Part shown: one piece after another, positions 1-64,000 of the stretch
Position numbering within the stretch: position 1 is the first letter of the stretch
Layout of the letters: every line of letters starts with the position of its first letter
Assembly: GCA_907165135.1 (NCBI GenBank)
Contig: OU015567.1
Span: forward strand, 5,022,001-5,086,000
Source: Oikopleura dioica
Lineage: Eukaryota; Animalia; Chordata
Reading direction: 5' to 3'
Length of the DNA stretch: 64,000 nt
The notes under the pieces: generated by a model
Told to the model about the DNA's origin: nothing
Seen by the model: the letters and a program-made list of their open reading frames with translations, nothing else
Databases searched by the model: none
Program-made: the position numbers and the translations under genes

Positions 1-683
1 AGCTGAACTTCCGTCGCCGATAATATCGTCGCCTTGCGCTCGAGTGGAGCATTTCTTTCTCGCGGCTCGCGAGCGCCACCTGAGCGAAATCGAAAGCGCG
101 AGCGGCGCGCAATTCGGGACAAGGGCGCCACAAAGGTGTGCGAGGAAAAATGCGAACTAAAGATGCAATCTTTTTTTTCGGTTTTTCGGTCAAAAATTTA
201 TCTTCAAGATTTCGACTCGAAAACCGAAAAATGAATTTATTTCTTGAAATTTATCCCAAATATTGTTAGAAGCGCTCTTACTGTTTGAATATATTCTAAA
301 CCCAAATAAACACTTGTTTTTGTCACTAAAAATCGTGTTGTTCTAAAAATAGAACATCGATCTGAGCTTGAATCAAGATGCTTGATATTATCAAGTTTGA
401 ACAAGAATTAAAGAAAAAATGCAGAAAAAAATGATCAAAGGTGAACATGATTTTTTTCACCAAAAAACAACAATTTTAGAATTTTTTTTTTTTTTGAAAT
501 GAAATGGTCATTTTTGATGAAATCAAAAAAATGCGCCTTTTTTCAAAATTTTTCCTTCTTTTATTCATTTTGTTTCCATGGAAACGAAAAATAAAACAAG
601 AATGAAAAAAAGCATGAACCAGCGATTTTTTCATTGATCAAATAATTGCTCAAACTTTTTTTCCTCCAAAAGTTCCTCTAGAG

Positions 684-3600
684 ATGGTTGACGCAATAAG
701 CTTGATTGACAGTATGAGCCAGGACTTTATCGACGGTGAGAGAATCACTTTTAAAGAAAAAATGAGAAAAAATTGCTAGATGAAAGTTTGGCGCAATCGA
801 TGTCGCTTCCTGGCTTCGGTTCCGAGAATGAATTAGAGCTGTTATCGAATGATGAGAGCCTGAATTTGGCGGATTTTGGAGACACTTTCGAGCATCCGCT
901 TGAGAGAACGCTCTTTGAAATAGAAGACGACCACGGAATCGATGCTGCAATTCAACGTGTCACAATTTGTAACATTATTTACGGTAAGCGTAAAAATTAA
1001 TTTTATTTTCAATTTTTTATTATAAAAAAGTGCTTCAATTGAAAAATTTTAAGCGTCAAACATGCTCTATTACATGCTAGTCTCTTTTTGTGAAATAAAA
1101 TATATCAAATTTTTTTCTTTCGAGTCGAAAGTTCCATTCTTTCTTCGAAAAGCCGCTTGCGGCTTCGCGCCTCGAAGAAAAAAGCCGCGCAAAGCGCGGC
1201 TAAAATCTTTTTCTCCGAGCCGCAAGCGGCTTTTCGAAGCAAGAATGGAACTTTTGACTCGAAAAAAAAATTTGATACATTTTATTTCACAAAAAGCGAC
1301 TGAAAAGAGAGTCGTCATAAATCTGCTTTTTTTAATCTCCCTTTTGAAAATAGCACTTTTGCTTAGCTGAAAGTCGCGTAAAATCAGCAACAGTAATAGG
1401 ATTATTGCAACTTCGCACACGCGTGAAAACACTGCCACCGAGATAACAACTGTTTCCGAAGCGTGCCCTTAATCTTATGTCGCCAATTCCGTCTAAAAAT
1501 TATTTTCTTCTTTTCAGGAAAAACAGTTGAAACTGCTGATGCCATGGCGAGACTCTGTTTTGCCTACCAAGATGCTGGTTTTCACGAACAAGTTCAAAAG
1601 CATCTGCTTTTGCTTAAAGCTGCCGCGGAGGTTCGTTCCTTAGTAGAAAGCTGAGTCATCGTATGAAAAATCATTCGGACTTTTGAGTCGAAAATTAAAG
1701 AGTCGAGAAGCCGCTTGCGGCTTCGAGTGAAGAAAAATGGGGGTGACCCTCCCAATCCCGGGGTTTTCGGCATAAACCCCGGGATTCGGAGGGTGGTCAT
1801 TTTTGATGCTTCTAGAACGCCCCAATGAGTATAGGATTTGTTTTTCAGTGGTCCCTCACCTAACCCTAACCCAATTAAGGAATCAAATAAAAAGATTATT
1901 ACAAATTATTAGATTTTTCTTAGACGAAAATTGCATTCGGGGACTAATCCTAACCCTTTTTTGAGAATATTTTTACTTTTTAAATTAATAAAAAATAACA
2001 CTAGAGCGTTTCTAGAACATTTCGGATTTGACCCTCCGAATCCCGGGGATTCGCAAAAAAACCCCGGGATTTGGAGGGTACCCGAAAAATGGAGCCGCGC
2101 TCCGAGCGGCTTTTCTTTTAGGAGCTAAAACTTAGCCGCAAGCGGCGTCTTGATTAATTTTAATTTTCGACTCAAAAGTCCGAATGATTTTTCACACCAT
2201 GACTCAGGTTTTCTACACAGGCTGCAGAGCCTAGAAACCGGTTCACTTTGAACTTGGTGATTTTGGATGTTTAAATTTGTTGTAATTAGGGTCGACCGGG
2301 AGCTAGAATGGAGAGTGGATCGGGAAACGAGCTCGTCAAGGCAAAAATCGATCTCGTCGCGGCAGGCCATTTCCGTCACAAGAATGATTTTCAAAGATAA
2401 GGAATGAAAGAGCTTTTCGACAAGTCAAATACAAAAACCATTTGTAACGATTTTTGGAACTCGGAATTCAGGAGAAAGAGGAGAAACTGTGTCTCTTTCC
2501 AGCGTTATGCGAATAGATAAACGTACTTACCTTAAACTCCGTTCGTACAAAACAGGATGTGATTTTTTTTCATGCACCGAGCGGATGGTCGATTTAATTT
2601 GTCAGAACAGAAAACGCTAAGCCCTTAATTGACGAGACTTTATTTAACGAAAAACAGGATCAACCACGGAGCCCGCTTTATTTTGCTTATAAATTAACAT
2701 TTTACCCGCTGACTTGTTCTATTTCTTCAAAAAAAAATTTAACATAATCAAGCTGGTTTTCTCAAGACAAAGCGTTAATTTAGCGGAACATACTCTCAGC
2801 TTTTTTTTTTGAAATTATGCGAGCCAAAATATTCATTACAGAAATCAATTTTTGTATAGAAACAAAAGATCAAAATAAGAACCAAAAAAGCGAGTTTCGG
2901 GATTATTTCTTCATAAATTCTGGATTCGAAAAGCTCGATTTTAGAGCGCTAAAGCATGTGGAACGCGCGAAACGGCGACTTCCGCGAGACCTCGATCATG
3001 ATAAAGCTGACAAGGCGAGAGCAAGGATTGAAGACATTCTTCTTCAAATTTACAAGGCTCAGGTACCCCCTTCTTTGTCGTTCGAAAAAATCGAGTGAAA
3101 ATTGCATTTTGAAAATCAGAAATTAGCATTTTCGGCATCAGGTGGACCTTTATCTTTCGAACGCAGCTTCTTTTATCAAAAGGTCGAAATTCATTTATTC
3201 AAATGCACTTATAAAGTGCTGCCTTCAGAATTGTTGACGTGGTATTTTTAAAACGAAAACCCTTTTTTTCCACGATTTTAAAACTGACCTGGTCAAAAAA
3301 CAGTTAACCTTAGCCGGTGCACCATCTATGGAACAGGGGTCAAAGAATTACGTCTCCCACCGAAGTGATTTTGAGTTTCGAAAAACGGGTGAAACTGTAG
3401 GGCTATTTATCGATAAGCTACCCTTAGGCTACCTTTCGACTACCCTTGGTTAGGGTTAGGGTTCGGAAAAAGGCTTGTTTTGAGAATAACTGCATGCACC
3501 ATGTATGGTGCATTGCTTCAATGGCGCCGACACCACTGATGGTGCTTTTGGCCGGTAGGCAGTATTTTTCGCCGAAAAATTCGTCGAATAGTCTCCCTCT

Positions 3601-6600
3601 TCGAATAGGAAGACTTTACCTGATGCTGAAACCCAAACCTTAATCCGCACCCAAACCCATACCCAAACTAAAACCCAAACCCGAACACTAACGAAGTACC
3701 CAAAAACAAACCCAAAGACGTACGTTACGTACGGTACGTAATAGACTTTGAGTTGAATTTTTCAAGAATATAAGCAGGTGATGCACCACTCATGGACCAC
3801 TCATGGTGCATTTGGCCGGTAGGGTCAGAAATGACATTTTGGCCGGCTACGGTTAATCGACTTCAATGAATTTAGAAAAAAAAAAACGAACAAATGTTGA
3901 AAACCAAAAAAATGCTGTTTATTGAGGTTTCAAAGTGGCTTTTTAAACTTGATCTCGAATCCGTTACTTAGAAACGGTTATTGCAAAATCCGAATTAATA
4001 TTTTAGGGAAACAACACAGAAGTGGTGAAAATTCTGGATAAACAAAGAAAAAGACAGAGCGATTTTGATGAAGTAGTAAAACTTTGGTTGGAAAGAGCTG
4101 AATTCGTGGACGATAAAATTGGCGATTTGCAAGAAGCGCTAGAATATGCCCAAAAGGAAAGTGTTGAGCTTGATTCTAGAGGCATTCTAGACCGAAATTC
4201 TAGAGTTCGCTTGAATCGAAAAGCCGCTTGCGGCTTCGAGTAAAGAAAATTTGAGCCGCACTTCGCGCGGCTTTTCTTTTAAGGGTACGGGTATCGATTT
4301 TCTAAAGGGGTTTATATTGCCTGTACGACATTTATTATGTCGTCTATTGAATTCTACGCAAAATTCTGCGCATTTTCGTTATTTAATGCAAGCTGCTATC
4401 ACTTGTCGTTTTCGAGATATAAGCGCTAGAATTCCGGTCGAAAAAAATTTCTTGGCTTCAATTTTTATCAATGAGGCCTTTTTTGAAAGCTCAGAGCACG
4501 AGAAACATCATGGTGTTCTTGGTTTTGCTTTAGACAGGATATTTTGGATTATAGAGCCAAAAACGTGAATCTCACTTTCAAAAAATGCAAAAATCGCCGA
4601 GATCAATTTTTCAAAAAATTATTTTCGATGTAAAAGTTTATTCACTCTGAATAAGCTACTGACAAAATTAAGATAAAGGTCCGAACTTTCATATAAAAAT
4701 ATGAAATATGGATGTTTACAGGCTACATTCCTCGGAATACGGCCAGTTTTAGGGCGAATTTCGACCGAGATCAAAACTTTGAGGCGAAATTTTGTTAAAA
4801 AAACCTATGAGGAAGAAAATTTCCTTCTGACAAAATTAAGATCTAGGATAGCTCTTTATTTGGGAATTATTAGAAACCTTCCATCATTTACAGGTTTTCA
4901 GGAATACGGCCTCAAACGTAGCCTGATCGATACCCGTAGCCTTAAGAACTCGAAGCCGGCTTTTCGATTCAAACAAACTCTAGAATTTCCTTTAGCAAAA
5001 GCCGCGCAAAGCGCATCTTTTTTTTTACTCGAAGCCGCAAGCGGCTTCTCAATTCTTTTCTTTTTTCGATCGAAAAACCCGATTTCAGCGGGGCAACTTC
5101 TATTTTTCCTCGTCTACGTTTCATACAAATTTGTCAAAAAATCTTTGACGTGTCGAATTTTCGTTTTTGAAAAAGTGGCCAACACGATTTGGGAGTATTC
5201 GTTGCGAGTTCCGACAGCCGATTGTTTTTTCGCATTCGCCAAGCACCACGTGACCGTTGAGAAGGACTTCCAAAAGGGGCTCAAATACGGATACGACGCG
5301 AGTCAAATTTACGAGGAAGTTTTGGGAGAGAGGAGCAAAAAGACGATTTCAGTAAAAGTGGCCTTGGCGAAAGGAATGGTTCTATAATGCGAAAAAGTGA
5401 CTTGTGCGTCACTTCAAAAGCGGTTTTTAAAAAGGATTCTTAGCTAACCGAAACAAGCCCTGATAAAAAAAATCCCAACTGACAATTGACAGTTGTCGTT
5501 TTCAACTTTTCATCTGTCAAGGGCAATTTAAAACCGCAAATACATGGCCACAGTAATTAGCGGAGAAAATTATCTTGGACTTTACAATTTTTTTTTTCTA
5601 AAACAAATAGATTTTCGGGGAGATATCAGAAATTGCGAGGAATCGCGAGGAAATTCAACCAATCAGAAGCCTGGATTTGGTTTATCGGCCAATTAGCAGC
5701 CGGGTAGCCGCCCACGCAAAATTTATCGAGTTTTTTTTTGTCGGTTCCTGACACCAACCAAGAATTTTTTGAAAAAATTTCGACTCGAAACTCAAATTGG
5801 GAAATAAAATCAAGCCGATTTTCTTCCACGTTGAACGGCTGTGGAGCGATTCTAGAGTAAACATTTCAAGTGGCCCTAATGAGCGATAGACTCGTTAAGA
5901 AATTTCATTTTCGCGCATGACAAACTTTCAAAAACCCAACTTTCGCCAACTCGATCTTGAAACCGGGCAGTTTGTTTACAGTTGTATACCCGCTCGGGCA
6001 GAGTACTGTAGTCAGATCCGTCTGAAGATGGTTTTTCTTCACGATGTAACTTTTCAAATAAACTTGGTTTTTTCGAAGTTTTTGGGGTTTCTTAGACGTC
6101 CGATTTTGCGATCAAAGTCAAGAACCAAGAAAAAAGCACACCTTCTAAATGACGAAAAATCGACCGCCCTGTCTATGCTGTTGAAAAGCCAGAAGAATAT
6201 TGAATTTGCATTTGGGATCGTAAGCGACGAAGCGGCGGAGAATTTCGAGCTCGTCGGCAGGCTGGGCTCCACGGTTGAAAATTTATGTTCAATGCGTCAC
6301 ACAACAACTCGCAGATTCTGAATTGAAAGATGCTAGATGCTAGAATCTTAAACTATGCGGTTGAATGATACGTAAGGGGCGACCGAAGATTTTTGTTAGA
6401 ATTCGCTTTGGTATTTTTTTGACTTGTAAGCAAAAACATAAGGGAATAAAGATGGGTTGCATTTATTCGAATAAAAAGGGGACCCTTTGTTCGTCTTTCA
6501 AATTTCTGCAGGTGTGCCCTTGTTCATTTTTGGGTCACGTCACCTTACCCATGAGTCAGCATTGCTCAACTTTCTTGAAAAACTTGCGTAAACCTCAATT

Positions 6601-7312
6601 TTTCCAGTTTTTTAAATACGAACAAGGGGACGCTTGCAGGAAGTCAGGGGGTGAACAAGGGGAGTCCTTCTTTAAAAAATGAAACAACCGTCTTTTGAAA
6701 GATAGGCTATCTTAGATAGCAAAAAAATCAATCCTATTTCGTGACGAAATAGGATTTTCGTCCCCTTTTCCGTCTTTCATTTTTCGAGTGCGGAAACAAC
6801 CCGTCTAAAGAATTAGCAAAAAGACACATCGGCGCAAACTCGTTTTTCGTAAGCCGATTTTAAAAACATAAGCAACCACTCAAGCAGGGAAATAGGGTAA
6901 AAACTCAAAGTTTCAAACTTTGGAGCTTTTTGAAAAGCATTCATCTGCACAATGGACATCCGGATAAGGCGCTCAAGTCGTTTAATCAAGCTATTGAGAT
7001 CTTTTCCGTCCTGAATCCAAAGCATTCCAGATTGCCAAGGTAGGATTCATCTCGTCTCTGGCTTCGGCAACCTGTGTAAAAACCTGAGTCAGGATTTGAA
7101 GGAGCTCAAATCCGCGGCTCTTATCCTTCTTCAAATCCTGACTCAGGCTTTTACACAGGTCCCCGAGCTGAAATTTTTTCTCTTAGATTCATCTTTCATC
7201 CCTCTTTTTAAGACTCCGAGAGCTAGTGAAATCATTACGTAATCATCCAGACTTCCAAGCCGACGATCCTCAAAACACCACGAAAAATCGCCAAAGCTTC
7301 AAAAACTACTGA
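684..7312 (+). CDS. Multi-exon TPR protein, TTC23/TTC23L-like
   Basis: Joined exons read MVDAISL..., ...AAIQRVTICNIIYG|KTVETADAMARLCFAYQDAGFHEQVQKH (resembles the TTC23 motif RICYG...AEAHVNLAQGY), ...LHNGHPDKALKSFNQAIEIFS (TPR-like) and a last exon ending QSFKNY* at 7312. Introns are filled with MITEs. Middle exons are only partly resolved. Confidence 0.5.
1079..1301. mobile_element. Palindromic MITE, AAGCCGCTTGCGGCTT family
   Basis: About 85-bp inverted arms (agtctctttttgtgaaataaaa... / ...ttttatttcacaaaaagcgact). The core palindrome aagccgcttgcggctt recurs near 1708, 2135, 4220, 5031 and 46670. Confidence 0.8.
1651..2207. mobile_element. AAGCCGC-family MITE with a nested insertion
   Basis: Outer inverted arms ctgagtcat..gaaaaatcattcggacttttgagtcgaaaatt / aattttcgactcaaaagtccgaatgatttttc..atgactcag. 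Confidence 0.8.
1741..2083. mobile_element. Nested Mutator-like MITE (9-bp TSD)
   Basis: TIRs gggtgaccctcc / ggagggtaccc, flanked by direct repeat GAAAAATGG at 1732-1740 and 2084-2092. Confidence 0.75.
3308..3852. mobile_element. piggyBac-like MITE (TTAA TSD, CC...GG ends)
   Basis: TTAA|ccttagccgg ... ccggctacgg|TTAA. Internal ggttagggttagggtt and aaaccc-type repeats. Confidence 0.75.
4283..4941. mobile_element. Kolobok-like non-autonomous element (TTAA TSD, GG...CC ends)
   Basis: TTAA|gggtacgggtatcgat ... atcgatacccgtagcc|TTAA, inserted inside an AAGCCGC-family MITE (about 4200-5060). Confidence 0.75.
7064..7166. mobile_element. Small hairpin MITE, CCTGAGTCAGG family
   Basis: acctgtgtaaaaacctgagtcaggatttgaag / cttcaaatcctgactcaggcttttacacaggt inverted arms. 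Confidence 0.75.
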
Positions 7313-7469
7313 CTTCATGACAAAAAAATAAAGTTCTCTTTCAATTTCTCCAAGCAAAAATCTTTGTTGACAAAATATCAAAGTAGTATCTCAGTAGCGT
7401 AATCTGATCTTCTTAATTATGTCAGAGCAAAGAGCCGTCTCCTTTTTGGTTCTATCAAGAGAGGAAAAC

Positions 7470-8610
7470 ATGAGCGAGGAACAGAGAGCTTCGGTAAGTT
7501 CGACCATCAAAGTCGGGGAAAAGAGGGGTTGCTTCAAAAAAAGACCGGATTTTTGAGGAAATGATATATTTTCGTTGCGTGGAGTGGGATGAGCGAAAAT
7601 TTATAGCCGATAAAAAACCGAATTGTAAACACTTTTATTTTGACAAAAAATGTATTAGCTTTCAATTTGTAGGGCAATGGCTAACCCTAGCAATAAGAGC
7701 CCTGATATATCAAGCGCTTAGTTCAACGATCATTATTTTATTTTCCTAGCTGTTTCTCGGCGGGCGCTACTATTCAAGCTATTTCGACTTGACATGCGCC
7801 CTTTCGCAGTTCTGTTGTTCCACCGAAAACCAACCCGTCCAGCTTCTCGAGCCGTGGGAAATCATCGGCGGCGCAGTTCCAAACAGGTTCGTTAAAAAAT
7901 GAAAGCTTCGACCCCCTTTTTATTTGCACGGTGATGATAAACACAGGTTGAAATCGAAATTAAATCAGAATCAAAATTTGACAATCGAAAAAAAAATTTT
8001 CGGAAAAATGAAAATTTTTGAAATGAAAGTTTATTTTTTAGATATGAATATTGCTGGGTCACGAGCGCCGATACAACGTTTTGGAAAGAAAAGGTTCAAT
8101 TTTATTTTGATGAAAGTTTTTTTGACGAATCAGAAATCAGAACCTTCTGAGAGATGTAACAGTAAGAAACTGTAATGATGCTCTGAGGCAGCTGGAAAAA
8201 TTAATGGTTCAATTTCATGATTATTGGTTTTCATCAGGAAAAGAGGCCTTTTTTCGAGAAAATTGCTAAGAAAAATCGTTTGGTCTCAATTTCATCATCG
8301 AAAATCAGCCCCTTACAGTCGCCTTGACGCCCTTATTGGTCGAATACAACTGCGCAAAGTCTCAATTCTGCATCCCGGGAGAAATTCCCAAACACGTTCT
8401 ACCCGTTGATGAATTTAATACAACAACTTTAACTAATAACTGTCAAGCCGGTAGTTCATTCGCTATCCCTAAAGTGGTCAAAATGAATTTCAGATGTTCC
8501 AATTTCCGGATCAACGACCTCGCAACTGACAAAAAAGGAGCAAACGATCATTTTTAGCATCTTGGGCGCCTTGTTTTTCCTCATTCTTCTTTTCGTTCTC
8601 AGGGTAAGAC
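7470..8610 (+). CDS. Probable multi-exon gene, Cys-containing protein of unknown function
   Basis: ATG...gtaag at 7470 and exon-like frames LFLGGRYYSSYFDLTCALSQFCC... and LLVEYNCAKSQFCIPGEIP.... The 3' end is not resolved. Confidence 0.3.
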
Positions 8611-9170
8611 AACTTGACCTCGGAAAAAACAGAAAAAGAAACAGTATCTCTGAATCAAATTTTTTTCATGAAAAAAAGTCGTTTTTTTCTTTCTAAAATA
8701 TGCGAGAAAAGAAAGCTCCTTCGAATTTTTTGACACGAATTTGGAGATCATGTTTTTCGAGACGAAAAAGAGTGTATTCGAAATTGAGAATTAATTTGAA
8801 ACACGATGACTCTTGAGAAAAATGCATTTTAGAAATCGATCCGTTCATGTTGCTGCAATAGAAGTTGCAATCCCGTCGTGGAGCGGGTCAAATCAGGAAT
8901 GAGCCTTTTTGATATCCTATTTCTCCTCTAAAGAAGGGTTCAAAGCTAAAAATAAGCATCAACAACGGCGAGTCAGCAATCCGTGAAGACCCTTGATCCG
9001 GAGTCCTTCTGAAGTACTGAAGCTGTATTTTGGTAAATAAAGAAAAGAACGGCTGATCCGTGTACTTTTCACTCTTTTTGTTCACGAAAATTTTACACTT
9101 GAAAATGTCATGAACTGAACAAACAGAAAAGCAAATACTTTTTCTTGATTTTTGCGCAAAAGTGTAAGGA

Positions 9171-9296
9171 TCCGACAAAAAAATTCGACAAATTTTGCGT
9201 GAAAATTTCCAACCAATCAGAAACCTGGATTCGGCGCAGCCAATCAGCAGCAGAAAAGCCGCCTACGTAAAATTTGTCGAATTTTTTTTTGTCGGA
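9171..9296. mobile_element. About 125-bp MITE carrying two CCAAT boxes (other copies near 5641-5745, 32725-32855, 58551-58665)
   Basis: Inverted ends tccgacaaaaaaattcgacaaattttgcgt / acgtaaaatttgtcgaattttttttgtcgga. Four similar copies in the window. Confidence 0.75.
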
Positions 9297-9350
9297 GCAC
9301 CCCATTTTTCCGCAAAAATGGGCCGAAAAGAATGTGTCAGGAAGAGTTTA

Positions 9351-10682
9351 TTAAAAGCAAGTGTCATATTTTGCATCAAAAAAAAGTGCTCCCCAGCCAT
9401 TTTGAACGTCCTCAAAAATGATTTCTGGATAAACTCGTATTGAAGAAATTGATTTTTCTTCGTCGAAAACGAATTTCTCGATGCTTTCTTTTCCAATGGT
9501 GAAAATTTCATCTCCAAATCTCAACGAATTTCCCATCAAATTCGGCTTAAAAGAGTTAGAGATTTTCAAATTGAAATTGGTACCTTCCACATGTTTCCGA
9601 CGAGTTTCCATCTATTTTCTTTAAAAAGAAGAACTTGAGTTTGAGGCTCTCCCCATCCACCGATGGCGAGAAGAGAGTCGGTAAACCCGATGCAATGATT
9701 TTCATCATACTCCGCACTAAAAATTCGATGATTTTCGAATTTTCTATTCCTTACAATTGTTTGGGTAGATCCGGCATATTTCTCCATCGCCCAGTTTTGT
9801 CTCTCATCTCGACTTTGTGCTCAGCTCCGAGAGAAAGCCCGCCAACAGCTAGAATTTGCTCGCCGAAATGCCCAATGCAGCCATTTTCGTGGCCAAAGTT
9901 CGAGGAGTGGTGGTCGGAAATCACTTTTTCTCCATCGAAAGATTGACATTTTCGAAAGCCGTTTTCATCCGAAAAACAAAGAAGCACTAGAATTTCCCAA
10001 ATATTCGTCTATTCTATGTTTTACCTTCTGAATCATCCTGCAAAGTAACAAGATTATTTGAATGAAGATGACTGTACTTCAACTGCATCGACAACTCTTC
10101 AAATCTACAGCCGTCCAAGAACGCAATTTTCTTGTTTTTGAATCGCCCGCCAAAAATGTAAAAGATTCCTTGAAAAATCGCCCCTCCAGAAGAATACAAG
10201 TACTGCTCATTATCGTCCGGGAATTTGTAGGTTTTCACTGCTTTTTCTCCGGCTTCAGTCAAAGAGTAAAATTGACTCGAATCTTTGTGTGTTTCCAGAA
10301 CGATGAAGGACTTTTTGACTTCCTTGATTTTCTCAGAGACAGGGTCAATCATCGGAGAAACGAGCATTGTTGGATCGGTAGCGTCGACAATCTCTGTTTG
10401 CGGCGAGTGCTCCTCCCCTGCTGCCACGGATTTCAACCCCTTGGAAATGAAAAACGCAGGAAAAAGAATCGTCGCTATACCAATCAAAGCCGCGATGATC
10501 TTTACACAAATATGCACTCCTTTCAATTTGTCCAGCCAAGGCGTCTTGTTTTCATTTTCTGTTTGAATTTTGATGATAATTTCTCTCTCGTTTTCATTTC
10601 CCTCCTCTTTTTGCGTGAATTTCACTCTTTTTGTTTTTCGATCGAGGCTGTTTTTGTGCGGAAATTCGCCCAGTTTTGGCAT
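9351..10682 (-). CDS. Type II membrane protein with kelch-like beta-propeller ectodomain
   Basis: MPKLGEF..., TM VKIIAALIGIATILFPAFFI, kelch-like blades FYIFGG, ILAVGG, LLAIGG with W-containing spacers. Ends YDTCF*. Confidence 0.7.
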
Positions 10683-11469
10683 TTTCTTTGAAAGAAAAAC
10701 AAGCAAAAGGTAGTCATAAAATGAACAAGTCCCGGTGAGATAGTGAATAATACGTTTTACGCTTCTTTTATGGTCGTTTTTCTTCTGTAAACAAATCATT
10801 ACGATTTTCTCTTTGTCTCTTTTGGCCTAGTTTTATACATTATTCAATTAATTTAATTATTAATAATTTTATTTTAAATAAATATTTTATTAATTATTTT
10901 ATAATAATCATAAATAAAACGCGTATCAAGCGCCACAAAAGCATTCAAATTCTTAAACTCATGGTATCTTTCTTAAAAAAGGAATATTTTAGGGTCAATG
11001 AAAATTTTCTCGATAAATTTTTTGTTTTGAATTTTCGCAAAAATTTACCAAATTTTGGGTGTACCGAATTTTGGGTGCTAACTGTTATTATCAATGAATA
11101 AAACAATTTAAATTTTTTTTAAAAATATAAGTATTATAAATATAATTATTTATTTCATATAAATAAATAAAAAATCGGATTTATCCGAAAAATATATTGG
11201 AAAATCAAGGAAGACTCATCATTTTTTTATAAAAAAAATCTTTTTCTAAAAATAGTCTCCGTGGGCACTTTAGACAAATTCGACAGACGATCTTGAGTAG
11301 TCTGATTGGCATAATTCGCTCATTTCGTGGAGTCTCCTGACCAAGCTTTAATTGCTGAAGGGGGGCTCTAGTAGCTTGTCAAGGCTAGATTTACACCTCC
11401 TCTCCATCGCGCGAAGGTTGAAATTGCAGAGAAAAAACAGCGATGGATTCTTCATCTTCATCTTCCAGA

Positions 11470-12143
11470 TCTTCCGATTACGACTACTACGGCGGTTCAG
11501 GCTCTTCCGATTATCAAGAAATTGATTACACAAAATTGTGCTTTGAAATTTGGGTTTTTCATTTTTCGAAAAAAATTATTTCATAAATTTTCAGCAAGCA
11601 AAAAGCGACGAAGAATGTGCCCGATTATTGACGCTCTTCGGAAAAGTTGTGGAAGAATGGAAGAACTTCGAACAAAGAGACAATTTGACGCACATCACGA
11701 ATATGGAGAAATTTCAACAGCACGTGGGCTGGAACTTGGACAACTGGACGGATTGGATTGAGCTCATCATCATGAGGTTCGTTTGCTACTTTTTGGGAGA
11801 GCCGATGGCTTCCGGATCGGGTGGCGCAGGGCGGCACAATTCAGTATCCCCCGATATTTCAAATTTCAAATTCAGTCTGGTGAGCATCGCCTGCGCAATT
11901 GTCGCTTCTTGTGCGATTCTTTTCAACTGCAATTGGAGAAACGTCCAGAGATTTTTGGATGAGTGTCATGATCCTGACAGGAAGGGTGCCTTTCTCCATG
12001 ATTCCTTGTTGATCTCAAACCATTTTCGTGAACCCGTAAAAAGCACGAATATGACGTATTTATCAGAAAGAAGAGGAACAAATTGCTCGATTTTGGCCAA
12101 CAATGCCAATGCTGTTTACTTATCTCCAACAAGAACTGAATAA
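11470..12143 (+). CDS. 3' exons of a single-pass membrane protein of unknown function
   Basis: ORF 11550-12143 contains helical segments, a hydrophobic stretch SLVSIACAIVASCAILF and short in-frame introns. The start is not resolved. Confidence 0.4.
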
Positions 12144-12835
12144 ATGACAGAAAAAGGTCTCTAGAAAGCAATTTTCGCAGTCATAAAAACCATAAAACGA
12201 CCTTATTGCCCTTAAAATGGCATTTCATGTGTTAAACGCTTGTTTAGTTAGTTCGAAAACACTGAAGTGTCAAATAACTATGTTTAATAAAATTCTATTT
12301 GCAGCCCTGAGGGGCCCATCATCCAATCAACAAAACGAAAAAAAAACTTAATTTTTTCCTTGATTTTTTACCTTGGAATCTCGGTAAATCGATAAAAACG
12401 GCAACAACGATGTGTTACGCGGTGACTTTGATCAATCGACAAATCTGCTGATAATAAAATTTCAGCGAGCGGAATTGTTGGTCGACGAGTCAAATTGGCG
12501 CTATCAGTCACTTTCTGATAGCACCTTCCGCTATATGTCGTTCCGGAAAGTGATAAGTAGCAGTTATAATCGAACGACCAGTGACCCAAAATTCCAGTTC
12601 GTTTCTGTTAGAAAAAAAAAAAAGAAAAAATGCCGGATCGTCGCATTGTGAGTGTTTTAGAGATAATGATGGAATCATTACATAATTGAAAATAATGATT
12701 TTGAACTCAGAAAGATCAAAAGTACAGTCAGGGTTGTCAAATGCGAATGTCGAATTTGATATGATTGTCAGAGCGATCAAGGAAAATACCGCTTTGCGAT
12801 CCTCTATAAAAATCCTGAATTGAAAAAAAAATGTA

Positions 12836-13397
12836 CAGTGAAACCCCAACTTAAGGCCACTTTTTGGATGACAGCTAATTTGAAAAGTGGCCTTAAGTTG
12901 GGTGATTCTCCAACTAAGTTGGATGACGCTAAAATTTTTCTATTTCTGGAGCAAGGGACTGAATCTGGCCTCGGAATCCTGTACACAGGAACAGGGATTT
13001 TTTTTGGCCCATCTGGAAACAGGACAGGATAAAAAACACAGGAACAGGTCCTGTTTTACGGGTTTCACAGGCTTTGCAGGCCTGTAAACTCAAATTTCAC
13101 GGTTTTAATTTTTCCTTGATGAATCAAAATTTAGAATTTTTTTCTCGTTATTATCATGTCTACAGACAGTTTCAACTATAAAAGTTTCTTTATAACATAT
13201 ATGAAAGAAATTCCAAGAAAATTTTTACGAAAAATATCTTATCTTCCCCATTTCTCGCCTGTTTTCCTGCGATTTACTTACTGTGAATAAAAATGGAAAA
13301 AAGTGGCCTTAAGTTGGATTTTTTTCGGATGACAGATTTTGGGTTTTTTTCAAAAAAGTGGCCTTAAGTTGCTGGGCCTTAAGTTGGGGTTTCACTG
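12836..13397. mobile_element. Tc1/mariner-type MITE (TA TSD)
   Basis: TA|cagtgaaaccccaacttaaggcc ... ggccttaagttggggtttcactg|TA. Repeated subterminal gtggccttaagttg. Confidence 0.85.
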
Positions 13398-13468
13398 TAT
13401 ATTTTTCTGAGTCTTAGAGAGTATCAGATTGAACTAAAATCAATTTTTCCTTACCATTTTTTCATAGA

Positions 13469-15474
13469 ATGCCGAATCGTCTTCTTGTTAGTGAGATTCA
13501 ATTTTGATTACAACTCTTCATTATGTAAAAAATCTTATTTTTCAGTTGACAGTTGGTCTTGGAATTCTTGCTTTTGGAGCTGTTGTGTCGACGATATTAA
13601 CTCCCATTCTTCTGAGAAAAAATACCGACGAGAAAACATCATCATCAACGACGACAACAACGACGAGGACGACGACAACAACAACAAGTTTGATCATTTC
13701 CTGCGACCCGAATCCTTGCGAGAACGGCGGTTCTTGCGACGAAATTGGTGAATCAATCATTTGTTCTTGTCAAGAAGGCTTTTTTGGTCAACTTTGTGAG
13801 CTTTCCCCCTGCTCAAACAGTCCCTGTCAGAATGGTGGATCATGCACGATTTCCGGAAGCAGTTATATCTGTTCATGCAAAGATGGTTTTTTAGGAGACA
13901 AATGCGAGATAACTCCTTGCACAAACGATCCATGTCAGAATGGCGGAACCTGCTCGTTTTCAGGAAACATGTATCAATGCTCATGTAAAGATGGTTTCTC
14001 TGGAGTCCAATGCCAGATAACTCCTTGCTCAGAAAACCCGTGTGATCATGGAACCTGTGAGATTGTTGGAGGCGACTTTGATTGCAACTGCGAAGGAGGA
14101 TACTCCGGGAAGTTGTGCGAGATTGACCCTTGCTCATCGAACATTTGTCAAAATGGTGGAACATGCAGCTTCGATGAAACTGATGGGTACAGTTGCTCCT
14201 GCAAAGAAAACTTTCTCGGCGACCATTGCGAGATTAATCAGTGCACCGACAATCCATGCGCAAATGGTGGAAAATGCATCTTGGTAGAACCAGATTTTGA
14301 GTTCTTATGCAAATGCCCCCGTGGTTTTTTTGGAGAGACATGTGAAGAGAGCATTTGCGACGCTGATCCTTGTGAGTACGGAACATGTACGGTAGCTGAT
14401 CGGAACAAGACAATTTCTCTACGAGGGCCTTCATTTTCCTGTGAGTGCCCAACTGATATGTTCGGAGGCCATTTGTGTCAAATTACACCATGCGAGATCA
14501 ATGATAATGACCAAAGTAAACCTCCGGCTTGCTACAACGACGGAGTATGTTCAATGGAAGGAGACGACTTCAAATGCCAATGTCCCGAATTTCACTCTGG
14601 GGATCGCTGTGAATTTCATCCGTGCATGGACATTCCTTGCCAAAACGGTGGTGTATGCGAAATCACTGGAGAAAACATTTACACCTGTAATTGCCCAGAA
14701 GGGGTTACAGGTGAACACTGTGAAGAACTACCTGAAACGACGAATCGCTGTTTTGATCTCGACTGCGATGGCGTGTGCATTGAAATGGAAGACGGGCCGA
14801 AATGCTTTGGAAAATCGATTGTTGGATTTATTAACAATAATAATCAAGAGGTTTGATGGTCACTGATACCTATGAATAAATATGAAAATAAGTATACGAT
14901 GACTTGTGGGGCATCTGACTCTCCAACAATGAACACGACGCCAGAACTAGAAATTCATCATCTTGAAATCGTTCCCACTTTCAAGAAGAACGAATACTTT
15001 ATCAATACTCACGGTTGTGGCAACACCGGAAATTGTAGAGCAAGCTTCCCAGAAGGAAAGGTTATAGATTCTTATCTTTAGAAGCATTAAATTATTCTTG
15101 GTAAAATAATACACAACCCTCAAAAGATCAATTACCAAAAGGTGGATTGGTGCTGCATAAGGAGAAAGGAAGATTTGGATTTTTGCAAACATGGCTTCTC
15201 ACTGAGCACTGTGATGGGCAAAACGACAAGGTTCGATTCAAATTTATTCATATTCTTTTGAAGTTTTTCTAAGGAAAGCGACTGCTTTTGGACTATCAAA
15301 GATAACAAGGGGCTTGATTTTGGTGGGATTTGGGTATTTTACGTTTTTTATACAAATTTTTTAGCTTGGAGAGCAAATGAAACTTTTATTAAGCCGATTG
15401 AATTTGTTCCATTTGTCGAAGATGATGATCGCTTCAGATGGACTCTTATCTCAAACGCAACCGATTTTCCATGA
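13469..15474 (+). CDS. Type II membrane protein, about 9 Notch-like EGF repeats plus C-terminal globular domain (paralog 1)
   Basis: MPNRLL|LTVGLGILAFGAVVSTILTPILL anchor, Thr-rich stalk, C-x3-PC-x-NGG-x-C repeats, then 4 short introns to ...RFRWTLISNATDFP*. Confidence 0.85.
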
Positions 15475-15763
15475 AATAACTCGCACTTTTTATTTCTCGA
15501 ATAAACGTGCCAAACAGTCTCAATTGATATCATATCCAGGTTATGTCACAAAATGTAATTCTGCTTACTTGTTAAAAAAAAATGATGGACGAATAAGTAT
15601 CAACTGATTTCTTTCAAAACTCTGTCATTAAAGGTCGATAGCTTTTATTATCAAAAGTTCATTGAACGAACTTCAGTCAAATTTCGATAGTGATGTCGAA
15701 TTTGTTTTGCTTGTCATCTGAAATCTTCATAAAAGGAAGAGGAACTTTAGTTTTGCCGAGAAA

Positions 15764-17724
15764 ATGAGAGACAACAGTAGAGTTATGGTAAAAAAGCGTT
15801 TAAAAATATTCCCTAAAAATATTTTTGTAGCTTCGAAGCGCTTTTGCGAGCATTGTTATCATTGGTCTCGTGTTTACCATTGGAATACCGATTCTTTATG
15901 GTAAATTTGCAGACAAGAGCGATACTTCAGCAAATCAACCATCATTAGATCAATCAACACAGCTCTCAACTTGGGTTCAAAATTCAATTATTTCATTGAC
16001 AATAAAAGGCCTAAATAATTCAACCCTTGAAAGCAAACTCACCAATAAATCCGTGTTCAAACAGTCCCTGTCAAAATGACGGATCTTGCACGATTTCCGG
16101 AAGCAGTTATACCTGTTCATGCATAGATGGTTTCTCCGGAGACGATTGCCAGATAACTCCCTGCACAAACGATCCGTGTCAGAATGGCGGAACCTGCTCG
16201 TTTTCAGGAAACAACCATCAATGCTCATGTAAAGATGGTTTCTCCGGAGATTCTTGCCAGATAACTCCTTGCTCTGAGGATCCATGTGATCATGGGTCCT
16301 GTGAGATTGATGGAGGAGAGTTTTTGTGCAACTGCGAAGGGGGTTTTTCTGGAAAACACTGCGAGATCGACCCCTGTTCTTCGAATATTTGCCAGAATGG
16401 TGGAACCTGCTTTTTCAATGAAACTGATGACTCATACTTTTGCTCCTGCAGAGAAAATTTTGCCGGGGTTCATTGCGAGATCGATCAGTGTTCTGACAAT
16501 CCATGCCAAAACGGTGGAAAATGCATTTTAATCGGAACTGATCTCGAATTTAAATGCAAATGCCCGCGCGGTTTCTCTGGAGAGACATGCGAAGACAGCG
16601 TTTGCGACTCTGATCCTTGCGAATACGGAGAATGTACGGTAAATGACCGGAACAAGACGAGTTCTCTCAGAGGACCAGCATTTTCTTGTGAATGCCCAAC
16701 TGATATGTTCGGAGGCCATTTGTGTCAAATAACACCATGCGAAATCAACGAAAGCGACCAAAGTAAACCTCCAGCATGCTTCAATGATGGAGTTTGCTCA
16801 ATGGACGGAGACGACTTCACATGCGAATGTCCCCAGTTCTACTCCGGCGAACGCTGTGAGATTTACCCTTGCATGGACTTTCCTTGTGAAAACGGTGGTG
16901 CTTGCGAAGTCACTGGGGAAGACAGCTTTACTTGTCACTGCCCTGATGACGTTACTGGGGTGTTTTGTGAAGGGCTACCTGGAATAACGAACGGTTGTTT
17001 TGAACTTGACTGCGATGGCGTCTGTGTTGAGATGACAGATGGACCAAAATGCTTTGGAAACTCACTGTTTGGATTTATTAACAATAATGATTATGAGGTT
17101 TGATGATTTTCGCAATCTTTGAATAAGTTTGAAAAAGTACTCGATGACTTGTGGAGCTTCTCATGCTCCAACAATGAACGCGACGCCGGAACAAGAAATT
17201 CATCATCTCGAAATCGTTCCCACCTTCAAAAAGAACGAATACTTTATCAACACTCATGGGTGTGGTAACACGGGAAATTGCAGAGCTAGCTTCCCAGAAG
17301 GAAAGAGTTTTCAGAGGAAAAACTGATATTCCGTTAACGTAAAAATAACTCTGAAAAGATGAACTACCCAGAGGTGGATGGGTATTGCATCAGGAAATGG
17401 GCAGATTCGGATTTTTGCAAACATGGCTTCTCACTGAGCATTGTGATGGGAACAAAAGAAAGGTTCAATGTAGATTTATGCTTATTCTTTTGAAGTTCAA
17501 AAGTTTTGAACGGTTTTTAAAGGAGAACGACTGCTTTTGGACAATCAAAGATAACAAAGGGCTCAATTTGGGTAAGCTCAAATTTATGCTTTTTTACAAT
17601 TTCTTTAGCTTGGAGAGCAAAAGAAGTTCTTATTCAGCCGATTGAATTGGTTCCATTTGTCGAAGATGATGAACGCTTCAGATGGACTCTTATCTCAAAT
17701 GCAACCGTGCAACCCATGAAATAA
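15764..17724 (+). CDS. Type II membrane EGF-repeat protein (paralog 2)
   Basis: MRDNSRVM|LRSAFASIVIIGLVFTIGIPILY anchor. EGF array and C-terminal exons are collinear with paralog 1, with mainly synonymous differences. Confidence 0.85.
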
Positions 17725-18481
17725 CTATTCCAATACATGAAAATAGATTGCGATTGAATAAACACAAATCATTGAAAAACGAGTTTTTAGACGTCTATTT
17801 TGAATCTGATGACTGCTTCTTTTGACTATTTTCTTCGACTTTGCTCTCTTCATTTTTCGTCAATAAAATGTCGAGCCTCTCTTTTACATCTGAAATATTT
17901 TTGATTCAAGAGAAATAAGGAAGTTAATAACCTAAAATCATCATAAATGGCATTTCTCTCTTTTCTTTTTGAACTAAAAATCTGACTTGAAATGAAGCCA
18001 AGACAACAAGTGTAAATCTAGAATGCTCAAGAGCAGCTGACGAAAACTTTGAACTTGAAAAACAGTCGCGAAATTGGTTCGTCTTCGCCGGCAGGAGGCA
18101 TTTTTACTATTTTCACGCCCAGTTTTTTGAGTTCAAAATCAATGAAACAGCAAGAAATAGCAAGAAAAATGACTTTTTTCAACTTTCGGAGAACAAACCT
18201 AAAAAGATACTGTACTCTTCAAATCGTCTTATCCAAATCTTCTCCTTTGGAAAGCTTTTAGCGGAGTAAAACAGCATCGCTAATGAGCAAATGCAATTAA
18301 AGTCCACTTGATCCCTTGAGAAGATAATTAAAACACAGTTGAGCGGCAGCCGCGGCGGCTGATTCCACCCTAAAGCAGCTCAGCCAGAAATGCTTACTAT
18401 TCTCGCTAATCGAGCCGTTTTTCGGCTATAAAAGTAGAAATAAGAAGAGCTTCTCCCTCATTGTGAGATTCGATTTAAAAA

Positions 18482-19280
18482 ATGAAATTTTTGCTTTGCG
18501 CTCTTTTAGCTGGTGTTTTTGCTTCGCCAAAATCGACACGAGCACAGTTTGATTTTCTTGAGGCAAGTTTATTTCAAAACCTGAGTCAGGATTCCTGGCC
18601 TGAGTCAGGATTCCTGACCTAAGTCAGGATTCCCGGCCTGAGTCAGGATTCCTAGCCTGAGTCAGATTTCCCGGCCTGAGTCAGGTTTCCCGGCCTGAGT
18701 CAGGATTCCTAACCTGAGTCAGGATTCCAAGCCTGAGTCAGGTTTCCCGACCTGAGTCAGGATTCCTAACCTGAGTCAGGATTCCAAGCCTGAGTCAGGT
18801 TTCCCGACCTGAGTCAGGATTCCTTACCATAGTCAGGATTCTCGAAAGTCTTCATGAAGGCTCTTCGATCAGATCTTTTGGGATCCTCACTCAGGTTTTT
18901 TTTTTTTTACTAAATGGCTGGAAAATGACTGTTTTTTTTTCAGGAAAATCCGATGTTGAAAGACGCGCTCCAGGGCGGCGGCGGCAACTGGCTGAAGATG
19001 CAGCAGCTGATCAACGAGCTGAACGACATCTACGGACTAAGCCCCAAAGCTGAGTATGTAACTCGAGCACCAGTCACAGCCAGAGGCTTGGGTCATTTTC
19101 CTCTCCCCAGTAGCTCTTTTTTCCGTTTTTAACCCAAAAGTAGACAGCGTAGCTTTTGAAAGAGCGGCGAAACAAGAGTGCCACTGCGCCGGTCGGTTAC
19201 ATACTCCGGACTCAGGAAAGCGCGCCTTCATGCCTCTCTACCTGCCCAACGAAGATCTCATGCCAGTCACCTACGCCTAG
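18482..19280 (+). CDS. Small secreted prohormone-like protein (3 exons, about 121 aa)
   Basis: TATAAAA at about 18427. Exons 18482-18562 (GC donor), 18944-19091 and 19144-19280 splice in frame. Signal peptide MKFLLCALLAGVFA and a GKR site. Confidence 0.7.
18580..18840. repeat. Tandem array of about 14 x 19-bp units CCTGAGTCAGGATTCCnnn
   Basis: Direct reading. It lies in intron 1 of the 18482 gene. Confidence 0.95.
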
Positions 19281-20147
19281 AAAGAAGCTGCTTTCTGAAA
19301 TGATTTCTTATTTTTTTAATTTTCTTTACTTTTTTTCTGCTCATAAACGATTTCCACAAATCACTTTGTTCTGACTCATTTTCAATAACCAATAAGATTG
19401 CTGTATTTGACCATCGGCCAATCAAAACCCTGATCGATAAAATCAACTTCCATCTTTGATTCTGCCCGATTTCTGAGGAAATTTTCGAGCTTAAACTTCT
19501 TTTTTGATACAAAAGATGAGGCTTACTCAAAATTTTATAACCTCGAACATCGAAGTTTCTCGATTTCTTACCAAGATACCGTTTTAAATTGCTTTTGATA
19601 AAGTGATAAACAAAGAAGATCAATCAGTAAATTCGGCTCGTGATTCCACTAATTTTGCCTCTAATAAGAACTTTGACATCTATACCAATTCGTAAATAGC
19701 CCATTAAAATCAGGGAGGATGCTTTTGGAAATCAAGCCGAGTTCACCAACTTGGAAAATATTCAACTTGCAGTTTTAATTTGATAATACCAGTAAAACCA
19801 TCAAAGGCAAACAATTAGAATGAGAAGAAAGTTGTCTTTTGGTTCAAGAAAGGGATAATCGAATGATTGGCTTGTTATAAAAGATGTTATAAAATACTTA
19901 AACTTTAATTTTAAACAAATTGGTGGACCATAAATTTAACATTTCTTTCAAGTATTATAAGTGGAGAGGCCTTCGTTAAAAGAACAATTTAAGTTTCACC
20001 TGACAATTTGACAAAGCAACGAGCCATAAAAACAATTATTGGTGGCGTTCTTGTCACCAAAATCCACATAAAGACGGCCAGTGTTCGAAAATCAACCGAA
20101 ACAGAGCTGAAACAACTCAGATCTAAAAAACAAAACTCATCTCAAAA

Positions 20148-20393
20148 ATGAATCTTTCCAGCTTCTTCTGCGTCTTTGGCCAAATTGCTGCGGACTTGAT
20201 CGGGCAAAACCGACTTGGAAACAATCTTCAAGCCAGAAACACCGTCAAATTCAACAGCCAGCAACTCGAAGCGGATTACATTCGATTTCTTCTCAGTCAC
20301 CAAGATACCTTTGCAATGATGACAAGACGACCCAACAAACCTGCTTCTCGAAATAACCGAATGAGTTTCTACCGCGCTAGAATGCTCGCTTGA
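20148..20393 (+). CDS. Small intronless, probably secreted basic protein (81 aa)
   Basis: AAAATG context after an A/C-rich leader, hydrophobic N-terminus, AATAAA downstream at about 20452. Confidence 0.55.
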   Translation: MNLSSFFCVFGQIAADLIGQNRLGNNLQARNTVKFNSQQLEADYIRFLLSHQDTFAMMTRRPNKPASRNNRMSFYRARMLA

Positions 20394-20490
20394 ATTTGAT
20401 TATTCGCTTGTGTCTATTTTTGCCTGTTCTTAGTTCATATATTCTTTTTTTAATAAAAAAAAGAACTTTTGCTCAAAAATGTAGGAAAAA

Positions 20491-20612
20491 ACTGAATTGT
20501 GCCGCCCTGTGTCGGCCCGTCCCGGCGGGTCCGAAGATATTGGTGGACGACCCCATCTCCCTGGGTTCCAGACCCCGGCGGCCCTGGGCGGCACACGGCG
20601 GCACAATTCAGT
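20491..20612. mobile_element. GC-rich hairpin MITE
   Basis: actgaattgtgccgcc / ggcggcacaattcagt inverted ends. A half copy lies at about 11820-11850. Confidence 0.75.
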
Positions 20613-21074
20613 ACCCCAAAAAATATTTTGTTTCTTTAAATAATTCTTCACGCTTAAAAAAACCCCGATCATTTTATTGATCAAAATACATAAGCAATTA
20701 AATAATTAATAGGAACATGTCGTCTTGTTCGAAAATTATCGTTTTAAATAGAAGGCAAATTTATTTAAAGACCCATTTGTATAAATTTGAGCAATTTTTA
20801 CCAACGATTAAAAGATTCTTTATTTAGAAAAACGATCATTTGATTGATTCACTAATTAAAGCGCGTCGACATTGCATCTAAAAATTATTTGTAGAGACGA
20901 TGAGCCAGTGCACCGCGGAGGTGCTCAGCGGGTGCTTATCAAGAAGCGCGCTGGTCCAATTATATCAGACAACTTGCCTTAGGATTTTTTGCTCTGACTC
21001 ACGAGTTGGCACCACCAAAAATCAGTCGAATCACAAAAATCGAGAGAAAGCTTGAAAAATTAGCGATTACGATT

Positions 21075-22721
21075 ATGCGATTGGACGCTGCTCTATTCAA
21101 TTTATTATGGTAAGTCGAGATAAAAAAAAATGAACGAAAGAATCTCGATTCGGAAAAATTTCTTTATTGAAAATTCCAGCGTGGAAGCAACTGTAATTTG
21201 TCGCTTTGGTCGATGCTCAAACAACGCTGCTCCAGTGTCTCGAATGCCCAATTTTGTCGACAAAAACAGAGCTTTGTCGAACTCAGCAACAAACTTCAAA
21301 GCCCAGCCTTCGATCTACGATAGTGGGTCTAGTGGAGGCTATAATTTTATGCAAGCAGCTCAAGGGGCGTCAGGGAGATATGGCAACCCAAGCTTTTCTT
21401 CTGGAAGAATGGGGAATCAGCAGCAAGCTTATGGAGGAGGATACGGAAGAGGATATCAAGGACAATATGGTCAGATAAATCAGATGGACTATGGAATGAG
21501 TCAAATTTCTTACCCAAAAGCTGCATCAAATTATGCCGGGTCCGCAAAAAGTCCCCCCAAATTACCAGTCTTTCCTGGCTTATCCAGGTAAATCGACTTT
21601 AAATGACCATCGAACCAGTTTTTTCTAGCAATTCGAATCTCGGAACAATGATGAAAGCAATAGCAACAACCGCATCATCATCAACAACAACGACAACAAC
21701 TCCCGCTCCAGCTACAACAAAGTCTTCCTCCATCGATTTCAACGCTCCCAACTACCCAGATTCTTCGACCGGATCAGATTTTCAGGATCAAATGATGCAG
21801 TACATGCAAGCGATGCAACAATACATGCAATATTACAATCCTCAAATGCAGTTTCCTCAACAAAATCAGTCTCCTACCAATCAAATGGCTCAAAACAGAC
21901 CGACAAGCCAATCAAATCCTTATGGAATTGCTCCCAGAGTCGGCGGGGGGTCAAAAGGACCAACAAATATTCAGCAAATCAGGTCTCGAACAAAGCTTTT
22001 TCAGCCAATAAAAAATAAAATAGGGCGCAAGCAAAGAAAATGCAGCAAATGAAGCGACCAACTCGACCTCCAACGACCACAACTCCAGCTCCAACTGAGA
22101 AAACTTATGCTGACTGGGATTGTGGCCGCGATCATGCCGGAATTCTCTGGTGCGCTGGAGAGCGAATTTACGAAAAGAAAGAAAAACCTAAAAAGTAAGC
22201 TTCTCTTTTTCCGTCTTTTCACAAATTTTCCAGAAAAGCGCCAAAGAAAGTCGACAGCTCGGGTCGAGTAATTCTGTCAAAATTCGCCAAAACTGCTTCA
22301 TCCGTAAAACCCGCCGCGAAAAAACCCTGGAATGCGCCAAGACCAAACCTTGGTATCAAAAAATCACCGATCAAAACAAAATCGACCGGGGGTATCTTTG
22401 AAAAAGGCGGGCCAATACCAGCGGGAATCAAGACCATTCCGATTTTGTCGAATCAAAAGTCGGATATGTGCAGAAATCAAGGAGGATGGGGAGAGCCCTG
22501 CAGGTTAGTCGAATTTTTTTTTGCAGAAAAAAGGACCGTTCAGTTTTGACATGACAGTCGGTGACGCCTGCGATGAAAAGCAATTTTGGTCGGACAATGG
22601 ATACACTCGTTATATTGTGAAATGCGTTCGATCAAAAAAACGACCCGGTTTTTCTGTACGACTCAAAATGGTGATGACCTGCGAATGGGGCAACTGCAGA
22701 AATGGCGGTGGCTCTGGATGA
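21075..22721 (+). CDS. Secreted low-complexity (G/Q/Y/M/T-rich) protein with Cys-rich C-terminus
   Basis: MRLDAALFNLL|..VEATVICRFGRC, GYQGQYGQ and QMMQYMQAMQQYMQ tracts, Thr run, C-terminal CDEKQFW...CEWGNC. Confidence 0.65.
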
Positions 22722-22940
22722 TTTGCGAACAGCAGCGAATTTCTTCCAAACTCCTTACTTTTCCCATTTCCATGCAAATAAATTTGAAAAGAGATATTTC
22801 ATCGCTTCGATGGTTTTTTGAAACGAAAGGCGCACCTTTTTCATTATTATCTATCTTTCGATTGAACAGCTTTGTTGAACAAAAAATAAAAATCTGGACC
22901 TTTTTGATGGAAGAAAACTCATTCTAAGAAACGTTCAAAA

Positions 22941-24207
22941 ATGGCAAAGCTTTATCGTTTTTTCGCTATTTTTTCCATGAGTCGAGCAAGAGGCGATTTT
23001 GGTTTCGCTGCATCTTTTGATGGAAGTCCCGAGAGCTTTACGGAATCTGCAATTATCGACGAAAATGCTCTTGGACTGAGCGATAGAGTTTCTTTTCCAG
23101 ATTTTATTCTAGAAGATTCTACGATCGCGTCAATCTTCGATTTTGAGAGTCCCGATTCCGGGGGATTTTCCGATGCTGGAGTGAGAGGATCACTTGCTGG
23201 TTCCGTTGGACTCTCGAATAAGATTCCCGAGAAGGTCATCCCCGCCAAGGAAAAACCTGAGAAAAAGGTTCCGAATAAAGTGACTCCAACGAAAGTTGTT
23301 CCTGAAAAAGACAACCCGGTAGCGAGTAGCGAGAAACCAATTTTCGCGATTCCAACTATCGATGAACTCTGGGTGAGTTCTCCGGCTCCTACATCAACTT
23401 CTTCATCATCAAGTATTTTGACCATGTTTCATATTTTATCATAATTAAGCGACGAGATTACAATCAACAACAACTGGAGGCACAACTAGAATGCTTACAC
23501 TTTCAAAGTCTCAAAAGTCATCAATGCCTCCAACAACAAAGATGCCATCGTCCTTCACTCAACTAACTGTTGCTGAAGAGAATGACTCCGTTGAAAAAAT
23601 AAATCCTGAGACAACTGAATTTTCGACTTCGATAATTGTTGATCTGAAAATTGAGTGGAACGCTGATCTTGCTGACAAAGAATCAGAAGCATTTATAAAA
23701 GAAAAAGCTCAGATTTTGAAGGCCTTCGAGATCAGCGGCCGACGAGGTTAGAAAAAAAGTAGAGCTGACGAAATAACTGTATTAAGAATCACCCATCCAA
23801 ATCGACAAAGTTCTGGTCAAAGCAATCGAGCCAAATGCTTTCAAGGAAAGGATTACTCTGATGCTGTCTAATTATTTAAACCTTAACAACAGAAAGTTAA
23901 CAAAAGAAAATGAATCCTAATAAAGTTTGACGAACTTCAGATTAATCGTTTCCGATCTGGACTTGACCGTCCGTCAGCCCGCGCTCATTTGTTTATTTCT
24001 GGCACCATGAATAACAGCTCACTTGATCTGGAAAAGGTCTTTCTACGGTATTCAAAAAATGACTGAGTAAATTTAAAGGTGGAAGAATATGCGAGGCAAG
24101 TCATTTCAACAAGAGCCGATTATTTCGACGAGCTCACTGCCGCTGGAAGAACATTTCGTTTCTCACCGGCCATGTCCATGGCTCTCCTGCTCATTTTATT
24201 TACATAA
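22941..24207 (+). CDS. Mucin-like SEA-domain protein, probably GPI-anchored
   Basis: Signal-like N-terminus, P/K/T/S-rich stalk, SEA-like FSTSIIVDLKIEWNADLADKESEAF, hydrophobic tail SPAMSMALLLILFT*. Confidence 0.65.
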
Positions 24208-24225
24208 TTACAAGTAAACAAGGAT

Positions 24226-26239
24226 TCACAAGAAATACTTATTGAATAAAGCTCTTCTGTCGTATTTGCCACTCGCCAGTTTGGGGAAGCTCTTTTCTTG
24301 GCAGAAAACCTTTGGAGTGTCCTTTATTTCTGCTGCTAGAAGACTCGTGATTTTTGAAATGATATCGGCTGCTTGGAAATTTTCGCAGACAAGAATCGCA
24401 ATGATATCATCATAACCATCTTTAACCAGATTCATAATAGCTTTTTTGCCTGAAAAAAGAACATTATGATCCTTTTTCCTGAGTTTCTTCGATTTAAAAC
24501 AACCGCTTCTTTAATCGGACAGCCAGAAAGAAGAATCTTTTCCTCAAGAAGAGAGCAATTCGATTTCTTCGTGCTTTTAAGAATGATTTGCTCTTTGACT
24601 CTTCCAACAATGTTCAAATTTCCAAACTCGTCCAGAAAGCCTTCATCTCCCATTCGATACCATCCTTCTTGTTTCGGCTGAAACGACATGAATGATGACT
24701 CATCATTATCCTTGATTTTCCAGTTGAACAAACTTACATGGTTCTTATAACCGAGCATGAGATCGGGTGTTTTGACAATGATTTCTCCGATTTTTCCTTG
24801 TCGAACATCGTTGTTGTTTTCATCGACGATCCTGAGCTCGTACTCCTTTGATATTGTAAATTTTCCATCAGTTTTGAATTGAACTTCTTCACTGGTAAGA
24901 ATTCCGTGTCGGACGAAGAAGCCAGAACATTCTGTTGATCCGTAGCCTTTGAGAATCACTGGAGATCGATGGAGAACTTGTTCGAATTTTGATTTTATTC
25001 TCTTTTTATAGCTCTTGAAAATTTCCAAATACATTTTGGCCTCAAGATTCAAGACAGAAGAGCCTATCCTGGCAGTGTTCAGGGTGCACCTTGGTCCCGG
25101 TTATCAGCAAAATAAGAAGTGAATCGGGCTTAATTTTCCGGAAAGCTTCCGATTCCATAATCTCCAAGCATTTTGGAAGATACATAACAGCTGTTATACA
25201 GTTCAGTTTTTTCATCGCCGCCAATGAATTCTAAATTCAGCCTTATTTCATTGAAAGAAAGTATGAGACATTTACAGTGATGTCGTTGTTGTCTGCAAGA
25301 AGGATGTTTCGACCCTCATTTCGTAAAAATTGGCAGATGAGTCCGTGTGTCATGTGAGTGACAAAATTGATGAAAAGTGCTCCCGCTACTTCGCCAAGAA
25401 AATATCTAAAGTCTCGTCCAAATCGTTTCACAAGACCCACAGCTCCTCAAAACTCGTTGATGCCACGGGACCGGCGATCTATTGTACCTGAAACTCCTTT
25501 TGGGTCATTCTCAAAAACTGGGTTGAAAGTCATTCTATTCGCGTACTGAATAATCTTCGGCCTCCCAGTGCTTCCAGATGTCGTGGAAAAACAGGCAACA
25601 TCAGAACTTGAAGTTGAGTCAACAACTTCTTTGACCTTTTCAAAATCTGAGGTCGAAAAGCTTCCATGAAAAGTGATCTTTTTCGACTCGCTGGAATTAG
25701 TGATGTTCATGCGGAGATGAGGGTACTTTTCGCCGAATCGATAAACTGGAATCATATTTTTTAGGGTTAATGAAAAGTCGGAGCGGATAGATGTTTCGTC
25801 GAGAAAAACAGCCTCAGACTTTTTCAGGGGTTTTTTGATGAAGTTTTTGAAAAGAAACAAGAATCGGGAGCTAAACCCCTTTGCCTCGATGAGGTCAATA
25901 AAATCAAATCGTTCTTGCTCTTCAGAGTCCAAAGCAATAAATCGTATCTTTGCCAAGAAACAAGCAACCTGAATTTGATACGAAAGAGTCGTGAATCCTC
26001 CGATGACGGTGACATTTTTCCCGACCAAGTTCTCTTCTATGATTTTTGCCGCAATGCTCAAGCCACCATGGAAAATTACACCGACATTTGATTCATGAAG
26101 AATTCCATTAAATTGGAACCAAATTTTCTGGCGCAAAATTTTCTTGTGCTCTTGAATTTAGTAAATTAAAAGAAAAAAAGGAATTGGGGCAACCTATATT
26201 TTCCAAAATTTTCTTCGAAATCGTCTCTCTCTCTGTCAT
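24226..26239 (-). CDS. AMP-dependent acyl-CoA ligase (ANL superfamily, 4CL/luciferase-like)
   Basis: Motifs TTSGSTGRPK, GYGSTE, WYRMGDEG, GRVKEQI and SGKYDR in the expected order. Confidence 0.85.
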
Positions 26240-26778
26240 TTTTTTCTTTGATTTTGAACTTTCTACTTCTGACCGCTAGAATTCCCCCTCGACCTCGACC
26301 CTTGCCAAATGCTGCGATGCTCTTAGTGCTAATTCTCTGAGATTTGGTTCAAAGTTTTTTTTTGAAACTTACGTTTGCGTTACGAAATTGACGCCGGAGA
26401 TTTTGTCCAAATAGAAAGATTCTCTCTTTAAAAAATTCAAACTCGCATTTTGTCTTTTATTGAACAAATATTTAATTTAACCAAAGTTTTCCATGAAGTT
26501 TGCACTTTAATTCCTCCGGGTCAGATTGTCTTTGGCCAGATTCCAATTTGGAAATATTCTTCTTTGATCTTTGGCTTTTTTCGTTCAAAATCCTAGAAAA
26601 ACCCTTCTTCCGAAACGACCAAATTCTTGAGCATCTCAAGTCAACTCATAAATCTTAGCTTATCATATCATCTCGCTTGACCAAGTTCAGAACTTCTGAA
26701 GAGGATCATAAGGAGAGCAGCTTCACTTCACACTTTTCCCTACTTAGCAAGATTTTCTTCCTCCCAAAGAAGTAGAGA

Positions 26779-27527
26779 ATGGACGCAACAAGCCTCATCA
26801 AAAATAATATCAACTGCAAGCTTTTGACGCACGCTAGAATCGGCAGATCGGAAGAGATCAAAGAATGCCTTGCTAAAGGTCTGAGATCTCTAGAATTTTT
26901 TATGGACTTTCAAGGGGCGGATGTTGAGTACAAAGACCCATACACCGGAAGAACTGCTCTTTTGAACACTGCATTTGGCTCGCTCACCGAAAATCTCGCT
27001 GCGAATATTAAAACTCTTCTCGAAGCAAAAGCAAATGTAAACGAAACTGACTGCAATGGAGCCACTGCGCTGATGACTTGTTGTTTCGGGTCCCTATTTT
27101 TTCGGCATTGAAAATATTTGAAAATAAGAACCCATATGAAAGCAGCCGAAGAGATCTTGATCCTCTTCCTGGAATCATGCTTCTTGTTGAATCCGGTGCA
27201 GAAATCAACAAACAAGGTAAAAAAATGCCCGAAAGAAAAGTAGCCATTTCGAGCCGTTTTAGACAATGTTGGCTGGACTGCGATGCATTATGCAATGTCC
27301 TTTACAGACGAAAGAAGACTTCGAAAGAGTAAAAAATCTTCATTTTCTCACCCGAGAGGAAATTTTCAGCAATTCCATTTTTGGTCGAAAGCGGTTTCGA
27401 CTTCAACAAAAAGAATTTAAAAGGAGAAACGCCGCTTGATTTCGCGACGGCGAGAAAGAAGCAAGGATCTAAAGCTCTTTACTTTTTGCAAAATGCTATT
27501 GAGGCGAATAAATCTGCTGCTGCGTAA
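26779..27527 (+). CDS. Ankyrin-repeat protein
   Basis: GRTALL..A, GATALM, GWTAMHYA and GETPLDFA repeats across short introns. Ends NKSAAA*. Confidence 0.85.
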
Positions 27528-27689
27528 GAATAAAATTGACTTTCTGACCATTTTTCTTCAGTCAACTTATCTTCCAGTGATTTGTAACAGTCTGTCATGC
27601 AGGGATTAACAGTCAATGTATAAAACTTGTCGCTGAAATTGAGACAACCAAATTTTTGTATATTACATATTTTAAATCTATTTTTTCTA

Positions 27690-28435
27690 ATGAGAGAAAC
27701 TGCTCTAGAAATTCCAACATATGAGTGGCCCGCGGCAGATGATTGCGACTCCATGTCAGGTACGATTTCCTGTTTCCTTTCTTTCTGAATTTGTAAAGAC
27801 GACGAGTTTTCGATCACGAGCGATATGATCCCGGAAGAAAGCCATGCTACTTTTTACTGTGCAACTTGTGGCTGTGGGACATTTTTTCTCTGCTGTGGAT
27901 TGATTGGGATGCTTTATTTTCTTGGCTCGCCGTACTATGCTGACGAAATGTTTGGGACGATGAAGAATGATCTCAGAAAATGGATTCATAATCGTAAAAA
28001 TTATTTTTCATTGTCGAATGAAATACGTCTTCCATCGTTGAATTTCTTCCAGGAAGAGTCCTCCGAGGGTCCTCCAAATCATTGATTTTCTGAACATTCC
28101 TAAGCTCAAAAAAAAATTGCTCTAGTCATTCTTTCCATGAGAAGCCGGTATTTGCTCACTGTTAAAAAAGAGAGACTAGTCAGCTTGGAGGAATGTTTTG
28201 AAAAGCCGGAAGTTACTCTTTTATGAATCCATAAAAAAAGAAGGCATGGTGAATGGTGGGTAGTTTTCAGCTGCTTTCTGATCTTTTTGGGAGTCAAGAA
28301 GGCTTACAAGGTGCAGAAAAAAAGGGAGGAGCAGAAGGCAAAAATACGAGCGATGCTTTACAGGTACTTTTTATCACTAGAACTCATCTTTAAACGTCTT
28401 CTAGCGACCTGTTATCAACCGCGAAGGAAATCTAA
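27690..28435 (+). CDS. Small two-TM membrane protein, unknown
   Basis: MRETALEIP...|DEFSITSDMIPEE...GTFFLCCGLIGMLYFL, second TM WWVVFSCFLIFLGV, ends STAKEI*. Confidence 0.5.
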
Positions 28436-29820
28436 AAGCATTCTTCTGTTGTCGATTATGGCTGTGAATAAAAAAATAATCGTTAGGGTTACACCTTTAC
28501 GAATCCACTCAGTCAAGATCAAATAAAGCTGAGTGCACTGGTAAAGGTGTGACCCAATCCGAGCCAATTTGAAAAACGCTTCTGGTGAAAATCTCTTGGA
28601 ATCTGGAATCTCTTGCTGGAAAACTATTTCTGCTACAAATGCGCAAGCTGCTGAATGAGCGTAGTAGCACCCGCTCCTGCGCACGTGATGTTCTATTTGC
28701 GGCGGCGCGTGAGTCGGATAGTCACGTGCAATCCTTGGAAGAAGAATTAAAGGAGAAGGTCCTTGTCTTTGGTCGTCATTTATTAGCAGATTTGTTATCA
28801 GAGCAAAAACAGTAAAAATGAAAAGAGTCAAAGCCTAATAGGTTGGGTAGTCGATACTTCCACCACTCTGGATTATTCCAATTATCGGCTCTAGAACAGC
28901 AGCAAAAGCCAAGTTGACGAATTCGACCAGTTCATCGATCATATCCACGACGAGGACAAGCCACTCGAGTGAGCCGTTGAGGATGAATGTAGTGTTCCAG
29001 CCAAGACCCCAGACATCGAAAACTTGGTTCAGCTTCAAACTCGCGATTCGGAAATCTCTAGAAAAAAAAAGTTGAGTATTTTTTCTCGCATTTCTTTCAA
29101 GAAGGCGCTATTTTCATCAATCGAATTCTTGATTGGTGGCTTGTCCGTCGTTAGTGGCGCTGTTTGAATTCTTAAGCCTCTGATTGGCTGTTTTCTTAAA
29201 CTTACTCAAGTAGCAGTTCCGACCAAGTCCTCAAATCGCGGAACATCGAGCTGACGAATGAAAAGGTAAAAGTCGTGTTTCCTTGAGAAACTCCCTCCCA
29301 GTTTCTGATCCATCGATTCACATCCTAAAGACATTTTTCTAACTCATTCTCGCTTCAAATATCCCTCACCAGTGTTGCTTCTTCGACGATTTTGATTGTC
29401 CTGAAGCTCGTTTGACCGACAATTTCGATCAATTCTCCAGCGCCAAAAGTGTAGTTGAACAATTTCGCGTCAATAAGGTCTCTGAAACATCGCATAATTT
29501 CCTGCCTTCTGATTATTTTACCGAGAAGTGTAATTGACCCAAGGATGGATGAGATCTTCCCCATCTCTGATCATCCACTGCGCAAAAAATTCCACTTCTT
29601 CCAGGAGCACCCTGAGATCATGAGTGATCACTTCGATGTCTGTATCGTTGAATCCATCATCGAAAAGGGCCTTCCATTCTTCTCTAGAACAAGGGTTAAT
29701 GAACAAGTCCTAATGCTGGCAATTTTTACCCGTAGTTTTTCGCCGAAAGATAAAATAAATAGCCTTGCTTCACTGATTGTTCAATGATAATCGCAACCTG
29801 AAAATTTCATCAAAAAAAGA
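28415..29820 (-). CDS. Multi-exon membrane glycoprotein, unknown
   Basis: Chain of same-strand ORF fragments (29518, 29355, 28835, 28415) with coding-like composition, NxT sites and hydrophobic stretches. Ends are uncertain. Confidence 0.45.
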
Positions 29821-30232
29821 GAGCCAATCAAAATCCGCGTACCTGAGACGGTTTTTGATAGGTTCTCAAAATATCATCCACCAATTTCAAATTTCTCGCG
29901 GCTGCGATTGTCGTTGTACTTGGAGTCGTCGCGGGCTACAATCATTTATCTACAGTAAGGTTGCTTTTATTCTTACATTTTGAGCCAGGCAAGCGTTGAC
30001 GAAACAAGCTCCTATAAAAGTCAAGAAAAATCTCATTTTTTAAAAATCGATCTTGAACAAGTGAAACGATTCAAGAGCGAGGAAACCACTGAATCTGAGG
30101 GTTGCTCAAGGTGGGGCTGGTTGCCCGGCGTGGCAACAAAATAAGAATAACGCGTCGGAACTTGTCAGAATGGAACGCTCGTTGATTCATGTGCGATGAC
30201 GAGCTAGGGTGTGGTCATTTTCTGTGTTTTAT

Positions 30233-33031
30233 TTAGAGAAGGAGAAACAGAAACAGAATCGTTGAAAACAAATTCAAAATCGGTGCTAAAAGAAGACTGC
30301 TTGAAGTTTGAAAAAGATCCTTGAATTTTCGGTCGACGAGAATCTAGAAAAAAAATGTTGTAAACTGATTTCTGAAGGTTTTCATTTTAGTTCTTGAAAA
30401 TCTTAGTCAGGTCGCTCAGCTCAAACTTACAGTAGTTTGATTTACTTCGACCTGAATAAGGGAATCAGAGTCAGATATTGAAGCTGAAATTGATGTCTTT
30501 TCTTTTTCCTGTCGAGGACCTATTGATTTTGATCGAGTGAACTGCACTATGATTTCTTCGTTTCCTAGAAAAAGCATATTTATTGTGACAAAGGAAGATG
30601 AATTGCCTTGAGCTGGGCAAGAGCTTTCCAGGTTGACGCAGTCGTCGCAGAAGAGCAGGGTGCACTCGAGGTGAAAGGAGGTCGGGGAGGAAAGATAGGT
30701 CACTGGAGGCGTTTTGATGATTTGCGCGAAAGGGTCGATGGTGACGAAGGATTGAAAAACGGTTGTAGCGCAGCCGTTTTCGATGATTTTAGACGATTGC
30801 TGAGCGTTCTCTGATTTGACTTCGCACATGTCGATTCGATACTCGCCAAGGGTCGTAAAAACTGCCGAAAAATCAAATGTCATGATGTCACTCGAGGCTA
30901 CGACTGGATAAAGCTGGTTCTCTGCATCGAAAGGCTCATCATTTAGAAGAATAATTGGCTGATCAGGAACTGGGTCGGGAATATCGGTCACATCGGCAAT
31001 CGTGGCGGGGGGCTCAACCGTCCCGTTGAAGAAGAAAATTTCGTTTTTGTCGAAAGTGCAGTTGAAGGTATACGTCAAATCCGCGCTAAAAGGAATTTCG
31101 GTTGTAGAAAAGGGTTGAAAAGACGGTACTTTTGGAAACCAAGAGCAACCAGCGGCGAGGTATGGAAAAAACTCCATGTGTAGATGATGTCGTCCCCACT
31201 TTTAAGCGATTTTAAAATATAATAATTCTTATAATTTTTAATTATAAAAATTAAATTTTCTATTTTCATTTTTCAATGATTATAATTATTTATAAATTAT
31301 ATTTTCAAATTTTAAATTTAATTTCACAATTAAAAAAAATTAAATAAATAATCAATAATTTAATGAAACTTTTCAACGCAAATATCTTCTTATTTCAAAA
31401 ATCGCTTCCTGTAAATAGCTTGTTCCCTGCAATCTTTATCATCAATCGACAAATCAAGTTTATACACCCGGAAGTCATCTGTATCCTGGCTCCAAATGCA
31501 AGAGTCATTGAAAGGGCTAGCGGAGTTGTTGAAATTAACCAGGTCGAGAGCAGGATATTTTCTTTTGAAGCAAATCTCGTCCATCATTATTTCAACGCCG
31601 TTCTCACAGGAAAACGAGAACTCCTCGCAGCTCAGGTCGGGAAACGGACAATACGCCCAATTGCTGTTTGAGATGAGAAAGGGATTGGCGGGAATATAAG
31701 GTTTGTAATCGTCGAAAATTCGTGAAATGGTTGATTGTGTTTCGTTGCTCGCAGTGCTGTCGATAGCGATGAAGGTGTCTGATTGCTCAAGGGACTGCTG
31801 AGCTTCGCAGATGTAATACTTCTGAGAATTGAAACTTAAAAAAATATTATTATAGAAGAAAATTTTGCAAAAAGTTTTTACTTGAAAACACTGTGCGAAA
31901 GAACCAAAAGGCACTTTCCATTCTGACACGCCAAATCAACCCCATCTGCTGGATCGCCATCACTTCCAATCGAAACCACCGACGATTCGCCAACCAAACA
32001 GTCCGGGCTCTGGCAGAGGCAGTTTTCGCATTTTGCCGTCATCACTTTTCGAATGTAGCCGGTACTCGAGTCGCTTTCGATGAATCGCTTCTCGATGTAT
32101 ATTGAAAAGTTGAAAGAAGGTGAAATTGGTATTGATTCTAGCTCGAGAAAAATAATGTCTGCATCTTTGCATTTTACGCTCGAAACATCTGATTGTGTGT
32201 AAGTCTCGACTGTGGTTGATGATTCATCAAGGAGGGAGAGCTTTGCTATTGCTTCAATTACAGTTTTTTTTTTGAAGAAAATCTGGGGAAGTGCAGAGTT
32301 GGTAAAAAAGTATACTTCACTCGCCCTTCAGAATGAAGTATACTTCATGAAGTATACTTCAAGGCGTTGCAGGGCGTTGAAGGGCGTGAAGTGTACTTCC
32401 GCCCTTCCCCCTACTTCAACCGCCCTTCCGCCCTTCACTCTACTTTAACTTGGTTCTGTCGGCCATCAGAATCCATCCGCCAGAATTTTTTCAAATTTCG
32501 CGCTCATTGGCTCTCAGGCGCCATAATTTAAATCACGCTGATTGTGGCAGATGAAGGGGCAGCTAAAGTTTTCGATAAGAACCGATAGCTGAAGTATACT
32601 TCAGCGCGTGAAGTATACTTCAGAGCCATTTCGTACTTCACCGCCCTTCAAGAATGAAGGGCGCCCTGCAGATTTTTGAAGGGCGGGGGGAAGTATACTT
32701 TTTTCCAGCTCTGGAAGTGTCTGGAACCAACAAAAAAATTTCGACAAATTTTGCGTGGAAATTTTCCACCAATGAGAAGACCGGATTCGGCTCACGGGCC
32801 AATTAGCAGCCGAGTAACCGCCCACGCAAAATTTGTCGAAAATTTTAGTCCGTTCCTGACGCCACCACAAAAATCTCCACTCAAGTCGCTTTGCAGTGGA
32901 AATTTGGTCAAAACACTATCAAAAGCAATTTCCTGGAAGCCTCCAGTATTTTCACCAACGAAATCGACTCGGACGCATGTCTCTGCAAAAACTTTAAAAA
33001 TCAGAAAAATAAGAAAACAATAATTTTTCAT
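30233..33031 (-). CDS. ZP-domain protein, probably GPI-anchored
   Basis: Signal MKNYCFLIFLIFKVFA, ZP-like FSFSCENGVEI...YTFNCTF...IIENGC...FHLECTLLFC, hydrophobic tail FSTILFLFLLL*. Confidence 0.7.
32294..32713. mobile_element. MITE with CAGAG...CTCTG TIRs and a 6-bp TSD
   Basis: GAAGTG|cagagttggtaaaaaagtatacttc ... gaagtatacttttttccagctctg|GAAGTG. Internal gaagtatacttc and gcccttc repeats. Confidence 0.8.
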
Positions 33032-34041
33032 GTTTTTACGTTAATCTGAAATCGCGCCCGGCAAGTACCCATTAACGGATACTACTAAAAGGAAATGATT
33101 CCTCCATCGATCAAAATAATTTTGCGCAGCGCCAGAATGGGAAAAATGCGGCGAGTTATGACTTTCTCACAATTTACGTGAATTTGTTGATGCCGTAAAT
33201 GCCATTTTAGCAAGCTCTAATTGAGTTATGTTTGATGTAAGAACATGGTCGGATAATAACAATTCAAAACAAACCAAGCATAATTGTGGCTCTAGCCGGC
33301 ATCATTTTCTACTATAACAAGAGTACGAATAAAGTCTTTAGAGGTTTCAAGATAAAAATATTACGATGTCAGCAGGAAGAACATGCTGATCGAGCAGTTG
33401 ATTACATTATTATCAACTCGTGTTCGAATCGAGTGCGGCATTTGTAACTAAGACTCTTAGTCTAAGAGGGTCCTCTCGATTTAGGTCATAACTGATGATG
33501 TTTCATTTTTATGATGAACTTCAATGTATTTAAAAAAAAAACTTGTGTAAAATTTTATTTTAGGCAAATTTCTAGATTTTTATTATCAATTTTTATTGCC
33601 TAAATTGCCTTGAATTCTAGTTTTTATGATCGTTTTTAAAAAGAAAATGGACTTAAACAAGAGTAAATGGTATACCCTTAATTATAAATTATAATTTATA
33701 ATTGATACCCAAAAAGAGTAAAAAAAGCTAAACATTTTGACTGAATTCCTCTCGATGGGGGGGGTCCTTAAGATTCAGTTTTTTTAGATCCAATGGCTGT
33801 TTATGGAAATTCCGCTAGAAATTCTGGAGGGTAAATGATTGAATTACAATTTCGTCATCATGTTCAGCGATTAAAAGATAATTGCTGTGTTATGGAGCCA
33901 AGCACGGTACATGCTCGCGAATCGCCACCTACCGGTTTATCTCGCGCGTAAGCGTGCAGCACCATAAAACGAGGAAAAACCGTCGTTGCTTATCAAAACG
34001 TTAAAAATAGAGATACTTTATTTTTAATCGAGAGAAAAACG

Positions 34042-36048
34042 ATGAAGGTAATTTTTTACTTTTCGAAATTTTAAGAGACATTCATCCTATTTTCTAGCTT
34101 TTTGCACTTGCCGCAACCGCAACGGCTTACAGCTATTCAAGCTACTCTAGCTCCTCCAGTTCTTCCTCCAGCTCCTCTAGCTCCTCCAGCTCCTCTTCTA
34201 GCTCGTCTTCTGGCTTCTATACTCCAGACTACACTTGGGGCAACAAAGCCTGCTACCATCATATCACGAACGACACGACGATCACTACCCCCGGTTGGCC
34301 CTTCGACTATGGCAACAACCAAGTTTGTGAGTGGGAAATCGACGCTGGCGATGTCTACGGCATCATGATCACTAAACGATCCTTCGATCTCGAGTATCAG
34401 TACAATTGCAAGTATGACTCTCTTCTGATCGCGACTCCAGATGATTTCGACTCTGACGGAACACTCATCAACGGCGACATTTACTGCGGCACGAATGAAA
34501 ACCGAAAACGACGAGATGCGACGAGCGAAGAAGATGCAAGTCAAAAATCATCGCCTACCTATCGACTCGGCGTTGATCCTAATTTCAACATCTATCACGA
34601 CGGTTTTCCTTCCCACCCCGTTTTCATCCCTGGAGGACAGGCCCGCCTTGCTTTCCAAAGTGATTACTCGGTTTTTCGAGAAGGATTCGAGCTAGACATC
34701 CGCGTCATCGAAACCCGACCACCAATCGTCTGCCCTAACAGCGACTGGGTACCAAATTCCTTGCTTACCGCCTGTATCCCAAGAGCTTCGACTGTCGAGT
34801 AAGACATTAGCTTTTTATTAAAAGGTCTTTTATTAAAAAATTTAGTTGCGATTCCACCGTGGTCACCATCACCGCTCACGTGAACCATCTTTACGCTAAT
34901 CTCCCCCGCTATCGATGGGAAGACGCCCGACTCAACATCGGAGACTGCGAAGGAGAGAATGCACCATCCGCAGCTGGCTGGATGACGGAAACATTCGACT
35001 TAGGAGAATGCGGCGGGGTCATGACTCAAGCCGCGGAAATCGCCGTCAACTGGAACGCTACCGGCCCCGCTAGCCTCCTCGAGACGGAAGGAATCTTCAT
35101 TACTTCTCCTCTTGGCTTCAAAGCAGAATGCGTCTACGCAAGCGAAGTGAACCTGAACGCCGACGCGATTCATGTCGACCAATTTTTGAACGAAGTCGAG
35201 ACCGTTGTTGATACAAGCAACTTCGACGATTACTTCAGATTGATCATCTCTGGCGAACCGGGCGGAGATGAAACTCATGATATCAATATTGGTTAGTTGA
35301 ATATCTAAGCTTTAAGGACCCCCCCTTAGCTTTCAAAAGGAAATTTCTTAAAATACCATATTTAAAATATGATATTTTTGTTTCAAAAACTTGATTAGAG
35401 AAATTTTCGACCAAGAAAAATCATTATTTTTTCAAAATTAGGGCAAATTCGTCAATTTTCGGCGAAAAGTCCAATTTTCAAATGCGATTTTGGGGGTGAA
35501 GGAGTCGAGATAGACCCCCAAAAAATCCAGCTTTAGAGTTGTTTTTTGACCCATAGAATTCATTTCCGGGGTCGAAATTTTGAAATTCCTAAATTTTATT
35601 TTTCGAAAAAAGCTGACGGGGGATCATTATTTCTTATTTTTTAGTCAGTTATTTATTAATATATTCAGGTGAAATGCTTTACGGAAGAGTCGAGTCTGAC
35701 CTCGACCTCAGCCCATATCACTACGAATACCAGGTAAACATCAATCAAAGTAGCAAAATGTAAACAAAAACCAAGCTCGTCAAATGCACCGCCTGGAACA
35801 ACACAGAACACACTGGCGTCTCTCACGAGATCTATCCCTATCACTGCGCTCCCTCGACCGCTGTTGCTTTCGATCCAGTCGACACTGATGGCGGTTCCGG
35901 CGACGCTATCGACTTTGAATTCAAGAGTTTCACCTTCGACCAATATGATGACTCCCTCTACGTGACATGCGACATAAAAATCTGCGTCCAAGCCCCATCC
36001 GGGGAATTTTTGAATGATAACTGCTTCCGAGGACCTTGTGATGAATAA
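34042..36048 (+). CDS. Secreted CUB + ZP domain protein (paralog 1, oikosin-like)
   Basis: MK|LFALAATATA signal, poly-Ser, CUB (TPGWPFDYGNNQVCEWEI...FDLE...CKYDSL...FQSDYSVFREGF), ZP-N and ZP-C (FKSFTF...LYVTCDIKIC). No TM. Confidence 0.8.
35316..35625. mobile_element. Kolobok-like MITE, GGACCCCC family
   Basis: TTAA|ggacccccc...aaaagctgacggggga. Inverted homolog of 37112-37453. Confidence 0.7.
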
Positions 36049-36298
36049 TCACTTTTTGCCCTGACTAAAACTCATCCCTGATCTTATTTCTTGAAAAAAG
36101 AAGTTTTCACATTAAATAAATGACAATTATTAACAAGTTGTTTTTTCATGTAGAACATTATCAGTTGCCGCATTATCGTTTACGCAAAACATTGGCGCCA
36201 CCTCTTGGTGAATTCAGCGGCGCAAGAATCAAACGCTATAAAACATGTGAAAAAATTAGAACTTCATCAAAAATAGAGATAATTTATTTTTCGATAAA

Positions 36299-39042
36299 AT
36301 GAAGGTAAGAGTTTCAGATTTTCAAAATTTTTTTCGAGCAAAATCTTTGTTAAGGATATAGCCTGTAAAATTCAACTTTTGTAGCGGCTAAACGCGAGGT
36401 CGGATCTTTTTCATTTCAAGTGCAATCCTACCTAAAAATGGACGGAGAATTCAATTTTGGTACTTTTTTAAAATTGTTTACTCGAATTTTTCTCTCTAGA
36501 GCGATTTGAAATCTTACGATCGCGATTCCTCGAAAATTTTTCACTAAATCGGTCGAGTTTTTTCGATAGATAGGTTCTTTAGACCTTTATCTACAAAATT
36601 GACGGTTCAGTTTTCTCTAAATCCGAAAGAAACCGATTTTACAGCCATTTCCATGAGGCTAACTCAGCGCGCAGAAGCTATGAAAAGCGCTGCGCTCGGT
36701 GCTCGCTCTCTCGCCTCCTCTTTTCCGGGAGAGCGTGAGAGTTTTTGCGAGCGCTTTGATTGGCTGCACGCGATAAAGCGCGCAGGGAAGAAAAGCAAGA
36801 GCAAGAAAGAGGAGAATACTAGAATGAAAATATGACCGAGTTTGAGAATTTTATTCCCTCAATTTTCTAGCTTTGCATCATGACAACAGAGAACACGGTT
36901 TTGTTTTAGCAAATTAGTGGAAAAATTTTGAGAAATCGCGATCGTAAGATTTCAAATCGCTCTAGAGAGAAAAATTCTAGTAAACAATTTTAAAAAAGTA
37001 CCAAAATTGAATTCTCCGTCCATTTTTAGGTAGGATTGCACTTGAAATGAAAAAGATCCGACCTCGCGTTTAGCCGCTACGAAAGTTGAATTTTACAGGC
37101 TATATCCTTAAGGACCCCCCTCAGTCAGCTTTTTTTGAAAAATCAAATTTCGGAATTTAATATTTCTGACCCCGGAAACGGATTCTACGGATCAAAAACG
37201 ATTCTGAGGCTTCATTTTTTGGGGGTCTATCTCGACTCCTTCACCCTTAAAATCGCTTTTGAAAATTGGGAATTTCGCCGAAAATTGACGAATTTGCCCT
37301 AATTTTTGCAAAAATGTTCATTTTTCTTGGTCAAATCTTCGTTTTATCAGGTTTTTGAAGCAAGTCTAATTTCAGGACGCATTAAGAACCAAAAATATGG
37401 TGTTTTTAAAATTTCAATTTTCGGAGGAAAAAGCTGACGGGGGGGGGGGTCCCTAATAAATAACACAAAAAATCTCATTTTTTTTCATTTCATTTTTTTT
37501 TGCTAGCTTTTTGCCATTCTCGCTGCCTCTGTTTCCGCGAATTGTGGAGGACAGATCACAACTGAGCAGCGAATCTACTCCCCGGGTTGGCCAGGAGACT
37601 ATGGAGCATTTGAAAGTTGCTTATGGGAAATCGACCTTGGGGACATCTACGGCTTCAACCTCATTCCTCACCATTTTGATGTCGAAAGCTTCGGAACCTG
37701 CGGCTGGGACTACTTGATGATCTCTGCCAACGATGACGGCGGCATCTATTGTGGCTACAACTCGGTTGCTCGAAAACGACGCCAAATCGAAGAAATCGCC
37801 GGAGTGCAGAAAAAGTCGCCAGCTCCGCGGACCGGCGCGGCAAGTCGATTCGGAGTTTCCACCGCTGGAATGCCCACGTACTTCGTCTCAGGAGGCCAAG
37901 CGCAGATCCTGTTTGAGACTGACGATCTTGACTTCTACAGCGGATTTGAAATCGAGATTCAAATCGTTGAGCCACCAACAACAACAGCCGCTTTCACAAC
38001 AACAACAACGTCGACAACAACTGTTGCACCGATCGACTGTCCAAACAGTGCCTGGGAGCCGAACTCAGCAAACACTGCCTGCTCACCCATCGATTTAACC
38101 GTTCAGTAAGTTGAAAACAAAAAAAAATTTCATCAAAATTTGAAAATCTGAAAATTCTTCAATCGAAATTAGGTGCGATTCAACTGAAATCACCATCTCC
38201 GCCCACGTCGATCACCTCTACGCAAATCTGCCTTCCACCCTCTACGGCGATGTCCGGCTAAACATAGGAGACTGCACTGGAAACAATGCTCCCGACGCGA
38301 ACGGATGGATGACTGAAACTTTCAGCTTGGGAACATGCGGCGGCGATGTCACTCAATCCAGCCAAATCAACGTTTCCTGGGACGGACGAGGTCCTCCCGA
38401 AGTCATCATGCAAGACGGTGTCTACGTCTCGTCGATTCTTGGCTTCAAAGCCGAGTGCATTTACTCGAGCGAGATCAGCCTCATGGCCGATCCCTTTTCA
38501 GTCGATCAGATTGAGTCAACAGCTGCACCAGTAACGAACACGAGCAACTTTGATGATCACTTCGAGTTGAACATCTTCAGCGATAACTTCTTCTCCGTTG
38601 AAGCTGCTGGCGTCAATATCGGTAAAGAACGACATCTTTTTTCCCGTTTCCTGAAATATTTTTTCTAGGCGAGACACTTTTTGGTTCCGTCACTTCCAAC
38701 CTCAATCTTGGTTCCCTATCTTACGATTACCAGGTACAGGAAAACTCAATAATCCCCCCTTATCGCCTTCAGATCACAAAATGCACCGCCTACGACAGCG
38801 CCAACATGGATGGACTTAGCTACGACATCCTCGCCGATCACTGCTCTCCCTCCACCGCCGTCGCTTTTGACGACGCTGATCTTGAGGGCGGCTCTGGTGA
38901 TGACTCAGCAGACTTCTCCTTCACCAGCTTTACGTTCAGCACTGACGATGAAACTCTCCACATTGAGTGCGACGTGAAAATCTGTGTCCGAGGCGCGAAC
39001 GGCGCTCTTTTGGACTCGTCCTGTCCTACTTCCTGTCTTTAA
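36299..39042 (+). CDS. Secreted CUB + ZP domain protein (paralog 2)
   Basis: MK|LFAILAASVSA, CUB (TPGWPGDYGAFESCLWEI...FETDDLDFYSGF), Thr linker, ZP (FSFTSFTF...LHIECDVKIC). Intron positions match paralog 1. Confidence 0.8.
36354..37107. mobile_element. Kolobok-like element with about 190-bp near-perfect TIRs
   Basis: TTAA|ggatatagcctgtaaaattcaac ... gttgaattttacaggctatatcc|TTAA. Confidence 0.9.
37112..37453. mobile_element. Kolobok-like MITE, GGACCCCC family
   Basis: TTAA|ggacccccctcagtcagctttt ... aaaagctgacggggggggggtcc|CTAA. Confidence 0.8.
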
Positions 39043-39516
39043 ATTCGTTTCTTGACACTAAGATTTCAAAAAATAAATCAGCATCGAAAGAGATCTCTAT
39101 CATCGTTAAAAACTGGTCTTCCAGGAATAGGGGTCTTCCAGCAGTAGGGGTCCTCCAGAGGTCCTCCTGGATTCATGTGATGAATATTTATTCAAAATAT
39201 TTTGATATTTATGAGTCATAGGTAAATTATCTCCATCTTCAATCAGTTCTGTCTTCCACCAGAGAAAAGTCCTCCATCAGGTATGGGAAAAAACTAAAAT
39301 GCGCGCTGAATAGTCAAAATCGCCGGCCGGGACCACTGACTCCGTCGTGAAATCTGTCAACCTCGGTAAATGACCAAAAGCATGCTTTTGATGAGTGATC
39401 CTCAGATAATTTATTTACCCGTAATCTAATGCGCGGTCCAAAAATATACTTTGCGGTTTCGATGCATCTATCTTCCTGGGACCTTAGAATCGACTTGTCT
39501 TGGCTCATTCCTAAAA

Positions 39517-41681
39517 ATGAAACTTTTCGGAACAGCTCTTCTCGCGTCTGCGGTTGTCGCTGAGTACGATTACTACGAGGGAGAAAGAGGAAAGAAAAAG
39601 GGAGGCAAGGGCAAGAAGCCAGCGAAAAGAGATGCGTGCGGTTGTGATTTGAATCCGAGAAATGCACCTGATGCAGTTCCGACTTGTGTTGACGACAGTA
39701 GCAAAAGAAAGGTTATTGATTGGACTTGTGCTGCTACAGGTTTGTTCTTTGAAATCAACAACGACTTGAGCACTAATTCAAGGTCTCGTTGAGCGAACGG
39801 AAACAAAATGCAAGCGCCTGAGAAAAAGGACCTTGCTGAACCTTGTGGAGATCTCGGCTGCCGTTGCGCTTCTGAACTCGCTGCTTTTTCTGCGACTGTG
39901 TCTGGTTCTGCCATTCAATGCCGTCGGGGAGGCAAGAAGACTCTCTACAAGTTCTTCTGCGATGACGATGGTGATGGCGTTTTCGATCAAGGAGAAGCAA
40001 ACCAAATCAACCGGGTAAAATGCAAAAATGGCGAGCTCCGAAGAAACAAGTTCACGCTCACCTGCGGCGGCGGCGGCGGCGGTGGTGGCGCTGGAGGTGG
40101 TGCTATCACTCAAAATGCTGATGGTACTGGAGGAACTCCACCAGCGATCAAATCATATGTCACTGTCGATGAAAATAGTTCCCCAACAACGATTGGTGTC
40201 AACGCGAAAGCAATTGATGCTGATCTTTCTGCGTAAGTAATCCCTTTTTTTCATAGGAAATCAAAAATTTTAGTGATGGTGGTTTCATTGCCGCGGGTTT
40301 ATCGGTCGCCAACGAGTCCTCAACTGTCCGACAATTCTTCGTCACCAAGATCAAGACCTGCTCCGACAAGACCCAATACACCAATCCTCTGGGAACCATT
40401 CTTACTGGCGCGGGAGCAGACTGCGCTCAGAACTTTGACTGGAGCTTCTTAAAAACCGGAAACGCTTGCAACGCTGTAACCGTAAAAGAATCGCTTGACG
40501 GAACATACGTTCTCGCAGCTGGTCTTCATCAGTCCACCGGCGTCGCAGGTACTTACAATGGATACGTAGTCAAGCTCGATGCTTCGACTGGATCGATGAT
40601 CTGGGAATTCGATTACACGACGGATGTGGGAGCGCGCTCTGGATTCGAAACGCTTCATTTGACCTCGGATGGCGGATTTGTTGTCGGAGGATTCATCAAT
40701 CGAGGAAATTCCGAGTACCCAACCTTCAAGTCTGGTGGTCAAGTCGACGATGGAACTCCTGTTTTGATGAAATTCTCCAACACCATCGCCAGCAGCTCCT
40801 CAGTCAGCTCGCCCGAGCCCGACTGGAAATACGTCTGCGATGGATCGAACAAATCTTGCAATCTCAACGATGGTTCGATGAAAAACATGCGCGTTTACAC
40901 CGATAACGCGGGTGAGAATATCGTTGCCTTGCCAACTTCGAGGAGCATTCTCTGCGTCGTTAGTGCTGCAACTGGCGTGGAAATTGCCTATTCCGGGGAC
41001 GCAAAGACCAACGGTTTCGTCGGCGATGGCACTGCAAACGACATTGAAGTCGTCATCGACGGCGACGGCGAAGTAGAAGGCTACGTCGTCACCGGTCTAA
41101 GAGACAAGAAAATCAGCAGCGATGGTGGAATCACATGCTCTGGTGATGGATGCAAAGTCATCGATGGTTTCATCGCCAAGTACAAACCTGATCTGTCCGG
41201 GAAGATTTGGGACACGCTTCTTCCCACTTCTACCTGGCCCGGTGGAATCAATCAATTTGCCGGCACACAGGCTACTTTTGAAAGTTTGGTCTACACGGAG
41301 TGCTGGGGAATGGACAAAGTCAAGGATACGAGTGGCAATCATGTCGGCTTCGTAGCTGCTTGTGGAACTGGTATTGAACCTGGCTGTGGAATCCACCCTG
41401 GGGTAGGTTTTTCCGTTTTTTTAAGAAAAATAATGATTCAGGCGATCGGAACTGCTTGCACAACGGATCCCCGAACCGCCTGGCGAGGCGCAATCGTAAG
41501 ATTTGATCTGAACGGAAATCTTGTTTGGTACAGAATGGACTCCTTCAACGCCGGATCGGGAACCTCCGGCGAGTCCGCTTCGGAATACATCTTCCAAGAC
41601 GCCAATGGCAACATCGTCTCCCTGACCGATGAGGGATTCGGCGGCTTTGGATTTGAAACTCTCGAGCTAGAGAGCTTTTAG
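39517..41681 (+). CDS. Secreted protein: Lys/Cys-rich N-terminal modules, Gly linker, beta-propeller-like C-terminal domain
   Basis: Signal MKLFGTALLASAVVA, GERGKKK, poly-Gly, repeated blades DGGFVVGG, YVVKLDASTGSMIW, FIAKYKPDLSGKIW, IVRFDLNGNLVW. Confidence 0.75.
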
Positions 41682-42532
41682 ATTCGATTCTTTTTTTTTC
41701 TGATAAAATGAATAAAATATTCTTGCTGACAATTTTAAAAGCCAGAATTCTTGAATCTTCCGGATCCGGTTAAATCCCCGTTCAAATTAGACTAATTCTG
41801 ATGATCGGTGTTTATCTGAGTACGCAGGGTTATAAGATTATTGATAATCTCGGCGGGTGATCAGTTTTATCGGATAATTAGCTGATGGTGCTAAGGATGT
41901 CTGAAAATGAATACTTAAGGTAAAAGAAAGAACTTTCTTATCTCAAATTGACTTTACTTAGTATCCGAATCAAAGCTCTTCTTCTTATCACTATTTTTGA
42001 TAACGATTTGGTATGTATATCAAATTTTTCACAAGCAAGATTTTCCATCAGTTTTCTGAGCGATAATTTGGACCAATGAGAAACAAAATTTGTCTGTGTA
42101 CTTTGGTTGTTGATAAGAATACTCATTTTTTTCGCGAAAAGGTCTCTTATCAGTAAAAACATGCGGGCGAAAGAGGATCGGCGACCGCAGGTGAATTGCA
42201 AGCGAATTTGTTCCTCCGATTTTTTTGACAAATCTGCTCTGAGGACGCCACACTCAAGAAAAACGTGATTGAAAATTTTTTCTTGAAAAAATTGGAATTT
42301 CTCATTGTTGATTTCTCAAAATTGCGGGAAAGAGAGAGAGCTCGGAGGGTTGATTTTTAATTTGTGGAATGGGAATGTGGAATGGCTCTTTGGCATTTGC
42401 GGTGCGCTGAAATGTAAATGTCCTGGATAAAAAGGGACCCTTTCTACAGAGAGTGGACGCTCGCGCCCGCCGGCAAAGTTCTGAATCCGGAATCTACTTT
42501 GCGCCCGACGAGCTTTTCATTCTTGTCAGCGC

Positions 42533-42969
42533 TAGGGTGCCCGGCCTGTTTTGGGAAGAAATAAAGGTTCGTGCTAAAAAGTCTTGAAATTTGCGAAAAA
42601 AATCGAAGAAAATATTAAATTTTATTGAGAATTCTCAATTTTTAGTCTTTCAGAAAAGTGGATATTCAAAAGATGGAAAGTTATTTATGGGTTTTCATTT
42701 TAATGATTCTTATTTTGTCGATTTTGTCGATTTGTGTCATTTTTGTCAGTTTTGTCAATTTTGTCAGTTTTTGTCAATTTTGTCAATTTTTGTCAATTTT
42801 GTCAATTTTTGTCAAATTTGTCAATTTTTGTCAATTTTGTCGAATTTGTCAATTTTGTCGATTTTGTCAATTTTTGTCAATTTTGTCAATTTTTGTCAAT
42901 TTTTGTCAAACTCTAAGGAGATGCAGAAATCAAGTCAAAATTCATCATTTTAAACCCCGGCGCACCCTA
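42533..42969. mobile_element. MITE-like element with TAGGGTGC ends enclosing a minisatellite
   Basis: tagggtgcccgg / ccggcgcacccta inverted ends. No clear TSD. Confidence 0.5.
42714..42909. repeat. 9-10 bp tandem repeat (TTTTGTCAA)n
   Basis: Direct reading, about 20 units. Confidence 0.95.
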
Positions 42970-43322
42970 ATCGCAAAAGGACCGCGAAAAGAGAGAGAGA
43001 GAGTCCCCGCGCGTGCGACTCCACCTACCGACATTATCGTCCGCGCAAAATCATCCTCTTTAGTTTCGCTGCATAAGCGAAAATCCCTGCTCATTAAAAA
43101 CTTCGTGGTTTTTCAACAATCCTCACAACAATCAAAATAAACGAAAATTAGAAATGTTCCGAGAGATATTTCTGCATTTTCTTCTTTGTCAAAGAGAGAT
43201 AGCAGCAGCGAACATTTGCCAAGAAGTCGGAAATATTCAAGTTCAAAAAGAAGAAAGAATTTTCATTCAGCGAAGGGTTGAAAAAATGACGTTTTTATAA
43301 GAAAATAAAAAAATGGTCCTAA

Positions 43323-44407
43323 GGGTGTCCACGCCGTTAATTCTATTTTTCATTGTGACGCCCTTAATTGTCTTTCAATTAATCAGCTTCATACCCTTAA
43401 TAATTGGTACCCTTAATTTTCTTTTGATCAAGCTCTTTATTTGTCTTTTAACGACCCTTGCCCCCTTAAAATCGTTCAAAAAGTCCCCAATTTCGGTTTT
43501 CTTATTGCCTTAAATTCTTTATTTCATTGTGACACCCTTATTCAACTCTTAGTTTATTTTCTACATATCCTTAATTTTCTTTTCGACTAGCTTTTTATTT
43601 GTTTTTTTACCGACCCTAAGCCGCTTAAAAGCGGTCAATAAGCCCCCAAGTTGACTGCCTTAACCTCACCGATACCCTTAAAAACGCAAAAATCAACCCT
43701 AAACAGCCAAAACGCTCAATTCAAAAAATCTCGGAAGACGACTTTTGTTCAATAAGGTAAAAAATATACGTACAGAAAAAAAGCACGGTGGTCCTTAAAA
43801 TCGCTTAAATAGCTTGTTAGTTTTAAAAATTACACGCTGCGCCCCGTCCAACGTGCTAATAAATGACCAATTCCGCGGCTTCATCAAGTGCCCCGCGCTC
43901 TGAAACTTTTTGAAAGTTCAGAAATTCGCACTTGAGATTTTTAAACTTTTGAAAATTTCAAAATTCCGACTTTTGAGTTCTGAAAAATTCGGAAATTTCG
44001 GAAATAGAATTTAAGTGGATTAAACTGACCGCGCGGTTAAAAAGTGGAAACTGTCGCTGTCACCCAATCAAAACAATTTATACCAGGGTGGAATCGATAA
44101 GATGCTTCAAAAGTAAACGCTCGAAGCTTATTTAGAAACAGCACCAAAGCAGCTCGTTTTTGAAAAAAGAAAAAAACGCCCTTTTCTAAGTAAAATTTAA
44201 AAATTTTTCAGAAAAAAAAATAATGAAATAATAAATAATAAAATAATGAAATTTCAAAAATGTGAATTATTAAAAAAAATTCTTAAGGGTGTCGCTTTGT
44301 TATTTTCACAAAAGTCTTTAAAATAAAACCAATGGGGATCCCCTTAAGGGATTTTCGGCAGAAAAACTTGAGTATTCGAAAAAAGATCTGTTATGATGGT
44401 GATACCC
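43323..44407. mobile_element. Possible Kolobok-like non-autonomous element
   Basis: CTAA|gggtgtccac ... gtgataccc|TTAA, with many internal gacaccctta/cccttaa motifs. Confidence 0.4.
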
Positions 44408-47400
44408 TTAAGAAATTTTCGTTAAATGAGCTAAGATTTTCTTAATTTTAAGTTTGAGAAAATATGATCTGTAAAAATCGTATTTTTAGACAGTGAGCAA
44501 GAGTCACTCTTTTTTTCTCGTTTAAAAATTAATCTGCTGACCGCTAGAATTTCTCTGCGTTCGTGAAAAATCTAGCAGACACTTCGTGCGCAAACGCAAA
44601 AGACATACCATTTGTCCTTAGCGAGTTAATCTCCATCCGAAAGTCGTTAGCCTTAGAGCTTATCTCGAGTATTTCTCCAGTGCCCCGAAAAAGTACTCAT
44701 AAATAGATACAGTAATGAAGAAAAAGGAGTTCAGGATAATATTTACCCAATCGAAGCGGGGATTATCGGGAGAAAATTTATTTTACGCGCTAAGGAGGCG
44801 CTTTCGGAAATGATATCAAAATAATCAGAATTTTGCGAAATTTCTGACTTCTAAAATTCAGGAAATTCAGTGGAATTACTAGTTAAAAATCGAATTTTCA
44901 AAAAAAAATTTGAAATTTTTAGTTTTGATACCCAAAATTTGGACTAAACCAATTTTCGGAAGTGAGTTTTTGATAACCAATAAGATTGCAGTATTTGGCT
45001 TACCGGCCAATCAAAACCCTTTCCATAAAAATCTATTCCAAAAATTTGTTCTACCACAAAATTAGACCCAAAATTTGACCCTAAAAATGAACCTTATTTT
45101 CAAAAAATTTCGAGTCGAAAAGAGCTATTTCCTTGAGAATGCGCTCCATTCTCTTATCATCGAAGCACAGCGGGAGCGCGCGCTTATCATAGGAATGCGC
45201 AACAGCATATCTGAATTCATGTCACATGACATGAATTTGACAATTTTCCGAATTCGCAAAATTTGAAAAAAGACCATCCGCGGTTCATTTTTCTTTCTTG
45301 AGCGGCGCCTAGACGCGGCAGCTTTGAATAAATTTAAATCAAGATGGAGCAATTTAGAGCCAATCAGTGGTCGGACACGTAAAATGAGTTGTCATGAAAA
45401 AAAAAATTTTTTTGACATAAAAAAGCCATGTCTCAAAAATCTCAAAACTGAGATGAAAAATTCGACTAAAATTTTTTTTCGACTCAAATTTGACAATAAT
45501 TGTCAATTTTTTTTGAAAATTCGAGCCGACATCCCAAAATTTTTTTCGAAAAATTCTTTGGTCAACTTCCCTTATCAGTTCCAAATCAACTGATAAGCGC
45601 CGTGGCCGAAAATCAGATCCACTGAAAATGCGCGGTTTTGGCATTTTGACACGCACGTTTTGTTTCCCGTCAAAAATGCCACCGCGGGTGACCTCCTTAG
45701 CGGAACCACTGGAGCTTTAATTTTAGTCTTTTTTAAAATTATTTTTTAGATTTTCTTCAAGCGACGTTTTTCAACTCAATTTCGAAGACGCCGAAATTTG
45801 CGAAAAGATTGAAGAATCGCCGGATTATTTAAAAATAGAAAAAGTCGGATGCAAAATTTTTGTATTCGCAAATGAAGGAATGGCGTTTTAAAACTTTAAA
45901 GGGCCGAAAAACGGAAGGAGAATTACCGACCTCGCCCGCAAAAGGAAATTGCCACCCCCGAAATTCCGCGCTTGTTGTTTTGCTTCTGAGTTTTCAGCAG
46001 GCTTTGCTCTAGAATTAGATATAATCAACAGGTTTCTGAGTCTCCCCCTCATTTTATTGAAATTTGTTAAATATTCAAAAAAATGAATAATTAAAAAAAT
46101 AATTAAAAAAAGTAATTATTTTAAAAATAATAATTATTTTATTATTAAAGTGATTTTTTATTAGAATTAAATAAATTAAAAAAAATAAAATAAATAATGA
46201 ATAAATAATAAATAATTTTATAAAATTTTAAATCGCCAAAAAGTCAATTTCAAATTTCCCGCCCAAATTTCTTCGATTGAAATTTCCATTCTTCCGCTTT
46301 CCAATTCTGACTTCTCGAGTTATTCCGAATCTCGACTGAGAAGAGCGACATTTGCTGCGCAAAGAAGCAATGATGATTCTGTCGCTTCTGGTCCGGATGA
46401 AAAGACTTTGGACTGGGCGGTTTACATAGGAATGGTTCTGGAAAAAGAAATTTCTGGGAAGACAGGGAAAGAAGAAAGAAAGATACTCTTCCGGAAGGGT
46501 GTTTTTGTAAAATGAGACAGCTGCCAATCAGACATTGATTGATAAGCGCCCCTAGAATGATTGACGATTTTGAAGATCTTGAAAAACTTTTTTTCTCGAA
46601 AAAATATGAGTTTTTCGAAAAAATTTTTCGAGAAAAGTTCCGAATTTTTAAATTCGAGAAATCCTTTGCGGCTTCGAAAATAATAAGAAAAAAGCCGCGC
46701 AAATGCGGCTCCTCAAATTATCACTCGAAGCTGCGAGCGGCTTCTTGAATTTTTGCGGAGAATTTTTTCCAGAAATTTTTTTTTCCAGAACCGAAAAAAA
46801 GTCGTCTTCGTCTTGGTAATTTTGCCCGTCGGAGCAATTTTCTACTGTGCGTGTCAGGAACGGATCATCCCATTAGAACAGCCCTTCTTCCCTCTGCCCT
46901 TTCTTCTTGAGCTAGCTCCTTATCGCATTTCGTAACGGAGCGTAAAAGGAGAGAAAAAACGGTAGCGCAGTCGGGAGAAGCTCGGCTGATCCAATTACTT
47001 AGTCCCAAATGCACGCGGCAACGCATGGCATCACCGCTTCCCAGCGCGCTTCGGAGACGACTATTGGAGCTACTGGAAAGGAAAATGGTTGAAATTTCAT
47101 TTTCAAAAAATTTTAAAATTTTGAAAAAAAAAATTTTTTTTCTGAAAAAAAATTGAAAACCAAAAATAGACGATTTCGCAACAACCTATCACCACCGTCG
47201 GCTAACTGTAATTGACTGTAATTGAAGGAAAAACACTGACAAAGCAAAAACAACGTAGGAAGCGGTCGGCTTCGTTCTTCGACTTTCGAGCTTTTTGCAA
47301 AAGAATAAATAGCAGGCTCGAAGCGTTCAGAGTCGCTACCAAGTCAAAATCTTAAAGCCAACCGCACAAAAGAGCGCTGCCTAGTTCGTTACTCTTATGA

Positions 47401-47489
47401 CATTTAAATAGTATGCTTGCTTCTTTCTAACAAATAAAGTCCCGAACTATCTCATTTACTGGTTTATTACAGCTTTGATCGTCGAAAAT

Positions 47490-47621
47490 TGAATATTATG
47501 AGTCATTATTAATGAATCATTATATAATTTATGAGTCATAATATAATTTATGAGTCATAATTAAATTAATGAGTCAGAAATTATGGCTCTTCATTTATGA
47601 TTCATAATATGATTTATGACT
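47490..47621. repeat. AT-rich array of ATGAGTCAT-like motifs (continues at 51882-51950)
   Basis: At least 7 TGA(G/A/T/C)TCA-like motifs spaced 12-20 bp, interrupted by the LTR element. Confidence 0.85.
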
Positions 47622-47936
47622 TAGAGATTGTCGGAAATGCTGAATACGGACTTATGCCGGCGCATCGGCGCACACGAGCAAATATCGTAAACGACCCTCT
47701 CCGCGAATCCTCGGCACAACTCGACACTCTGACTTTTGACACTCTGACTTTTGACACTCTGAAACTGAGACACTCAAAAAGAGACTCCTTTTGATACACT
47801 CCACCCTTTGATACACTCAACCTAAATACAATCAACTGTAAACTAAATCGTGTTCGACTATGATTAGGCTTAAACAACCAGAGTAGCATTAGGCAACGCC
47901 GCCCGGCCATATATCCAGTAAATCAGACTATTTCTA
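47622..47936 (+). repeat. 5' LTR (315 bp)
   Basis: Identical to the 3' LTR by eye except A5 vs A4 in cactcaaaa(a)gagac. Ends TAGA...TCTA. Internal 15-bp repeat gacactctgactttt. Confidence 0.95.
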
Positions 47937-47938
47937 TC

Positions 47939-47949
47939 TGGTGACTTCG
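47939..47949 (+). other. Primer-binding site, probably tRNA-Trp
   Basis: TGGTGACTTCG, 2 nt after the 5' LTR. It resembles the tRNA-Trp PBS TGGTGACCCCG if two G:U pairs are allowed. Confidence 0.65.
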
Positions 47950-47960
47950 TAAAAACAATA

Positions 47961-49739
47961 ATGGTACCCCCAAATTTAGAAATAGAATATAAAATATATC
48001 GCCTTAAAATTTACGGTATTCCAAATGCTCTTATTTCTCAAATGAAAGCCCGGTATAAAATTGATTCGAAAGGAAATTCTCGACGTGGACTCTTTGAATA
48101 CTTTTATAATATCCATAATGAAAATCAAGAAATCCCACCTCACCTGTTAGCGTGTCCCTTTTATTTGAAATACAAAAATAAGGGTAAACCTTATGAAAAT
48201 CTGTTCTTAGCTCTTGCTTTTCCCAACAATAATCAAGTCAAAAATAATCTTGATGATCAAACTCTGTTAACATATGATGAGCTTTTTGAAATGGCTCAGG
48301 AACAAATGAGTGAAATACCAGTTTTCGACCCTAAAAGCATACAATGTAATGAGGAAAATGTCGAAGATTTGTTAGTTTTTCTTTACAAACGGTTCGTGAT
48401 TGATGGAAAATCAATTTCAAATTATCAATTTACGAAATCCGACGAGATTTTTGATCCATCTCAGAAAATGATAAAAATAAATTATGCAGGAGACTGGAAT
48501 TCCACTGTCGCTAATATTAAATTGAATGACAAAATTCACTCTTCGGAATTTCAGAGAGTTTGGGATCTCGAGAATGAAAAATTAGCTGAAAGCTCAAGGG
48601 TCGAAGAAGAGCAGCAAGCCGATATTTCGAATAATATAAATATCCTTAGTGAGACGGAGGAAAACTCTGATTCTGAGACATCAGAAATCTTAGGTATAAA
48701 ACATGGTTCTGGATCCCGTAGAGGTAAAACTGTGCCCGAAAAAGTGGTGTTAGTTAATAATTTGGAGAAATCAGACGATATGAAAATGGGCCAAATCAGA
48801 AAATTTACGGAAAAAGATGACACTGATGGGCTGCTTTTGTGGGCTGAAAATCAAATTTTTAGTTTAAAATTGCAGTTCTCAAATAGAACCTTACCTGATG
48901 AAATGCTTATCGGTTATTTAATTAGCAAAATTGAAGCAAAATTTGTTGCAGATGAAATTTCCACGAACTTGCAAAAATTAAATGAAAGAGGGATAGTATT
49001 AACAATAAAACGGTTCATGGACGTTCTAGAAAAAATAACGAGCAAGAACGATGAGCAAATAATGAGGGAAGTGGAGCTTATAGAGTTCGATCCGGATAAA
49101 GAAACGGTCGATGGATTCTATCGACGACTTCTGCGGAAAATCCGCGCGTCAAAAATTTTTAAAGGGGACGGGGGGACCAAATTTTGTGAGCTTCATTTCC
49201 GGAAGAAGGTGTTGAAAGATGACGGTTTGTTTCAAATTTTATCCATGAATTATGTGTGCACGGAGCTAATTGAGTTCACCGAAGGTTTTTTGAGCCAAAG
49301 AAGGTTAGCAAACTTGAACAACATCGAGACCGGGAAATTTGATGGTGAGAGCAATGAATTTTATGACACCGACCAAGATCAATGGCATTCCGGAGGTTAT
49401 AATAATAACAACTTTGATAGCTTTGAAGGTCAAGTCAATCATCTTACTCCGGAAGGTCACCGGAATCAACATCGGATGGCCCCAGATAATAACGATAATT
49501 ACGGGCAAGATCAAAGAGCGGACTTTAATTATCAGCCGCTCCCAGAGTCAGAAAGAATTCCGAATACTCTGCATAATTATTACAACACTCTTGAGCAAGA
49601 ACCCCCTGGTTATACTATAAAACGATGCTTCTATTGCGGTAGCCGATTCCATCTTATAAGGTTTTGTCCAGATCTTCCGGATCGTGAAGAAGAAAATGAA
49701 AATGACGAAAATAAATTACATTTAAACGAAAAATTTTGA
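47961..49739 (+). CDS. gag: Gag-like protein (592 aa)
   Basis: Intronless ORF inside the LTRs, capsid-like helical middle (ETVDGFYRRL), C-terminal CCHC knuckle CFYCGSRFHLIRFC. Confidence 0.85.
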   Translation: MVPPNLEIEYKIYRLKIYGIPNALISQMKARYKIDSKGNSRRGLFEYFYNIHNENQEIPPHLLACPFYLKYKNKGKPYENLFLALAFPNNNQVKNNLDDQTLLTYDELFEMAQEQMSEIPVFDPKSIQCNEENVEDLLVFLYKRFVIDGKSISNYQFTKSDEIFDPSQKMIKINYAGDWNSTVANIKLNDKIHSSEFQRVWDLENEKLAESSRVEEEQQADISNNINILSETEENSDSETSEILGIKHGSGSRRGKTVPEKVVLVNNLEKSDDMKMGQIRKFTEKDDTDGLLLWAENQIFSLKLQFSNRTLPDEMLIGYLISKIEAKFVADEISTNLQKLNERGIVLTIKRFMDVLEKITSKNDEQIMREVELIEFDPDKETVDGFYRRLLRKIRASKIFKGDGGTKFCELHFRKKVLKDDGLFQILSMNYVCTELIEFTEGFLSQRRLANLNNIETGKFDGESNEFYDTDQDQWHSGGYNNNNFDSFEGQVNHLTPEGHRNQHRMAPDNNDNYGQDQRADFNYQPLPESERIPNTLHNYYNTLEQEPPGYTIKRCFYCGSRFHLIRFCPDLPDREEENENDENKLHLNEKF

Positions 49740-51555
49740 AAAAAAAAGGAAGCACTGGTGGATTGAATTTTTATATTTTAATTTTGATAGAAATGAATTG
49801 AATAAAAACAGAGTTAAAAAACAATCATAATGGAATTGATTGTTATTAAAAAAAAGGTGTAATAATAATATTTTAATGAAAATGAGAAAATATTGGTTGT
49901 AATTTTCAATGACAAATAAGGGAATTTTAGAAATTTATATTCTTTTTGAAAATATAAAATACGGGGCCCAAAGTAGTGATTATTTTGAAAAAGAATTTTT
50001 ATATGGACAAAATTTCCGTAAAACGTTGTATATAGCTGACGAGCTGAATAACTGATTTTAACCCCGACCAAAATTTATCTTTTTCAAAGCCGGCTTAGGA
50101 TTATGTAGAAAAGGAAGAAAAAGGGAAATAAATTATGTCGACAAGGTTGAAAATGAGAAAAACAAAGTTATATTCGCGCAACAAAATAAGAGTTGGCGTT
50201 TACTATCAGAAGCCAAGGAATGGCTGGGAAAAAGTGTAAAGATGCTATCAACATGAAATTTGATGAAGAAGTTTGAGCCAAAGTGGGCCATAAAATAGAA
50301 AAGAAAAATTTTTTGTCAACATGAGAGTTGACCTAAGTCGTTTTAGCCAAGGAGGGCTTCTTATTTTTAGTTACTTACGAAAACATGAAAGCTGATTTTA
50401 TTTGTTAAAGCCAAGAAGGTTAAGAAAAGAGGATAAAGATTAATAATTTTTTAAAAAGAATTCGATGACATAAATTTTAAAATCCGCCAGTCCTTGCAAT
50501 TTTTGCTAAAAATTGAATTTAAATAGATATAAAAGATAAATTTTTGGACATAAAATTTCCAAACTTCATACGACAAATAAAACTTGATCGTCGTAGAACC
50601 ATTGATCTATAATAAATGATGCTAACGTTCAACAAATAAAGAGCGTCAAAACTTTAGTCAGATTTTGATACTTAGCGCTTAGTATTAATTATTCGATTAT
50701 TAATAAATTTTTGACCCTGTTATATTTATGTCGGTATAACAGTGTTGTAGAAAAAAAAATCGTACATATTTAGTCATAATTTGGTAAATCGACATCACTT
50801 GCGACTGTTTATCAGTAATTAATTCCTGACATTGAATCACTATCCAATCGCTTTAAATCTGTATATTTTCTATTCCTGTTATTTACAACCAACCCAAACT
50901 AATTAAAAGTTAAAAAAAAAAATGAATTGAATCTTATCATGAATTTTTATTAGTTTGCGATAAAAACTGCTTCAATCAATTGTCGAATTTAAATTTTGAA
51001 AGAAAAAAAAAATGAAAAATAACTTAAAAAAAATAAATAAAAGATAAGGAGATCTTTCCTTCACAAAAAAAATCCATTCTAACTGTAAAATTGTTATTAT
51101 CAATAGTTTTAACATATATACGTTTAATTTTCGTATCTTTAGTTATTATATTACTCTGCTTATTTTTCCCAAATAATACTTAATTTCGTGAAAAAAAAAC
51201 CAAAAAAAAAATAATAATAATTCTACTGTTTCTTTTAATTTTTCTGCAATTCAACGGACCAATTTTTTCTGTTTTTATCAAATTCATATTTTTCTGTTTA
51301 TCTCGAGAAGCAATCATTAACTGTTAAGAAAAAATCATAAATAAGCTTTCTGTTTTTTTATACTGTTTATTATTTAGCTGAACCTATCTTTGCTCAACAA
51401 AAAAATATCTTCTTGAGGGTGGGAATCAAATAATCAAAAGAAGTCAAAACAATATGACCAATCATTACATCAAAAGCCAACAAGCGAAAATTTTATCAAG
51501 TCATCAAAACAAAAACAAAAACGATTACGGCGACATTCACTCAACAAAAATCAAT

Positions 51556-51567
51556 GAGGGGGAAGGA
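51556..51567 (+). other. Polypurine tract
   Basis: GAGGGGGAAGGA immediately 5' of the 3' LTR. Confidence 0.9.
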
Positions 51568-51881
51568 TAGAGATTGTCGGAAATGCTGAATACGGACTTA
51601 TGCCGGCGCATCGGCGCACACGAGCAAATATCGTAAACGACCCTCTCCGCGAATCCTCGGCACAACTCGACACTCTGACTTTTGACACTCTGACTTTTGA
51701 CACTCTGAAACTGAGACACTCAAAAGAGACTCCTTTTGATACACTCCACCCTTTGATACACTCAACCTAAATACAATCAACTGTAAACTAAATCGTGTTC
51801 GACTATGATTAGGCTTAAACAACCAGAGTAGCATTAGGCAACGCCGCCCGGCCATATATCCAGTAAATCAGACTATTTCTA
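51568..51881 (+). repeat. 3' LTR (314 bp)
   Basis: Direct repeat of 47622-47936. Confidence 0.95.
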
Positions 51882-52404
51882 GACTCATTACTAATTAGTC
51901 ATTATTTATGAGTCAAAATATAATTTATTACTCATAATTTTGGCTCATCCTTTTATCGTGAAAACTCATTTTGAAAATCAGCTTATTTGTGAAAGAAAAG
52001 AAACAGGCGAAAGTTTTTGCGAAATATTTTGCGCTAGAATCGCGATTTTCTCGGAGAACAAGTCGAAGGCCTCTTCCATCAGCTCTTCTTCATTTTCTGC
52101 CATCAGAATATTTTTTCCAAAAATTTCGGTCTCTTGAATCGAAAATTTGAAGAATTCGGTCGCGATTGCGTACGCTTAGTAAATATTAAAAGTCGAGATT
52201 TCGCTAAACAACGCGAATTACCGTCATGGAAGCACGCCAAAAATCACAAAAGCCGACCACTTTGTTCGAGTCGTAATTGATGATTAAATGACTTTAGGAA
52301 GCTCATAGGAAGCAATTTTCTTTACAGTCATTTTTTCTAGCGCAAATATTGACACGAAAGAAATTTGATTTTTTTCTCGTTGATTTGAGATTTATTTAAA
52401 TAAT

Positions 52405-55400
52405 TTAAAAGTCAGTGACACTTTCTTTGTCAAAAGCTTCGTTTTTCTCGCCGACTTTTTCATCAAGCTCATTTGGTGGCTCCTCGTCGAACTCCGACGG
52501 ATCGACGTATTCGTAGTAAAAGATGGCGAGGAGGATGAAAACGGTGGTAGAACTGGCCATAATGGCGGAAAGAATGAAATATTCGCCACTTTGGGTCGGG
52601 TGCAATTTGAGTTCGACGAGGAAAATGTCGATGATGTTTCCGAGACAGGTGGTTAGCAGCCAAAAGCTCTAGAAAATTGAGTCGAAAGGAAAGAGGGAAA
52701 GAAAGGGGTCCAACCTGAACGACGGATTTCATCGACTTTGGCGCCTGAGTATACGCAAATTCTAGACCAGTTACAGAGTTCATTACTTCTCCCGCAGTAA
52801 TGACAATGTACTGCGGCAACAATAAGAAGATATTGACGTCATTTGCATTCGATTCAAGACCAACTCGGACTTCGCATTTCCCATTGCCGGTTTGGACAGC
52901 CATGAAGCTCCAAATAGAGCCAGTTCCATAAGGAAATTCGGAATTGAATGGGCTAGTTTCATGATAGGGCCAGTTGTTTGCGTCCCAGAAATCAGAGACG
53001 CATGAGAATTCTTTCTGCAGCTCCAATTCTTCATCCGTGATGTCTGAAAAGAATAAGGGCCCCTTATTTTCCTTGTTTCTTACCATCATCAATGGGGTCC
53101 TTCATAAAATAAGCCTTTATCTGAAAATTTCCTCGATCAAATTCGGTGCTCTCATCCTCCTTGCTAAATGGACTGATGGTCTTGTCGACCACCATTCGTT
53201 TCTCCGACCCATCAGATTTATCAACCAGATGATATCGTAGATAATACCCGCTTGGATTCAGCAAAACCGCTCTAACTCGCATCGACCCGGATTTTTCCTT
53301 TGGGCTGACGTACTAAAATTTTCGGCTGAAATCAAGGAAGACTCAAGGAAAGAATTTTACCCAAAGATATTCGTATTTCGACTCGTTTTTGTAGACCATA
53401 AAGCTATTGATTGTTTCATGCTCGATTTCATCAAGAGAAATATCGAAGTCGAATTTGCCCGGGGCGTTTATTTTGAGAACCTCATTTTTTGGCAAATCGT
53501 CTCTTTTCAATCGGTTTTGAAATTTAATTTTCGAAAATTCAGCAAAAATATTTTTCAAATTCGATTCCTGATTTTTGCATGAGTTTCAGTCCGGAACTCT
53601 TCAATATTCGGCTTTACTGAATACCCGCCAACTGGGTACTCGTCTCCGAGAAAGTCCCAATAGCTCGAGGAAACGGTGAAGTCAGCATCAGCTAGGCCAT
53701 TCATAACGCGAAGAGAGTTCTGAGTCTTGTAATCAGGAATAGGAGTGAGTCCGTCATCGATCGCCAGTTGGACGAATCCCGCGACTAGGAAAGCCAAGGC
53801 GGTTGTGAGCTAAAAACTGGATGAAAACTGTGAATCATTTGACCCGAAAGTCCGTAAATCCATCTGGAAACTCACCTGGCCAGCACTCATTCTTCGCAAA
53901 GACGTCATTTTGAAGCCACACCATTCTATCGCTGGATAGACGCAGTATTGAAAAAGTGGCAAGAAGGCGAGAATCATGATTGGATTCATAATCTGCATCT
54001 GATCGGGTCGAATCTTTGCGTTTCCAACCCATCCATTCGTCTGAGTCGCTGAGAGGGTCCAGCGAGATCCTTGCATGGAAAAGAGCGCCCAGAAGAAGGG
54101 CAGGGGAATGTACATGACGATGATTGGCAGGACGGATTTGTACTCCTTCATTTGCTTTTCCGTGTATTGCGATTTATCACCACATGGGCAGACCGCCGCT
54201 TTTTCAGGGCTTTTCAAAATTTCCAAAGAAAATCCAAAATTATTCCAAAAATTCCAAACAAATTCAACTAAATTCCAAAAAATCCCGAAAAAATCGAGAA
54301 AATTCCAATAAATTCCAAAAAATTTCAAAAAATTTCAAAAAATTCCAAAAAATTCCGAAAAAAATTCCGAAAAAATCCCAAAAAATCCCAAAAAAATCGA
54401 AAAAATTCCAATTAATTCCATAAAATTCCAAAAAATTCCAAAAGATTCCGAAAAAAAATCGAAAAAAAATTCCAAAAATTTCAAAAAAAAAAGTTTTTCA
54501 CATGAAAATGAAAAGCCCTTGCATATAAACTGCCCAAAAACATTTCCCTTACTCGGCTTGATAATGTACTTCTTGCTTCCAGCGACGAAGGCAATAATAG
54601 CCACGAACATCAAGCAAGCTGGGACGACAAAAGCGATGGCATAGCAATCGGCTCGGTCAAAGCACTGAAGCTCTCGGAGAATCGGAGATACGAAGGTCGA
54701 CATGAGCGAGCCAGCATTGATCGAGGCGTAAAAAAGGGAGAAGAAGCCGGAAAGTTGTTCTTTTCCCTTTTTCGTGTCCTCGAAAAAATTGTCAAAAAAT
54801 GCCGTTTTTCCGGTCTTACCTTGAATTGATCACCACCAAGGGCCGCCACGCAAGGCTTGATGCCTCCAGTTCCCATTGCGACTGTGATGAGAGCACAGAT
54901 CGCTAGAATCGTGTTGGTATTATTTGGTGAATTATCATCGCCGAAAGGAACCGCGCTTACAGTCATCATCACCATTCCAGCGAGATAGACGATGGAGAGG
55001 TTCAGGATCGTCCAGAATTTACCGAGGCAAGAGTCTGCAATGATCCCACCAATGAGGGGGAAGAAGTAGCACATGGCGATGTAGGAGTGGTAGATGATTG
55101 TCGACTCATCCTTTCTTTTGGCTTTTTTTACCCAAAAATGATTTTTTGACCAAAAAAATGAACATTATTTGACAAAAAAAATTTTTTTCGACCAAAAAAA
55201 AATAACATTTTTTTACCAAAAAAAAATTTTCTTCGACCGAAAAATGATTTTTGACAGAAAAAAACGAATTTTTTCGACCGAAAAAAATTATTTTTTAATT
55301 TAAAAATCGTATTAATCGGCAAATCAAAATTAAGCCTGGTCCTTCGAGAAACCAAGAAAATAAGTCAAAAAGATGATCAAAATACTTCGCATTCCATAAT

Positions 55401-55542
55401 ACGCATATCGTTCGCAAAACTCGTTGCCAATGATGAAAAACACATGGTAGGGATAAGGAGTGTTTTCCTCGAGATCTAATGAAAATGATCAGGAAAGAAA
55501 AACGGGGAAATTGGTACCTTCCAAATACTCTGACTCTGGCAT
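52405..55542 (-). CDS. slc15: Proton-coupled oligopeptide transporter, SLC15A1/A2 (PepT)-like
   Basis: NEFCERYAYYGMR, GGIIADSCLGKF, GTGGIKPCVAALGGDQF, FWALFSMQGSRWT, GLEFAYTQAPKSMKS. C-terminal PDZ-like VTDF*. Confidence 0.95.
54225..54485. repeat. Intronic degenerate (AAAATTCC)n repeat
   Basis: Direct reading. Confidence 0.85.
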
Positions 55543-56654
55543 TTGAAAAACGTACCCGGAGAATGAGATACAAATAGAAATCTGTCTACTTATTTGAACG
55601 GTTAAATTAAACAAATACTTTTTGGAGGACTTGGACGGACTCCCCTTTCTTGAGAATATTTTTGAGAACTCGGCGATTTTTGAAATAAATTCTCAATAAG
55701 GTACATAATCAACAACCTTCATTTATGTTCTGACAAAGGAATAACCAGCCATATTCTCAAAACAACTCAAGAATTTATCTGTTATTTGAGAATATTTTCT
55801 TCATCAAACGATCGAAATAATTAGCATTTGATCCATTTTCCACGGGGCGTTGTTTACTCGAATTTGAATATGTTTTACATATCTGGCTATATAGAAAGCT
55901 ATCTTCCCGACTAAATTCTCATCTCTGAATAACGATGGAGAAACTGGAACTCAAAGAAAACTTTTTTTTTTATTTCGGAATTCTGACAGAAAGAGCAGCA
56001 AAACTCTCGCCAAAGCGAAACTTGTATCCAGGCACGTGACCGCCATATGCAGGCAGGGCTCCTCGACGGAAGTTAAGGGTCGTTTTCGTTCGTTTTAGTT
56101 TTTGCTCGACCATTGCATCGAGATTCCAGGGATCAATCGGCTTGTCTTTTTTCTGAAGAAAAAATTGATGGTGATTTTATATTTTTCTCACCTCATATTT
56201 CGGAATATTATATTTTTCGCCTTCGAATCGATAAGTATATTCAGTCTTCATTGGAGGCAAATTTCCCATCGACTGTGACCTCAGCGAATTCAAATTATTC
56301 GATGACGTTTCTGATGGCATTCCTCTTCGTGCTTTTTGAACCAAGGGGTGACTAAAAACAATGCTGTTGGGGGCAATATTATTCAGAATCGTCAAGGAAA
56401 GAAAATCCTTCTCGCACCAGTCTGTTGGGCCCTGGCCTGGAAGATGTCGATCTACGGGGTAAAACTGTGAATCGACCTCATGGAAGAAGACGCCTTGGCT
56501 AGCAAGCAGAGGGGAAAAATCATGTTGATTGAAAGAGAGGATTTATGGATGTGGGTGACGCAATTTCGGAATTATCATAAAAATAACACGAATAGAATTT
56601 TAAATAAGAAAAAGAATAAGAATTTGAAATTTTGATTATCATATTTGTTTTCCT

Positions 56655-56888
56655 TAGAGTGGGTTTTGCTGAGCTTAGCAGATATTTTGATTATTGAGCT
56701 GAACTGAGCATAGCTGAGCACTGCTCAGTGAGCAGACCTTTTTCGAAAGCTGTTGAGCTGAGCTGAATTTGAGCAGACACAATTTTGAGCGGGACTGAGC
56801 TGTGCTGTGCAGGCCATTTGAAATATTGACCTGAGCTGAGCTGAGCGACTGCTTAGCTCATTGAGCTAGCTCAGCGCACTTAGCCCAC
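56655..56888. mobile_element. MITE-like element built from GCTGA/TGAGC repeats
   Basis: gtggg..gctgagc / gctcagc..cccac inverted ends and dense 5-bp repeats. Confidence 0.55.
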
Positions 56889-57442
56889 AAAATTAGCAAT
56901 TTTGGGCTACATTCTTGAGCTCGCTCCGATAGGATTCGCTTGGATTACTATCCCTTCTCTTTTTGTTCGTAGATAGAAAATCCGTTTATTCTGTACTTAC
57001 TCGAATATAGTTCCCCTATATGAAGGTTGAAAGCCCCCAAATCCTGACTTCTTTCTCGATTCACTCGGCATTTTCGTAAAAAAAAAGCTAGAAAATGAAA
57101 GACCTTCTCTCTTTTTTGTGCTTGTTTAGGGAAGAGGATAATGGAGTGGTGTTGGAGAGACAATGGGTTAAACTTAAAACGACTTTCGAAACTGGTCGAT
57201 TAGCAGCGTTGGCCGGGCAACACAAGCAGAAGATGATAAATGTAAATAGGACCCAGTCAAAATGATAAATGTTTGTAATTTCCAAAAAATGTTATTCGGC
57301 AAATACAACTGGCAAACATTAATCTCGGTGTTGATTTATTGGGAAGACTGACTTTTTTTCAGCTTATTATTTTATCTAAATGATTTATTATCAGAAATAA
57401 CAGAAATGCACAGAAAAATAAGCAGTTTTCTTTGATGAATAA

Positions 57443-57594
57443 AAATTTCGAAAATTTCGAGAATTTCGAGAACTTTGAGAATTTCGAGAACTTCGAAAAT
57501 GTTGAGAATTTCGAGAATTTCGAGAATTTCGAAAATTTCGAGAGTTTCGAGATTTTCTAAATTTTGAAAATTTCGAGAATTTCGAGAATTTTGA
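57443..57594. repeat. 9-bp tandem repeat (GAATTTCGA)n
   Basis: Direct reading, about 16 units, just downstream of the TGF-beta-like stop codon. Confidence 0.95.
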
Positions 57595-57608
57595 AAAACA
57601 CAAAAATA

Positions 57609-58230
57609 TCATGAATGGCAGCTAACAAAGCTAGCACAGCGGCAGGTTTTGACGATCATCTCATTTTGAAAAACGAAGCCATTTGATTCAAAATCCAACG
57701 TCTCCATTTTTGACGGAAAGCAGCCTTGGTTGATGTCCGATCCTCTAGAAAAGAACATGAATATCGAGATTGGGAGAGTAAAACTTACAATGGATTCTGA
57801 AAGGCCATACAGTGTCCTCGGCAGCTGCCGATGTCGATGAGTTTTGAACCGTCGTAGTTTTTCAGGAAGATGCCAAATTGTCGCCCAAGAAGCTAAATTT
57901 TGAGTTAGATAAAAGAAAGAAAGAAGAGAACATAAATAAGAGCAATTCTTTCTAGAGACTAACATTAGCGTCCATGTAAAGTGGCACCCTTTGACAGGGC
58001 ATTTTGCACATTTGATGATGTCCCCTAAAGAGCAAATTCGACCGTCTCCCTCTTGACAGATGATTTGGAGTTATCAAGGGAGTAGCATCTGGATTTTCAT
58101 AGCAAATCCTCGGAATGACTTTTTGATCGATTCCGGCGCGCTCGCTACAGGCCCGGATTTTTTCGATAATTTGAAGGTCAGCTATTTGTGTCGAGACGGA
58201 AATTTGAATTAAAACCAGCGGAAGAAACAT
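57609..58230 (-). CDS. Divergent TGF-beta superfamily ligand (3 exons, 168 aa)
   Basis: Exons 58230-57964, 57892-57789 and 57744-57609 (GT-AG) splice in frame. Signal peptide, RGRR furin site, CQRVPLYMD...CRGHC...GCFP...MIVKTCRC. Confidence 0.8.
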
Positions 58231-58719
58231 TCTTTCTTTTGATGAATTTTGTTTTGGATGGATTTTTGATAAACTCAAGCGAGTTTATATTCGATCTCGC
58301 GATGATTTTTATAGCGCCCTCTCTTTGGAGATCAACGAGAATTTGAGCCATGTCTGGGCTCTCTGATCCTAACGGGACTCGGTTGAATCAATTCTTTGGT
58401 AGAAGCAAGGTGTTACTATAAACATAATTATATTGCACTAGACACAGTGTAGACATTGACTAGACGAACTCCTGCTTGCTTGCTTTTGCAATGATCAATT
58501 CTCATTTATGTTCATTTATGTCAACTTTAAATTTTTTTGAATAAATTATCCGAAAAATTTTGCGTGGAAATTTTCAACCAATCAGAAGCCTGAATTCTGT
58601 TTACCGGCCAATAAAAAGGTGAGTAGACACCCACGAAAAATTTGTCGAGATTTTTTGTCGGTTCGTCACGCCACCCCCCCCCCCTTTTTTTGCTTGAGAA
58701 AATGTCATGCTAGTTATAT

Positions 58720-59753
58720 GGTCGATCATCGACCGTCGATGAGACAAGGCTGAGACTGAAAAGCCGGGCTCCAATGCTATGGACGAGACGGGGATACTTT
58801 CGCATCAAAACGAAACGAAAGGAAACTCAGCTCCTTTCGCCAGGCTGTAGACAGGAGCCAGGGGGAGGACTCCTGATCCTGGGAAAAGTTTCCACTGCTG
58901 CTCGACCATGCTGTGACCTTTCTCCTCTCAGCCTATTTATGGAAAGACGGATATATTCTCCGGAACAAGCTTGATCCTGGATTGGAAAGCGAAAATATTT
59001 TTTATGTTATTTATTCAAATATTGGAAGACAGGAATGTTTACTTGCAGTAAGCGATGCATTGGAACTCATCCCAAGCAGCAGCTCCGTTGTACCAGGCCG
59101 AGGACCAGCGAGACGTGTTCTTGAGAAAGAGAGCCTCGTAGAGCTTCAATCCGTCCGGGCAAAATGGGTTCTGGTAGTAGTTGACGTTGAACCAATCAGC
59201 GATGCATTCAGTAGTGCTAGAACAAATGCTTTTTTGCTGAGATCAGAAGAGATACCGACCTGCAAGCGTTGTTGGCTTTTTGGCATTCAGCAGTCAGCTG
59301 CGACTGGTTGACATCATAGCCTCTGTAGCTTCCACAGTGCAAAAGGGATCAAAAAAGATTGAAAAACGGATGAAAAAAGAGAATATTTTGATCCCGTTAT
59401 CTGAGCGTAAAGCCGTTTGCTAGCATCGTAGTAGCCAAATCCATCGTTCTTAGAAATTTTTACCCCTCATTTTTTCCTGCTTTTTCTGTTACCTTGAGGG
59501 AGGAGTATTGACCAGCGTTCTCAGCCGCAACGATGCAGTTCCAGTTCTCGTAAGTGATTGCGGCCTCCATGTCCTGCTTCACCCGCATGGCGCATTTTTC
59601 AAGAGTGTTGGAAGCACAGTCCGACTTGGCAAGAGCATCTTAGCAAGGCTGATTGTCAAATCACAAATACCGGTGCTTACCTCGAATAATGTCTGGGACA
59701 ATGATTTCCGCAGTGGCCTGCGAGGCAGCAGCAAGGATTCCAAAAAGACGCAT
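58720..59753 (-). CDS. Secreted Cys-rich protein, unknown
   Basis: MRLFGILAAASQATA signal. Exons DALAKSDCASNTLEKCAMR..., ...NYYQNPFCPDGLKLYEALF...FQCIAYC. The 3' end is approximate. Confidence 0.6.
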
Positions 59754-60266
59754 TTTCTCGATTTCTTTCTGGAAAAATTGCTCTCTGGATCCGGGAATGG
59801 CAAAGATCAGGCCGCAGAGAATATTTGAGCTGGTTTTAAATTTTTATCGCTGCTCAAATTTTCGATCGTTTTGTTTCTTTTTGGATTCGGGGAACAGTAG
59901 TTTGGTGACTATCATGTTGGATCTTGTTAAAAACGCCGGTTCCAGTCATGGATGACCAGCATGTTCGAATAAGACTTGATGAAAGATGAAAGTTACATTA
60001 TAAAGATTTGAAAGAACACATGAATGTCTTGTTTGATCAAATAAAAATCGTGTTTATGATACCCAAATATATATTCTGTTTATATGAACCTTCTTTCTGT
60101 TCTTTCTCGCAATCGACTCAGAATGCCAAGAAAATAGGGAAAGAAATTCGATTAAGGCTACGTGGCCAAAAGATGAACAAGGGGACACATTCAAAAAGTG
60201 CAGAATGAACAAGGGCACGGTATATTTAATTTCTTTGCGGAAAAATCAAGACCGGAAGTAAAAGCT

Positions 60267-60353
60267 TCCGTCGAACCGGATTCGAACCAGTGACCTAGAG
60301 ATAACTGCTCAACCCTCTACAGTCTCCCGCTCTGCCAACTGAGCTATCGACGG
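60267..60353 (-). tRNA. tRNA-Tyr(GTA) with a 14-nt intron
   Basis: Reverse complement CCGTCGA TAGCTCAGTTGGCAGAGC G GGAGA CTGTAG[AGGGTTGAGCAGTT]A TCTCT AGGTC ACTGG TTCGAAT CCGGT TCGACGG A. Full cloverleaf with the intron at the canonical 37/38 position. Confidence 0.95.
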
Positions 60354-60535
60354 CTGAGAATGTTAATTTGAGAATCTATTTTTAAAATTTCGTGTTTTTG
60401 ACATAACAATTTCTTTCGATTTATCAGGGAAATCTGCGCGAAAAAAAAATCCGTTCAAAAAGACGTCATTTTATTGAAATAAAAATTTATTGTGTGGGAA
60501 GGAAATTTGTGGTGATAAATAAATGGCAGGAAAAT

Positions 60536-61400
60536 CTAATTCTGGTAGGATTGGATCGTTTGATTCATCGATTCCTCTTCGGCAGAGAGCGGCATGTAGT
60601 CTTTTTTCGGAGTCCTTGGCTTGAAGAAATTCTTGAAGCCCCGCTAAAAAAATTGTGGAAACTCGTCTCGTTTTTCGCGAAGTATGAAGTCTCACCTTTT
60701 TGGTTTGGAATGAGAAGCCAGCGGCTGAAGGAGCTGGTGGGACGCCGTTTCCGTCCGAATCCGTATCGAGCGCTACGTCAAAGGATTTTTTCACATTCTG
60801 CTTGAATTTATCCATCAATCCGGCCGATTTCTTCGCCGCAGAATAGGATGCTTTGCTCGATTTTCCATGTTCAGTGTCAGATGCGTAGCTAGAGCTGGCG
60901 ACTTTGCTGGTTTTAAGAGCTTATCTTTTTCCGGATCTTTATTTTGAAATAAGAGTGAAGCTCTCAAAAGTTTCCTGAATCTCCATCTCTGCCGCTGCAG
61001 CATAAGCAGTAGAGCACAATGATCGTAAAAATTATTATTCCTCAAAACAATTAAATGCAATCATTAATTAAAAACTCGCTTACCAACAGTATAAATCCAT
61101 CCCGAAATGACATCTGGGTCTGTGGGAATGTCTTTTTCATCATCATCATCATCTTCATCCGGGTCTGTTTCGATTTCGTCGTCATCTTCGTCGATCAAAA
61201 AGTAGTCGTTTATGTCTTCATAATTTGCGTATTCGAGGCATTTCCCGGCTTCAAACTGTAAATAAAATGCGGATGAATGGCCTACCTTGGTAAAGAATGC
61301 ACCTAACAAACATTCTCAAAAAATCAAATCTGGAGAAGCAAGAGCAAAATAATGAAAATGAAAAAATAAATCTAGAACAATCGTAACATTTCCTGTCACT
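60536..61400 (-). CDS. Type I membrane protein with an acidic ectodomain, unknown
   Basis: Asp/Glu-rich exon, TM ...MIIVLYCLCC, cytoplasmic exons ending TIQSYQN*. The start is approximate. Confidence 0.55.
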
Positions 61401-61761
61401 CAAATTTATTCTTTTCGATTGCAGAATTTTAGACTCATGAATCATGATTCATGAATAAATTGTCGCATGTCATTCATCATCTTTTCATCGCGTTCTTTTT
61501 GTGGATAATTAAGCTTTTGCATCAAAGAAATCAAAGACCACAAATTAGTTTCTGCAAGAATGAATTAAATATTTTTGCAATAAAAGAACTTTGAGTTTCT
61601 AAACATACTTTTCTTTTTTCTCTTAAATTTCAATATCATTTACATCTTTATTTTAATAAAAATGTAAATAATCAATGCTCATAGTCCTTGATCTTATCAG
61701 AATACGAAATCAGTCATTATGAGTGCACTTTCTCGTTAATTTCGATCAAGCTGAGTACCGT

Positions 61762-61876
61762 CACCTGCGATCATCATCAGCTCAAATCACCTGTCAAGGG
61801 CAATTAACTCGACCTTGCCATTTTAACTCCTCCTCCTCCTCAGCGCCACTATCACACCTGTTCTTTTCATATAAAA
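61762..61876 (+). promoter_or_regulatory. Promoter: three CACCTG E-boxes plus TATAAAA
   Basis: CACCTG at 61762, 61788 and 61855; TATAAAA at 61870; ATG at 61945. Confidence 0.5.
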
Positions 61877-61944
61877 CGAAAATCACTTTTGCAAAAATCA
61901 TCAAATCAAAAAAACAGCAACCAAAAGAACACCAGAAGCTCAAA

Positions 61945-62277
61945 ATGACCATCTCCACAACTCCCACTCGAGTTCGAACCCTCTCCGGCCCTCGACTCGA
62001 AATCGAAGAATGCTCCGGCGAAAACATCCGCCGCTTCTCAATGGTTTTAGACGAGCAAGTTCCGAAAAACTCTCCGATGAAAAAGTTGAAAAAGACGCTC
62101 AAGAAACTCCTAAAACTCGAAAAGGCTCCAAAAGAAATGAAAAAGTCCCAGTTTTTGGCTGAAGAAAAAGAGGATGAAACGATTTCGGCCCCGATAATTA
62201 ACTACAATATTTCCATTATTCAAAACGATTCTGGAAATTCCATCGTTTTCTGGGAAGAATCTTACGAAGCCATCTAA
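61945..62277 (+). CDS. Small intronless protein (110 aa), unknown
   Basis: TATA box, A/C-rich leader, AAAATG start, coding-like composition. Confidence 0.6.
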   Translation: MTISTTPTRVRTLSGPRLEIEECSGENIRRFSMVLDEQVPKNSPMKKLKKTLKKLLKLEKAPKEMKKSQFLAEEKEDETISAPIINYNISIIQNDSGNSIVFWEESYEAI

Positions 62278-63019
62278 ATTTCAGTTCTGTCAATACTGTA
62301 TATTACTAACTGTAAATACCACCTGTAAGAAAATTCTTCAAATAGACTCTTTTCAATTAAAAAAAACGAGTTAGACCGAAAAATAAGTGATTTTATGGAT
62401 CTGGGCTTTGATTGGCCGGCTGGCCAAATACAGCAATCTTATTGGCTATTCAAAAATCCACTTCTATTTTTTGGTTTAGTCCAAAAAAGCTGATTATCCA
62501 CTCTTTTCCTAGCCCAAGTTCAGTAAGCATCCGATTGAACATCACTGTCTCCAACCGATTCATCAAGAACTTCTTAAGGGGTTCATCAGATTCTGACTCT
62601 TCTTTGTGCTTGCTCAGGACGTTCACGAAACCACCAGGAGCTCATTTTGAATCAAAAATTTTTCCTCCCTTTCTTTGTTCAAATTTGATCCTTATCTTGA
62701 TTCAGCATCTTTTCTCGATCTTCAAGATAGGAGAACATGTCGTTATTCGTATTTTGAGGCCGGTTAATTTCAGCCTTGATAGCGGGACTAAGCGGCTCGA
62801 TTTCTGCAGGGAAAATTAAAAATATAAAAAGAAAAAGAGTCTTCATGAAAAAAATCTTTCAATCTTCAAATCTTTCAAGAGAGGTTCTCCTTTATACAGT
62901 AATAGCCCTGACAGTAATTTGACAACGTTTTCGTCTCAATGATTCATTGACGAAATTCATTGAACACAAAAAAATCTGATTAATTGATATGAAAATATAT
63001 TTATTTTGTAAAAAAACAG

Positions 63020-64000
63020 CTTCAGGTCGAGGAAGAAAATAGCCGTTTTATATCTGCAAGGTGCGAGGCGAAATGTCCTTCCCATCGGTGAAGATCTTCC
63101 AGAGCATTTGCTTCTTCATTTCGAACAGCGAGTTTTTTCTCCGTGTAAAAAGTTTTGAGCTTCAAATCTGAAAGTCAAAATTTCAAGAAAAATTACTTCA
63201 GAAAAAATGGCTTACATAAGAGTTGGCGCTCTTTTTCAAGTTCAAGGTGGGCAAGTGTTTTCTTTGTCACGTGAATTTCTTCATTTTCAAAGACCGGTAG
63301 ATGCTCGCAATCCAGTTTTCGAAGCGTCGATTTTTCAATATGAGGGTTTTCTTCCATGATTTCATCGAACAAAATCCGCTCCCTGAATATATTAAAAAAG
63401 AAGAAAAAGCTCGAAAACTTACGAAAACGAGTCTGAAAGAAATTTGGTTTCCTTGTATATTTGTGAAAGAGAGGCGGAAATTTCTTCTGTGAGCATTTCA
63501 ATTTCCTCTTCCGCTTTGTCCTTGATGAATTTTGACTGGCGCAGAACTCGGTCGTTTTCCTCCTCGTTGATTTTCTCCAGCTTCCAAAGGTCATCTGGGT
63601 GCCCAAGGTTGACTCTAGAAATACGTTGGAATCGGCAATAAACTAACTGATAAGCAATCCGAAATTCAGACCATCAATTTTTCAGATTTCAAGCAAAAAA
63701 GCCGAAACCATAAAAATGAGATTTTTTCTTTTTTATAAAGATAAAAAATTTGTTCTCAAAATTGATCTTAAAGAAAAACGCCTTAGTAGCCTTAGTGGCC
63801 TGAGTCTTCTTAATTCTTCTACCTTAGCTGATTAAAATGCTCTTTCTTTGCTTCTTCTAGCGCATCTTCCAAAAACTCATTCCTCTTCCGAACCTCTTCT
63901 TGTCCACTTTTCATCCTTTTCTCAAAATTCGAGAAGCAGCTGTTGAAAATTTTCGATGGAAGATTTCCCTCGATTTTTTCAAGCGATCGCGAAATTTCCT
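63020..64000 (-). CDS. Partial multi-exon charged/coiled-coil protein (5' end outside the window)
   Basis: E/K-rich exon frames such as RILFDEIMEENPHIEK... and LEDLHRWEGHFASHL. Confidence 0.45.

What the first reader, a model, noticed from the sequence alone, without database searches (positions are those of the whole stretch)
47622..51881. Very young gag-only LTR retroelement, a possible helper-dependent capsid system
Seen: LTRs differ by one homopolymer base; the TSD, PBS and PPT are intact; a 592-codon Gag ORF is uninterrupted; the remaining 1.8 kb has no RT, RNase H or integrase ORF on either strand. So the element apparently moved recently without pol while keeping gag open. Known: gag-only LTR elements (TR-GAG) are described in plants, and Oikopleura Tor elements normally encode pol, some also env. 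Inference: a non-autonomous family that supplies its own capsid and borrows Pol, possibly the gag half of a bipartite gag/pol pair.
Basis: partly seen in the sequence, partly recalled or inferred. Interest (0 to 1): 0.85.

Follow-up and report, generated by a model that had tools for sequence, protein, structure and literature searches.

The report
Capsid-only jumping gene in Oikopleura
This is a freshly inserted copy of a small family of retrovirus-like jumping genes in the sea-squirt relative Oikopleura that keeps an intact capsid gene but has no copying enzymes, so it likely borrows them from a complete relative, a design already known from plants and mammals.

Summary
Window 47622-51881 has 315/314-bp LTRs with no substitution and one A-run indel, a 4-bp GACT duplication, PBS, PPT and a 592-codon ORF. 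Its predicted fold best matches retroelement capsids, and it has one CCHC knuckle. The 1.8 kb after gag shows no pol trace. It is a family, not one deletion: in DNA runs from two studies, variants 6-11% diverged cross the gag stop into the same AT-rich region or match within it; one contig leaves before the knuckle for unknown sequence. Selection on this gag is only suggested (7 silent, 7 replacement; p 0.009-0.12). A second, apparently pol-less family with the same end signals (L002-L005, Gag about 27% identical) has dN/dS 0.07-0.29. The nearest relative with pol (L001) keeps its own gag, so a split gag/pol pair is unsupported. The real helper was not found, and expression is untested. LTR ends are TA...TA, not TG...CA. 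Gag-only elements are known (TR-GAG, wheat Quinta, MaLR), and this scan noted other pol-less families in other genomes, none alike in sequence. Verdict: new member of a known kind.

The parts
47618..47621 (+). Left copy of the 4-bp target-site duplication (GACT), inside a short TGA(G/C)TCA-rich satellite
   Evidence: Sequence
47622..47936 (+). 5' LTR, 315 bp, ends TAGAGA...TTTCTA; holds 15-bp and 17-bp tandem units
47937..47950 (+). TC spacer (47937-47938) and primer-binding site; 8-nt core TGGTGACT at 47939-47946
   Evidence: same core in L002, L003, L005 and in published Oikopleura env-carrying elements
47961..49739 (+). gag ORF, 592 aa: unassigned N-terminal ~200 aa, acidic linker, capsid domain, N/Q-rich stretch, one zinc knuckle, acidic tail
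48792..49316 (+). Predicted capsid (CA) domain, about aa 278-452
   Evidence: pLDDT 50 or more only here; domain model mean pLDDT 73.9; the top 31 VIA rows are all retroelement, retroviral or Gag-derived capsids, best Z 9.2, rmsd 2.7 over 82 residues
49626..49667 (+). Single CCHC zinc knuckle (C556, C559, H564, C569)
   Evidence: Sequence; aligns with the knuckle region of P0001 and P0004, which have two
49740..51555 (+). AT-rich non-coding internal region (GC 0.19-0.39 per 200 bp), no pol or env trace; shared with diverged copies
51556..51567 (+). Polypurine tract GAGGGGGAAGGA
51568..51881 (+). 3' LTR, 314 bp
51882..51885 (+). Right copy of the target-site duplication (GACT)

Best explanation
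[quoted passage not shown] Shown: intact cis signals, near-identical LTRs, a target-site duplication, an open gag, no pol trace, and diverged pol-less sister copies. Inferred, from how Ty3/gypsy elements are known to work: the 5' LTR drives one RNA; Gag made from it packages that RNA; a few Gag-Pol molecules from a co-expressed helper join the same particle; a tRNA ending in AGUCACCA primes at the PBS and the PPT primes the second strand; the helper's integrase trims two bases from ends that read GA-TAGA...TCTA-TC and inserts the DNA with a 4-bp duplication. Pol was likely lost well before this insertion, since variants 6-11% apart share the pol-less layout. Keeping gag would favour packaging of the element's own RNA and add capsid protein to mixed particles.
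For: Cis signals and youth; 0 substitutions in 314 bp gives an upper 95% bound of 0.95% LTR divergence. Gag identity: 4 homologs; the best, P0001 (33%), has two zf-CCHC and is followed by PR-RT-RH-IN in L001, whose RT/RH best matches Ty3 (E 1e-31); capsid fold. Family: in run X1 a variant with 15 differences in 248 nt crosses the gag stop; in run X5 (another study) a variant with 20 differences and 6 gap letters in 265 nt crosses it with 94 nt before and 165 after; no X5 contig of 45 runs on unlike for 20 or more letters. X5 also has a post-gag variant with 43 differences in 392 nt and two LTR-end junctions with other flanks. Selection: 7 silent (one is stop to stop) and 7 replacement changes against the X1 variant, pN/pS 0.24. 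Parallel case: L002-L005 carry gag, then 1.35 kb without pol, the same GGA|TA and (3 of 4) TA-TC|TGGTGACT junctions, and dN/dS 0.07-0.29 over 6 pairs; 32 silent and 28 replacement sites in three of them, p 4e-6 after allowing for transitions. The PBS core is shared with published env-carrying Oikopleura elements.
Against: No helper was found: the pol-bearing L001 is only 32-33% identical in Gag, has no LTR similarity (best 8 bp) and is itself broken by a frame change in RT. One of 18 X1 contigs (13 differences in 114 nt) leaves the gag at 49613 for 31 unlike letters, so a sibling with a different 3' part, pol included, is not excluded. The selection test on this family rests on 14 changes at the poorly conserved 3' end and weakens to p 0.047-0.12 with a transition bias or without the stop codon; 11 further listed gag differences gave 4 silent and 7 replacement, p 0.15. 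One diverged gag variant has 13-14 gap letters in the capsid region, so not all copies keep the frame. L002-L005 are contigs broken at A-runs, so sequence between their two ends is unseen.
Confidence: 0.72

Rival explanations
1. Split genome: this is the gag half of an obligate pair whose partner has pol but no working gag, so each needs the other.
For: Gag is kept open in two distant, apparently pol-less lineages. Diverged LTR variants appear as loose ends in all four DNA runs and could belong to a partner. In X5 one contig skips most of gag (joints 48116 to 49216 and 49247 to 49370, short sides).
Against: The only pol-bearing relative found has a complete 616-aa gag overlapping pol (L001). 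Published Tor elements have gag and pol together (PMC4402516). No gag-less pol element was seen.
Confidence: 0.07
2. The Gag is kept because it interferes with complete Tor elements (a dominant-negative restriction factor, as Fv1 does for MLV), and the element spreads as a by-product.
For: The Gag sits on a long branch (1.5 changes per column) and has one knuckle where the pol-bearing relative has two. In X1 the flank contig runs into the LTR at the same depth as gag (129.6 and 125.9), a hint of a homozygous insertion, whereas PMC4402516 reported none homozygous. Fv1 precedent: PMC1331978 passage.
Against: All cis signals for mobility are intact, the LTRs are near-identical, and other insertion junctions exist. 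Contig depth is not a copy number, and inbreeding would explain homozygosity.
Confidence: 0.08
3. The frame stays open for the RNA's sake (escape from decay, or cis signals inside gag); the protein does little and particles are built from helper Gag.
For: Replacement divergence from the X1 variant (pN 0.04) is similar to non-coding divergence just after the stop (8 substitutions in 181 nt). A frame-disrupted variant exists.
Against: Silent changes exceed replacement changes per site in both families, and capsid-domain residues stay aligned across 29-41% identical relatives.
Confidence: 0.09
4. A single copy of an ordinary gag-pol element that lost pol after inserting.
For: One X1 contig leaves gag before the knuckle for unknown sequence; no whole genome could be searched.
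Against: A deletion younger than near-identical LTRs would not leave 1.8 kb with random stop counts and no pol likeness. Variants 6-11% diverged share that region in two studies.
Confidence: 0.04

Closest known systems
TR-GAG elements of plants (PMC4350172; abstract and passages read)
   Same: LTRs, PBS and PPT with a single ORF for Gag; no AP, RT, RH or IN; several copies; apparently active.
   Different: Defined in plants, with a 4-kb limit (this is 4260 bp); here an animal host, TA...TA ends and a Gag with no Pfam Gag hit.
RLG_Quinta / RLG_Cereba pair of wheat (PMC11302176; passages read)
   Same: A gag-only derivative proposed to supply Gag to particles while borrowing RT and IN; partners share PBS and LTR termini.
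   Different: There the helper is identified and both are abundant and centromeric; here the family is low-copy and the helper is unknown.
ERVL-MaLR of mammals (PMC11359688 and PMC1331978; passages read)
   Same: Animal non-autonomous LTR elements without pol or env, with homology to their relative's gag; one copy has a predicted 464-aa ORF.
   Different: Retroviral (ERV-L) lineage, very abundant, mostly old; this element is Ty3/gypsy-type, rare and very young.
Tor elements of Oikopleura dioica (PMC4402516; parts 1-4 of 6 read)
   Same: Same host group; near-identical LTRs; 4-bp duplication within the reported 4-5 bp; PBS core shared with env-carrying O. dioica elements listed in PMC13524379's supplement.
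   Different: Tor elements were found and classified through pol or env, which this element lacks; no gag-only form appears in the parts read.

Membership tests
TR-GAG (structural class) | Two LTRs with PBS and PPT | tested here: met
TR-GAG (structural class) | Only one ORF, similar to Gag capsid proteins | tested here: met
   no Pfam Gag family hit on the window protein itself
TR-GAG (structural class) | No aspartic protease, RT, RNase H or integrase similarity | tested here: met
TR-GAG (structural class) | At least two copies | tested here: inconclusive
   Diverged variants and other LTR junctions in contigs of two studies, but no second full-length copy was seen whole
TR-GAG (structural class) | Length at most 4 kb, plant host | tested here: not met
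   4260 bp; Oikopleura host. It works like a TR-GAG but is not filed as one.
Ty3/gypsy LTR retrotransposons | Pol order PR-RT-RH-IN and Ty3-like RT | tested here: inconclusive
   The element has no pol; met only in its nearest pol-bearing Gag relative L001
Tor family of Oikopleura | Pol (RT to IN) groups with Tor1-Tor4 | not testable with these tools
   No pol in the element, and no named Tor Pol was retrieved (one search returned nothing)
Tor family of Oikopleura | Oikopleura host; 4-5 bp duplication; near-identical LTRs | tested here: met
   PMC4402516
Autonomous/non-autonomous pair (Cereba/Quinta criteria) | A complete element in the same genome with identical PBS and LTR termini | not testable with these tools
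   No genome held; only the 8-nt PBS core is shared with published O. dioica elements
Bipartite gag/pol pair | A partner with pol but no working gag | tested here: inconclusive
   None among 5 loci found; the one with pol has gag; genome not searchable

The most novel reading that the evidence does not exclude
Oikopleura harbours long-lived, repeatedly evolved capsid-donor retrotransposons with TA...TA ends that depend on, and supply Gag to, partners that have given up their own gag, forming a split-genome retroelement that could also ride on Tor Env to move between cells.
Probability: 0.07. Interest if true: 0.8.

Novelty: new member of a known kind. Interest (0 to 1): 0.42.

Why it matters
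Tor surveys found elements through pol or env, so gag-only families would have been missed. Two such lineages with a conserved gag in one of the smallest animal genomes suggest that keeping the capsid gene while dropping the enzymes is a recurring strategy outside plants and mammals. Because the family is young and low-copy in an animal with a six-day life cycle, whether a gag-only element is a parasite, a capsid donor or a brake on its helper can be tested. The TA...TA ends would also escape LTR finders that require TG...CA.

Tried and rejected
No whole genome is held, so copies could not be counted in an assembly. Pfam does not recognise the window Gag; the word-indexed search found no homolog of it nor of the later part of L001 pol. 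Viral contigs gave nothing for P0001, the Gag alignment or L001 pol. A short stretch near 50230-50280 looked by eye like an integrase C-terminal relic (motif recalled, from no call); 0 of 6 frames hit Pfam and L001 lacks that end of pol, so it stays unsupported. No captured host sequence: the post-gag region has no match in the rest of the window, no Rfam hit at E<=0.1, and only low-complexity matches to L003. Expression: no RNA holder listed; on 49380-49960 run X10 gave 2 partial reads under 90% identity and X7 none, with no control that these runs come from the same population, so this is no test. Foldseek found nothing at E<=0.001 for either model, though capsids led both lists. The N-terminal 200 aa had no usable Atlas hit and pLDDT under 50. 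The Gag tree has three groups and no outgroup, so it cannot show whether pol was lost once or twice (L005 left out because of its frame change). Contig depths were not used as copy numbers. The primer tRNA was not settled: the PBS matches the published O. albicans 12-mer at 10 of 12 and shares the 8-nt core with the O. dioica ones. The supplement of PMC4402516, which may list LTR ends, was not searchable. A pattern search showed that the unlike sequence entered by one X1 contig is not in the window.
Full report
Observation. The element is as described. The 5' LTR (47622-47936, 315 bp) and 3' LTR (51568-51881, 314 bp) have no substitution and one gap in an A-run; that gap may be a sequencing slip. 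Zero substitutions in 314 bp bound LTR divergence at 0.95%; I give no date because no rate was at hand. GACT flanks both sides, inside a TGA(G/C)TCA-rich satellite that resumes after the element. TC plus TGGTGACTTCG follows the 5' LTR, and a 12-nt purine tract precedes the 3' LTR. The ORF 47961-49739 has 592 codons, far beyond chance (about 4e-21). The element has no other copy in the window. A neighbouring host ORF is 76% identical to an Oikopleura dioica protein, so the host belongs to the O. dioica group.

Is the ORF a Gag? Pfam does not say so and the word-indexed search found nothing. The exhaustive search found 4 homologs, 22-33% identical. The best, P0001, has two zf-CCHC knuckles; ours has one. 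Atlas neighbours by features were mostly zf-CCHC and Retrotrans_gag clusters at 0.91-0.94, with a recognition value just under the tool's threshold. The full-length model is poor (mean pLDDT 42.5) outside aa 278-452. That domain folded alone reached 73.9. Foldseek gave nothing at E<=0.001 but led with PNMA2, dArc and Ty3 capsids. Against 48,161 chains the top 31 VIA rows were all retroelement, retroviral or Gag-derived capsids, best Z 9.2, rmsd 2.7 over 82 residues; single Z values of this size are weak for helical proteins, and the agreement of the list is the evidence.

Is pol really gone? The 1828 bases after the stop have 35-52 stops per frame against about 47-56 expected, longest open stretch 86 codons. 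Read with X at stops, 0 of 6 frames hit Pfam. The best match to the pol of the nearest pol-bearing relative is E 0.24. Rfam finds nothing.

Family or accident? No assembly is held, so I laid contigs of public runs. Six runs hold part of the stretch, four of them at half the words or more. On 46300-51567, 87, 105, 291 and 334 contigs of X1, X2, X3 (one study) and X5 (another) were laid; only 24 of 193 loose ends, 32 of 854 pieces and 40 of 523 differences were shown. X1, X2 and X3 have contigs running from the left flank into the LTR. All four runs hold a second gag variant with 35-36 differences and 13-14 gap letters over 316-342 nt. X1 has a post-gag variant with 16 differences in 257 nt, X5 one with 43 in 392 nt, and X5 has two LTR-end junctions with other flanks. 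A diverged LTR type shows as loose ends in all four. On the gag end (49380-49960; 18 X1 and 45 X5 contigs, all 3 loose ends shown), an X1 variant with 15 differences in 248 nt crosses the stop by 33 nt, and a contig of similar depth continues to 49930. An X5 variant with 20 differences and 6 gap letters crosses it by 165 nt, and X5 has at least three versions past the stop. No X5 contig runs on unlike for 20 letters. Against my reading, one X1 contig (13 differences in 114 nt) leaves at 49613, before the knuckle, for 31 unlike letters that are not in the window; what follows is unknown. Siblings under 82% identity would be invisible.

Selection. The complete list of coding differences to the X1 variant gives 7 silent (one stop to stop) and 7 replacement, pN/pS 0.24, p 0.009. 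With a transition bias of 2-5, or without the stop codon, p is 0.024-0.12. Eleven other listed gag differences gave 4 and 7, p 0.15, and three from the other variant were all replacements. So selection on this gag is suggested, not shown.

Relatives. The Gag alignment found 5 loci in metagenome contigs. L001 has a 616-aa gag overlapped by a pol frame with protease, then RT, RNase H and integrase, broken by one frame change in RT; its RT/RH best matches Ty3. L002-L005 (about 97-99% alike) have a Gag about 27% identical to ours, followed in the longer contigs by about 1.35 kb without pol (L003 read with X). They look like circularly permuted 4.2-4.3 kb elements with one collapsed LTR of 243 bp, broken at A-runs; the unseen joint is a caveat. 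Their gag has dN/dS 0.07-0.29 over 6 pairs; in L002-L004, 32 silent and 28 replacement sites give p 4e-6 with transitions allowed for. All five loci share the purine tract ending GGA then TA; L002, L003 and L005 share TA-TC then TGGTGACT, L004 has one extra base, and L001 reads AA-TC with one change in the PBS. LTR bodies are unrelated. The Gag tree has three groups and no outgroup, so one or two losses of pol cannot be told apart. The supplement of PMC13524379 lists two O. dioica and one O. albicans env-carrying elements with the same 8-nt PBS core; L002, L003 and L005 match the O. dioica ones over 11 nt, which suggests but does not show their host.

Mechanism. Shown: mobility signals, recent insertion, open gag, no pol, pol-less sister variants. 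Inferred from established Ty3/gypsy biology (my own knowledge): Gag made from the element's RNA packages it, helper Gag-Pol joins the particle and supplies all four enzymes, and integrase trims the two outer bases of ends that read GA-TAGA...TCTA-TC. Cis preference and trans-complementation of defective elements are described for mouse IAP and ETn (PMC1331978 passages). The helper must accept TA rather than CA ends. L001 is too distant to be it.

Known systems. TR-GAG (PMC4350172; abstract and passages), wheat Quinta/Cereba (PMC11302176; passages) and MaLR (PMC11359688; passages) already show gag-retaining, pol-less elements, the last in animals. PMC4402516 (parts 1-4 of 6) found Tor elements through pol or env and reports 4-5 bp duplications and hemizygous insertions; its supplement, which may list LTR ends, could not be searched. 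Passages of PMC8008620 and PMC4122922 add no gag-only Tor; PMC2774666 only cites the Tor paper; PMC10886601 passages concern non-coding TRIMs. PMC12440569 (abstract and section 14) treats TG...CA as the rule and CG...CG as an exception. I saw no report of a gag-only Oikopleura element or of TA...TA Tor ends in the listings of searches, but Volff 2004 and Naville 2019 were seen only as references, and TATA ends are, from recall, among non-canonical plant LTR motifs. Earlier scan notes describe other pol-less LTR families in other genomes; none matches by sequence or place.

Verdict. A real, very young member of a low-copy gag-only LTR family in Oikopleura, probably Tor-related, with an apparently pol-less sister lineage and unusual ends. 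It is a new member of a known kind. The bipartite reading is not excluded but has no direct support. Interest 0.42.

Noticed in passing
window 47620-47627 and 47931-47938; 51566-51573 and 51876-51881; L003 948-955 and 1187-1202: LTR ends are TA...TA with matching outer dinucleotides (GA and TC) in this family and in the distant L002-L005 family, implying an integrase that accepts TA instead of CA.
   Followed up: partly
L002-L005 (L003 950-1192 LTR, 1205-2965 gag): A second, apparently pol-less gag family of about 4.3 kb plus one LTR, with gag dN/dS 0.07-0.29.
   Followed up: partly
L003 350-748 and 3898-4299: Two extra ~130-aa ORFs in that family: one with CxxC...CxxC-like spacing before the PPT (weak zinc-ribbon hit, E 0.06; frame-shifted in L004), one with dN/dS 0.5-1.2. 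Neither has a counterpart in the window element.
   Followed up: partly
P0002: A Gag 76% identical to the L002-L004 Gag lies on a 7831-nt contig, long enough for a complete gag-pol(-env) sibling; it could not be fetched.
   Followed up: no
window 47700-47925: A more diverged LTR type with a similar 3' end shows as loose ends in all four DNA runs; a candidate for the helper's LTR.
   Followed up: no
window 48116-49370 (run X5): One contig skips most of gag in two steps (short sides, letters between unknown): a possible gag-deleted derivative or a distant relative.
   Followed up: no
window 47498-47621, 51882-51930 and 18579-18841: The insertion site is a short TGA(G/C)TCA-rich satellite; another array with this AP-1-like motif (label recalled) and a 19-bp period lies at 18.6-18.8 kb.
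   Followed up: no
window 52469-55164 (-): A POT/PTR2 peptide transporter gene ends about 0.6 kb from the element's 3' LTR (Pfam PF00854).
   Followed up: no
window 13495-14856 and 16015-17103; 34098-34802 and 37507-38668; 40257-41681: Tandem EGF-repeat exons, CUB/ZP-like ORFs (labels by eye) and an ORF related to an oikosin house protein.
   Followed up: no
window 60267-60353 (-): A tRNA-Leu gene call; not checked as the element's primer.
   Followed up: no
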